DNA of 63,250 bases from Rhizaria sp. SCN 62-66 (taxonomy: Eukaryota). Positions within the stretch are counted from its first letter, which is position 1. Each line of letters opens with the position of its first letter. The notes below the pieces were generated by a model. It saw only the letters and a list, made by a program, of their open reading frames with translations. It had not been told where the DNA came from and searched no databases. Of this stretch, positions 1-63,250 are shown in pieces. A program made the position numbers and the translations under genes. Where the stretch lies: contig MEDY01000024.1 of assembly GCA_001724265.1 (NCBI GenBank), positions 62,001 to 125,250 of the forward strand, in the 5' to 3' direction.

Positions 1-341
1 GAGTCAACTGTTATTGTACATTTGGAGAGTTCACTGGCACTCGCACGTGCGCGCAAACTTGCTTTAAAACATGCTAACATCATTTGCTTGCCTGGTTTTT
101 GAGTCCGCACTGACTTTGTAGAGCGCCAGCGTGTTCACTCAATCAGTGTCCACGCTAGAGCGACTGTTAGTGGTAGTGTTTTAACAGTGTTCGAGTCAGT
201 TACATGTCGGGTTCGTTGTTGTAAAGAGTGAATCTTCATTTTCAGGAGTTTATAAAGTCGTGAAAGATGCACAACAAAGCAACGCGGGCAAGTGAATCAG
301 CTGCTAAGCTACGTTGGCTAGCATATGCAAGAAGAACGGCG

Positions 342-437
342 ATGTCCGGTAAGAAACAGAGGAAGAAACTAACAGTTTAGTCGTTCGTAAGTTTGTTGCC
401 CCTTCCTCAGATTTTAGAGTTGTTTCTTACCGGACAT
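342..437. repeat. Perfect 17-bp inverted repeat with an inner stem (hairpin)
   Basis: ATGTCCGGTAAGAAACA (342-358) is the exact reverse complement of TGTTTCTTACCGGACAT (421-437). Inside, GAGGAAG (359-365) can pair with CTTCCTC (402-408). It abuts the stop codon of the 437-643 gene. Confidence 0.8.
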
Positions 438-643
438 TACTTTTTCCTGCAGTCAGCGCAGCGGACGTAGTCGGGGGAAGACGTGGGAATGGACACGTCA
501 GGCGTGTGCGTGTTCGAGCACGACGGGCAGACCTCCTGCTTGACGCGGCGGCGCGACTTGGACACGGACGTCTCGGACGTGCTCGGGGCGTTAGCAGCGG
601 CAACGCGGTTCTCGTACTCCTCACGGCTCTCACAGCAGCCCAT
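437..643 (-). CDS. Small 68-aa protein with an N-terminal MGCC acylation motif and a CxxC...CxxC zinc-ribbon-like motif
   Basis: GC-rich coding-like island in AT-rich DNA. Reads MGCCESREEY...CPSC...CADC, stop TAA. The ATG at 643 follows a polypyrimidine-CAG acceptor, with a probable 5'UTR intron at 647-833 (GTATGT donor). Confidence 0.6.
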   Translation of the reverse strand: MGCCESREEYENRVAAANAPSTSETSVSKSRRRVKQEVCPSCSNTHTPDVSIPTSSPDYVRCADCRKK

Positions 644-1236
644 GTTCTGGATTAAAAAAAGGAAACGGTGCGCGAAGATAGAACAAAGGGTATTCCATGC
701 GGTGGAAGATGACAGAGTGAGAAAATAATGCGTGGAAAGGCGGGGCAAGGCGGGGAAGAGATGAGGGGAGAGTGCGCTCCTTCGTCCCAACGCCTCCTCG
801 CGGAGATTGAGAAACGAGAGACAAAACACATACGTCACGAAGTGTGAAATCAAAAATGTGTTGTTTTAGTACCACCACATCCGAGACATGGGTGAAACTG
901 AGCAGAATACGTCTTGGCGCGGCGCCGTACTCGTCGCGAGAAACGTAACTTGTCTCCTCTGATCGCTGGCCTGTCTGGCGCCTACCTCTCGCTCGTCAAT
1001 CGGCAGAAGTTAAGCCGTGTTCTCCTTTTTAAAGTGTCATAAAAACCTCCCTAAACAACTCACTTCACTTGCGTAGTTTAACTATATCATAGATCGGATA
1101 ATTATAAAACAAAATATCTCTTTATTCATACCTCAAGTCATCACTATCCCTGCCAAAGCTCGCGCGACCGACTTTTCCCGCGCAAAATCTATCCACAAAA
1201 CAACTTTTGTTTCAATCACTCTGCACGTTCACGCGC

Positions 1237-3922
1237 TTAGTAAGAGCGGCCGTACATGATCCACTTGTCGACCTTGCCGCCGCACTTGATGCACGGGAAC
1301 TGGCAGGGGTCCTCGGCGGGCTGCTCGAAGGGGATGCAGAGACTCTTGGCGGCGCCAGTGAGGGGCTCCAGGCCGGGGGCGACACCCTCCTGCAGTAAAG
1401 AATGTACAGTAAGGCGAAACATGTGAGCGTATGAAACTAAAACTAAAAGATAACGTGAAAGTCACTAGAAAACATATTACAACATAGTACTTCCTTCATA
1501 TCACATCATCCTGAAGCAATATGTCAAGGAATGAAATATTCTTGATTTGATTCGTCTAGTTTCAGCGGATCACGTACCTGGTCGTCGTTGTTAGACTCGA
1601 GCGCGGCGAGCTTAACGGAGTCAATAGCGGACTGCTTCTTGACGTCCTGCTCGCACTGCGCAGTGCCGCAGTGGGGGATGACGGCGAGGCAGCGCTCGGC
1701 CAGCACCTTCATGAACTCGTCCCAAGTCTTGGCCGTCTTGATCGAGCCCAGGTGGGTGGTCTTGGCCCGCTCGTACATCTCAGTCTGGATCTTGGCCAGG
1801 AGCGCAGGCACGGTGGTGGCGAGGTCGGCCCACGCCACGGTGGTCTTCTCGCCAGTGTCGCGGCGGACGAGAACAACGACCTCGTTGGTCATGTCCTTGG
1901 GGCCCATCTCCATGCGCAGAGGCACGCCCTTGATCTCCCAGTGGTTGAACTTCCACCCGGGGTTGTAGTGCTCGGACGAGTCGAACTCGGTGCGGATGCC
2001 GAGCGCCTTGAGCTGCGCGATGAGCTCGTGGCCCTTGGCCTTGAGCGCGTCCTTCTCCTTGAAGTAGATCGGCACGAGCACGACCTAAGAAATGCGGGAA
2101 ATCAACAAAAAGAGATATAGAGAAGCGATATAGAGATAATGTGAGAATTAGTTATTAAATTAGGTGAACAAAGACAGTATGTGCAATAAAACTTAAATTC
2201 ATCGTGAATAGTGGTTATTGCGTGAAGATATTTATCTTAAAAAGGTAATTGTTAGAATCTAGACGGACCTGGATGGGGGCGATCATGGGGGGCAGGACGA
2301 GACCCTTGTCGTCGGCGTGGGTCATGATCATGATACCGAGGGAACGCGTGGTGAAACCCCACGAGTTCTGGTGGACGAGCTGCGCCTCGCCGTTCTCGTC
2401 GAGGTAAGAGATCTTGCACATCTTAGCGAAGCTCTGGCCGAGGTGGTGCGAGGTCGCGGCCTGCAGAAGAAAACAAAAATCACGAAAGATAAATATAAAA
2501 GATATGAGCTCACAGACTGTACAGTGTCACTCAAACAAACAGGCATGCAATTTAAATGCCAAACCCAAGCTTCTCCTGATCATGCATGCGTATATGTCGA
2601 CAAATATGCATTTAAGTGCATTTTCAAGGGACTCCTGCGTACCTGGACGGCGCGGCCGTTGCCGGGGATGTAGCCCTCGACGGTGGTGGTGTACGAGGCG
2701 CCAGCGAACTTCTCAAAGTCGGTCTTGCGGCCCTTGACGGTGTGGCACGCGAGCAAGTCCTTGTAGGTGTTGTGGTAGATATCGAGGATCTGGAGAACCT
2801 CCTCCTCGGCCTCGGCCTTCTTCGCGAAGGCCGTGTGGCCCTCCTGCCAGAGGAACTCGCGCGTGCGGATAAACGGAGTGGGGTACTTGAACTCCCAGCG
2901 GACGACGTTGCACCACTGGTTGAGGCGCAGGGGCAGGTCGCGGTGAGAAGAGATCCACTTAGCGAACACGGGGTACATGATCGTCTCGGACGTGGGGCGG
3001 ATCGCGATGGGCTCGTCGAGCCTGGCCAGGAAAAAGAAACGAAAAAGTGAAATAGAAGACATAGATGTTAGCGTGAGAAGATGAAAGAAAGAAATAGTAT
3101 AGATACATATATTTGAAATGTGTGACACAAATCTAGTCCGAACGAGGAAGATATATGCTGCCAAAAGACTGGTTTGGTGATATTTGTTAAAGACGTACTT
3201 GGTCTTGCCGGCGTGGGTGACCCAGGCGCACTCGTCAGCGAAGCCCTCGATGTGCTCCTTCTCGGCCTCAAGCTGGCGCTTGGCGACAAACATGGGGAAC
3301 GAGGTGTTCTTGACGCCGAGCTTCTTGATCTCACCATCAATGTAGCCCTAAGAAACACGAAAGCAATGTTTGACAAAGAAGAGCATGTTTAGCATATAGA
3401 AGCGCAATATTGACTTAACCCAACATAAAATCAGTATATACATATATGAAAATGCATGCCAGGTAATCTGAATCTTTAAAACCATCATGAGATGACATTA
3501 ATGGAGTAAACATGAAGAACTCGTAAAATGGCAGTCGCCCAAGCGGGCGGAGCTGCGCGTACCTGGATGGTCTCCCAAATGGCGTAAGACCAGGGGCGAA
3601 GGATGTAGCAGCCGGAGATATCGGGGTAGTACTCGATGAGCTCACTGCGGACAACGACCTGCGAGTACCACTTAGCGAAATCGGTGGCCTTGGAGGCGGT
3701 GATACCACTCTTGTTGACCTCAGCGGCAGCGGCAGCAGCGCCGGCCTTCTTGCCGGGGCCCTGGGGAACCTTGGGTTGCTTAGGCGCCTTGGGCTCCTTG
3801 GGAGCGCGCTGGGGCTTGTCCGCGGGGGCAGCGCCGTCGACGGCGGGGGCGGCTGCGGGGGCGGCCTCAGGGGTGGCGGCGGCGGCGGTGGCCGCAGCGA
3901 TGGCCTCGGGATCGGACGACAT
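1237..3922 (-). CDS. Prolyl-tRNA synthetase, eukaryote/archaeal type, 6 exons
   Basis: Exons 3563-3922, 3199-3347, 2643-3021, 2269-2460, 1578-2084 and 1237-1389 join in frame at GT-AG sites. Motifs [60 protein letters not shown] and C-terminal GRSY. Stop TAA. Confidence 0.97.
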
Positions 3923-4922
3923 CTACACACGGACGTGGCGCGCGATAGAACAGTGATTGCGAGTGATGAGCAGCGTGAAAGAGGATAGCAAATCGGGTTG
4001 TGCGGGAATAGGGACACAGCAGAAAGGAATAGTGACGGTGGACGGGCTCGCACGAGTCGAACAGAAAGTTCCCCTACTGTGTGGCGCTTGCGAGGGGGCC
4101 GATACAATACGTCCAGAAACGACCCAGAAACCGAGTTTATGAAGAATCAAATTTCGTCAGCAAAAATAGCGCAGCGCATGCAAGTTAGTTAATGCAAAAT
4201 TACAAGCCGTGTCGGCGGCTAGATGCTCTCGCGGCATGCGGCAATCATCCCACCTCAAAGCAGGTCTCTCAGCTGCTCTCAAAGCCAAAATTGCGCGGTG
4301 GTCAACCTCGCCTAGAGTGGGTTCCTAAAAATTCGTTCCAACCACGAATCGCTTTCAACAACGCACTTTACTCGGCTATCAACGGTATATTTTTATAATT
4401 TCGAATTTTATTTGGATAGACTGTATTTATCAAACGCGTACAATTATGTCCTTCAGTTTTAACTTGAATGAACACGTTGTCATGCAAAAGCAGCCGTGCT
4501 AATGACTTGAAGCGGCAACGGTGTAACTCACGGTCACCGCTTGCCACCGCGGCGCACATCACAGTGACACTCCAAGCAAAGAACACGCATAAGATACTTG
4601 TTTAAGACACCGTCAGCAACTCTGAAATGTTGCATCATGTCTGCTTTAGTTCGGATGGAAACAAAATGTATTGCTCAAACAACTTAAAGTTGCTGTTGCA
4701 TCAACAAGCAGGCGTTTCTTATGTGCCAGCACACACCGCACCTGCTGCAACTTGAAGCTGTTGAGTGCCATCGACTCAGTTGGCTTTCCTTAAACACACA
4801 TGCTCGACCGATATACATTGCTGAACTAATTGACCCTTCATTTGTTCTTACAGCTTCGCATCCGAAAAATCCTAGTGCTTTAACTTAGAGACGTCGAGCA
4901 CACAAGCAGCACCAACGCTGTT

Positions 4923-7900
4923 ATGAGTAGCAGCGGCGGTGGCAGCAGCAATGGCAGAGGCAGCGTTGCTTGGCCCCCCAGCAGTGCTGACAATGCAAAC
5001 AACAACGCCAGCAACAGCAGTAGCAGTATCGCGCTAACCGAGCTACCCACTCAGAGCTCAAGCGCGAGCGCTGCTGTTGTTGGCAGCGGCGGTGGCGCCG
5101 GTGGCGGCGGGCTTCACATGACAGACTCCGACAGCAATGGCACCGCTAGCCACAACGCTCCCAAAGCCGATGTAAGCAAAACCGTCCACAGCAACAGCAG
5201 CGCCAAGAGCAGTCATATTATGATGACAGATAATGACACTGAGACCGAGACGGATGCGAGCGTAGCCCTCGCTCAAGTCGCAAGCTCTGTTGCATATCCT
5301 AACGGCAGCAGAGCTGGCGAAATAGCGGCAACCGTAGCATCCCTCTCAAAGGCTGCGACGACTTTAAGTGTCACAGAGCGTGAGAACGCTTGTGGAAACG
5401 CTCTCGATGCCCCGGTACTGCCTCCTGCAGCAGCGGCCGCACTTGCGAACACACTGCTTGCTCGGTCATTCACGTCTTGGTACCACGTCGGCCCCTCTGC
5501 AGCCACGCTTCACAGTCAAGTTGCTCCCCACGGTCACTCAGACGCCCATGGTTCCTCTGACCGCGCGCACCGCTTCGGCCCGCTCAACGACAGCAGCATC
5601 CACGGGGACGGCAGCGGCATTAGCGCGCCGCTCAGCGTCCGCGGGGGGATTAAGGGTGTGGCAACCAATGGTGGATCTAAGGGCACGACTGCAGACAGCG
5701 GCCGCGTTTTTGGATGTTCGCACTATCGCCGCTCGGTGTTGGTGTGGGCGCCGTGCTGCGGTCAGTTTGTGCCGTGCCGCTACTGCCACAACGAAGCCGT
5801 TGCCGGCGAGCATCTGCTTGAGGCGCCGGCAGTAACGCAAGTGTTGTGTATGCCATGCGTTGAGGCGCGCGTCGGCGCCATTGCACACAGGCTTGTCAAC
5901 ATCTCTATTACAGGAAACAACGACAACAGCGGCGATGACACGGATGAGACGAACACCGATCTCAACAATAACAGCAACAGCAGTCTGTGTGCAAACGCCA
6001 ACGCAAGTTCTTGTGAGACGAGCGTTCCTTTTGCCGTCAACGGGAATAACGACACGCGTAGTGACACCAAAAAGCGGAGCAATTACTACTGCGCGTGTGC
6101 CTGCAATGTCTCTGGAGCTCGCGCGAGCGCTGAAAGCGTTCTGAGTAATGCGGGCGCTGGCCTGCCGCGCCCGCCTCCGTTGCCTCCAACTGCGAGTGGG
6201 AACCGAAGCGAGCTTGCTCTAAGTGGCGACGGCAGCAGTGTACACGCGACTAGTGACAGTGTGAACACAAGCTCTAGTCGTGGCTGTTGTCCTTTTCCCT
6301 GTTTTTCTCGCAGCAAGAGCGTTTGTAGCAATATTAACAGTGACGATAACTGCAATGATGATGCTGAGAGTTTTGTGAACGGGCCTGGTACAAGCATTCT
6401 CGCGGCCGCTGCAGCCGCAGCTGCTACAATTTCAATTGATGTTAGCTTTGCTCGGCCTAACGCGAATGCGATGAGTGATGCGAGTACCGCTGGCGCTCAC
6501 ACAAACAAGGAATGTAAGTACTGTCGGTCTCGCCGCTTGGCATCAACGTCTGCCTTCAACACACAGGCAAACGTAGACGGGAATCGCAGTCGTGTCAGCA
6601 GTGCAAACAATAAGAAGGCGAGTGTTCTGTTCTCACAACAAACGCCTCCGGTCACACGTGCCCGCATCATTGCAGCGTCAGCTATCGCGTCGCTGCCGCA
6701 GGCGCACTTTGCCACACTCTGCGCAGATCTGTCAAAGCATATAAGCGCCGCGGACGCCGCCAACGTCGCGCTGCCAACGCCGTTCGCCCCGCGCACAACA
6801 CACCCGTTTGTCACTGCAGCCTGTGGCGGGGCAGCCGCGGCGTCGCTCCCGCCAGCCGCAGCCGCCGCGGCCGCCGCGGCCGCGTCTAGTTCTCCGCCGA
6901 CCTCGCCGACGACTAAGCTTGCGCCGCTGCCGTGGCCAGTAACAGCCGCAGCTGCCGTCGCCAACACGGCGTTGTTGACGCCCGCGCTACTCTCGCTGCT
7001 GGGCGTCTCGCCGCAGCCAGTCGCAGCGGCGTGCCGCGACTGCAGCACGGGCTTCGGTGCGTACACGTGCCTTCCGTGCCGTTTGTTCGACGACGAACCG
7101 GGGCGCGCGATTACTCACTGCGACAAGTGCGGGCTCTGCCGTCGCGGCGCCGCGTCAGACATGTCCCACTGCGACACGTGCAACATCTGCTTCTACATCG
7201 TGCGCAACCCGGCGACGGGCGCGGTAATCCGCGCGCATGACGACGCCGCCTGCGTGCCAGATGCGCTCTCGGGCGGCTGCGCCGTCTGCTGCGAGGCCTT
7301 CGCGGAGTCGCGCCGCCCGGTGCACCGCCTGCGCTGCGGACACGTGCTACACCAGAGCTGCTTCCGCCGCGCGGCCGCCGCGGGCGGGACGCAGTGCCCG
7401 ACGTGCCGCCGGTCCACGCTGCTGCAGTGTCCGCAGTTGCTGTGGTCAGAGATCGACGCGTACTTGTCGCGCACGCAGATGCCGGAGCAGTGGCTCGGCT
7501 GGGTCGGCACCGTCAGCTGCAACGACTGCCAGTGGCTGGGGCCAGTGCCGTGGCACTTCACGTACAACAAGTGCGGCGGCTGCGGCGGCTACAACACCTC
7601 GGTTCTCAAAAAGTCGCCACCGGGCGCAAGTAGTGCCGTCGCCAACGGCGCAAGTGGGCACGGTGACAGTCAAAGCCAGGGTCTAAGCTCAAGTTCTAGA
7701 GCGAGCTCTGGCTCTAGCTCGAGCTCGAGCTCCGGCTCCAGTGGAGTTGACGCAAGCGTAGCTGTAGTGGCAAATGTGGTCGCTAATAACAGTGTGGATG
7801 ACAGTGCTGTGAACGCGAGTGCTGCCCGAGTCAGCGGAAATAGCCAACAGCAAGTGAGTGTCGCAAGCAATAGGCCTCCGATGTCGATGTCAGTGCCGCT

Positions 7901-8627
7901 GGAGGTGGCAGCAGCGGCCGCGGCAGCGACGGTGAGCGAAGTGCTGCGAGCTGCTGTAACGCAGTACCAAGAGCAGCGGCGTCACCAACAGCTGCAAGAA
8001 CAGCTACCGCCGGGGCCGCAATCGCAACAGCAGCAGCTTGCGCAACAGCAGCAGCAGACTCATAACAGTGTGAACAACAGCGCAAATACAAGTAGTAGCA
8101 GCAGTGCTCGCGCTGGACACAGCAACGCTGTCGGTCGGTCGCCGTTCCAGTCTCAGTCGCACGTGCACTCGCACTCACATGCACGCGTACAGGCGCATGC
8201 ACCATCAGTATCGCGGCGGCACCCACACGTACACACGCGCGCACCGGAGCAATCGCCCATAGACTCACACGCACAGTCTCAGTCGCAGAGCCAAGCGCTC
8301 CTGTCGCTGCCACAGCTACCGGCAGCGGCTCCGTCTTTGCTGCAGAGTGAGTCTCAGCAAGACCAAGAGCTTGCGCTAGAATTTGGCCTTGAACTTGAGC
8401 AAGACCAACGCGGTGAGAGCCCAGTAACACATGACACACGCGTGCCCAACACAGGCACACATGCTGCACAGAGCATTGCTGCAGCCGCTCGCACCTCACC
8501 GGTTCCTGTGGCACCCGTGCGTAACTACGCACACACACGAGCGGGCGCTGAGGAAGATGAAGAAAAAAAGGGTGACGGTGGCGACGCGGTTTTGCGTCGT
8601 GATTCTCACGGCGGCAGTCGTGGGTAA
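4923..8627 (+). CDS. CHY zinc finger / RING-H2 / zinc-ribbon E3 ligase, RCHY1 (Pirh2)-like, with long low-complexity regions
   Basis: Single 1234-aa ORF. CHY: GCSHYRR...APCC...CRYCHNE. CTCHY: YTCLPCRLFDD...HCDKCGLCRRG. RING-H2: CAVC...CGHVLHQSC...CPTCRR. Zinc ribbon: CNDC...KCGGCGGYNT. Stop TAA. Confidence 0.9.
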   Translation: MSSSGGGSSNGRGSVAWPPSSADNANNNASNSSSSIALTELPTQSSSASAAVVGSGGGAGGGGLHMTDSDSNGTASHNAPKADVSKTVHSNSSAKSSHIMMTDNDTETETDASVALAQVASSVAYPNGSRAGEIAATVASLSKAATTLSVTERENACGNALDAPVLPPAAAAALANTLLARSFTSWYHVGPSAATLHSQVAPHGHSDAHGSSDRAHRFGPLNDSSIHGDGSGISAPLSVRGGIKGVATNGGSKGTTADSGRVFGCSHYRRSVLVWAPCCGQFVPCRYCHNEAVAGEHLLEAPAVTQVLCMPCVEARVGAIAHRLVNISITGNNDNSGDDTDETNTDLNNNSNSSLCANANASSCETSVPFAVNGNNDTRSDTKKRSNYYCACACNVSGARASAESVLSNAGAGLPRPPPLPPTASGNRSELALSGDGSSVHATSDSVNTSSSRGCCPFPCFSRSKSVCSNINSDDNCNDDAESFVNGPGTSILAAAAAAAATISIDVSFARPNANAMSDASTAGAHTNKECKYCRSRRLASTSAFNTQANVDGNRSRVSSANNKKASVLFSQQTPPVTRARIIAASAIASLPQAHFATLCADLSKHISAADAANVALPTPFAPRTTHPFVTAACGGAAAASLPPAAAAAAAAAASSSPPTSPTTKLAPLPWPVTAAAAVANTALLTPALLSLLGVSPQPVAAACRDCSTGFGAYTCLPCRLFDDEPGRAITHCDKCGLCRRGAASDMSHCDTCNICFYIVRNPATGAVIRAHDDAACVPDALSGGCAVCCEAFAESRRPVHRLRCGHVLHQSCFRRAAAAGGTQCPTCRRSTLLQCPQLLWSEIDAYLSRTQMPEQWLGWVGTVSCNDCQWLGPVPWHFTYNKCGGCGGYNTSVLKKSPPGASSAVANGASGHGDSQSQGLSSSSRASSGSSSSSSSGSSGVDASVAVVANVVANNSVDDSAVNASAARVSGNSQQQVSVASNRPPMSMSVPLEVAAAAAAATVSEVLRAAVTQYQEQRRHQQLQEQLPPGPQSQQQQLAQQQQQTHNSVNNSANTSSSSSARAGHSNAVGRSPFQSQSHVHSHSHARVQAHAPSVSRRHPHVHTRAPEQSPIDSHAQSQSQSQALLSLPQLPAAAPSLLQSESQQDQELALEFGLELEQDQRGESPVTHDTRVPNTGTHAAQSIAAAARTSPVPVAPVRNYAHTRAGAEEDEEKKGDGGDAVLRRDSHGGSRG

Positions 8628-8976
8628 AACGCAGCATCGATTACTGTGAGATCTACGGCGCAGATCCTATCATGTGATCGTACTTTTGAGTATGAATCCT
8701 GATTAAAACGACACCAAAACAATCAAAGCTTATAAGAACCTGAATACACATTTAAAAAAATATCGAGTGACACAGCAAGATCGTCAAGCATATAAATGTA
8801 TCAAGATGTATTTCAACTCGGATGATTCTGGCCCGTGCAAACACAACTCTTGAAAATTGGAGTCCTTGTCATAGCATATACTACACACCAAGCCCATGAG
8901 AGCAAGCTACGTCAGCGGCGCTCCTCCCCGAGACTGTATGATGCTTGTGCGGTGCTGAGGTGAGACAGCAAGCGCT

Positions 8977-9747
8977 TCACTTAGGGGGCTCGACGCTCCA
9001 GGCCTTAATGGCGCGGTCGAGCATCACTGCCAGCTGCTCGGGCGTGCGCGTCTCCGCGAGCTGCAGGATGTTGGCCACAACGATCGTCTGCGCGGGCGCC
9101 TCTGCGTTGACCCACACGCGGCCGTTGGCGCCGATGGCGAGCTCGAACGCGAGCTTGGTGCCGAGCAGCTCCAGCACCGGGTGGTCGTTGTCCATGAGCC
9201 CGCGCGCGGCGCAGCCCGTGGTGGTAAAGACGAACCCGCCGTTGAGGGGGCCGAAGAGCGCGCCCTGGTTCACCCAGTCCGTCTTGACAAGCGGGGACGT
9301 GCAGGTAAGCTCCACCTCAGTGTGCTTGTTCGCCACGCGCACGCGCATGTACATGAGCTGGCCCACCTCGAGGTTCGGCTTGTTGCGCTTCGACGCGCCT
9401 TCGAAAGCTAGCGCGGGCAGCACGGCGGGCTGTGAGAGACCGATATCGACGCGGTAGAGCTCAGAGTGCTTCTCCACGATGGTGCCAATCACCATGTCGT
9501 CGACCTGCGGGTGATAGCGGCGGGAAACGTTGTCCACCCAGAGCAGCTTCGACCCGCCGGCGCCGGCGGCCAGGCCACCGCGGCGGAGGACGCCCGGCGC
9601 GGCGGCGCGGATGCCGCCTGCCGCGGGGCGCAGGAGGCCCAGGCCGGCGCGGTCGGAGCGCTCAGTGACGTCAAGGATGTCGCCGGGCATGACCACCACG
9701 CCGGCAGTGCCGGAAGAAGACGTGGAGGGCGCGAGAGTGGACGCCAT
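8977..9747 (-). CDS. RRP40: Exosome complex cap subunit RRP40 (EXOSC3)
   Basis: Intronless 256 aa. S1 domain RRYHPQVDDMVIGTI...YRVDIG...LAFEGASKRNKPNL; KH domain FELAIGANGRVWV. Stop TGA. Confidence 0.95.
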   Translation of the reverse strand: MASTLAPSTSSSGTAGVVVMPGDILDVTERSDRAGLGLLRPAAGGIRAAAPGVLRRGGLAAGAGGSKLLWVDNVSRRYHPQVDDMVIGTIVEKHSELYRVDIGLSQPAVLPALAFEGASKRNKPNLEVGQLMYMRVRVANKHTEVELTCTSPLVKTDWVNQGALFGPLNGGFVFTTTGCAARGLMDNDHPVLELLGTKLAFELAIGANGRVWVNAEAPAQTIVVANILQLAETRTPEQLAVMLDRAIKAWSVEPPK

Positions 9748-10383
9748 AGGGAGCGGGGCGAGAGGTGAGGCTGGGGTGGAAGAGGGGCTTCGGGAAAAGG
9801 AAAGGGGAAGGGCTAGAATATAGATTACGCGAAAAAAAGTTGTGAATTAAAGATATTTGAGAGTATAATATACGATATGTTGGGGAGGTTCATGGTAGTC
9901 GGAATTAGTTGTGTTTTCTATTAGCTCAAAGAAGAGCCGCCCATGGCTCCCGATCCAGGTCCACCTCCGCGCCCCACCGAACGGTCAAAACGCGCTTGTG
10001 GTGGCAAGAAAATCCACTGATACGCGGTATAAACATTGTGCGAGCGTCTCTCGTTCAGGTATATGGTTTCCAACGCGTGATTTTATATTATCCTAATAGC
10101 GGTCTCTCGTTTTAAGGTGTCAATTATCGTCATGTATCGCGAGTGCCATGCTCGCCCATATCTTACGTCACACAACAAAGAAAAAATCATCACTTAGAAC
10201 AACGTAAAAGCATACGAATATGTAAATGACAATAAGACTAATAAACGTTTGAAAGAAAAAACGAACAAGAAAACTATATAAAATATTCGAGCAAAACTTC
10301 GATAAGTAAAAACAACATCGTTTCGAGTCACATGTAACACGGGATCTAGCTCGCTCTTTGAATGTTGACGCAGCGCAATGTGT

Positions 10384-13300
10384 TTACCCGAACCCAGTTG
10401 ACTGCCCCCCGGCGCTGTGGTTGCCGAGCCGCGCCTCGCTTTCCTCATCCTGCATCACAAACTCTTCCAGACACTGCTCGAGCGCCCCGGCGGCGGCACA
10501 CAGCGCCTCTGCCTTGCGTGCCCACGCCAACACCTGCGCGGCCGTGGGGCGCTGCGTGAGGTCCACCGACAGCATGCTGGCCACGAGCTGCTCCAGCGGC
10601 TGCGAATACAGCCCGCCCTGTGGCGACGGCGGCAGCCCCGTGGGGCGGCGCAGCTCCGGCTGCTCCAGCGCCACGCTCGCGGGGACGACTTCATGCAGCG
10701 GCCGCAGCAGGCCCTGCGAGATGCGCCGCCCCAGCGAGTAGTAGTTGCTCTCACGGTCGTGGAACGGCGACTGCAGCGCCGCCAGCTCGTACAAAATGCA
10801 GCCCAGGGACCAGATGTCGCTCTCGAAGCCGTAGCCCGAGGAGGATATGGTCTCGGGGGACATGTAGAACGGCGTCCCGACCAGCGAGAAGGCCTGCGCA
10901 GTGCGCGAGCTGAGATACCGCCCGACGCCGAGGTCGCCGAGCATCACGTCCGTGCGCGCCGCGCCCAGGAACACGTTGGCGGGCTTCAAGTCGCGGTGCA
11001 TCACGCGGCGCTCGTGCATGATGCACAGCGCGGCCGCGATTTGCGCGAAGAGATGCCATACGACGCACTCGTGCAGGTGGCGCTTCGACGCGCGTGCGCG
11101 GTCCACAACTCCGCACAGATCGCCGGCCTCTGCGAGCTCCATGATGATGAACAGCTGCGACTGGGCCAGCACAGCGCCGAGAAAGCGCACGATGTTGGGG
11201 TGCTCAGGCAACGAGTGCAGCAGCCGCGACTCGTTTTGGCACGCGCGGCGGGCCTCAGCGTCCATCTCGAAGATCTGCACGCGCTTAATCGCCACGAGCT
11301 TGCCCGTCGCCACCTCGCGCGCCTTGTGCACCGTGGAGAACTTGCCGCGCGCCAGCACGCAGATGTCTTCGTACGCGCCTGCCGTGGCGCCGCTGCTCTT
11401 GGACAGCAGACGCTCGATCGAGATGTCGCTGTCATCCCAGCCGCCAAGCCCGGAGAGCGACGACAGCCCGTTGCCGCCCGCGCCGTCGTTGTTGGCGTTG
11501 GCGCTGTTGCTGTAATACTCGTCGTCGGTGGTGGGGGCGATTGCGTTGTTGTTGTCAGGCAGCAGAGTCGAGACGTCGAAAGCGCCAATGTTGTCGTTGC
11601 TGCTGGCGTTACCGTCGTGGCCATCGTGTACAGGCGTGATGTTGTTGTTGTTGTTCGAGTGCAGGATGAGCGTGGATTCGTCGAGAATGCCGCTCTCGCC
11701 CCAGTGCTCGCAGTCATCAGCACCTCCAGGGGCGTTACCAGTCGAGTGGTTGCCACTCTTGGCTTCGCTGGACGCGTTGGTGAAGCTGTACGGCATCGGC
11801 AGCGGCACGGGCACAGGCAGTGTCGACGACGATGAGCCGGTGAAAGCAGCGGGCGCGTCGCCGTGGTGCATCGTGATGCCTAACATGGACGCCGCGACGC
11901 TGCTGCTAGCATTGCCGGTGCCGGCGCTGGCATTCGTGGCGTTGTGGTGGCTGGTGGGGCGCGTTGAAGACGCGGAGCCGAAGCGGGAGCGACGCCCAAC
12001 AGGAGCTTGCTCCAGGTCTAAACAAATGTGTACAAACAGAGAATATATGGGACAAGATGTTAGCGGACAGACATGAAATGACAGAATCATAATATAACAA
12101 CACTAATCAATCAAAAAATATTTAAAACAATGTCGATATGAATAGTCTTGCTTGAATATTGCTTCTTTACGTGACTGTATGCGTACCTGGGTTGTGGCCG
12201 CCCTCAGCCGAGACCTGTGCAAGCGCTGCCGTGGCCGAAAACGTCGCCGCGCCGCTGCTCGCGCTGTTGCTCGGGCGCGGCTGCGGCGAGCTGAAGCTGC
12301 CGCGGCCGCCCGCGGAGCCCGCCCGCGCGCCCGCGAGCATTTGCTGCGAGGCGAGCGACGAGCCCGTGAGCGTGCTGCTGTCCCGCATTGAGCTCGCACC
12401 GCCAGCGGTGAGCGGAGGGAGCAGCGCAGGGCTCATGGTGCTACCACCAGCAGCACCAGCAGCGCCAGCGGCAGCCGCGGCGCTGTCGTAGCCGGATCCG
12501 CTGGTGCTGAAGTTGCTCGTGGTGGACGCAGAGTGCGCGCGACTGCGAGTGCCGAGCCCCCCCGCGCCGCCGCCACTAAGGTGCAGGCCAGAGTGCACGG
12601 CGGAGACTGTGGGCGGCGGCGACGGCCCGCTGTTGCCCGCCCCTGCTCCGCTGACTCCAGAATGCACTCCAGAAGCAGACGCGAGCACGGGGGGAAACGA
12701 CAGCGGCACCGCGGCGCCACATCCAGTGCCAGGGCCAGTGGCAAACCCGAGCGACATCTGCAGGCCGCCGGCGGCGTGGGCGTTGCTGTGGCTGCGTGAG
12801 TGGCTCAGACCGTGCGCGCTAGTGTTGCGCGACGACAGCGGCGAGAGCGGGGAATGGAACGGCGACGGTGGCGGCCTATTGTTGCTGTACTCAAACGCAG
12901 CACCAGAACCCCCATGCGTACCGGCAGTGGTCAGACTGATAGTACCGATGGTGGGATTCACGTTACTCGTACTGCCGTGGCTTGAGCCAGAGCCCGTAGA
13001 CGACATGCGGCTCACGGTGGGCAACGTCGTCCCACCAGCCGCAATTGCAGTGCCAGAGCCAGAGCCAGCGCCAGAGCCAAAGCCTGAGGCAGAACCAGAG
13101 CCGGGGCCCGAGGGGCCGGCCGAGAACGACTGCCGCTGCCCAATGGTGAAGCTGCCCCTCCCAGTCCCCGTCGCCGCAGCATTGCTGCTGTTGCTGTTGT
13201 TGTTATTGATATTGTAGAGCGCCTGCGCGTGTGCCAGCGCCGCCGCCGCAGCGCCGCCGCTGCCGACCGTCGCGCTCGCACTCGCAGCGCTCCCGCCGCC

Positions 13301-15531
13301 GCCGACGCCGGCGCTGAGGCTGGCGCTGGCCGTGCTGCCGCCGCCCCCGCCGCCCTCGCCGCGCGTCTTGGCCCGCGCCTCCTGCCGCCGCCGCTTGAGC
13401 CGCGCGTGCTGCAGCTCTCCCAGCGCCTTCTTGGCTAGCGCCGCGACCGCAGCGGCCGAGGGGCGCGCGCGCGGGTCGCGGGCCAGCAGCGACGCGACGA
13501 CGGCCGACAGCGCGGCGGAGTACAGCGCGGGCGGCAACGGGTGCAGCGGCGCTGAGGCGGCGACGGCGACGGCGACGGCGACGGGCGAGGCCGGGGGCGG
13601 CGGCGCGGACAGGGGAGGCGTCGCGCTGCTGTTGTTGGCATTGACAGAGCCCGTCGCCGCCGCTGCGCTCAAGCTCACGCTCGCGGACGACGACGCGTCG
13701 GTGTGTGCAGTGTGTGCAGTGTGTGCAATGGTGAGAGAGCCCGGTGTGGCGTTCGGCGGGAGGACCTGGGGGCCGAAGACGGTGAACACACTGCCGGTGC
13801 TCACAGTCGCCACAGAGCCGTTACTCATGTTCATCGTCACTGCGCCGCTGCCGTTGGCTCCGCTGGGTGTGGTGTTGTTATTGCACACTGTGACGCCGGT
13901 GTGCACACAGTTGGGATCGCCCGCGGCCGCCGCTGCTGCGGCAGAGAGCAGCGCGGCCTCGGCCTCAGCGGGCGCCAGCGCGGCCAGTGCAGTCGACGCT
14001 GCGAGCGTCGGGGGCAGGAAGGGAGGCGACTGGGCGCACATCTCGTACACAATGCAGCCCAGAGAGAACATGTCCGCCGCGCTGGGAGAACCGCTGGAAT
14101 TCGTGACTGAAGCCTCCGCGGCCGCGCTGTTGTTGCTGCTGCTGCTGCTGTTGCTGATCTGGCTCTGCTGGGCGTCGGTCATAACAGACTGTGGCACTGA
14201 CGCTGCTGCTGTTGCCGCTGTTGCTGTTGCAGCGGATGTGGATAAGAGCTCAGGTGCCGTGTAGCACAGCATGTCAGGGGAGCCAATGACAACGCCAAAA
14301 CCGCTGATGTTGCTGGTGTCGCCGCCTGGCGCGTTGACAGAGGCGATATTATCGGGAATGCACACCATTTGCGTGATGCAACCACCGTCACCAGCAGCAG
14401 TACTATCTGACGCGATTAGGCTGTTGTCCGTGCTAGAGGAGGTCGAGATATAAGTACCTCCTGTCACGCGTTCAAGTGCACTTAGACTCACGCCAAGCGC
14501 CTTAGCCTGGCACAACTCCACCTCAGCCTCCGTCGCCGCCTGCGCCGCCGTGGCCGCCGCGGCGCCAGACCCCGAATTAACGTTGTGCGTATGGATATAC
14601 TGACATTGTTCTGCGGTCAGAGCAGCGACGCGTGGGCTGTTCACCGGCGTGCAGATGCCGTACGCGTCAACACCCAGCCGCGCGCCGACGCTGCCGACCT
14701 TGACCTCGCCTTTGGGCGACAGCAGCACACTCGCAGGACTGAGGCCGAGGCCAGCGACACCGGCGGCGTGCGCTGCGCCGACACCGAGCGAGATGAAGTA
14801 GAGGAACTTCCACACGTCCTCTTCGCCAAAGGCCTTTTTGCGGGCGCGCATGGAGGCCAGCACGGCGTCCATGCAGTCCGTCGACGGCTCCGTCACCGCG
14901 TGCAAGCGGCCGCCCTCGACGAACACGTCGTGAGTCGCGGTCAGATTGGCGTGTGAGAGCCGGGACAGCGTCGCGAGGGGCGCAGCGACGGCGGGATGCA
15001 ACCAAGTCGGCAGAGAGGAGAGATCGGTGGAGCGGACCAGCACGTCGGTGCCGGGGGGCAGGACGGGGCAGGAGGCGAGTGACACGGCCTTGTGCACCAC
15101 GCCGAACGCACCTGAGTTAAGAATGACAGCATCATAAAATGTGAGCGTATACAACAAATATAGATATTATGGAAAAGATAGCATGAAATATATAATTAAA
15201 GTAACAGACTCAGTGTAGTACTGAAGATTTGTTATTAAAGAAAGTGATATATGTCGTCATATTCGCAGTCTTAATAAGACGTACCAGTGGCGACCTTGGC
15301 GGAGGCGGCGTAGTGGCCGAGGCGGGAAGGCTCATGGGGGCCGACAGTGGGGAACGGGAAAGCCGAGGCCGCGGCAGAAGCGGTACCAGCGGCGTGCGGG
15401 TACTGTGGGTAGCTCTGAGCGCCTGGAGCCGCATCGGCCGTGTTGCCAGAGAACTGTTGCTGCTGCGGCTGCTGCGGCTGCTGCTGTTGTGGGTGGTTGT
15501 GAGACATTGTGACAGCAGAAGAGGGATTCAC
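10384..15531 (-). CDS. Tandem pseudokinase + NEK6/7-like Ser/Thr kinase, about 1601 aa, 3 exons
   Basis: Exons 15285-15531, 12187-15111 and 10384-12017 are phase-compatible. The C-terminal kinase has RGKFSTVHKA, VAIKRVQIF, HRDLKPANVF, GDLG and SLVGTPFYMSPE, typical of NEK6/7. The N-terminal domain has the kinase layout but degenerate catalytic motifs. Stop TAA. Confidence 0.88.
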
Positions 15532-16331
15532 GGCAACTCTGACGAGCGGCTGTGGCGACGTGTGCTACTGTAGCGCGGGGCTGCAGTCTGAGTTGCGGTG
15601 CTAGCGCGAGTCAGCAAGAGCGGGGGAGAGCGCGAAAGCGAGGGGCGAGCCCCAGCAGCAAGGGCAGAGGGAGAGAGGAAGATCGAAGGAGAACTATGCA
15701 GAGAGCGGAAACGCAGTGCTGTAGGGTTCTGTCGGTCTGTATATTCAGAAAACAGCAAGTGCAGTTCCGTGGTAGTAGAAAAACAGTGAAAGAAGGATTG
15801 AGAGCGAGTCTAGCTGGACGGATAGGACAAGGACGAGGCCCGTTCATGCAGCCTTGTTAGTCGACGGAAAACCAAAGATATTACAATCAATATAGGCGCC
15901 TGAAGATAATAGAAATTGTTATTACTGCTGAAATAACACGTTCAGTTCGGCAAAATTCGTCATATGCAAATAAAACGCTCGGAAGTAGTCGAACTCGGTG
16001 CTCAAAAATCGCAGCCTGTTCGAACTCTTCACAACCAAAACTCGGCGGCGGGCCTCCTTGGTGCCCGCTGCCTCAGGAAAAAACAAAATGATGCAAAACT
16101 CGGCTGTAATGTTCTCCTTTCACGTTGAAAACACGATATGTTGTATGTAGTTTCGCTCTCTAAACAAATGTATCTTTATTATTACTACAAGTGCACATAA
16201 TCAAACAAAACAGTTTTACATTTTCACCACTACCACAAAACAAATCTTTGTAACTTTCTCTTAAATCAAATCAAAAGGGCTTAAGCAACCACAGACACCG
16301 CGCATACGGCATCCGGCATTCCCACGCCGTC

Positions 16332-19300
16332 TTACGCGATGCGCATGGCAACCATGGCGGCCCCGTAGGTGACGAGCACCTCTCCCTGCACCGGGCAGTT
16401 TGCCGTCGGCATCGCGCGCGCGGTGGTCAGTGGCAGCTCTCCTTCCCACTCCTTCCCCCCACCGGCGCCGGCGGCGGCGGCGGCGGCGACCGCGGCAGAG
16501 GGAAGAGTAAGCGCGGTGAGCGGGACGTGGACAGCGCCGACTTCGACAAGCCCGGGTGCCGAGAGCGGGCCCGTCGACAGCGGTCCGGACCCGTCGCCGC
16601 CGCCGAGTGTGGGGAGGTACAGAGTGAAGACGACGACGTCGCCCTCGCGGAGCCCGTTGCTGTCGCCGGCTAAGGGAGCCACGTCTAAGGGAGAGTCGAT
16701 AACGGCCACGTAGCGGCGGCTGTCCAGCGCAGAGCCGCCATCCGCGGCGTTGTTGTGGCCCATGAACTCGAGGTACGGCACTGTAAGTACCCCCTTAGCC
16801 AGCCCCAGCCGCGGGCAGCTCGCGTGGATCACCAGCTTATCGCTCGCGCCCTTGACCCACCTCTCCGTCCCAGCGAGTCCACCGCTGCCGCCGCCGCCGC
16901 CCGCGCCGCCCGCGTCGTCTTCGCTGTAGCCGCCGCCGCCGCCGTAGCGGCTCGCCGAAGTGACGGCGGCGTGGATCTGCTGCAGAGTGGCCTGCATGGG
17001 CGCATGGAGGGCGCGCACGGTCAGGTCAACGCGCAGACGCAGGCGCGCGCCGAGGAGGCTCACGGGGAGACGGGCCAGGGACAGGCGCATCAGGGCGAGC
17101 GGGCTCAGGTTCATCGCTGCCGCAGCCGCAGCCGCAGCCGCTGACTGCGCGGTAGCAGCGGAAGCGTACTGCGGTTGCTGCTGCTGCTGCTGCCGCTGCT
17201 GTTGAACAAGCTGGTTCTGGTTCTGGTTCTGGGTCGGGCCTTGGTTGGGGTTGACGAGAGAGACACCGCGGGTGCTTGCAGCAATGTTATTACTCGCATT
17301 GCTTTGCTGCGGAATGTAGTTATTGCTGAAGTTGATGCTGCCCGCTGTGGTCTTATTGAGTGGGTAGATCGGGTACAGCAGCCGCATATCCACGGCAATC
17401 TGTCCGGCCTCTTGCCCAGTCTCGGCTGACACCAGCGGCACGGTCAGCGACACGCGCTGGGCCTTGCGGGCCGCCAACAGCACCGCAGCGGGCGTGCCGA
17501 CGACGGTCGACGCGTCGGTCGGCAGCGGCGATAGCAGCGCGCGCAGCGGGACGACGGCCGAGGCGAGCGGGAGCGAGAGGACGCCGCCCGTGTGCCGGTG
17601 CAGCGCGATCGACACTGCGGTGGACGCGAGCAGCACCGGCAGCGAGGTGTCGTCGTCGAACCGGTACTGCGTGGTCAAATGATACTGCGGGCGCAGACCG
17701 CCCGCGGGGGCCGAGGGAGTGGGGTCGAAGTCGGCGAAACTGACCGTGGCCACCGTCAGGATCTGCTCCGGGGAGTGCGGCAGGGACGCCAAGGAGGGCA
17801 GCGCGCCCGCGAGCAACTTGAAATAGAAATGAAAGCGAAAGCAAAAGCAAAAAGTGAAGAATCAAGTTAGTATTCAATGTTAAGAGCAAATTGTAGAATT
17901 GATGATTTCAGATTGAAAAATAGTGTGATGTTATTATTGTTTTAGAGCGTACCTGAGCGCTGGTGATGCGGAACGCGAGCATATTCGAGACGGCCTGCAG
18001 CGCCAGAGCGCCCTCCCCGAGCGTCCCCTGCTGCTGCTGCAGCTGCTGGAGCTGCGGCAGCGGCATGGGCACAGGCCCCGAGAGGAGCTGCGCGGCGTCG
18101 TCGCAGTCGTTGAAGTCGAAAATACTGTCAAGATCGTCGTTATTGTTGTTGTTGATGATGGCGTTATCGTGATCGGTTGTGACGACGGCGTTAACGCTCG
18201 GGGCGGAGACGGGAGGATACTGCTGCTGCTGTTGCGTCTGCGGCTGCTGCTGAAGCTGCGGCTGCTGCTGCAAGTAAGGAGGCGAAAGCAGCGCGACACC
18301 GCGACTGGCTCCATCAAAGCCGCCACTACTCGGCTGGGCATGGTTACTCACCATATTGTTATTGTTGTTATTGTTGCTGTTGTTAGAAATAGACATTGCA
18401 GCGAGCCGTGCCTCGAGGGACAGCGCCTTGTTCTCCGCCGTAGCTGCAGCGGCTTCGGCAGTCCGCTTGAGCCCGCGCTCAGTGTCCAAGTCGGTCAGAG
18501 CAGCGCGGAGACGGGCCTCGAGGGCCGCCAGCTGGCGGCGGAGCACCGGGGCGGAGTCTGAGTGAAAAACACAAAATCGAGAAATAGAGCACAAACATAG
18601 ACACTTAGAGAAAAAAAAAAAGAGAAAAAATAGATATCTAGTTACTCTAAGTTGATATATCGTTGAATTTTCACGATGTGTACTATATAGCGAGATTTCG
18701 TACCTTCTTGCGTCGGAGCCTCCAGCCCGATCCCCCGAGTCATCCCCTCCCCCGCGCCAGCACCGCCCGCCTTGCGCTGCGCATCCTGCCGTTTGACCAC
18801 ATCCAGCGCCTCCCGCAGCCGGTCAAAGTCGATCCCGGAGTCGTTGGCGAGCTGCCCCAGCTGCGCTGTCGCCAACGCAAGCTGCTTACTCGCCTCCGCC
18901 AACTGCGACTTAGCTTCATCGCGCTCCTTCGCGGCGATCCCAAGCTCGCGAGTGCGCACTTCGAGCTGCCGCGCGCGCTCCGCCGCAGCTTCCCGCGCGC
19001 GCCCGGCATCACCCTTGGCCTCCGCAGCCTCAGCGCGCACCGCAGCCTCCTTGGCAGCGCTGTCAGCGAGAAGCTGCTTCACGCGGGCCTGTTCCATCGC
19101 GTCCCCGGCGAACAGATTGCTCGTCAACAGACGCACGCGGTCCTCCAAAGCCATTTTTTCGGTCCTGAGCTCCTCCAGCACGGCCTTATAGTGCGCGACA
19201 TGCTCGGACTCGAGCTCAAGCGTGGAGATCTGCCGCTGCAGCTCGACTGTCTTCCGGCGCGACTCTGCAAGCAGGCGTTTGTACTCTTCGCACTGGCGCA

Positions 19301-20588
19301 GCGCGTGGGCCTGGACCTCCTTCTCCGCGCGCGCGGCGGCAATGAGCTGGTCAAACTGCGCCTGCAGGATCGACACGGCGGCGCGTTTCTCCTTCAAGTC
19401 GCGCCGCAACATCGCGAGCTCCTCAGAAACGTCCGCACTGCCGAAGCCACTGGCACTGAGGCCGGCTAAGGGGTACGTGGATGCGGAAGACGACGCGCCG
19501 CTCGACGCAAGCAGTGCCGCGAGGTTGTTGTACGAGCTATCAGCGGGGGGCGCAAAGCTCGCCGGAGTGATATTCGCGCTAGCGTTGGCGTTGGCGGGAT
19601 TACTAAAAGGATTACTCAGCGAGACGCCGCGAGAGCTCGAATACGCCGGGACAGATGCAGCGTCCGCCGCATCCGCAGCAGGCCTGTTCACGTCGGTCTG
19701 TGCGGCGATATTGCCGTTGGAGAGTGCGAGGCGCGCGCGGAGAGTGGTCGAGAGGTCGTCTAGCGCGCGGCGCTCCCCGGGCAACAGGACTGACCGGGCG
19801 GAGTCGGGGAACAGCGACAGCGACGGGGGGAAACCAGAAGTGAAGCCACCACCGCCACTAGAGGCGGGGGCAGGGCTGCCGGCGCTGCCAGCCGTGCTCG
19901 TGCTGATGTTGTTGTAATTGTTGGAGTTGGTGACAGTGGGCTGGGGCAAGTCGAAGAGGGAAACACCGCGTGTGCTGCTAGTTCGGCTCACATCAGCCCC
20001 GTTGTCATAGCTCGCGTTGTTGTTGTTGTTGTTGTTGTTGTTGCTGCTATAGCTAGTCGACGTCGCAGTTGATGGACGAGGCAGCGGAGCTGAGAACACT
20101 GAACCCTGCTGTTGCTGCAGAGAACTAGAGCTGTTAGTTGCACTAGTACCAGCGCCAGCGCCAGCGCCGCCGTAGCCTGAGCTTGCGCGCGCTTGCTGCT
20201 TGGGCATGTAGTGCGACGACAGCGGACGCGGCGCCGCGGCGGCCGTGACGCTCGAGTTGGGCGCCTTGACGCGCGCATTGCGAGCTTTGCTGTTGTGCTC
20301 AGTCTCGAGAGCGCGCATGCGCTCCTTCTGCCGCTGCTGGCGCTCCTGCAAGGCCGTGTTCTGCGCGCGCAGCGCCGCCAGCTCTTCCTCGAGCTCGCGG
20401 TCACGGGCCAGTGGCGCGGCTGAGGCTGAGTTGCCGCGCTTCGAGCGCTCCTCGAGCGATTTGGCGAGGACCTGCGCCTTCTTTGTCTCGAGCTCGCGCT
20501 GTTGCACGAGGCGGGACATGTCGGCGAGCTTTTGCTGCGCGCGACGGTACTCCTCCTGGTAGTCAATCTCGCCGGGGGTAAGGGGCAT
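16332..20588 (-). CDS. RPGRIP1L/MKS5 (fantom)-like ciliary transition-zone protein: coiled coils + C2 domains, about 1324 aa, 3 exons
   Basis: Exons 18704-20588, 17953-18557 and 16332-17816 (last acceptor AAG). Long N-terminal coiled coils. TVSFADFDPTPS...GLRPQYHLTTQY...GQIAVDMRLLYPI resembles the first RPGRIP1-type C2 domain, and a further C2-like segment lies at the C-terminus. Stop TAA. Confidence 0.78.
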
Positions 20589-21137
20589 CGCAACGGAGGT
20601 AGAGGGGAGGCGACAGCAGCGGGGTGCGGTCGGGCTCGGGGAAGGGCTGGCTTTGGTGGGGTGAAGGGAGAAACGTGCCTCGAGGCTGGCTTGCTGCTTG
20701 AGGGAAAAGAAAGAGAATATGCAAAGGTGAATTAAAAATATAAAGAGTTTGTTGTGATTTAAATCTGGGGAGAAGCGGGCATATACACTGTCGGTCCCAT
20801 GATGGCGTGAGATACAATGAAAATTCAAAGAACATCACCTATCTCTCGGCCTCCAACGGCTCTCCACAGCAAACCATCTGTCTCAACACAAGATCAACCA
20901 CAAGACCATGCAATGATCTACAGAAGAGATAAATTTAGTGTATTTGTTATTTATGCGTTGTTTAATATAATATATCAAAGACCTGTCTCGTTTAACGATC
21001 GGAATATCGTGTAAGGCCTGTTTTACAATTATTCCTGCGCTGCGCGCTCACGTCTGCCCATTCCCGCACTTCCCCTGCTTCGCCAGGCCAGCAGTCTTGC
21101 TTTCTGTGCCACAAGCTCCCCGTGAGACTTAGCGCCG

Positions 21138-21236
21138 ATGGAGACGGAAGACCTGCGCACCCGCGCAGAGGTTCTCTCAACTCTCCACTCAATGCTACAG
21201 CCCACAGCTCCAAGCACAAGCACCGGTGCAACAGCA

Positions 21237-21269
<33 letters not shown>

Positions 21270-23858
21270 CAAATGAGCTCTGCTTCTGCCTCAGTCGCCG
21301 CTGCAGTTGCCAACAGCGACACCAGCGTTACGGACCCTGAGCAGCGCCGCTGCTTCGACTGCGGTGAAGTTAAACTGCGGCTTACCGCCGAGTTTTTCTC
21401 GTCATCGCAGCAGCGCAAGAAGCAGGGGCAGCGCCGGTGCGTGCAATGCGTCGCGGCGCGCCCGGTGTGCCATAACAACACCCCGCAGCCTGCTGCCTCT
21501 GCTGTCTCCAACACTCCAGCGCGCCAGAGCAGCAAAGCACCGCTCGCTCGCGCAACGGCAGCATCTTCGAACGTTACTAACAGTAATCCTGTTACTAGTA
21601 ACAGTCACCCCAACACAAGCAACGATGCCGACGCCAACGCAACTGGTGATACTGCGGGTACAAGCGCGGGTGATGCAGCCGTGAGTGAAAGCGCAAACGG
21701 TGTGACTGCACTAGGCCGCGCAGAGCTGCGCCGCGCTGAGCACAGTCGCCTTATCGAGGCAGTGCTGTTATACGCGTTCCCAGCGCTCACGGTCACCAAT
21801 CGCAGTGACCGTGGCCACAATGTGCGCACAGTCAGTGCCTCTGACGGCGGCGAGTGGTGCCCGTGGCTGCATACAGCTCTGGGGCAGGGCGCTGAGGTAC
21901 GTGACGCGATTGAGACTGTCCGGAAACGGGTTGAATTCGCGCAAAATCACACAGATAGCAACGACACTGCTGCTGTTGCTGCTGTTGCTGATGTAGCTGA
22001 CGCTCCGTTAAAGAGTGGCGAGAACTCGCTTGCGTGTCAGCTAGGTTTGTATCACACAAACGACGCTGCTTATCCTTTAGATGAACTCCCGCAACAGCCA
22101 CAGCCGCAATCGCATTCACACGCGTTGCTGCTGCCCGCGCCCGCGGAGAAGCTTCCGTTCCCGCTGTGGACTGACCCGGTCCGGTCCGGCGGCCTGCGGC
22201 CGGCGAAGGCCGTCAGGAAGCAACAGCAACAGGAGTCACTTTCCAGTCTTCTCTCCACAGTCACCCAGAACGTACTCCGCAGTGCCTGCCACACACAGCA
22301 AGCACCTTCACAGTCCGCAGATGCGCACCCAGCTCAGCGCTCTCCTCTACAATCAGCTGATAGTTTGACCACTGCAGCCCAGCACGCGAGACCGATGCAC
22401 GTTGTCGACTGCGGTTGCGCTACGGGCAATGCCGCGCTCGCACTCGCGCTGCACCACGTGCGGCTTAACTTCTCGCTCTTTGACGCGCACGCGCGCAGTG
22501 CGCAGATGTGCGCGGCGCGGCTGTGGGCGCACGAGCACTTGCAGGGGTACTTAAACGGATCTAAGGGTGGCCATGTCGATTGCGACAGTGTCGATACAGC
22601 TCGCGAAGCACTGAGCACATTCACGATGCCGTCACCCTCAAATGCGAGTGCGGATACGAACAAAAACAGCTGCGGTAACACTGCCAACGCGTGTGATACT
22701 GCCAGCAAAAGTAACATCGCTGCTCTCGGTTGTGGCGGCCGAGTGCGTGTGCATTGGGGCTCACTTCCCACTGAACGCATCGCAATCGCCACTGCTGCTA
22801 TTGCAACTGCTACTGACTCCTCTTCTGCTTCCACAGTCACTAGTAGTAATGAGCACACAAACAATAGTGCCGCCATGAGGGCTGTGGAGCCGATTGATGT
22901 CGTGATTGCAACGCACAGCTGCGGCGTTGCGACGGACTATGCGCTTTCTGTCGCTATCAGGGCGCGCGCGGCTGTTATACTGACGCCCTGTTGCAGCGGT
23001 AAGATGGCCACACAGCAACAAAAAGTCAACATCAACAACACTGACGCGAGCACAAACAGCAGTGAGAACAAAAACGACTGCAATGTTGCAAAAACCGCTG
23101 TGAACACGTCTGACAATGATGATTCGAACAAGAGCAGTGACTTTGGTTGCAACAGCGACTGTGTTGATGCTCACAGTCACTTCGGTTCCTCGTGGCTGAC
23201 TGACGGTGGCGCTGCCGCAGCTGTAGCGACCGTGGGCAGCGTGGGTTACCCGCGGTCACGCGCACTCGCGGCCGCACTGGCGCGCGCCTGTGACGTCCTT
23301 AAGAGCAACGACAACAACACTAGTGGCCAACAGCTTGCTGAAGATAGGGCTCGTGATGATACGACTGCACCCGTTGACGACAACGCTCACTGTGAGCAGG
23401 TCACGAAGCGCCCTCGTCTTCCTCACAACACGAATCCTTACCGCAGCAAGGGCGGCACAACCTCAGCGGCGACTGTGAGCTCTCTGTATGCCGTATTGGC
23501 GCGCTCGGCAGAAGCAACCGCTGTCGCGGCCAGTGCTGTTCCTGCCGCTTCCAGTGTTGCTCCTGCCGTTTCCAGCGCAAACGCAAACACAGTCAACGCC
23601 GCGGTCAACGCCACGCTCAACGCCACCACTGGCAGCTCTCGCAGTAGTAGCACCGGTCCGCAGCCACAGCCGCAGTCAGCGTCGTCTGCAGCGGCGTTCC
23701 ACGCGTTGAGTAAAACAGTGCTTGAGCTCGACCGAGTGGCGTGGGCGCGCGAAAACGGGTTTGCGGTGGTTTTGGCAAAGATGACACCGCTGGGAGCCAG
23801 TCGGAAGAATGATGTCATCATCGCCATCCCTCAAGAGCGATTAAACTTAAACAACTAA
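21138..23858 (+). CDS. GSTCD-like class I SAM-dependent methyltransferase with an N-terminal C4 zinc finger
   Basis: 906-aa ORF. AVRKQQQ, VVDCGCATGN, HSCGVATD, TPCCSG, YPRS, ELDR...AREN and RKNDVIIAIP follow the motif order of the GSTCD methyltransferase domain. N-terminal CFDC...FSSSQQRK...CVQC. Stop TAA. Confidence 0.82.
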
Positions 23859-24377
23859 GTGGCAGTAAGTGTCACGCTCATGAATGCTCCATAGTATCGA
23901 TAAATTTACATAGAGAAAGAACAATACACAATCAATAATATTGGATGACACGCGCCTGTGGAACTATTTACATCTATTTGTATTGAATCAGAACGTGCAT
24001 GAAAAAACAATCAACAACTAGAACAAGTTGTCGTACACAGTCACACACAGTTGTGATGCGCTTTTCTCATTATCATCGTCAGATCAGTTGGTTGTTGTCA
24101 GTCGGTCAGTCGGGGTCGGTTGGTCACAGGCATAAAATCTATATCTCTAAATGAGAGCCACAGTCGTATCAGTGGCGAGTAAATGCTATGAAAACGAACA
24201 AAAACACTCAAAAAAGCACACTTATCGTTACTTTTTAGCACACACACATCCGCAAGTCCAAGTCAATCGATCCAAGTCATGTCACTTAAAACCTTCTCAA
24301 CTCTGCTTGCTTGCTCGCGCTCCTCCGTTGTCGTGTAAGCAGGTAGGTCCTTCGAGAAAGGGTACTTCGTCACTTAC

Positions 24378-25606
24378 TTACTGGGTGGGGCACTGGGGCA
24401 TGTCGCCGCCCTTGTCGCCGCCGGCGCCGCCGGCGCCGCCGAGGCCAGAGAGCATGGCACGCAGCGCGTCCGCGTCGTCCTGCGACGACGAGGGCGCCTC
24501 GGTCATCATCTGGTCGAGCGCCTCACGGTGCTCCTCGGGGACGAGGTCGCGGGGCGGGGGGCCGAAGGTCTGGACCATGATCATGTTCTCCTGCACAGCC
24601 GCGTCGTCGACGGGGTCGGAGTCGAAGGCCGCGATGATCTTCTTGTAGCACTCAAACTGCTTGGCGTGCTTGTCGTGGGTCTCGTCGTCGATCTTGCCCT
24701 TGTTCTCCTCGAGCCAGGCGGGGAAGCGCGCGACGAGGTCGGCGATGGGGTCGTAGAGGTGCTCACGCGACATCATCTCCTGCATCATCTGCATCATCAT
24801 CTTCTGCATCATCTCGGGGTTGAACATCTCGCCGCCCTCGCCGCCCGCGCCGCCATTGAGGCCCATCGCGCCCAGCGACTCGGCCATCATCTTGGAGAAG
24901 GCGTCGGCGTCCATCTCAGCGCCGTCGTCGCCCTCGCCGTCGCCGTTGGCCTCAATGCCGTCGGTGTCGATCACGGAGTTCTTGATCATGCGCATCGCGG
25001 CCTCCATGGGGTCGAGGTTCGCGTCGTCGTCGTCGTCGTCGCCGGCGGCGAGACGGGACATCATGTCCTTGTCGTCAGTGTTGACCTCCTCTGTGGTGAG
25101 AAGCACAAAAGAAACAGGGAGAAGCAGCAGGCACGAGCAGAACGAAATAGAGAGACAGAGAGTAGAAATTGAGGATATGTGCGAAAGACAATTTGTGTGT
25201 TTGATATTTCAACTGATTTGCTGCGATTTGTGGTCACGATAAAGCTGTGGATCGCAAGAGACATTGGCGCGGCTCGCTTGGACAAGCTCCAAATGAACTT
25301 GCGGTGGAAAAGCTTGCGAGTGCGGAAGCGAGGCGAATGCGAAGGGGAAAGGATGCGTACCAGTCTTGTTGTCCTTGTCGTACTCCTCGAAGGCGTCTGT
25401 GTGTGAGTAGAGTGGAGTTAGATCAGGCAAAAGGCAGGGAAGTGGTGAGAAGTCGTGGCGGAGAAACGCGCAAAGGATGAGCCGGGTGGCGCAAGACAGA
25501 GCAAACGGAAAGAGCCATTGTGAAGATCAAAGACGACAACGATAGCCGGATAAAAATGAAAAAAGAAAGACGTACTGTCGATAATGTTGTCGATGTTTTT
25601 GTCCAT
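24378..25606 (-). CDS. PEX19: Peroxin 19 (PMP import receptor), 3 exons
   Basis: Exons 25576-25606, 25361-25396 and 24378-25090 give MDKNIDNIIDNAFEEY (PEX3-binding-like helix) ... MMSREHLYDPI...FPAWLEEN...MVQTFGPPPRDLV and a C-terminal CaaX box CPTQ. Stop TAA. Confidence 0.93.
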
Positions 25607-25960
25607 GTTGCTGAAGTGATCCCAAGCCGCACTGTGACTCTCGCGATCGTCGTCCCGCGACTGTCCGCTTCAACACTCTGCCAGTCGCCAACCAGCCCGA
25701 TCGGACCGAAAAAAAAAAGGCCAAATCATTTATCGTAGCAACAAAACCATGTTTTAAGTGCATAATTTCATAACTTTCTCGTCCATTAATGAAGTTCGGC
25801 CTGTTTATTGCTTCTGGAATACGAATATATACAAAATCGCGTCTCATGCGTCCAGATCGCCCCAAATATCTATACAAATCATCTTGAAAAATTATGCCAT
25901 CGCACACAGGTTACACACTTGTGTTGCGTTGTTTGTCGTACATAACCGACAGCCGTGAGC

Positions 25961-28900
25961 TTAGAGCCCCATAACTCCGGTCAAGTTGAGCCGCTGCTCG
26001 TCGCTCATGTTGTACGCCTCGGCCCACTGCAGCGCGAACGTGGCCACGAACTCTGGCTCTGTGCCGCACGCAAGCATCGAAGCCATGAGAGAACTTAACG
26101 ACGCAAAGGCGACATCGCGCTCGAGATACGTCGCAACCGCGGTGTTGCTGCTGTTGCTCTGACTCATGGCACTCGTGGTGGCAGAGGGCTCGGAGGCATC
26201 GCCGTCCTCACGTTCACTGTCACTCAGCTTCAAATCATGATTCTGACTCTGGCTCTTCTGGCTCTGGCTCTTGCTATTGATCTTACGCTGCTGCTGCAGC
26301 TGTGAGCCAAAGGGCACAGCGCCAGACTCCTGCAGCTGCAGCTCGGACTCGAACACGTTATCCAGCAGACACAGCTGCCAGAACCTCTCCAGTGACCACA
26401 ATGGGTGGTTTCGCAGTGCTTCGATGAGGTATAGCTTGCCCCCACTGGCCGCTGCGGCCTTGGCAGCCGCGGCAGATGCGACGGCAGCCGACTGCGACTG
26501 TGCGCTCGTAACTGCAGCGTTAGAGGGAGCAATGCCGTCGGCGTCGTCGAGGTCGAGATCGATGTTGTCGGTGGTAGTGGCACTACCCTGACTACTCTTG
26601 CTCGTAGCGTTAGCGGTGCTGTTGGAGAGAGTGCGTGAGCGCTGGTCGTAGTCCTCCCAAGTTAAGCCGTCAGCGATGAGTGAAGTCGCGTCCAGCCCTT
26701 CCTCAGCCCCACCAGCAACACCGCTCAACGCGTGCGCGACACTCGAGAGCAGATTTCCATTGCCGCCGCTGTTCGCGCTGCTGTTTGGACTGGTTTCGCA
26801 CCGGATCGTCAGCGCAAGCATGATCACACTCTGCGCAGGCCGGACGTCAACCATGTTCACGCTGCCGCCACCGCTCGCGTTGCCGGGGCCGCCGACGAGA
26901 GAGCTGAGGCCGAGACTACTCAGAACGCCGCCGCTGTTATGGCCTAACACGGTCGCAGCTGACACCGCGCTACCGCCGTTGTTAGCGCGCGACTTGATGG
27001 CGGAGCGGGCAGACGACTGCGGAAAAGCCGCGGCGGAAGTGATCTCGGCAAAGCACTGGTCGAGGCAGCGGCGCGACAGGGCACAGAGGTTACGGTACGC
27101 GGGCGCAGAAACCTGGTTTTTTCAGTGTAAATGAAACAATTGAAAGGATATATCGCGTTGTAGATGAGTTAAAAATAAATATAGTGATTAAATGCTCAAT
27201 TAAAATATTTAAGGAAAATAAATTGGCTTTAAAAGTCGGTATATAGCGTTAACTCTATGTTTGGTGAACAGGCGTACCTTAGTGACGCGGCCGTTACGCA
27301 TACTGTTGAGCACGTTCACAAACGCAAGCCTGCCGGCCGCCGTTGCGCACAGTGCTGTGCAGAGGTCCAGCAGGTCAGAGTCGAGACGCGGGGGCCGGCT
27401 CAGCCACGCCTGGGACTGAGCCTGTGCCACGGCAGCGGTCGCGGCAGCGGTCGTCGCGGCAGCCGCGGCGGTCGCGGCGGCTGAGTCAGAGATCGATGCA
27501 TCGTCTGAGATCGAGCCAGCTGTTGTCGCCGCGGCGAGGGTGCATGTGGCCTGATAGAGGCCTTTCACGCCCACGGCGGCGTCGAGCAGAGCGCCCAGTT
27601 GGGCTGAGGCGGAGGCCACAACGGCGGCGGGCGGAGGCGGCGGCCTAAGTTCGGTGACAGCAACAAAAGAACAAAATTGAACACATATCGGCATTAGTAA
27701 AGTATGACATCTAAAAACTAATAAAGATAGTTACAACGTATAGTCTACTTAATAAAATATAATGACTCGATGTTAATAACAGAAATTTAAGTGGGTTAGA
27801 TATGTCCGTACCTCTTGACGAGTCCATGCATCCTCGAAGCCCCGCTGTCAGTGTTGCTGCCACCGCCAGTCGTCGCATTGCTGACCGATGCGATTTGCTT
27901 CTGGATGTCCGACGCAGCCGCAGAGGCCGCCGTCGTCGCCGCGGTAACGGCAGCAGCGACGGCGCTTGTGGCAGCAGCCGAGAACGACTGAAGCTTATTC
28001 TCCCATCCGTTATTGTTGCTATTGCTGTTAGTAGAGTTGTTGGGGCAACCACTCTATGTGCTACTTACCCCGCTGGCAGCCCCCTTAGGCCCCGCGCCTG
28101 CACTAGCAGCAGCAGCAGCAGCAGCGCCAGTGTTGCCGCCGTGGTGACCAGCGCCCACTTTCTGGCTCTTGTTGGCGTCATCCGCGATAACGGCGGCCTC
28201 AGCGGTCTCCACGACAAGCCGCTCCGTCTCCAGCAGCAGCGCGGTCACGCCGCCCACGGTCACCGCGGTCGCGCCTGTTGTGCCGGCAGTCGCGGCCGCG
28301 GTCTCAGAGCCGCTGCCACTGCCACCGCCGCCGCTCGATCCGGCGGCGCTCACATGGGACAACGAGTCCCCCGCGACAGCGCTGCTTGAAGAGCTCGTGC
28401 TCAGCAATTCGAGCGGAATAGTGCTGCTGCTGAGCCCCAGGCAGTGCGTCGGCGCGACGCCGCCGGTCAGAATCACCTCGCACGCCTCCGCCGCAGCGCC
28501 CGACAGCGCCGCACTAAAGCCCCCGCTCCCCGCGTTGCCATAGCCGCCTACACCAGCGCCAGCGCCAGCGCCAGAGCCAGAGCCGGAGCCGGACTCGGCA
28601 GCAAGCGCGGCGGCCACCGCGGAGGTCGCAGCTGCGGTCGCCCCAGACTGCGTCTCCCCGCGCAACAGCAGATACCGGGCCCCGCCGGCGCCGAACCGGC
28701 GCTCTTTGACCGGGGGCGGCGCGGGCGCGGAGGAGAAGAAGGAGGAAAAAGACGAAAACACGCTCGTCACGGCGGCCGTCGCGGCCTCGGCGGCGGACTG
28801 AGCGGCGGTGGTTTCCTCCGCGAGGGCCTGGGCACGCGCGGCACGGCGCGCTGCAACCCGGCGCGCCTTGGCCTCGGCCTTCGCAACAGCAGCAGCAGCA

Positions 28901-30500
28901 GCACTGGAACTGGCAGCGGCGGCGGCGTTACCGTTACCGTCAAGGTCGAGAGCGTTGGGTTCGTTGTTGGTGATGTTGTCGTCGTTGTCGGTGGTTTCGT
29001 CGCCGTCGCAACTGGGATCCGCGTCGCAGTAGTCAATGTCGTCCTCCAGATCGCTCAGCCCGCCGCTGCTGCCACCGCCGCCACCGCCAGCAGCAGCGCC
29101 GTGGCCCGCCGCCGCCCCTCCGGCGCGCGCCGCGGCTGCGCGGGCCGCAGCGGCGGCGGCGGCGGCGACTGCGTGGACTGTGTAGAGCGTGGCTGGGTGG
29201 AACGGAGACGCCTGGTACTGCGGCGCGGGGGCCGAAGCGGCGCGCACGGCGGCCGCAGCGGCCACCACGGCCGCGGGGGCGTTGGGCGCCGTAGCCGCGG
29301 CGGCGTCGGCGGCGGCGCGCGCGGCGAGCGAGCGTGCGAGCGCCATGACGTCGCTTTGGGGGCTCGCAGAGTCTGCGAAACCGGCCGGGAGGGACCAGGC
29401 TGCGGCCAGATTAGTCGCGGTCGCGGCGTGGTGCGCGGAGTAGCGCGCGCAGATGTCGGTGAGGGCGCGGAGACGGGTTGTCTCGGCGGCGTGGAGGGAT
29501 GTCAGCGTGGTGTAGGAGCGGGACTCGAGCGACGCGTGCGCAGACTGGGCCACGAACACGGCCTAGAAAAATTAAAAAAATATCACACACAAGGAAAATA
29601 GGAACAATAAGAAATAAAAATATTTGATAATTCTAGAAAATAGCGTCATCCATAATATACTTCAAGTATAACTCCGTTAACTATGATTAACCTAGTCAAA
29701 ATCAGAAGATACAAAAATAGAAAGATATTATTGTGCTCGTTTACTTCTGCTCGTTTACTTCGTACCTGTAGGTAGGCCGCGTCCCTGCGCAGTGCCGTCT
29801 TGGTGAGCTCCACCGCGTTTGCCTTAAGCTCCGCAATGGCGCCCTCGGCGGGCATAAGCGCCTTGCACACGCGGCGCACGTCGCGCGCGTCCCTGTCTGC
29901 GACGCGGCCCTGTTGCGCGCTGGCGGCGGCGGCGCGGGCCAACGCAAGACACACGCGCTCACGGTGCTGCGCGACGGCGAGCCGCTCACGCGCGTGCTTC
30001 GCGGAGGCCATCGCGGCTGTTACGCGCGCCTCGTGCGTCGCCACGGCCGCCAGTGCGGTCTGCAGCGCCGACAGAGTGCGGCTGTAGTCGGACCAGAGTG
30101 CGTCGGCGGTGGCGGAAGCTTTCGCGTGTAGCTCACTGAGCTCGGCAGCAAACTGCGTCTGCAGCGACTGGGAGGAGCCCGCGGCAAGTGCGGCCGACGC
30201 GGAGGTCTGCTCGTACACGGAGGATAGCAGGGCCGTTACTGACGCGTCGGGCGCGCGCGTCGCGGCGGGGAAGTTGTAGGCCGTGCATAGCTTCTTGAGC
30301 GACGACGCGTACGCCTGCTCGATCGCTGCCTGCTCTGTGACGAACGTGCGAAGAGTGGAGATGGAGCGCAAGCCATCGCGGATAACTTGAAAGGCACCAA
30401 TAACGTTGCCCTTGACAGCGGCAGCGAAGATACCCGCGGCGTCAGTCTCCGTCGGCATCTGGGAAGAAGCAGACGTGGGCAAGGGGGGCGACGAGGACAT
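25961..30500 (-). CDS. F-BAR/FCH-like N-terminus + C-terminal SBF1/SBF2-like helical domain, about 1334 aa, 4 exons, one in-frame TAG at 28054-28056
   Basis: Exons 29766-30500, 27812-29562, 27278-27644 and 25961-27112. FVTEQAAIEQAYASSLKKL is FCH-like. AFVNVLNSMR...LYLIEALRNHPLWSLERFW...FASLSSLMASM is SBF2-like. Splice phases only work if exon 2 is read through the TAG. Final stop TAA. Confidence 0.75.
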
Positions 30501-30908
30501 GGTAGTCTATCTACCGCCACAGCGCGTCTAAAGAAGACTTGGAAAGCTGCAAAATAAAGAAAGTATACAAAATCATATCAGCCTTATCATATCATCTTTT
30601 CTGTTCGACCTATCGATCTGCTATAGAGAACAAGTTGTGTATAGTTAGGCCCCCTTTGGACTGACGTCAGAAGATGCATTCGTGGCCCTGTCCGGTCGAT
30701 GCAAAGGGGACACACACTGTGCAACATGATCTGTTCGAGTTGCTCCTGGTATGAAACCGTACTCACTCGGTGCAATTTTTCACATTTAAATAGTTCCCTT
30801 CTTTGCACTTCGTCAACTTAAACAAATCACAGTAAATCAACAATAACCGTGAGATATCCTTCGGTCGCACTCGTGCACTTCGCCGCGAGTCAAAAACTGT
30901 CCAGTTGT

Positions 30909-32837
30909 TCAAAGATTCGAGGGCGTGTCCTTGCCACCGGCCGTCTTGAGCGCACCGGACAGGTACGTCGTGCTAGACATCTCGACAAGGCGGGAGATGG
31001 CACGCGCCGATGCGAATACTTCGTCCTCCTTGAAGCCCTTCTTGTTGCCGCCAGTGGCCTCCAGCTCAGCAGTTGCCTCAGCGGCAGTCTTGTGCTAAAA
31101 AGAACATAAAACATCAAAGAGTAAAAGAAATTAGTTAGTATAGTATAAAGATAAACAAAATGCATATACTATCCGAAATTCAACTTGATGCCTAAAAATA
31201 AAGCAGAGATATCACAGAGTAAAGTGAACATATGAACAACTCTCACATTGTCGCATCGTCGCATCGTAACGGACCTCAATCTTAGCGTCGGCACTGGCAT
31301 CCGCGCCACCCGCGCTCGCCGTGCTGTTCTCGGCCATGGTATCGCGCGCGGGCCGGAACAGGTCGCTGGGCGGCGCCTCCGCGGAGATGAACAGCTTGGT
31401 CCTGTGCTCATACAGCACGTCAAGCAGCGTGATGAACCGGCGGATCACTTCGCGCCGGTCAAAGTACAGCAGAGGGACGTCGGTGACGATGACGCAGGGG
31501 AACGCCTTGGCGACGGCGTAGTAGTCGGCCGCGCCCAGGGGCCGCGCGCAGAGCTCGTCGAAGGTGAATCGCGCGACACGATGCGGCACCGCGTGCGCTG
31601 CGGTGAGCGTACGACCCATCATGACCTCCACGGTGACCGCGCGGGCCTCGCCGCCGCCGGCGAGCTTGGCGAAGATGTGGTCGATGTTGGCGGCCGTAGC
31701 CGGGGAGAGCGGGGAGTGGTACACGCCTTCCTCGGTGGTCACAAGTAACCGGTAGTCGGACATGTGTTCCATGGGTACCACCTCGGTGTTGCGCTCCAGG
31801 ATGCCGATGAACGGCAGGAACACGTCGCGGTTCAGTCCGTTGAGGTACAGATCGCGCGGCGGGCGGTTACTCGTCGCGACGACAACGCATCCATTAGCGA
31901 ACAAGTGTGTGAACAGCTCCTTCAAGATCATCGCATCGGCAACATCGGTCACCTGGAACTCGTCCAAGCAGAGCACGCGGCCCTCTTTGGCGACGAACTC
32001 GCGCGCGATCACGGCCAGCGGGTCCGTGACCTTGTTCTGCGCCGGCGACTGGCGCAGCTTGTGCAGACGCTGGTGCACTTCGAGCATGAACGAGTGGAAA
32101 TGCTTGCGGACTTTGGGGATTGTGTTGGGGACAGTGTCAAAAAACATGTCCATCATCATCGTCTTGCCGCAGCCAACGCCGCCGTAGATGTACAGACCGC
32201 GCGGCGTGCCGGGCGCGGGCTCAGCAACCGCGGGCGCGGCCGAGCTGGAGCTCGAGCTCGAACTGTCTCCATTGCTGTTGTTGTTATTGCCGAAGAAGCT
32301 CTTGAGGCCGAAGAATGACGACGACGACGCCTCCTTGGGCTTAGCCGCGGCCGGCGCAGGCGCGGGGGCCGCAGCGGCTACGGGGGGCAGCGGGTGCATC
32401 GTGAGCGCGTCCCACAGGTTCTGCAGGCGCTCGATGGTATTACGCTGGCGCGGGTCCTCCTTGAGGTCGCCGGAGGCTAGGGCGCGCTCGTACGCGGTCT
32501 CGGGGTCCTCGGCCGCGGGCCGCACGGCGGGCGCGGGGGCAGAGGAGAAGGCGCGCACAGAGCGCAGAGTGACGGGCGTCATGGGGGTCAGGGCAAGAGT
32601 TGCGGAGATAGAAGGGAAAGAAGGGGCGGCAAAGAAAGCTGGCTGCTGCTGCTGCTGCTGCTGCTGCTGCGAAGACTGAATGCGGTGACGCGAGGTAGCA
32701 TCTCCCCAGGAGGTCATCGTGGTGGTAGAAAACTGTGTAGGTGCGGTGACTGATGCGGCAACAGAACGTGCGCTGCAGGTGATGAGCGAAGCGCGGGAGG
32801 CCGTGTTGCGGATCAGCAACGACGACAGCGACGCCAT
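30909..32837 (-). CDS. AFG1: AFG1/LACE1 (ZapE family) mitochondrial ATPase, 582 aa, 2 exons
   Basis: Exons 31275-32837 and 30909-31094. Arg/Ser-rich presequence, GLYIYGGVGCGKTMMMDMF (Walker A), HFHSFM, LCLDEFQVTDVADA (Walker B), TSNRPP, RRFITLLDVLY and FASARAISRLVEM. Stop TGA. Confidence 0.95.
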
Positions 32838-34152
32838 CTGGAAGAGTGTCACGAACACCGCGAAACGGTCAGCAAATTATTGAACTCAAAGTGAGCGCTT
32901 AAAATATATAATTTTAAAAACAATATAAATTTTCAACACACTCATGGAACTGCTATTGCACAGCTAGAAACTGGTATAAATCTGCATGAAAGTTGAGCTA
33001 GGATGACGCGGACCTCCTCGTCGCCACCCACCATAGAGCCACAAAACAACTTTTCTTCACTCATAGTGCACAAAGCGCAGGTGTATACAAGCGACCAGAG
33101 CTAATTCTCGTTTATGTGAGTTATACCTAGATAATGTCTCTGATCTCCGTTAAAATAAACTTAAAGCTGATTATACCTTTGAGAAAACCTTACTTTTGGA
33201 CACAAACCCACCACAAACGGACGTTCAAAGAACGCTATTCGCGCTTCAGCTGCATCAAGATCAACCACAACAGAGACGGCTCGGTAGGAAAATGTGTCTC
33301 TAATGCCGCGTTTTTTTACTGCCTATGCAACCTCGTTGGCAGCCAATGTCATCCTGCGCTAACGGAGAGGCCTCTCCATAACGCGTCTGCAGTATCTGGA
33401 CCCAAGCGGGCGCGGTCGAGACCGTTCATGAACGGTGCGGCGCTAAGGTGACAAACCAATGCTGGAAAAAGAAAAAAGGTAGTGGAGATGATGCAGAGAT
33501 GCATGGTGATCTCGCACGCGGAAAGCAGCTCTTGAAGTGTTAAGCGAGTTCAGGACAGTTGGCAGAAATGTCGGCACGACACGAAGAGATGTGACGGTTC
33601 GCAATAATATGGTAATAAAGTAGACATTTAGAACGCATTGATGTCACTTTTTACTTTTGCCGTGATTGAGACTTGAAAGATGTGCAGACATGAGTAGTGC
33701 ACGGACGTCAGACCTGCTTGATGACTGAGCATCAAGTGACCGTGAGCAACAAGCAGGCCAGTTCAGCTATTAATTTTGACAGAGATAGAAAACAAAACGC
33801 GTGTTGATAGTGTGTATGTGGGGCTGTTTGTCAAATATGTTGTCTCATCTTTCTTTTGGTATGACTTTAGAGCTGCCGCAACACGATATAGCGTGACAGC
33901 AACTTGAAAAATATTATTTCGAAGTATATAATTGACCGAAACATGATCCAAGTGAAAATAAACGTGCGCAATATGATGTCCATCTGTGTTAGAAACCAAT
34001 TTATGTTGTTTTCTTTGTTTCGGTAAGATTTTAAGTTGCTTGTGCAGGAACTAAAACGTAACAATGCAGAGGGCACGAGTGGGACGGGGGAACGAAGGGC
34101 GCTCACGAGGCAACAAGAAACAGGGATAGATCTCGTTTAACCAACGCACAAC

Positions 34153-37100
34153 ATGGCTCGCTTTAAACTATTAGAGACATTTGGACGTTACGTCCAAAAG
34201 AAGCTGACGTATATCCTTGCAGTTCTTGCGGCGCTGGTGCTTGTCGCCACGGTTGTCATGGTGGTCGTGATCATGGCAACGGCTCCAAGCAGCGGAGGTG
34301 TCAACGGAGCTAGCGTCGCATCATCGCCTCCACCGTTGATTGCCAACAGCGCAGTACTGCCAGCCTCTGCAATCCCGCACCGCGTAGTGTTTCCGAAGCT
34401 AGAAAGGTTCGTTTTATCTTGCGTGACGTTGTTAAACTGTTCACTTGCTCTCCGCCCACTTTCAGGTCGTTGTCAGTGCACTTTTCTGTTCATGCCTCAC
34501 TTGAACAATGAGTTTCCTTCTTTGACGCTTTTATCATTTGCTGTGCTGTATTTAGTTCAAGCTCGAAAACCGAGTTGTTTCCGTCTCGTGTCACGCTCGC
34601 GCTCACTACCGGCGCCGTAAACTACACCCTTGATCTCGATCGTTCTAACTTCTTATCCAAGCAATACCAGCACTCAACGTACGTCGTAACGCAACTTTAA
34701 AGATATGTCCTTATGGTTACAGCTGCTTCATCTATTTATGCTGCTGAATTGTGCGTCTCATTTTGTTCTGCGATGATTTTGCCTCTATATCTGTCTTTGA
34801 TCGCAGTATCACTCCCGGCCCTGACGGACGCCTGCGCTATGCCGCCGCATCGGTGTTGCCCCATATCGACTGCTACTACCGCGGCCGCGTGCGCGGCGAT
34901 TCCACGTCACTAGTTGCTGTCGATTTCTGCGACGGCTTCCTGCGCGGCAGCGTAATCACCTCACAAGGCGCGTTTTCACTGGGTTCGTACTCAAACTTCC
35001 TCGATGAGACTAACACGCCCATTGCGCGCGTCTCACCTGTCACCGGCAACAGCGGCGCTGGCGCTGGCGCTGGCGGCGTTGTTGTCACGCCGACCGAGGA
35101 GTCCGTTGCCGCCGCGCTGGCAAACAGTGCGACGTATGCCACTTCTGGCGCCGCCGCAGCCGCGTCCGCCGCTCTCGCCGCTGCCGATGCAGCAGACTCT
35201 GCCTCTGCTCGCCGTAGTCGCCTCACCAGTCCTAACAACGGCCGTGGGCACAGCAAGGAGCCCTGGGACTTGCCCGGCGCCCACATCGGCCGCCAGTCAG
35301 ACACGCCGGTAGTGATCCGCTCTGCCAAGGACTGGGAGCGGCAACGGAGGCGGCTTAGCTTTGGGCTCGACCGCAGTCCCTCGCTCCTCGACCGCGAGCA
35401 GGACGCCGCTGCGGACGCAACGTATTTGGCGGAGGGTGAGAAGTTAAGCCGCGCGCCGCGCACCTCTGCAATCACCAGCACTGACGCTGAGAGCGCTGTA
35501 AGTAGCCGCCGCAGTCTGCTCAGTAGCAGTCTGCTTGCAAACGAAGGGGGTCCTGGGATGGCGGTAGTCGAGCTGCCCACAATACCCGGCACTAACGCTA
35601 ATGTAAACGCAAACGCAAACAGAAACACTGGCAGTACACCGGGAGTTAGAGCCCGGCGCGGTGTCGCAGCGTCTCTGTTGTCGCAGCCACACGTGATCAC
35701 TGACGCTGCCGCTGAGCTCAGTGCGTTGCGCAAGCTTGGCCTTGCGGGCAACTGCGGGCGTACAGTGCTACGGCAGCAACTTGAGCAGAAAAAGCATCTC
35801 GAAGCACTTCAACGTGGGAAGAACAGTAAGCGCAAGAACGTCGCGGGTTTCAAGTCCAAGAGTCTGCCGGACGGCCTAAGTGAGATGAAGTCTAAAGGTG
35901 CTGTGATGCGGCCTGAGCTCGGTGAGACAGAGGCAAAGATGCGAGAAAAGAAGAAAGCCGATAAGCTGCGTGAAATCGCACTTACGCGCACTGCTCTGCT
36001 CGCCTTGGCTGAAGCTAAGAAAATAGCTTTAGAGGAGCGTAACGAAGACAGCGGTGATATGACGAGTCTGAACCCACGCTTCGTTAATGTTAACATTCAT
36101 AATCGCGGCACAAGTGCTGACATTAACAGCAGCAATCGTGTTTCTTCTTCGAGCTACAACAGTACGACTCCTGTGCCGACAGGCAGCTTCACTCCACCGG
36201 GCGGCTTTACAACGACATCTGAGAGCGACCAGTGGGAGGACGGCAGTGCGAGCGAAAAAGCGCTTGCGCAGCTGCACAGCGACATCAAGGAGTACAGCTC
36301 TTTGTTGCCGCCGCACCTGATGAAGGCGCTGAAGAAGTTGAATCGTGACAATAACATCATCACACGAGGTGGCCTCGGTCTGCGCTACTTAGACAACAAG
36401 AACGACAATGACAGCAGCAACGCAGCTAAGGGTGCGGCTATGCTTATGTCACAGGATGACTGGCTTGCGCGCATGGGTCTGCCTAGCAGCTTAACTTCGA
36501 ACAAAGACGACGACGAGCTTCGGAGTGCGGCGGCGACCGAGGCTGAGCTCGAGTCAGATGCTGAAGCGGATGCAGAGGCCGATGCTGAGGCTGAGAAGGC
36601 CGCAGTGGCTGAGGCTGAGGCTAACGACGCCGCAATCACTGCGCGTGCAGAGCGTGACTTGGCGCTGCTCGAGCGGTTTCCCGGTCTGTTCACGTCGCCG
36701 ACGCCGCGCTTCGGCGCATCCACACCGGCCATAGCGAGCGCGGGACCAGGGCCGGTGCCGGTGACGACGGCTGAGGCTGCGCGTGCCGCCAGTGGCCGCG
36801 GTCGCGGTGAGGACGACGACACCAGTGATCGTGAGTTTGGTCGCACCAGTGATGGTGAGCGGCGCAGTCGGAAAAAGCCTGCAGCCACTGCTGCGATCGA
36901 ACAAGCGCCGCGCTACATTGAACTCATCATCTTTAACGATGCTGCCCGCTCTGCGTACGCCTTCGCATTCTATCATCATTTACGCTGTGTTTGTTATCTT
37001 CTTTAACAAATTTGATGATTTTTAGCTTGAAATAACAGTTCATACTCACGATCCCCTGAATCACTTACTTTGTTTTTGTGTTTACACTGATAGGGCTCGC

Positions 37101-40100
37101 GGCGCAAGCGCGGAGTCACACACGCTAAGCCTGTTTAACATGATGCACACCGTGTATTACTACGGCGGTTTCGATTTTACCGTGTATCTCGTGCTTAAGG
37201 CAGTGTACTCGCTCACACAAGACCCGTTTCCAGTCTACGTCAACACCGACGGCACGACCTCAGTCATGGGCTACAGCGGCCTCTTGGCAACCTTCGACCG
37301 GTTCCGCGAGGTCAACGCGCAGTCGCTGCCGGAGTACGATCTAGCGATGCTCATGAGCGGCCTAACCTTCGAGTCCGGCATCCGCGGGCTAGCGACCGTG
37401 GGCACCGTGTGCCAGCGCGGCCCATACGGCGGCAGCGGCTCGATCACGCAGATGACTTACCGCGACGACACGGCGAACGCAATCATCGCAGCGCACGAGA
37501 TGGGGCACAACCTCGGTATGGACCACGACGGGCAAGGCAACGCGTGCACTGTGTATATCCACGTGATGCAGCCCGCTGTGTCGACCGCGACGAGTTGGAG
37601 TCAGTGTTCGAAGTACTACGGCAACGCGCTGCTCGCTGCGCGGCAGTGCGTGCGCAATAAGCCGCTCGAGCTCGCACGCGCACAGGCAAGTGGCGCTGGT
37701 GCGTATAAGCCGCCAAGTTACTCGTGGCCACCAGGAGCAGACACGAGTACTAGCACAACACCAGTCAGATCCAGCTCTGGCTCAGGAGCTAGCTCGGGAT
37801 CTGGTTCTGGCGGATCTGGCGCGACTCCTGCTATTCCAACTCCTGTAATTCCGACGCCGGACGCTGGGTCAAATCCGAACGCCAACGCCGAGGACAATAA
37901 GAAAACTGAGAAGACCAAACCTGAAAAAGACAAGAAGGACGACAGTAAGGACGACATTAAGACCCCCACAAATCTTGGCGATGATAAGAGTGACGACGAC
38001 TCTGACAGTGATAGTAGCGAAACGTTTTTTGCCGGTTCTCGCCCTGAGCACGACGCCTTCGCTGGCCACTACTACAATCCGCCGCTGCCAAACGGCGCCG
38101 ACCCGCGCACCTTTACCCTTACCGGCGTCAACCCGCCGTCAAAGCAGTCGAATGACTTCCGCATTGGCCAGCTCAGCCACGCAGGCTCCGTCGCACTGCT
38201 AGTTGTTCTAAGCCTTGTCGCCGCGTTGGCGCTCCTGTTCCTGCTCTTTCTGCTCTGTAAGCACAGCTTGCATTGGTGCCAGTACCGCGAGCCGTCCCCA
38301 GAAGACGTCCAGCGCGCTGATGCCATCGAAAACGCGATTGTCGCCAACGCGGCCGTTGCGGCGGGCATGGAGTCGCCGCGCTTCGGCAGCAGCTCGGGCA
38401 ACTACAACTACAACAGCAACAGCAACACCGGCGGCGGCTACGGCGGCAGCTCTTCTGTCTCTGGCGCTGGTGGCGGAGCGCTCACGCCAGTCCTCACACC
38501 CTCGCAGAGGCGGCGACCGCCGACGCTGTCGGAGCTGCCGGGGTATTTGCACCGCGCTCTAAGTGCTGCGACGACGCCGCGATCGGCAATGACGCCACGC
38601 ACTGCCGCCGCGCAGAACGTCAACGTGAATGCCAATACCGCTGTGAACACTGCGGGTGGCGGCAGCACGCCTGCAATCGGCGCACTTAGTCTCAACGCGG
38701 GCGGGAATGTAAGCGGGAGTGGGGCGATGACTCCGCTAAGTCTAAGGGCCAGTGCGGGTCCTGGGCCTTTACCACTCTCGGCAGGCAGCCTTAACGCCAC
38801 CAACAGCAACAACAGCACCAACGCGAACATTAGCAGCGCAAACGCGAAAGTTTTAAGCGCGAGTAATGCAAAGCTGCAGGACACAAGCGGCATTAGCTCC
38901 CCCGTTCCTTACGACAACAACGCTGGTATTACGAACGCGAACGCTGGAGGCACTGCGTACGCGCGGTCGACTCCGCTCGGACTCAACACGCCGACATCAG
39001 CCGCGTCGCCAGTGACTGCAGCGCTCGTCTCTGGCATTAACGCCACTGGCGCCGTGGTTGCTCCAACTGAGGCGGCGCTCGCGTCAGCGCGGCGCACGTC
39101 GGGCTTCGTGTCACCGCGCGTTATGTCTGACAATACCAACAAGACAAACAGCAATAACGGCGGCGCAAACGCTGCAAAGGCGCAGCTGCAGTCGCCCGCG
39201 ACGGCTGCTCGGACTGCGGCGGCAACAGCTGCGCTAGCTGCGGCCGCTGGCGCTAAGAGCAAGAGCCAGAGTCAAGACGAGGCTCAAAGCAAGGGTGTGG
39301 ACACGAAGGATGCTGCGGGCGTCATTGGGCATAATGCTGAGCACCAGGAAGAGGTTGATAGAGAGGACGGTCTCGGTGCGATCGAGTCGGGTCTCGCCCA
39401 CGGCAGCACAACTCCCACCGACACTCGCAACGCGCAAGCGCACAGCCATAGCGGCAACGGCAACGGCGACAGTGTTTTAAGCGACGACGCGCACCCGCAA
39501 GCACATGGCGACCTAAGCAGCACTGACGACAGCTACAACAACGACAGCTTTAACTATAACGACAGCGCTGACCACAGCCACGGCCTTGCCCCCGGAAGTC
39601 ACCCGACTGTCACCACATCATCCTCTGCGACTCGCGAGGCGGCGGTCCGCTCTTACGACTCCGCTGCCCGCGACACCGTCATCAGTCTCAGCAGTGCCAA
39701 CACCGCTGGCGGCGGCGGCGGCGGTGCGGTGGGCAGGGGCGGGCTGCCGAGTGTGCGGTCGGCGGCCGCTCTGCGGGGGATGCTGGCAACGCCCGCAGAG
39801 CTGCAGCCCGGCGGGGTCATCTCGCCGACGCGCTCGCCCGCCAACGCTGCATACATCAACCGCGTGACCAACAACAACAACAACAACCATGACGACGGGC
39901 AGAGTAGAGCGGCGCAGGCGACGGGATTGGGTGACGCTGCAATGACTGCGATCGACCGTGAGCAGCAGCATAATCAGCAACAGCAGCAGCAGCAGCAAGG
40001 TGACAGTAACAACGGCTCAGATCGTACCAAGCTTAGCGCGCGGCGGCACAGCCACAACAACGACAGTCAGGCAGGCAGCGCTGCTGACAGTGGCGGTGGC

Positions 40101-40361
40101 GCGGGTGCGGGTGCAAGTGCGGGCAGCGGCCACAGGCGCACGGCGTCCAGTGTGTACCAGTTTCCTCTGCCTGGCGACGGCGACGGTGGCGAGAAGATCA
40201 ACGCGGCAAGCGCGAACAACAGCAGCGACAACGCAAACGAGAACATGAAGACTGAGAACACCAACAGCAACACGAGCTATGCGAGTAGCAGCTGCAGTGA
40301 AAGCAGCAAGAGTCAGAAGGGTAAGATCTTGTCTGGCCACCAAGACGAAAACCGACACTAA
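34153..40361 (+). CDS. Reprolysin/ADAM-like (M12B) membrane zinc metalloprotease, about 1930 aa, 4 exons
   Basis: Exons 34153-34406, 34556-34678, 34807-36954 and 37094-40361. N-terminal hydrophobic segment; prodomain DCYYRGRVRGDSTSLVAVDFCDGFLRG; RYIELIIFND; GLATVGTVC; HEMGHNLGMDHD zinc motif; Met-turn VMQP; WSQCS; second TM helix near 38185-38260. Stop TAA. Confidence 0.88.
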
Positions 40362-41808
40362 GTTGTGTTGTATCACGAGAGCGCAATACGCTCTGTGATC
40401 AGGTGACCACACGCAATGGGTGTTGCGCGACTGTGCAGTGTAACAAGCAAGATTGAATTCAGTGTGAACTTGAATTTAAGAATGTGAATGAGACATTTGA
40501 TCCCCAATGAGTAACAATCAGAATCCCAAACACTAGTAACATGAGAACAAGCAACAATACAATGCAAAACCAGAATACGCAACACACTTCGGCAGTGACT
40601 ATGAAAAGTTGATGTATTGTGAGCTGCAACGACTACGGCTTTTTGATATTAATTTGGTGTTATAAAATATGGTATACGGAATAAAACGCGTGAGAAAAGA
40701 TCCATAAAAGAAAAAGAGAAATAAAAGAAAAGATCGAAGAAAGTGACGAAGGAAGAAAAAAAAGAGTGACGAGGTACAGCCAAAGCAAAACGTGAGTCTT
40801 TGCAATCACAACGTGTGTGTAACAAGCAAATGATCATGCGGTGCGCTAGATATACCAAGCGAAACAACATATTGATGTTATTAGATAAAAATCACAGCAG
40901 ATATACTGCCAATGCACTGCTAGCGTTAGTAACAACGATGAGCGTTGCATAGAGCAAGTACATTGCAAGACTTTGAAAAGAACTCGAATCATAGCAGTCC
41001 GTTGCTGTCATTGTTGGAGAGATAATAACTCTGAAATAGTCACTGTTTGTTGATTTTGAAACACTGTGTTGTCGCTTGCACGCAGATTTCACAGTGCAGT
41101 GCAACGACAACAAACTAGACGTGTTAGAACACAACAAACAGTAACATGTCAAGTGAAACAGCTACCATTACAACAACTTCAACTATCTTTGTCCGGACGC
41201 AAATACTACTGAAACAGCATAAGCAGAAAAGTAAGACGAAGACAGTGACAGTGCGCACTTATAGAAACCCCATGGAAACGCAAGAGTATAGACGTTAGTG
41301 CTTATAGAATAGTAAGAACAAAGGTGTACAAATGTACATGTACAAGAACACAATAACACAAATGCTCAAAAAGTGTTCTTAGATTCACTATATTCTTTAA
41401 AGTTGAAACCTCAGTGTGGTGGCAGGGAATAATTTCCTCCAGCTTAATAAAGACAAATGTCTATGTGCAATCAACGACAGCGCAACTCGTGTGCGTGCAA
41501 GTACACTGATGTCTTGCTCCTAGTGCGACGAGTCAAGGGGCTAAACCTCAACATCGCCAAGCAAGGTACAAGCATCAGCAGTATCACAGCAGCGAAACGA
41601 ACGCAAAGCGCGCCAATGCAAACATAGACATTCATCGCCCAAACACTTAAAGACTAGCAACTACTACTACATAGCAGTCATGACAGTACTCCTACGACTT
41701 TAGTAAGAACTCTTAACACGCTTACACGCAGACATGCGCACACACGCACGCACGCAAATACGCACGCACGCGCCGCATCGCGGCTTGGTCGTGATTGAGT
41801 CGTGTCGC

Positions 41809-44800
41809 TTAATCGTCCTCGTTGACCTGCTCATTGCCGCGGAAGTACTGGAGACCGGGCACGGACGCGACATACGCGGCCTCACGGGCCGTGATCGCGG
41901 CCGCAGCGGCCTCGGCCTCCTCGGAGCTGAAGTGCGCCGCATACTCACCGATCTGGATGAGGAAATCGCGCAGCATCTGCTTGAACGCGGCGGCGTCGTT
42001 GTACAGCGTGAAGAGGTTCGACACGAACTGCTGCACCTGCACCGTGTTGAGGTTGGGGAATGAGCGCGCGACGAGGTCCGAGATGTGAGCGCGCATGAAG
42101 GCCGCGTTGGTAGGGAACTGGCCCTGCGACGGATCCCACAGCGGCGCTGCGATCTGGTTGCTCGACACGATGCCGATGATCGTGCTGAGCACAGAGGCCT
42201 GGGAAGAGAAGCCGGACTTGTGCAACTTGTCGGTGAGGACCTTGAGCACCTCATTCGTCAGAGTGACCAGGTACGACGAGTAGAACACGGAGGCGTACTG
42301 CGTCGACTGGAAGCTCACCAGCAGCGTCTGGATGATCGACAGACCCGTCTCCTAAAAAACATCAAAACAAAGATGTTTCAGACAATAGAAAGACACAAAA
42401 TGGAAACATGAGCAAATGAAACTAAAATTTTCACAAAAGTACAGTAGGAAACAATTGAAGATAACGCGGTCAAATGTGGCGAGACATCAAGAGAAAATAG
42501 GGGTTTGTTGACCAAACGTACCTGGATGGTGCGGTCGAGGTGGCGCATGCCCCAGACGACCATGTCGACAATGAGCTTAAACTCATCGCTGGACAGCGCA
42601 AGCACGACCTCGAACGTGTTGGACACGATAGCATCAAGCAGCGTGTAGATGCCGACGCGGTGCTCGGGGTAGTTCTCGAAATCCGACGTGATCATCTCGA
42701 GCGTGCACGGGAACGTGTTGCCGATGATCATCGGCACGTGGGGTGCCATAGCGCTGCCAAACGTCTTGATGTACGCCGTGCACAGCGGGAGCACGTCGGC
42801 GTCGCGCGCGTCGGGGGAGCTCTTAAGATAATCGCCCAGCACGGGCTGCTCAAGCTGCGGGAAAAACTCGTTCATGAGCACGTGCGCGTCACGCTTGGAG
42901 GCGTTCTCAACGAACGTAGCGAGCAGACGCAGCGTCTGCGCCTTAACCGAGAGCATCTTGCGCACAACGGCGGTGTTGACGACTGAAGGCCCGTCGGTGG
43001 CGATGGCGTTGTTGACGTAGCTGGAGCACATCTGGTAGATGGACAGCATCTCGAGGTAAATGCGGGAAATCTGACCGATGTACGCCGACTTTACCGAGGC
43101 CGCGACACGCGTGTTAGTCTTGAGCACCATATCGATGAAGTCGAGGGTCTGCGTCGAGCACAGCGCGTTGGGGTCCGCCTTGATGCTCTCGGTAAGCTGC
43201 GCCCACGTCTGGTTGGGCAGCATCATGAGCCGCTGGAGATAGCCCTCGCGCGTGGTAGGGTTGGTCTCGGCCGCGATGATCGTAGCAATAGCCTCGTAAA
43301 ACGTGTAGATCTGGTTATTCTCCAAGTCACGGATCGCGAGGGGAAGCTCGTCCAGCAGCTGCAGCATGAAGTTGGGCGGGCGCGTGCCGTTGGCGGCCAT
43401 CGGCGGGGACAGGATCGTCTTCTTGCAGCGGGAAGCGACCTTGAGGAAGGTATCGCAAGCCATGTCTTGCACGCCAGGGTGCTGCTCGTGCATGAACTCG
43501 AACAGCTTGCTGATGACCGTGGTGAGGAACGACCAGTGCGACTTGAGGAAACGCGGGTACTGACCGACGACGTACATGATGTTGGCCGCGATAATCGCCT
43601 TATGCTCCTTGCGGTCCGTCTGGTTCACCAGCATCAGGAGATCGTGGACCACCGACGCGAGGAACACCTTCTCCTGCGACTCCGTCAGCGCCTTGGCGAT
43701 AGAGCCAATCGCCCAAGAGATGCGGTTCAGCATCGTCGGGTTCCACTCGCTGTGCACGCGCTCCGTCAGCTGCTGCTTCATGGTCGCCATGGTCGCCTCC
43801 GGGTCCAAGTTGGTCAGGTACACAAGGGCCTCGCGCATCGTCATATACAGCGCGATAGCGCCGTTATTCTTCAGGCGCTCGCGGACGGCGTTGCCGTGCT
43901 GGTCCACCACAACGAGCACTTCCTCGGGCTTGGCCATGCGGGAGATGAGCACTTGGCGCAGGTTCATCAGCGTCTCTTCGTAAAACTGCAGACGGGGAGA
44001 CTTGCGCGACTGCGCCGTGGCGCCCAGCAAAAGCACGGGAGGCGCTGACTCCTTCTCCTTACGGTAAATGTCGCGCAGGAACACGTTCCAGTAGTCGAGG
44101 CAGATGGAAAAGATCACCACGTCGTTCTCCTACAGAACAAATTTGAAGACAAATGACAAAATGGGGGATATATCGTCAAAATAGAATCACGTGAGCGTGA
44201 TTTTTCACTAAATTAATTGAAATAGGTTAAATCACAAAATTATAATACTAAACTTGAAAATAGCTTGAATATATAGAGCACGTACCTGGTCGTCGATGAG
44301 CGAGAGGCGCTGGAGCATGGCGAGCGCGGAAAGCAGATAGCGCGGGGACTCCTCCGTCGCACTCTCGACCAAGTTCAGCCGCGTGCGGAGGAAATCGGTG
44401 ATGAAGATGGCGAGATGGCGCAGATACGTCTGCACGTTATCGTCGCCATCGTTGTACAGAGCGGCGATGTCGACCTCTGGAGGCAGGACCTTGTAGACTT
44501 GGTCCATGACGGCGATGAGCATCGCGACAAAGATGGGGTTGAACTCGGGCTTCTGCGGCAGATCCAGCACAGCAACCTCGCACAGACACTGCAGCGCGAG
44601 GTTCTGGAACAGGCCGACGGGGAAGAACTTGAGAGCGAGCGTCTCGACGAGCTTGGTGTTGAAGATGAACTCGACGGGGATCCACCGCAAGAAGCGGAGC
44701 AGACACTGCAGAGTCGACGTAAGCAGTGCGCCGTTGTCGGACTCATTGAGCACGTACTCGCAGAGCTGGTAAATCTGCGCGAACTCGGCGTTGAGCGACG

Positions 44801-45377
44801 TCTTGAGCGTGTGCACCTTGTCCGACGTCATCTGCCCGCGCGAGTAATCGAAAATCTCCTCTGACAACAGGAGCAGGATCTGCATGTTGTTCGCGCAAAT
44901 CGACTGCGAGGTCTTGGAGGACTCGACGAGATCGGGGATAAACGACGGCCACTGCAGTGGCCACTCGTGCTTAACGATGTGCACGAGCGCGAGGTTCAGC
45001 GCCTTGAGCAACTGCTTGCGCATAGACGCCTCGGCGGGCGGGTACTGGGCGCCGTCGCCAGAAAGCTTCAGCACGCGGTCGACGATGAAGTTGCGGATAC
45101 CGGAGCGGTGGTCAGCGGGGATGGCGGACCAGCGGGTCTTGATTGTGTCGGTCAAAACGGTGAGGGCGTTGAGACGGGAGTAGGTCGACGAAGACTGCTC
45201 GATAATCTGGTCGACGCGGGTCCATGTCAGCTCGTGCTGCCAGAACTGGTTCAACACGCGCTGGATGGCGTCGTTGCCGGTGCGGTAGAACTCCTCAACA
45301 AGGGAGTCAAGCAGGGCGACGTCCATGGGAGCGGAAAAGTCGAGGAGGCGCGCGAGAGCGGCCTCGGGACCTGACAT
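41809..45377 (-). CDS. XPO1: Exportin-1 (CRM1), 1080 aa, 3 exons
   Basis: Exons 44286-45377, 42522-44129 and 41809-42351. Motifs LLDFSAPMDVALLD, NNMQILLLLSEEIFDYS, MAKPEEVLVV, SWAIGSI, NIMYVVGQYPRFL, GVQDMACDTF, YPEHR and FKQMLRDFLIQI. Stop TAA. Confidence 0.97.
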
Positions 45378-47164
45378 CGGGAGGTCTGAACGGCTCAACG
45401 GAAAGTAGGAAACAAAAGCAAGGCGGAATGAGGGCAAAATGTGAATCTTAGAAAGCGATAGCAATATGGAGGCGTTGATCAGTATGACAAATAAAATATG
45501 GCTTAAAACAGGAACGAATCGTAAAGATCGTAAGGAGAGAGAGCCGTAAAATCGGGTGACACTGAGGGCAGACTGTGGTCGCAACGTGGGGATGGAACAC
45601 TTCCAGAGAATTCTCCGTCGGGGCCATGACACAGCCGACACATGTGCAAAAACCAATAGAATAGCACTAAAAAAAGAACTCGTGCGTTCCACGCGTGGTT
45701 TAAACCACAATGGCATTGACTGGAGCGCAATCTGACCAGGGTAAGTGTCGAGTCGAGTTCAGGGTCATTCTTCATCCCTCTTGGTTCTCATACGACGCCT
45801 AACTCCCCCTCAACAAAAACATCCGGCGCTCCTTTTCAATACCAACGTAGAACGCTTCGTGTTCTACCGCGCCATCTTCCTCGCGGCACCAACTCTCGGG
45901 TATGCGCCACAGTTGCCGCTGTCTCCTGTCCAACAGCAGGCAGCCAAACGGCGGTCCGCTGCCGCCACCGCCTCTGCCGTGTCCGCGATCACTGCCGCGA
46001 GCCGTTGATGACCAGTGAGTTGAGGCGACGCTAAGCCAACGGCTCGCAGAGTCGTCGAGGCGCGCTAAAAAACCGGCTAATGTTGGGTATATCGACGCAG
46101 AACGACTTGAGTTTTAGCTAACGAAGTTTTTATGCCATTTCAAATATTTTATTAAATGTGTGTCACTAAAAAGCGTGATATACCGCCAAATCCTGTGTTA
46201 CATCAGTTACTCATCAATTAGTGAAAAGTGCTTGGTAGAGCAACACTAAGGGCGTTAACCATATAAGAATACATGCTTGCGTAGCCTTGTGACGTTATAT
46301 CCGAGAACATATCTTGTGAAAGGGACATCTATAGTGTTAGTCAGCAACGTCACATTTGAATGGCACGGCAGATAGAAGCTATGCCGTGAAGCCAAAACAG
46401 AACACCTCAACTAAAAATGCGCATGTTTACAAATTAAACAGTCACATTAAGCCCGAAAAACGCAATATTAATGTTCAAATCATCTGTACTTCCGCTCTAT
46501 ATGAAGGGTATACTCACTGCTCCACTATCACAATGCAAGAAATCGGGAAATATATGCAATAGATGCATATTACGCACTATAAAACAAAGTTAACAGAAAA
46601 TATACAGTATTTAAAAGCGTTAAAGCTCAGAACTTTCCTCAAATGCGGTGATATACACCTTTGATCATGCGATATAGTGAATTTGAAATGTGGTTGTGGT
46701 TGGCTGCGGTGAAGGTCGAGCTTGTGACCACGAAGCGGGTCGGGTTTAAAGGAGGAGATTGCGTGGGTCACAGCGCCACGGAACCTTCATGATCATTCGC
46801 TGGTATGGGAGATGTTGTTGATTAGAGCGCGGTTTTTTTATAAACATGTCTGACTAGAGTGCTGGCGTTGCTGTGGACTGCCTGATACAATCCCTGGACA
46901 ACCTCACGACTCAACCTTTGAGCTAGAACATAACGCCGCTGCTTCACGCTGCACAACATCTTTATTGTGCGATAAACCGATGCTTTTGTATTTTATATTG
47001 TGGCTACTCTACGAAAACACGCTTGATTTTTCTGATCGCGTTAGATACTGCCTCCGTATCTGCTCAGATCATCCGCTATCACCCTCCCATCTTTCCATCC
47101 TTCCCGCGCTCACCCCCCACTCTCTCTCCCATGACTCCCTATCGATATGCGTCACCCTCCGTAG

Positions 47165-50100
47165 ATGTTCTCGGCCTCTCCCGTATTACCGGCTGTGATG
47201 TCTGACGAGAACTTTGACGCCAACGCGGCTAACACCGTGATGGATCGCTATTCGCGCCAAATCGCCGCTCTTGGTGTCGACACCATGCGCTCACTCGGCT
47301 CGCTCTCCGTCCTCGTCATCGGTCAGAAGGGTGTCGGTGTCGAGACCGCCAAGGACCTCGTTCTCCAGGGCCCCAAGCAGGTTGTCGTATGGGACAACGA
47401 GCCGGCTCAAATCGCCGATCTCGGCACCAACTTCTACCTCACCACGGACGACGTGACCGCGCGCCGCAAGCGCTCCTGCGTCGCTGCCAAGCTTGAGGAG
47501 CTTAACCCTTACGTCTCCGTCTCGGCCTACGAGGGCGAGCTTACCGACGCCTACCTGCGCACGTTCGGCGCCGTTATCGTCACGCTTCCCATGTCTTCTA
47601 AGGAGCTGACGCGCATCAACGAGACGTGCCGTGCTGCAGGTGTCACTTTCCTCTGGGCCGTGACTCAGGGCCCTCTGGCGGCGTTCTTCGCCGACTTCGG
47701 CGACGCGCACACCATCACCGACGCTGACGGCGAGCCCAAGAAGGACTTCGTGATCCAGTCGATCAGCAACGACCTCGTTGCTATCACTGCAGACTCTCAC
47801 GGTCTGTCGGACGGCGACGGTGTCATGTTCACCGATATCGAGGGCCCTCTCGCTGTGCTCAATGGCCTCGCCGGCGTCAAGATCCGCCGCGTGTACTCCA
47901 AAAACCTCGCCGGTCGCAACGTGCTTGTTCCCAGCAAGTTTCGCATTGATCTCAGCGGCGCCAAGGATGCTGAGGGCATCAACCTTGCCGCTCTTGAGTG
48001 GGACAATGGCGGTGGTATCGTCTCCGAAGTTAAGCCGCAGGAGACTGTCTCGTTCAAGCCATTTGCCGCCGCGCTCGCGGCCCCTGGCTCCGACGCCATG
48101 TGCGGGCTTGTGCCGCACTTGGATCAGGGCAAGACGTTCAACAACGGCGGTGCTGAGCTCCATCTCGCTCTATCCGCGCTCCTCCGCTTCCGTGATGCCC
48201 ACGATGGCCAGGTACGATTTCTTTCTTCTAGGCGTTCATATTTCTTTGGAAACCCAATTTTTCCATTGAAAGATTTATTTGTTTAAGACCAAAATACTGC
48301 TTAATATATTCGTGAATCCTCTGACACCACTGACTGTATCTGAATATGACCATTGTTTTTTTAGGACCCCGCTCTGCACTCTGCGGCCGACGCCAAGGAG
48401 GTCGCCGCTTTCGCCGCCGCCGTGATCGCCGACGCGGACGAGTCCTCCCCTCTGGCCGCCTTCAAGGCCAACCCCGACACCGTTGCCAAGGGCGACCTGG
48501 TTCGCAAGTGCGCGCTTTTCGCCCGTACCGAGCTCTCCGGTTTCTGCGCTTTCCTCGGTGGTGTTGCTGCGCAGGAAGTGCTCAAGCGCTTCGGCAAGTG
48601 GACTCCTGTCAAGCAGTGGGTGTACTACGATATCGTGTCTGCGTTCCCGTTGCAAGTCCCCACGGACGCGCGCCCTCAGCAGTCGCGCTACGACCACCAG
48701 ATCGCCATCTGGGGCCAGGTACGCTGATCTCTTACTTGTTTTATCTCTTAAAACGTGTCTGAAAGAGACTTAACAAAACTTTATTCATATTAATTTGTCG
48801 TAGAATACTCTTCTATATATGTTGTTTGCTTCTAATAAGTTTTGTTTTCTCAATCGTTTTTCTGTATCGCTTTGTTTTCGTCATTGTATATTTTTTATTA
48901 GGCGTTCCAACACAAGATTCTCAACGAGCACTGGTTCCTTGTCGGCTGTGGCGCCCTGGGCTGCGAGTACATCAAGGCCTTTGCGCTCATGGGCGTCGGC
49001 GCCGGCTCCCGCGGTAAGGTCTACATCACCGACATGGACCGCATTGAGCTCAGTAACCTCTCACGCCAGTTCCTCTTCCGTGCAGAGCACGTGTCTAAGC
49101 CCAAGTCCGTGTGCGCGGCCACTGTTGCGGCCGCCATGAACCCCGGGCTTGGCCGCAACGTCGTCTGCTTCGAGGCCAAGGTGTGTGCTGAGACCGAGGA
49201 CCAGTTCACGTCCGAGTTTTGGACGTCGCTGACGGGCGTGTGGAATGCGCTCGATAACGTTGCTGCGCGCAAGTATACCGACTCCAAGTGTCTGCTCTAT
49301 GGACTCCCACTCATGGAGTCCGGCACTCAGGTACGTTGATGAGATAAAACAAGAGCTTGTTTGATGTTTATTTCCATGTGTGTTCTCTTTTACGACTTTG
49401 TTGTCGCTTTTGAACATCGCCAATTCTCACTCTTTATTTTTGTGTTTTGCTTTCACTAACACAGGGCACCAAGGCCAACTCCGAGGTTATCCTTCCCTTC
49501 AAGACCACCTCGTACAGTGACATCAAGGATCAGGAGACCGGCGGCATCGCGGCTTGCACGCTCCGCAACTTCCCCAACCTCATCCTCCACTGCATTGAGT
49601 GGGCCAAGCCCAAGTTCCAGGCACGTTGAAACACGAGAGCAAACTCGACTGTTCCCTCACTCAAAAAATCTTATATATGTTACTTTCTTATTTACTTCTC
49701 ACCTGAATGCTTTTTCTTTTTTCTGTGATCTGTCTTTTTGTGTTTTGTTAAATGCGTCTTCACAGGAGGTGTTCGAGCTGCTCCCTGCGCAGGCTAACAC
49801 GCTGATCGAGGACCCCGAGAAGTTCTGGGACACTGCCGACAAGCAAGGCAACCCCAAGTCGACCCTCGCGTTCCTCAAGGAAGCTCTCTCCGTGCTCACC
49901 GCGTCCCACGACTACGCCGCCTGCATTGCGCTCGCGCAGAAGCTCTTCGTCGAGTGCCACCGCGACAACATCCTCGACCTCACCTCGGCGCTGCCTGAGG
50001 ACGCCCGCGTCATTGAGCCCGGCACCGGCGCCGACCTCGGCCCGTTCTGGACCGGTGCGAAGCGTTTCCCGCGCGTCGCGTACCTCAACGTGGGCCGCCC

Positions 50101-51472
50101 TGGCGAGGCCGAGGCCGCTGCGGCAGGCCACGGCGCGAGCGAGAAGCCCAACTCGCCCCAGCCCGACGACGGCGAGAACGGCGGCGCGGCGATGACCGAC
50201 AGCAACAGCAACACTGTCGGCGGCACTCCCGTTGTGACGACCCCCGTGGCGTCGGTGACGGCGGACGGCGCGAACAAGGAACACGTCGAGTTCCTCCAGT
50301 TTGCGGCGAACCTCTTCGCCTTCATGCTCAACGTGCCTGCTGTGACTGATAAGTCGGCGTTCGCGGCTCAGCTGCTCGCCGCGCCGGCCCCCGCGCCGTA
50401 CGAGCCGCCCAAGGTGAGCAACATCCAGATCGAGGACGAGAGCGCGCGCAACGCCGCCGCCGCGGGCGCCGAGGACGGTGCGGACGAAGAGCTCGCCCTT
50501 CTGGACGCTGAGATTGCGGCCGTGACTGCGCAACTTAAGGCGCTGGATGTCAGCAAGATGTCTCCTCTGCGTGCGACCGAGTTCGAAAAGGACGACGACA
50601 GCAACTACCACATCGATCTCATCACCGCGCTGGCCAACATGCGCGCGTGGAACTACAAGATCCGTCCTGCGACGCGTCTGCACGTCAAGACGGTCGCCGG
50701 CAAGATTATCGCGGCGCTGGCGACGACGACGGCGATGATCACCGGTCTCACCACGCTCGAGTACTACAAGCTCGCGCTAGGAATGCACTTTACGCAGAAG
50801 GATCAGTTCTGCAACACCAACGTCAACCTCGCCGTGTCCGTGTTCAACGCGTTCGAGCCCGACAACGTGATCCGCGCTGCGATGGAGCTGAACGTCGACA
50901 CGCTCCAGGTGCCTTATCCGCGTGGCTACACTACCTGGGACTCCGTCCCGCTCACTGTCACGGCCGACACGTCAGTCAAGGAGCTTCTGGAGCAGATCAC
51001 GCGCGTGCACCATGGTGTCAAGCCCATCCAGCTGTTCAAGGATGGCCTCACAGAGAAAGATGTCTCTGAGGGCCGTGGACAGGCGCTGGTGATGATCATG
51101 GATGAGATTAAGCCCACGATGGCGCTCAACATGCTCAAGCGCGATAACATCTCTGAAGGCATGCGGCTTAACTTCGAGAAACAGGTCAAGGACGCCGAGA
51201 CGTTCAACGCGAACCTCCGTGCGCAGCTCGGACGCAAGGTGCTGTCGCTGTACAAGGAGATCTACGGCCCTCTTGTGGACCCCACAAGGGACTTTTTGCT
51301 GTTGGACGGTGTGTACGAGCCGCCGCAGGGCGAGGATGAGGTCGAGTTCCACGGTGAGGCGGCGGTGAAGTTGGCACAGGGCGCGGAAGACCCGTATAGT
51401 GTGACTGTGCGCGCCACGCTGCCCAAGCTCAAGGTGTTCTTCGACCCCACTAAGGTCAATATGACCATCTAA
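47165..51472 (+). CDS. Ubiquitin-activating enzyme E1 (UBA1/UBA6 family), 5 exons
   Basis: Exons 47165 (or 47198)-48211, 48365-48718, 48902-49330, 49465-49620 and 49766-51472. Motifs RYSRQI, SRYDHQIAIWG, VGCGALGCE, DMDRIELSNLSRQFLFR, NALDNVAAR, catalytic CTLRNFP, FEKDDDSNYHID and AGKIIAALATTTA. Intron 4 is GC-AG. Stop TAA. Confidence 0.93.
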
Positions 51473-52264
51473 AGGAGGACAACAACTACCTTCAGCCCTT
51501 CTGAAAATGTGGTTTAAAGCTTCTTTATTTTGCGCGATTGTCATTAGCTTGACTTCGCTTGTGTCAGCTTCCTCTCGGAATGAATCGAAGATGTCTTTGT
51601 GGACAAGTATTTTGTCCTGTTGTTGTTCAGATTGTTTTTGTCCAGTCCCTTTAACGCGTATTCGGACTATTTCATAAACACACCCTCTATTTACTTCATA
51701 AGTTTTTTATGATCATTATCGTCCTTGTACGATGTGTAAGCGATGCTTTGCTCTTTGCTGCTGGACCGAAAAAAGCTCTGGGACTAGCTTGCAGGCTGGT
51801 AGTGGCCACGGCGAAGCACGCAGCCCTTGTTCTCAACCTCGATTCAAGATTGGGAATGCACGATCTCGATATGTTATGTTTTGCCACACCTAGCTTGTCT
51901 TTATATTTACACTGTGTTTGAGATCAATTTCTGAAACACTCTTGGGGGAACGGCCACAGTGTCACGTCATTTCCCCCTTGCGCTGTGCAACCAGGTTGAT
52001 CAGCCAGCTTCTCATTTGCCTTAATGCGCACTGTATAATGCGTATACCGGTGCTTAACTTTATTTTCAGTAATATTTTTCTTTTTTGTTGTTTCTTTACG
52101 ATCCCAGCTTCAATTCTGGCCATCTATTCCTTCAATACGCTCACATGGCTGCTACTCCCCTGCCCTAGCCAGTCCCTCTACACCTCTAACAACATCTTCT
52201 CTAACATCTTCTCTTTCCTTGGCTAAACGATCGCTCTTGATTTTGTCTTGTTTAGGACAGCAAT

Positions 52265-55200
52265 ATGTTGTCAATGCTCACAACACAAACGTTGTGTGCA
52301 CCCTCCTCGCTTCGTGGATCCTCGTCCACGGGGCTCGCGCCCGTCTCAGGACGAGCCAGGCTCTTGAGCTTCTGCATCTTCGCCCTGCTCTCGCTGCTCT
52401 TCGTCACCGCAGCTGCTGTAGACGTCACCCAGAACGTTGAGTTTACGATGGATCTCACATCCAACGGCCTTATCTTTCGTGCCACGCCTGACCCTAAAAC
52501 CGGCTCTTTATCCACCACGGACAAGTTCTACATCCGCGTCACTGACAACTTGTCCTACGTCAAGCAATGCGCTGCTTACCAAGGAAGCACCGTTGTCGTC
52601 ACTCCGGACACGACGGGTGCAAAGTACGCTATCTCTCGCAAGTCTAGCGCTCCTAAGAACCAGGCTCTCGCCGTTCTGTGCAACTACGTCCCGAATACGT
52701 ACACCTCGTTGGACGACTTTCGGCTCTTTATTGCTCACAACTCTTCCGACATCGAAGTTGTGCGCTTCAACGACCTCTCGCGTCCTGACGGCATCACTTT
52801 CTCGAAGCAGGGTCCGCTCCTTACGTTCCTCTCCGATGACAATTCCAACGACTTGCGTGGTGTTCCTGTCATCGATTTCGCTGCTCCAGCTCTTGAGCAC
52901 ACCGCGGATGCGACCTATCACCTCGTCTGTGATAACACTCAACTCGAGGAAGTTGTGACCATGCACGGGGACGGCACCACTTCGCGCCAGGCTCTCAGGC
53001 TCAACATGTGGGCGGAGAGCGGCTCTTTGTTTCGCATCAGTGTGTCTTTGAGTCACGCTGACAAAGGTCTTGCCCTGCTCTATAGCTCTGACAGCATCAC
53101 ACGATGCAAAATTCACGATGCCAACAATATCGCGAAAACGGCATTAACTTCAATCCCGGCCATTACTAACTCACCAACTTTTGATGTGTTAGTGCACCAC
53201 AGTAAGGGTGAGTCAAGCGCCACCGTCAAGATCACGCCCAACTACGGATCGAACTACCCGTTTCTGAGTCAGCGTGACACGTTTAAGGCTGACGGCCTCG
53301 AGGGATGCGTGGCAACCCCCAACGAGTCATCCGAGTCTGCTGACACCGGTGCGTTTTTTTCCGTGGACCGCGCGCCTGAGAGTTTTTCGTTTCAGTGCTC
53401 GACTCCTGTCACCATGGCGGATGTCAAGATTGTAGCCACCATTGGTGGCTCCAGTCCTGTAGAGTACCCAATTGGTACTCTCATCGCGCCGGTGAGTGTG
53501 CTCGCTCAGTACAAGGCCGAAAACGCGGTTGTCAGCCTGCTCAGCACCGGTGGTGACGCGCTGACTTTGCCCAGTGACAAATTCACCACGGGTGAGTCGA
53601 TTCTGATCTGTGACGCTAAAATCACGCACTATGCGAATGGGACTGACTCGACTTATGCCAGCGTTTCAAAGCTGACCGCGTGGAACGATCTTCTGTTTAA
53701 GGTGGGCTTTTATTACCATAAGATTACTTTAGGCAGTTCAAACCGCCTGATGCTGGCAATGCGCAGTTTTGGTAGTAAAGTTTCATGCATGCTGTTTGAC
53801 AGCACCTATGTCTCGCCACTCAATTCGTTCCAAATCAACACAGTTCCCATTTACGCAGACATCACTGTGACGCCTGACCATGACTCTTACGAGCTCAAGG
53901 TTAAGCTTGAGGGACCGATTATTTCTCTCAATACCACCGACATACTTAAGCTCTCGTACGGCAACGATGTTCCTCCTACTTGTACCGATACCAGCTCATC
54001 CGTCTCGGTGACCGACGGCAACATCTCCCCTCTCGTCAGTGGTGACCAGACAGCCATCTGGACCTTGACTTGCACCTACGACACCTCTTACTCTGACCTC
54101 AACAGCCTCACTCTCACTATGGTGATTGCGGGAGACACGTTAGGCCCGTACACCCTTGCATTGACGAAGTCTGAAACTGGTTTTTCTTTCCGCGCGCTCC
54201 CTCTGGCCGCGTTCGAAGCTTAGAATTTGGAGGATATCGAAAACGCTCATGGACTCACAGGAATCACCCATCGTTTTTGGCACGATAATATCGTGAGTCT
54301 TGTTTGCTCAGGTCCTGTTGATGACGTCTTACTCACTACGGGCACAACATACCAATATACGCGGATCCCGACACCAAAAACCGTGTGGACTCATAACGAC
54401 CTTAAGACTGAGTTCTATTATACGTTTGCTGAAAATCTTCCGGAAGACTGCAAGCGCATTGCCGCTCTATACCACAAGTCCGTCTCCAGTGACCCAGAGA
54501 TCAGGTGCGGCTTGCGCCTCGAGAACACTCCGGCCATCTTCACTGAGCTCGCTGAACTCCCGCCGTTCGAACGCGATGTCGAAAAAATCAACGTGCTCAT
54601 GAAGCGCTATGTGCTTAATGGAATCTAGAAAATTGACATCTCTGTGGCAATTATCGACGAACATTTTGTGTTTATTAGCGGTTACGACAAATTCTCTATT
54701 GGGGGCATCACTACTAGCAACTGCGAGACATCCACTGCGGCGGGTTTAGTGAGCGGTGAGGCGACATCTTTCACGTCTTTGACAGCGAAAACGAGTGTCG
54801 TACATGTGACCTGCGAGGCGACAGGGCTCACGTCCGCCCTCACTTTCAGAACAACTATCAATGGTATCACCGAAGTATATTCAGCTGGCGCATCAACCGC
54901 CTTTATGCGCGTGCTTGTGATCGATAACATCGTTCCAGTTACGCTCGACATCCGGAAAGTCAACGCCACCAGTGACGTCAAATATATTTTGTTGCCTGAA
55001 GCCCTTCAAAATTCTGACGTGACTCTGGTCTGTAACGCTGCTATTGACTACTATAGCTTTGTTAATACCGTTCCTGGGCCTGAGGTTAGCAACGAGGTTA
55101 GCAACTCAAACATGCAAAATTTCTCTATTTCTGGCATTCGACACTGGTCGTACAATATTAATATTTCACAAAAAACTGGACTGGTGCTTCTGACCCGCGC

Positions 55201-58200
55201 TGCTCCCTCTTGCAACTTATATGGTCCAAGCGGTGTTTCACTTTATGCTACTTTTGAGGTGCCCGTGTTGCCCCTAGAGGCTGACGTGACCATGTTGCCA
55301 TGGCGAGAAGGTAATAACCTCACTTTGACTGTCACCTTCATTGGCGAGTTCAAACGTATGTGGGTTGGCGACTATATCATATTTAACTCGGTTATTACTG
55401 GCTGTATTCGGGATAACAATCTGGTTTAGCCCGTTGCTTCTAACAAGCTTGTTCCCAGTAGCTTTAGTTCACCGCAAAGCGCGTTTACTGTCAACTGTAC
55501 CATCCCCTCACTCGCTTCCCTCAATTCGTTGGAGATGACGGTGGTACTTGGTGGTACTTCAATTACAAAGGTATTGAGTCATAGCAAGTCTACAACTGAC
55601 GGACTATCGTTCCGCTCTCTGCCCATGGAGGCGCTCACTTACAGTTTTTCCGGTATTACAGGAATCGAGGCCATGTCGGCTGAATCTGAGGGTATGTTCG
55701 CTTCTGGCTCGGCAGTGCTTCGTTGCGACAGCCCAAATATTGATGAAGTCATTATGATGCAGTCGGATAACAATCATCAGTATTATTTTCCTTCCTGGAT
55801 CGACAATGTAACCACGCTACCTGTGAGGCCTAATTTACTCGATAAAGTCGCCTTGTTGCACCGTCCCGCGGCTGCAAGTAACGAGGTTAAGTGTTCACTT
55901 GCTCATAGCTCTAGCAATCATTTCTACACGAAGGAAATTATTGTTCCTGCTGTGACAAACGATCTGGACCCCGTCCTGGATGTGCTTATTACCCGCGACA
56001 AAAACGCAATGAAGACCACAATTGTCATCGAATCGATTGGCACCGTTACCTTCTTTAGCAAAAACGATAATATGACGCTTTCTGGCATCAGCCTTAGCAA
56101 CTGCTTGTCAAGTGACGCTACTGTAACGAAAAAGGATGCCACCTCGCATCAATTTTCCCCCAATACGCCCAGGACCTCCACCATTACCGTGACGTGCAAC
56201 TCTGTCGATACTGAGTACAGCACCGCCCTGACGTTTTGGACAAATTTTAACGGCAATGTTAAGTCCTACGCTGCTGGCACAGTGTCCAGCGCCGCGCGCG
56301 TGCGCGTGGTTGACAATGCTGGAAATTACAACTTCAGGCCTCTTGAAGGTGGCGTCCAGGCTCTAGATCTTGATCCCCGCTTTGCTACGAGTAATTCCAT
56401 GCTGGTGTGCAGCAGTCCCATTGATTTCGTTAGTCTTGTTTCTAATAACATTCCGTTGAATCCTTTCCCGCTTACAGGCTGGACCTCGTTCAACACTAAG
56501 TGGCACAGGACGCTCGATCTGACGAGTGCGACTGGACTTGTGTTCATTAGTCGTGCGGGTCAGACCTGCGAGTTATATGACAGCATCGGTGCGACAACGT
56601 TGTCATCTTTCACTGTGCCCGTGCTGCCCCACGAGGCCGAGGTAACTGTCTTACCTACGCGCAACGGAACTAAGGTCACGATCAATCTTGCTTTCAAAGG
56701 CTCTTTCAAGTATATGTCAACCTCCGACTCGTTCAATTTCACCGACACCGTTAGTGGATGTGAGGGGGTTTCTGGCAACCTTGGGGTGACGGCCGGCTCC
56801 GGCACCGTTTCTCTTACAACCTCCAGTAACGCTGTGAACCTGGATGACTTTACCATGAGTTGCGCTCTCACCTCAATTGCTTCTCTTAATGCGCTCACGA
56901 TGCGAGTGGTCTTTGACGGCGCGACTAAGAGCAGTACAATTCTGGGTTATGAGAATGGAGGTGTATTGTCGTTCTACTCCGTCCCCATGGATGCGCTGTC
57001 TTACTCTTCTTCTGGTGTGATTGACGGTGTCAGTGCCATGGCAACGGACACTCCTTCCTCTGGAAAGGAGGGGATGTTTAAGGCCGGCCGCGCCGTTCTT
57101 CGCTGTGATAGTGACAGTATTGAAGAGGTTGTGCTGATCGAGTCTTCTAGCTTCATAAGTCGCAATACTGTAACTTCCTGGGCGCTTATTTCCGGTAAGA
57201 ACGAGACCACGCTGCCTGTTGTCTCCAATAGTTACACCAAAGTCGCTCTGCTGTACCGTACTAAAAAATCGATGGACGCCGTGTCTTGTTCGCTCTACCA
57301 CGCAGATAGCAAACATTTCTACACTAACGCCATCGAAGTTCCCAGGATCACGAGCGACCCCAAATTGAACGTACTCGTTACCCGCACTAGCGCTGGGACC
57401 ACGATCTCTATTAACTCAGTCGATGATTTCCCATTCTTTAGCGCTCACGACAATCTGACGATGTCTAACATTAACCTGAGCAACTGTGTGTCGTCTGACG
57501 CCACTGTGGAGACAAATGGCGATGCCTCACATAGTTTTTTCCCCACGAGTCGCAGCAGCTCCAGCATTACAGTGCAGTGCGACGTTGGCCCGGACTACGT
57601 TAACACCATGTCTTTTTGGACAAATTTCAACGGTCTCGAGCTCAAGGAGTACCCCGCTGGCACATTTTCTCCTGTGCGCGTACTCGTGTCCGACAACGCC
57701 GCCACCTCGCCACTAACGACCCTTGCTGACAGCACCCAAGCCTTCCCGCTAACATCACGCTTTACCACTGGCACGAGCACTCTTGTCTGCGCTGCGCAGG
57801 TTCTCAATGTCGCGCTGATTTTCAGCAACGGTACGGCCATCACTGTCAGTATGGAATCTTGGACCCAGGATACTGGATTCAGCGCCGACTATTATCACGC
57901 GCTGTCAACCGGCTCCGCAATTGCTCTCGCAATGCCGGTTCGCGATGCGAGTGCGACGTGCACGCTGTACGACCCCCAGGGTGCCACGCCCTTCGCCGCG
58001 GTAACATTGCCCGGTGTCCCGCTTTCTGTCGATGTGACTGTAGCGTCCACGGATGAAGGTGTCACTATCACCTTTACCCCGTCCGGCGTGATGAAGCTGC
58101 TTCTTAGTACTGACAAGTTCACTTTTTCCGATACCGTTGTCGAGAACTGCGAGGCCGTCACTAACGCGGTCGTCACCGGCGCTGATGCTAAGATTGAACA

Positions 58201-61200
58201 TGGCGGCGTTAATCCAATCCCGTTTGTTATCAAGTGCGGTATTGTGAGCGGCGCCTCCGTCAATCAGCTTCAGATGTCCTACCTGGCGGGTGGTTCGACA
58301 AAGTCGCTGTCTCTCTCTCCAACCTCCTCGCCGCCCGTGTCGTTCCGCACGGCCCCAGGCGCGATGCCGTCGTTCAGTACTGACCCTGCGCTTCCCAACC
58401 TTCCTGTGCTCGACTTAACTGGCTTCTCGTTTTCCACCATTGCCTTGGTGTGCGATGTCCAGCTTCAATCGGACGCGCAATTCTACCTTTACAGCCCAGG
58501 CGTAAACGGTGCAGCGCCGGTCACAACCCTTGTAGTTCCGAATGCGACGGAGGTGTGGTCAGAGTACAAGTACGTGTTCCAAATCAGCGGACAGACCGGC
58601 CTGATTATTCTGCAGCGTTCTAATGCTCAGTGTGAGATCCGTGATAACAATGATGCCACTGTGTCTGTTGCCGAGACTGTGCCGTCGGTGTTGCCGATTA
58701 TGGACATTATTGCTGAGCGTATCGACAAGCGTGTGCGAATCGCTATCATCCCCACTGGCGAGTTCCCGTTTATCAGTAAAACCGATCAGTTTGCGCTGGC
58801 ATTCTCCGCCGACGCAATCCTGCCCACGAACTGCGTCTCAACCACAGCGTCCGTCTCTCAGACCGATCTCACAATTAACATGACGGCGACGTCCCAGTCG
58901 TCGGCTAAGGAGCCTCTGTACATTACATGCTCGCTCAGTGACGACGACGCTGAGTTTAATCCCACGCTGTATGTCACCACACTCAGCGGTATTCCTCTTA
59001 CTGTCTCATACGTTGCGGGCTCCGCATCTTCGTCGCTTATCCGCTTCCTCTACTCGCCTTTGATTGCGCCTGTCGAAGCGACTTCAGCCGCTGTGCCCGC
59101 TGGCTTTACGGGCATCGAGATTCCCACCTCGTTCCGTGGTGCGACTGTTATTTTTGCAAGCTACACGGCTAATACTGTTGAGTACCTTGCAAAGTCGATT
59201 GGTTTCTCCCACTCAGATGGCCGCTTCACCACTGTGTCTCTGACAGGAGTTACCATTAATGATTCGCGCGCTTCACTTGATCTGGTTGTTCCTGCGACGG
59301 CGACTGCTGTGGTGCTCTTCCGCCGCGCTCTCAATGACGCCTACCTCGTGCCCGCTACCGGCGCCGCCCTCGACCTGCGCAACGCCCGTGTGCAGCCGCT
59401 CGCTGCGCGCGTGGCCGCGACGGTTAAGGGCTTCGAGATCACGCTGCCCGACCGCACGTACGGCTATTGGGCGCCCGGTGATATTATCACGGTCACCGGC
59501 TTCACTGCGCAGCCGCAGGGCTGCACCGTGCGCTACGCCTCGGGCAGCACAGCTGTCAGTGTGCCATCTGTGGCTGTTACGACGAGCTCGTTGACTCTCA
59601 CTGCAAGCGCATACTCGCCTTTTGCAGCTGACCTCACCGTCACGTGCGCGAGCGGAATCATTTACGCGACTGAAGCAGACAACGTTTACATGACACTTAA
59701 GGCTTTCGACACGGACCTCATCACGGTCGCGATCGGCGAGACCACGTCCACGGGTTCCACCTTCACGGTCAGTCACGTGTTCCCCTTCGGGGAATGGGTC
59801 TCTTCGGCCGAGGTCGAGCCTGTGTACGCGATCTTCCCTCTACTTGAGAACCTCCCTGTGGTGAGGCTCCCCCGCGAGGGCACCGTCGTCACCCCGCAGG
59901 CATCCGTCGCGCCCGCACGCCGCACCGCCTCTCGCAGTGGCTCTGCCGCCGCCGCCTCTGTGCGCGCCACCGCGCAATCCGCCGCGCTCGTCAGCATTTC
60001 CACGAGCTACGCCGTTGTGCTGCTGCAGTGCTCGAGCGACCTCTCTGCCGTCGGCATCGTTTACGGCTCGCTTAACAGCGTGAACATGACTGTCGTCGAG
60101 CTGAAGCAGTGGGAGACGCGCGACTCGCGCCGCGTGCATTCGCTCCTTGTTGGCGATGCCGTCGGCATCGTGTTCCTGACGCGCAAGAGCGGCGTTACGT
60201 GCGCGATTCGCGACGCCGACGACACGGGCGTGCTCGTTCAGCTGCTGTCGCTCCCCGTGGTCCCACTGCAGGCCGACGTGACCGTGAGCAAGACCGCCCT
60301 TAATGAGGTCGGCGATGCCGTTGTCACGATTGCGCCCCGCGGCCGCTACGGCTTCTTCGACGCTAGTGACGTGTTTGAGCTCTCCGGCTTTAGCGCCCCG
60401 CTGACCATCAAGCACGACTCCGACGCTGTAGCTGTGGACCTGGCCAACAGTGTGCTGAAGATGCACTCCGCACTCGCGCAGGGAATCTCTCCTGTTGGCA
60501 TTGCGATTAAGGTCGTCGTTAATAACGCTGTAATCGCTGACACTGATGCGCTCACTCTCGTTGTGACCAGCTACGGCATCAGTCACACGGTTACCCAGAC
60601 CTCGCCTGCGGGCTCCTTCTCGCTCGAGCTTCTCTCGCAGCCTGATGTTGAGGTGCTTGCCACTAAGGATAACCTCGGTGACTGGCTCGTGTCGTACACG
60701 CTTGACACCGTTACTAACGGTAGCTACCCGCTGATGAGCTTCTACTTCCAGCACAAGGGCACCGCCACACCGAGCACCAACTCCGGTCTCCTGACCGACG
60801 TCACCTTCTCATTCCCCACGGGCAACCCCGACGCGCTGCTGCGCTTTGACGCCGACGTGCCCGTGTACTGCGAGGGTGGCTCCGTGCTCTGCTCCGTCAA
60901 CAAGCAGGCGGCCACGATCTCCTTCAAGCACCTGCCCGCGTCTACCGCGACCGGATTCACCGTGCGTCTCTTCGGTGCGCGCCTTAACGGCCACGAGTTT
61001 GTCATCAACGCGCCCTCACTGCTGCCCCCTGTTATCCCCGCGCGCCTCAAGTTCGACCTCGTTGCTGGCCCCGCGCCCGCGCTCGAGGTTGACTCAGATG
61101 CCATGGCTAAGCTCAGCTTGCCGCTGTTCGCGATCCCCAAGGCCGCTATCGGCACCACCGCGGCTGTGCTGTGCCCGCTGGCTGATGTCGAGGCTGTTGG

Positions 61201-63250
61201 TGCGGTACTCAACGATGGCTCGTTTGTCACACTTCCCGTCTCCCGCAGCTCCGACTTGTTTGAGTCGCTTTTCCCTGGCTCTGAGCTCTCTGCCATTCTC
61301 ATCGATATCTCGACCGCGAGCGCTGTGACTGTCTTCACGCACACCTCGACCCGCTGCACTGTGCGCTTCCTCCGCGACCGCTCTAGCCTCACCGTCAGCT
61401 CCGGCAACGTGCTCAGCTACAGCTTTACCACTGCGCCGCACATGCGCGCGCTCACGCTCGATGTCGCCAACACTGACGCTCAGGGCGCCGCGACGGCGAC
61501 TGTCAGCGTGACTGTGAGCCCGCGTACCAACTTTGCGTTCCTCAGCGCCGGCGACGTCATCACTCTGCGTGGCGCGTTCAACGTGTTCAGTGACGCTGCC
61601 AAGTGCGTGTCCTCGCTCGATACCGTTGCGATGCGCCCGAGCGCGACTGCGGACGGCTTCGACATTATGTTCAAGCGCAGCACTGTCCCCGGCGACTCCG
61701 TCACTGTCTCGTGCACCGGTATTGCTGTCGGCGCCAACGCGGCCTCGTCCATCGTCGCGACCATGACGCCTATTAGTGGAACCCCTCTGTCGTTCACTGT
61801 GCGCCAGCACAAGATGTCTCTGTTCACCATTGCGGCCACCAAGCTTGCGGCTTACACGCCTGCGCCTGTCACCGTGCCCTCATCTGCGTTCACGCTCGGC
61901 TTCACCGTGCCGTACGCCGACAGTGAAAGCAGCCTTACGCTCACCGTCTCTGCGCTCCCCGCTGCGCTCCCCGCTGGTGACAGCGTTATCGTCGCGTTCC
62001 CCGCTGACTACACGCCCGTTGTCGCTAACTCCGCGTCCGTTGCATGCTCTGACGCCAACGGCGCTGAGGTTCAGATGACCGCATCCGCCGCTGGCCTGCG
62101 CTTCAACATTGTCAGCGGCTCTGTCAACGGCGTCAGCAGCGTGATCACATGCCTGCCCGTCCGCACTGCGCCTGGCGTGTTTGCTGGTGCCAAGCTGCCC
62201 ACGACCTCTGTTACTGTTACTAAGCCTCTTGCTGACGGTTCTGTGGCGACGCGCTTCACCGCCGAGGCCGTTGCGCTGCCCGCGCTTGCGCTCCTGCCCG
62301 ACGCCATCGAGCTCGCCTCTGCTTCCATCGCGCCGGCTGTTGGCTCCGCATTTATTGCCGGCACGCAGAACGAGGCTGCGCTTGTGACCCTGCCTGCGCT
62401 GCCCGTTGCGCTGCCCGCTGGGGCCGAGATCTCTGTTACTGCAGCGCTGTTTCGTGACACCGCCTCCAACGGTAATATTGACTGCGCTGTTGTAGGCGAC
62501 TTTGCGGCCGCTTTCCCGGCCATTAAGGTCGACGGAAGCACTGGCAAGATCTCCGCGAGCGCTATCGCCGCCGTTCCTGTTTCCGCCAAGGCTATTGTCA
62601 TCCGCTGCGGTAACGTCGGCATCCCCCAGAAGTTCGCCGCCGCCTCCGCTGCTGCGGGTTCCTTTGTGATCACCGCGACGGCGTCGCTGGCCCCGCGTCA
62701 GTACGTCCTGGCCAAGGGCGCTGTCTCCGCCGCCGCCATCCGCGGCTCCGGCTCCGCCAGCTCGTCTTTCTTGGCGGCCGCTGTCGGCGAGGCTGGCAAG
62801 ATGAAGTTCCTCTTCTCGGACATGGCTGTGTTCAACTACAAGTCCTGGCTCTGGGGCTCGCTGTTCGACGGCTACAAGATCGAGAAGCTGCCCAACATGG
62901 AGCTCGAGTTTGAGGTTGCGCTGCCCGCGACTGTCAAGCCCCTCGCGTCCGGTTTCAGCTGCGTCATGGATCCTTACTCCATCCAGCTCCCTGGCGTAAC
63001 CGTCTCCCTTGCCTCTGTCAACGTCGCGGCCAACACCTTCCGCTTTAAGACCGTCGGCCCCATTGACGGCGACGGCCTCGCTGTCGTTTGCGCCAACCTT
63101 GTCGCTGCCGCCTCCGCGCCTCACGTCGCCGCCCCCGCTGTCACTGCCTACGTCGCCGGCGTCGCCGAGCCCATCTTCCAGGCTGTCCACTCTGGCCGCG
63201 CCACCTACGCCCCCTTCGCCCCCGTCGGTGCTGCCGAGGTTGCTGCGTCG
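52265..63250 (+). CDS. Giant secreted/surface protein with ~455-475 aa tandem beta-rich Cys-containing repeats; three in-frame TAG codons; 3' end beyond the window
   Basis: The listed ORFs 52265-54223, 54227-54628 and 54644-55429 share one frame and are separated only by TAG. From 55430 the frame is open: I read it to about 61100, and the ORF track lists no terminated ORF in that frame afterwards. Hydrophobic signal-like segment LLSFCIFALLSLLFVTAAA. No introns seen in the CDS. Confidence 0.85.
52820..58345 (+). repeat. Diverged tandem protein-coding repeat, period about 1.36-1.42 kb
   Basis: SF[RY]xxP anchors at 54185, 55607, 56969 and 58340 (spacings 1422, 1362, 1371 nt), plus a weaker one near 52823. 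Shared motifs EGMF..G.AVLRCDS, HFYT..I.VP, FWTNFNG (near 56233 and 57613) and VPVLP.EA[DE]VT. Confidence 0.8.

Follow-up and report, generated by a model that had tools for sequence, protein, structure and literature searches.

The minus strand of the window (the whole stretch of 63,250 nucleotides that was analysed) carries a TAG triplet inside a long coding-like frame, and the question raised by this locus is whether the triplet ends a protein, is removed by splicing, or is read as an amino acid. The letters around it are ...GCT GCC AGC GGG GTA AGT AGC ACA TAG AGT GGT TGC CCC AAC..., with a GTAAGT at 28068 standing four codons upstream of the TAG. The list of open reading frames (ORFs) contains a 502-aa ORF on the minus strand (28054..29562, with the end ...GAASGVSST), which is adjoined, with the frame unchanged, by an 85-aa ORF (27796..28053, SGCPNNSTNSNSNNNGWENKLQSF...HGLVKR...). 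An earlier note on this DNA had placed an in-frame TAG directly after ASGVSST, and both the letters and the ORF list bear this out. On the 3' side of the TAG, 80 codons and 2 nt lead to a GTACGG donor whose G is at 27811, and the acceptor AG of intron 2 lies at 27646–27645. The phases on the two sides of this intron match because AG joined to G gives AGG, after which PPPPPAAVV... follows in the frame of the next ORF; the note's further claim, of about 80 coding-like codons up to a phase 2 donor that fits the acceptor at 27645, also holds, as the joined frame continues. The ORF translation contains no ATG in the 74 codons 3' of the TAG, and this coding stretch should therefore be reachable from upstream only.

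The triplet is not an assembly error. An identical TAG is present both in a DNA contig of another study (X3, record 2), which spans 23121–29208 with 0 differences to the window, and in a JGI metagenome contig (L001), so that DNA with this TAG is found in three assemblies. L001, the one contig matched by a query with the TAG region in the JGI metagenomes, differs from 25329–29208 by 1 mismatch in 3,880 bases, at 25675; it comes from essentially the same strain and is unspliced DNA, and therefore holds no evolutionary information. A query with F-BAR exon 1 detected no related locus in the JGI metagenomes.

Table 1. Coordinates of the features discussed in the text; flanks are the bits scored on the two sides of the TAG in the stop screen
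Feature	Position	Strand	Flanks (bits)	Details
Exon 1	29766..30500	-		ATG to ...AAYLQ; FCH/F-BAR domain; donor CAG/GTACGA at 29765
Intron 1	29563..29765	-		203 nt, GTACGA...TAG, GC 0.27
Exon 2	27812..29562	-		583 codons + 2 nt, Ala/Ser/Gly-rich, holds the TAG
GTAAGT	28063..28068	-		Look-alike of a canonical donor
In-frame TAG	28054..28056	-	11.7 / 21.2	Codon 748 of the four-exon gene model
Intron 2	27645..27811	-		167 nt, GTACGG...TTAG, GC 0.30, phase 2
Exon 3	27278..27644	-		122 codons + 1 nt
Intron 3	27113..27277	-		165 nt, GTACGC...CCAG, GC 0.29
Exon 4	25961..27112	-		383 codons + TAA stop; SBF2-like as a lead only
Giant secreted repeat protein gene	52256-63250 and beyond	+		Three in-frame TAGs
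Giant-gene TAG no. 1	54221..54223	+	15.3 / 4.1	ORFs P0122, P0136 (Logan, ENA) end at the same place
Giant-gene TAG no. 2	54626..54628	+	13.4 / 18.2	ORFs P0123, P0137, P0138 (ENA, JGI) end at the same place
Giant-gene TAG no. 3	55427..55429	+	16.0 / 14.3	P0125 (JGI), one residue different, ends at the same place

Joined, the four exons comprise 1,334 codons (4,005 nt), in which the TAG is the sole internal stop and which close with TAA. They would form one gene with an F-BAR N-terminus, a long low-complexity middle, and a C-terminus for which SBF2 is a lead. Pfam FCH (PF00611) matches residues 40–103 in exon 1 with an E-value of 3.6e-08 and 34.1 bits, against a gathering cut-off of 27.8, whereas for the C-terminal exons Pfam gives no match to SBF2 (PF12335) even at E-values up to 10. 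An Atlas feature search with exon 4 returned clusters of PF12335 SBF2 (score 0.91), in the best three of which 12–17% of members carry SBF2; the structural match has a TM of 0.37. Of the F-BAR/SBF2-like identity proposed in the earlier note, the first half is thus confirmed and the second is reduced to an Atlas lead. We know of no protein that combines F-BAR with an SBF2-like part, and protein searches returned no orthologue of the F-BAR region that could confirm this architecture; queries of 231 aa and 121 aa around the TAG had no match, the longer one being swamped by low-complexity words.

The coding character of the two sides was scored with a model trained without the F-BAR gene and without the giant gene. 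On this scale the mean per codon is 0.33 for exon windows and -0.03 for 84 intron windows, the highest of which reaches 0.50. The 100 codons upstream of the GTAAGT score 0.39 per codon, against -0.47 and -0.54 in the other sense frames. After the TAG, the first 22 codons score 0.72 (other frames, -0.48 and -0.40) and the next 58 score 0.30, giving 0.41 for all 80 codons; the two remaining sense frames yield -0.64 and -0.27. In a screen of stop triplets throughout the window that required at least 40 open codons on each side (55 TAG, 59 TAA and 141 TGA taken), coding-like sequence was found on both sides for TAG only, at the exon 2 site and at three sites in the giant gene (Table 1). The top TAA had flanks of 5.2 and 6.5 bits, and the top TGA, with 9.6 and 10.2 bits, is antisense to a UBA1 exon. 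For comparison, the mean of true exon windows is 14.2 bits, and off-frame windows have their 95th percentile at 5.9. Five other TAGs were rejected as in-frame sense codons: those at 42352 and 44130 are 3' ends of CRM1 introns, that at 3923 sits just 5' of a start codon, and those at 37023 and 12103 have AT-rich, intron-like surroundings.

The three TAGs of the giant gene join segments of 655, 134, 266 and 2,607 codons, with no TAA or TGA anywhere in the 3,665 codons of the ORF. Each of them is crossed by paralogous repeat alignments, and in the paralogues and distant homologues (P0124, P0126, P0127) the corresponding columns are variable, holding Y/S, M/T/A and V/E. Among ENA fragments of a related giant protein, P0135 ends at the Ser of P0134, a pattern that may point to a relative with an in-frame stop. 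Contigs of up to 132 kb in public assemblies carry ORFs identical to giant-gene pieces of the window.

Altogether, four in-frame TAGs were found in two genes, compared with 14,304 codons counted in long ORFs. Of the coding-like ORFs, six have TAG at their end: the four in-frame cases and two that lie antisense to other genes. Among the 11 gene ends that could be assigned in the window, a small sample, TAA is used 9 times, TGA twice and TAG never, which has a probability of approximately 0.02–0.09 on the assumption that TAG normally ends 20–30% of genes. In a model of nonsense mutation with local codon usage, TAG accounts for 0.58–0.62 of new stops (0.45 in the N-terminus of the giant gene); because it dominates random nonsense products, the observation that all four in-frame stops are TAG has a p of only about 0.05. 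The conserved genes of the window (CRM1, UBA1, AFG1 and Pex19) contain no in-frame TAG, and hence no conserved alignment column supports the decoding or names the residue.

We defined 19 introns in the window, two of which, in Pex19, are confirmed by the joints of spliced RNA contigs and two by a gap-free CRM1 alignment; one more fits what we take to be a ProRS motif. The donor is GTACG in 17 of the 19 and GTCCG in the other 2, so that +4 is always C and +5 always G; lengths range from 134 to 270 nt, GC from 0.27 to 0.49, and the exons before these introns mostly end in AG. No in-frame GTACG..AG pair in the window encloses any of the four TAGs. When any GT was allowed as a donor, the screen returned 8 GTACG introns and a sole GTAAG row, at 28068, the remaining rows being alternative GTs within defined introns, one GTCCG intron and two GTTCG..AG pairs. 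These last two enclose the giant-gene TAGs 1 and 2 (donor 54211, 294 nt; donor 54565, 114 nt) and are discounted because their donor matches 0 of the 19 introns, one of them is shorter than all of these, and paralogous repeats span both TAGs.

The GTAAGT in exon 2 is a textbook donor, and an intron that starts there could remove the TAG and leave the standard code in force at this site. The earlier note had considered splicing from 28068 to 27645 and rightly stated that it shifts the frame: the segment is 424 nt long, which leaves a remainder of 1 on division by three, and the product runs for 50 Arg-rich codons and, as read from the letters, meets a TGA three codons further. The note overlooked, however, the in-frame acceptors that yield 69, 75 and 81 nt, which on testing also appear unlikely. 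In-frame acceptors for 28068 lie at 28054, 28000, 27994 and 27988 (15, 69, 75 and 81 nt). All four lengths are divisible by three with open joined frames, the 81-nt candidate was returned by the any-GT screen, TACTAAC is present at 28033–28027, and GC falls from 0.70–0.77 to 0.37–0.50 exactly across 28068–27988, a segment with an overall GC of 0.43. A retained in-frame intron or micro-intron would have the same general form, a GT...AG segment with a length that is a multiple of three and encloses a stop, but the donor, length and codon score of the segment break the rules of the 19 introns. None of these has A at +4 or is shorter than 134 nt, the candidate junction GGG/GTAAGT lacks the usual AG at the exon end, and the in-frame score of the 81-nt segment, 0.56 per codon, exceeds the intron maximum of 0.50, whereas its other frames give negative values. 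The dip in GC needs no intron, because confirmed exons, those of AFG1 among them, also contain Asn/Ser-rich stretches with this codon make-up. Over approximately 1,080 residues of CRM1 compared with homologues, the sole hidden short insertion is one of 7 residues, and an intron at 28068 would leave the three giant-gene TAGs unexplained. We therefore regard such an intron as decidedly unlikely, and the GTAAGT most likely represents nothing more than codons for Val and Ser. Introns of 44 and 50 nt that end past the TACTAAC, at 28025 and 28019, were rejected, as they shift the frame into stops.

RNA coverage of this gene was assessed from contigs placed on 21000–40900, which came from a polyA run (X7), two cDNA runs (X5 and X6) and a DNA run (X3). 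RNA contigs cover 26537–26811, 27308–27630 (a polyA-RNA contig within exon 3; X7, record 28) and 28607–28920. Among the matches listed, none bridges 28054, the contigs breaking at a GCT repeat at 28091–28135, and those from X7, X5 and X6 contain a joint neither at 28068 nor at 27811/27645.

Alternatively, the TAG could be a true stop, with the F-BAR protein ending at codon 747 and either a separate gene downstream or, if the triplet is a recent nonsense allele, an intact remnant. Under the standard code termination is expected; an ATG lies at 27831–27829, just 5' of the donor, the fused architecture is seen in no orthologue, the near-clonal state of the compared assemblies is compatible with a recent mutation, and with the codon usage seen here nonsense mutation would yield TAG more often than any other stop. 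Still, across the 74 codons from the TAG to that ATG only the upstream frame looks coding, and GC over 27990–27930 is 0.67–0.80, as opposed to the 0.27–0.49 of the defined introns. Four nonsense events in two genes would be needed, none of them producing TAA or TGA, while the 3,665-codon ORF stayed free of frameshifts; moreover, the TAGs of the giant gene are seen again in other assemblies, a variant strain included, and no other gene of the window ends in TAG. Termination at this site thus seems unlikely. Editing of the UAG in RNA, or low-level, context-dependent readthrough of UAG as an ordinary stop, is highly improbable: nothing specific speaks for either, although the rarity of the TAGs would fit a leaky stop that is tolerated in poorly expressed genes. 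Among the RNA matches listed, of which none bridges the site, no letter differs from the DNA at 28054–28056. As for readthrough, a series of three leaky stops in the giant gene should allow hardly any full-length protein to be made, yet the frame stays open for 3,009 codons downstream, and the base 3' of the TAG is A at 3 of the 4 sites, a context other than the leaky one on which programmed readthrough would rely.

Because no intron of the kind used in this genome removes it, the exon 2 TAG is probably read as an amino acid. Judged from sequence, we consider it fairly probable that the triplet is retained in the mRNA and decoded, with UAG having a sense meaning and UAA and UGA serving as stops in this GC-rich wastewater eukaryote. 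The nuclear code would then use UAG as a rare sense codon and terminate at UAA, the preferred stop, and at UGA, the likely means being a CUA-anticodon tRNA and a release factor (eRF1) blind to UAG. No tRNA gene was found in the 63-kb window, and an Rfam scan of it gave 0 matches. Gln as the residue, proposed in the earlier note, is a guess. That note had presented this TAG as independent evidence for sense UAG. The sense reading is upheld by the one-frame flanks, the missing ATG, the lack of a rule-abiding intron, the three further TAGs and the 0 of 11 gene ends; the evidence is less independent than the note's title implied, because the site shares its contig with the other TAGs and the all-TAG pattern is weak when taken alone.

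Reassignment of UAG alone is already known from other lineages. According to PMC5304391, UAG encodes Leu in Rhizaria sp. exLh and Gln in Iotanema spirale, both being nuclear reassignments limited to UAG, and the scarcity of UAG in I. spirale was remarked upon. The organism studied here would resemble them in having UAG as a sense codon and UAA and UGA as stops, and in-frame UAG is scarce in some of their gene sets too (PMC5304391). Those two cases rest on many UAGs at conserved columns and on a likelihood test (PMC5304391), whereas the window offers four UAGs, all at non-conserved positions. The presence in the window of Pex19 and of a mitochondrial-type AFG1 argues, we infer, against an anaerobic fornicate like Iotanema. 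The closest CRM1 is a protein from ENA with 57.5% identity, and that of Chlorarachnion (Rhizaria) has 44.8%.

With its 63 kb, 57% GC, many genes and introns of 134–270 nt, the window is probably unlike ciliate macronuclear DNA. UAG reassignments, with suppressor tRNAs found, are described for phyllopharyngean ciliates in PMC11687900, and we compared them with the window on stop use, TAA standing here at 9 of 11 gene ends. In the oligohymenophorean ciliate PL0344, UAA and UAG specify two different amino acids, as stated in PMC10553269; the meanings of the two codons would be uncoupled in both organisms, but UAA is also a sense codon in PL0344 whereas TAA ends most genes here. Codes in which UAG differs from UAA appear to be few, the cases being exLh, Iotanema and some ciliates (PMC5304391, PMC11687900, PMC10553269). 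Literature searches for a wastewater eukaryote with a UAG-only code and for a GTACG donor consensus in a protist found neither, which is no proof of absence from print.

We give about even chances to the broader proposal that an uncultured aerobic eukaryote without a close sequenced relative reassigned UAG alone, as a further independent origin of uncoupled UAG and UAA that is paired with an unusual, near-invariant GT[AC]CG 5' splice site. The sparse use of UAG could mean that codon capture is at an early stage here or is weakly exploited, and a low-UAG case in a lineage that lacks cultured or sequenced relatives would, if true, be a data point on the onset of stop-codon capture. If the TAG were spliced out or terminal, the finding would be ordinary. 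If it is decoded, annotation under the standard code truncates genes on the contigs of this organism; in public protein collections the giant gene already appears cut into pieces of 649, 133/81 and 56 residues.

Exon 2 of the F-BAR gene, on the minus strand, carries an in-frame TAG at 28056-28054 (...GCC AGC GGG GTA AGT AGC ACA TAG AGT GGT TGC CCC...). A 502-codon frame (29562..28057) and an 85-codon frame (28053..27796) are one and the same frame with this TAG between them, and the codon, its position and its frame are as the earlier note had described. Eighty codons and 2 nt separate the TAG from the donor GTACGG (G at 27811), and the acceptor AG at 27646-27645 brings back the frame of the next exon, so that the claimed phase match between donor and acceptor also stands. 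The resulting four-exon model of 4,005 nt has a single internal stop, codon 748, and a terminal TAA at 25961-25963. A DNA contig of another study (23121-29208) shows 0 differences from the window, and a JGI contig differs over 25329-29208 by one mismatch, at 25675, with an identical TAG; since contigs of two other assemblies contain the same TAG, it is not an assembly error. The description of the gene as F-BAR/SBF2-like is upheld for the FCH/F-BAR domain; the SBF2-like C-terminus comes solely from an Atlas feature lead (0.91), and a Pfam search of the C-terminal region for SBF2 yielded no match.

We surveyed every stop in the window with 40 open codons on each side. Coding-like sequence on both flanks was found for the TAGs at 28054, 54221, 54626 and 55427, for none of 59 TAA and for one of 141 TGA, an antisense artefact; the remaining apparent in-frame TAGs proved to be intron acceptors, 5' UTR or intron-like sequence. 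The last three of these TAGs belong to a giant gene, in which they link frames of 655, 134, 266 and 2,607 codons, and no TAA or TGA occurs within the 3,665 codons of this ORF. Alignments of paralogous repeats cross each of the three, and in Logan, ENA and JGI assemblies ORFs terminate at exactly these TAG sites, one of these ORFs differing by an amino acid. Judged by sequence alone, decoding of UAG as sense is the best explanation for the in-frame TAG that the earlier note had offered as its evidence, and it is probably correct.

The splicing rules of the window were drawn from 19 introns defined by spliced cDNA contigs, by CRM1 alignment or by coding frames joined across AT-rich gaps; they include two Pex19 introns seen spliced out in cDNA contigs and two CRM1 introns confirmed by gap-free alignment with seven homologues. 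The donor starts with GTACG in 17 of the 19 and with GTCCG in two, and a textbook GTAAGT or GTGAGT occurs in none. Lengths are 134-270 nt and GC 0.27-0.49, with exon GC around the introns at roughly 60-70% by a rough reading of local windows. The 17 GTACG introns have (A/C)AG at the exon end before the donor, which makes for an unusual, nearly invariant 5' splice site; such donors suggest altered U1/U6 pairing preferences in the lineage.

Coordinates of features in the window
Feature	Position	Strand	Details
TAA gene ends	8625, 10384, 16332, 23856, 24378, 25961, 40359, ~41809, 51470		
Intron donors, examples	48212, 48719, 49331	+	
Intron donors, examples	44285, 42521, 29765, 27811, 27277, 25575, 25360, 31274, 2268	-	
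AFG1-like last intron	31274-31095	-	180 nt, GTCCGT...TTTAG
AFG1-like last exon	ends TGA 30909-30911	-	encodes ...EDEVFASARAISRLVEMSS...
CRM1 gene	41809-45758	-	
Synthetase-like exon pair	2000-2330	-	184-nt GTCCGT intron between
Giant gene	52256-63250	+	>3,665 codons, continues past the window's edge

Removal of the TAG by a short in-frame intron starting at GTAAGT (28068) is quite unlikely. Splicing had been weighed only for the 15-nt GTAAGT...TAG and a far acceptor; we found that acceptors at the in-frame codons GAG, AAG and CAG would also keep the frame, with introns of 69, 75 and 81 nt, and GC falls to 0.37-0.50 precisely within 28068-27988. Introns of 44 and 50 nt (acceptors 28025 and 28019, past a TACTAAC at 28033-28027) shift the frame into stops. 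However, the candidate donor GGG|GTAAGT breaks the donor rule of the 19 defined introns, its 15-81 nt break their length rule, and no in-frame GTACG..AG pair encloses the TAG. A screen allowing any GT donor recovered eight GTACG introns, with the candidate at 28068 as the single GTAAG row; the remaining rows were alternative GTs within defined introns, one GTCCG intron and, from the giant gene, two GTTCG pairs. Under a codon-usage model trained without the F-BAR and giant genes, the 81-nt candidate scores 0.56 per codon in the reading frame, the other sense frames being negative, and the 22 codons directly past the TAG score 0.72 (other sense frames -0.48 and -0.40); exon windows average 0.33, and 84 intron windows average -0.03 with a maximum of 0.50. 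The GC dip needs no intron, because AFG1 and other confirmed exons hold Asn/Ser-rich runs of the same codons. Hidden short insertions were absent from the CRM1 homologue alignment, save one of 7 residues. The GTTCG..AG pairs enclosing the first two giant-gene TAGs (donor 54211, 294 nt; donor 54565, 114 nt) were rejected as introns: GTTCG matches none of the 19 defined introns, the second pair is shorter than the shortest of these, and repeat alignments show both stretches to be coding.

That the TAG is a true stop, or a nonsense allele, is unlikely. The 74 codons past it are most simply translated from upstream, because they contain no ATG yet have coding character solely in the upstream frame; GC is 0.67-0.80 over 27990-27930. 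A stronger argument against decay comes from the giant ORF, which has no frameshift and no other stop and keeps its TAGs in a variant strain. PolyA-RNA and cDNA contigs cover the exons on either side (28607-28920, 27308-27630 and 26537-26811), with none among the pieces listed bridging 28054; immediately upstream, a (GCT)n run that codes for poly-Ala occupies 28091-28135 (minus strand), and the Logan contigs of the RNA run cannot bridge the TAG because they break at this repeat. Editing or leaky readthrough of the UAG is very improbable.

The 11 assignable gene ends fit sense UAG in being nine TAA, two TGA and no TAG; TAA is strongly preferred although the coding sequence is GC-rich, and the other coding-like ORFs that terminate in TAG are all antisense to known genes. 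By itself, the finding that all four stops are TAG has p ~0.05, because a random nonsense mutation under this codon usage gives TAG in 58-62% of cases (45% in the giant N-terminus). CRM1, UBA1, AFG1 and Pex19 contain no in-frame TAG, so that no conserved column bears on decoding or on the residue, for which the earlier note had suggested a polar one such as Gln, and the giant-gene TAG columns vary among paralogues and homologues. No tRNA genes or RNA families were found within the window.

If true, this would be one more UAG-only reassignment beside those already described. UAG is Leu in Rhizaria sp. exLh and Gln in Iotanema spirale, with UAA still a stop in both (PMC5304391); phyllopharyngean ciliates have reassigned UAG only, with UAA the fixed preferred stop (PMC11687900), and in one ciliate UAA and UAG carry different meanings (PMC10553269). 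The window resembles these cases in its in-frame TAG, its mostly TAA gene ends and its additional use of TGA. In contrast to them, the window genome is GC-rich, intron-bearing and of aerobic type, and UAG is far scarcer in it; its case is known from in-frame TAGs and gene ends, whereas the defining evidence for such a code comes from tRNA, eRF1 and conserved columns.

The window has a G+C content of 57% over 63,250 bases, its eukaryotic genes contain spliceosomal introns, and metagenomes of bioreactors and wastewater from several studies contain nearly the same DNA. It encodes an FCH/F-BAR protein, Pex19, an AFG1-like ATPase, CRM1/exportin-1, a UBA1-like E1, a RING/CHY protein, a kinase and a reprolysin-like protease. 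CRM1 is 57.5% identical to its nearest protein, from ENA, and 42-45% identical to Amoebozoa (Balamuthia, Cavostelium, Protostelium), Chlorarachnion and, in local alignment, plant sequences; its top-scoring match is a EukProt protein from a data set labelled as jellyfish (Rhopilema esculentum; 748 bits, just 40% local identity). A short insertion in CRM1, LIDDQEND..., is common to the metagenome proteins P0003 and P0004, which points to a small clade of related, uncultured organisms. The AFG1-like gene runs on past a TGA at 31212 (30909-31274, minus strand), and an exon pair resembling class II aminoacyl-tRNA synthetases has a motif that may be akin to prolyl-tRNA synthetase.

The giant gene product is secreted and repetitive, with a signal-like hydrophobic N-terminal stretch and repeats of ~430-470 residues, as read from the spacing of alignment matches. 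In distant homologues from ENA and JGI assemblies (26-33% identity; P0124, P0134), the C-terminal end consists of a Cys-rich stalk and a membrane anchor, and the protein is probably one of a family of surface proteins in this lineage. Among its ENA relatives P0134, P0135, P0132 and P0133, one 2,506-residue ORF in one assembly is split on an 11.4-kb contig in another. P0135 breaks off at ...KYT, before a position that is Ser in P0134, and the following ORF picks up ~52 residues on; from the protein sequences, a relative may thus have an in-frame stop at this break. Further breaks among these relatives resemble frameshifts.
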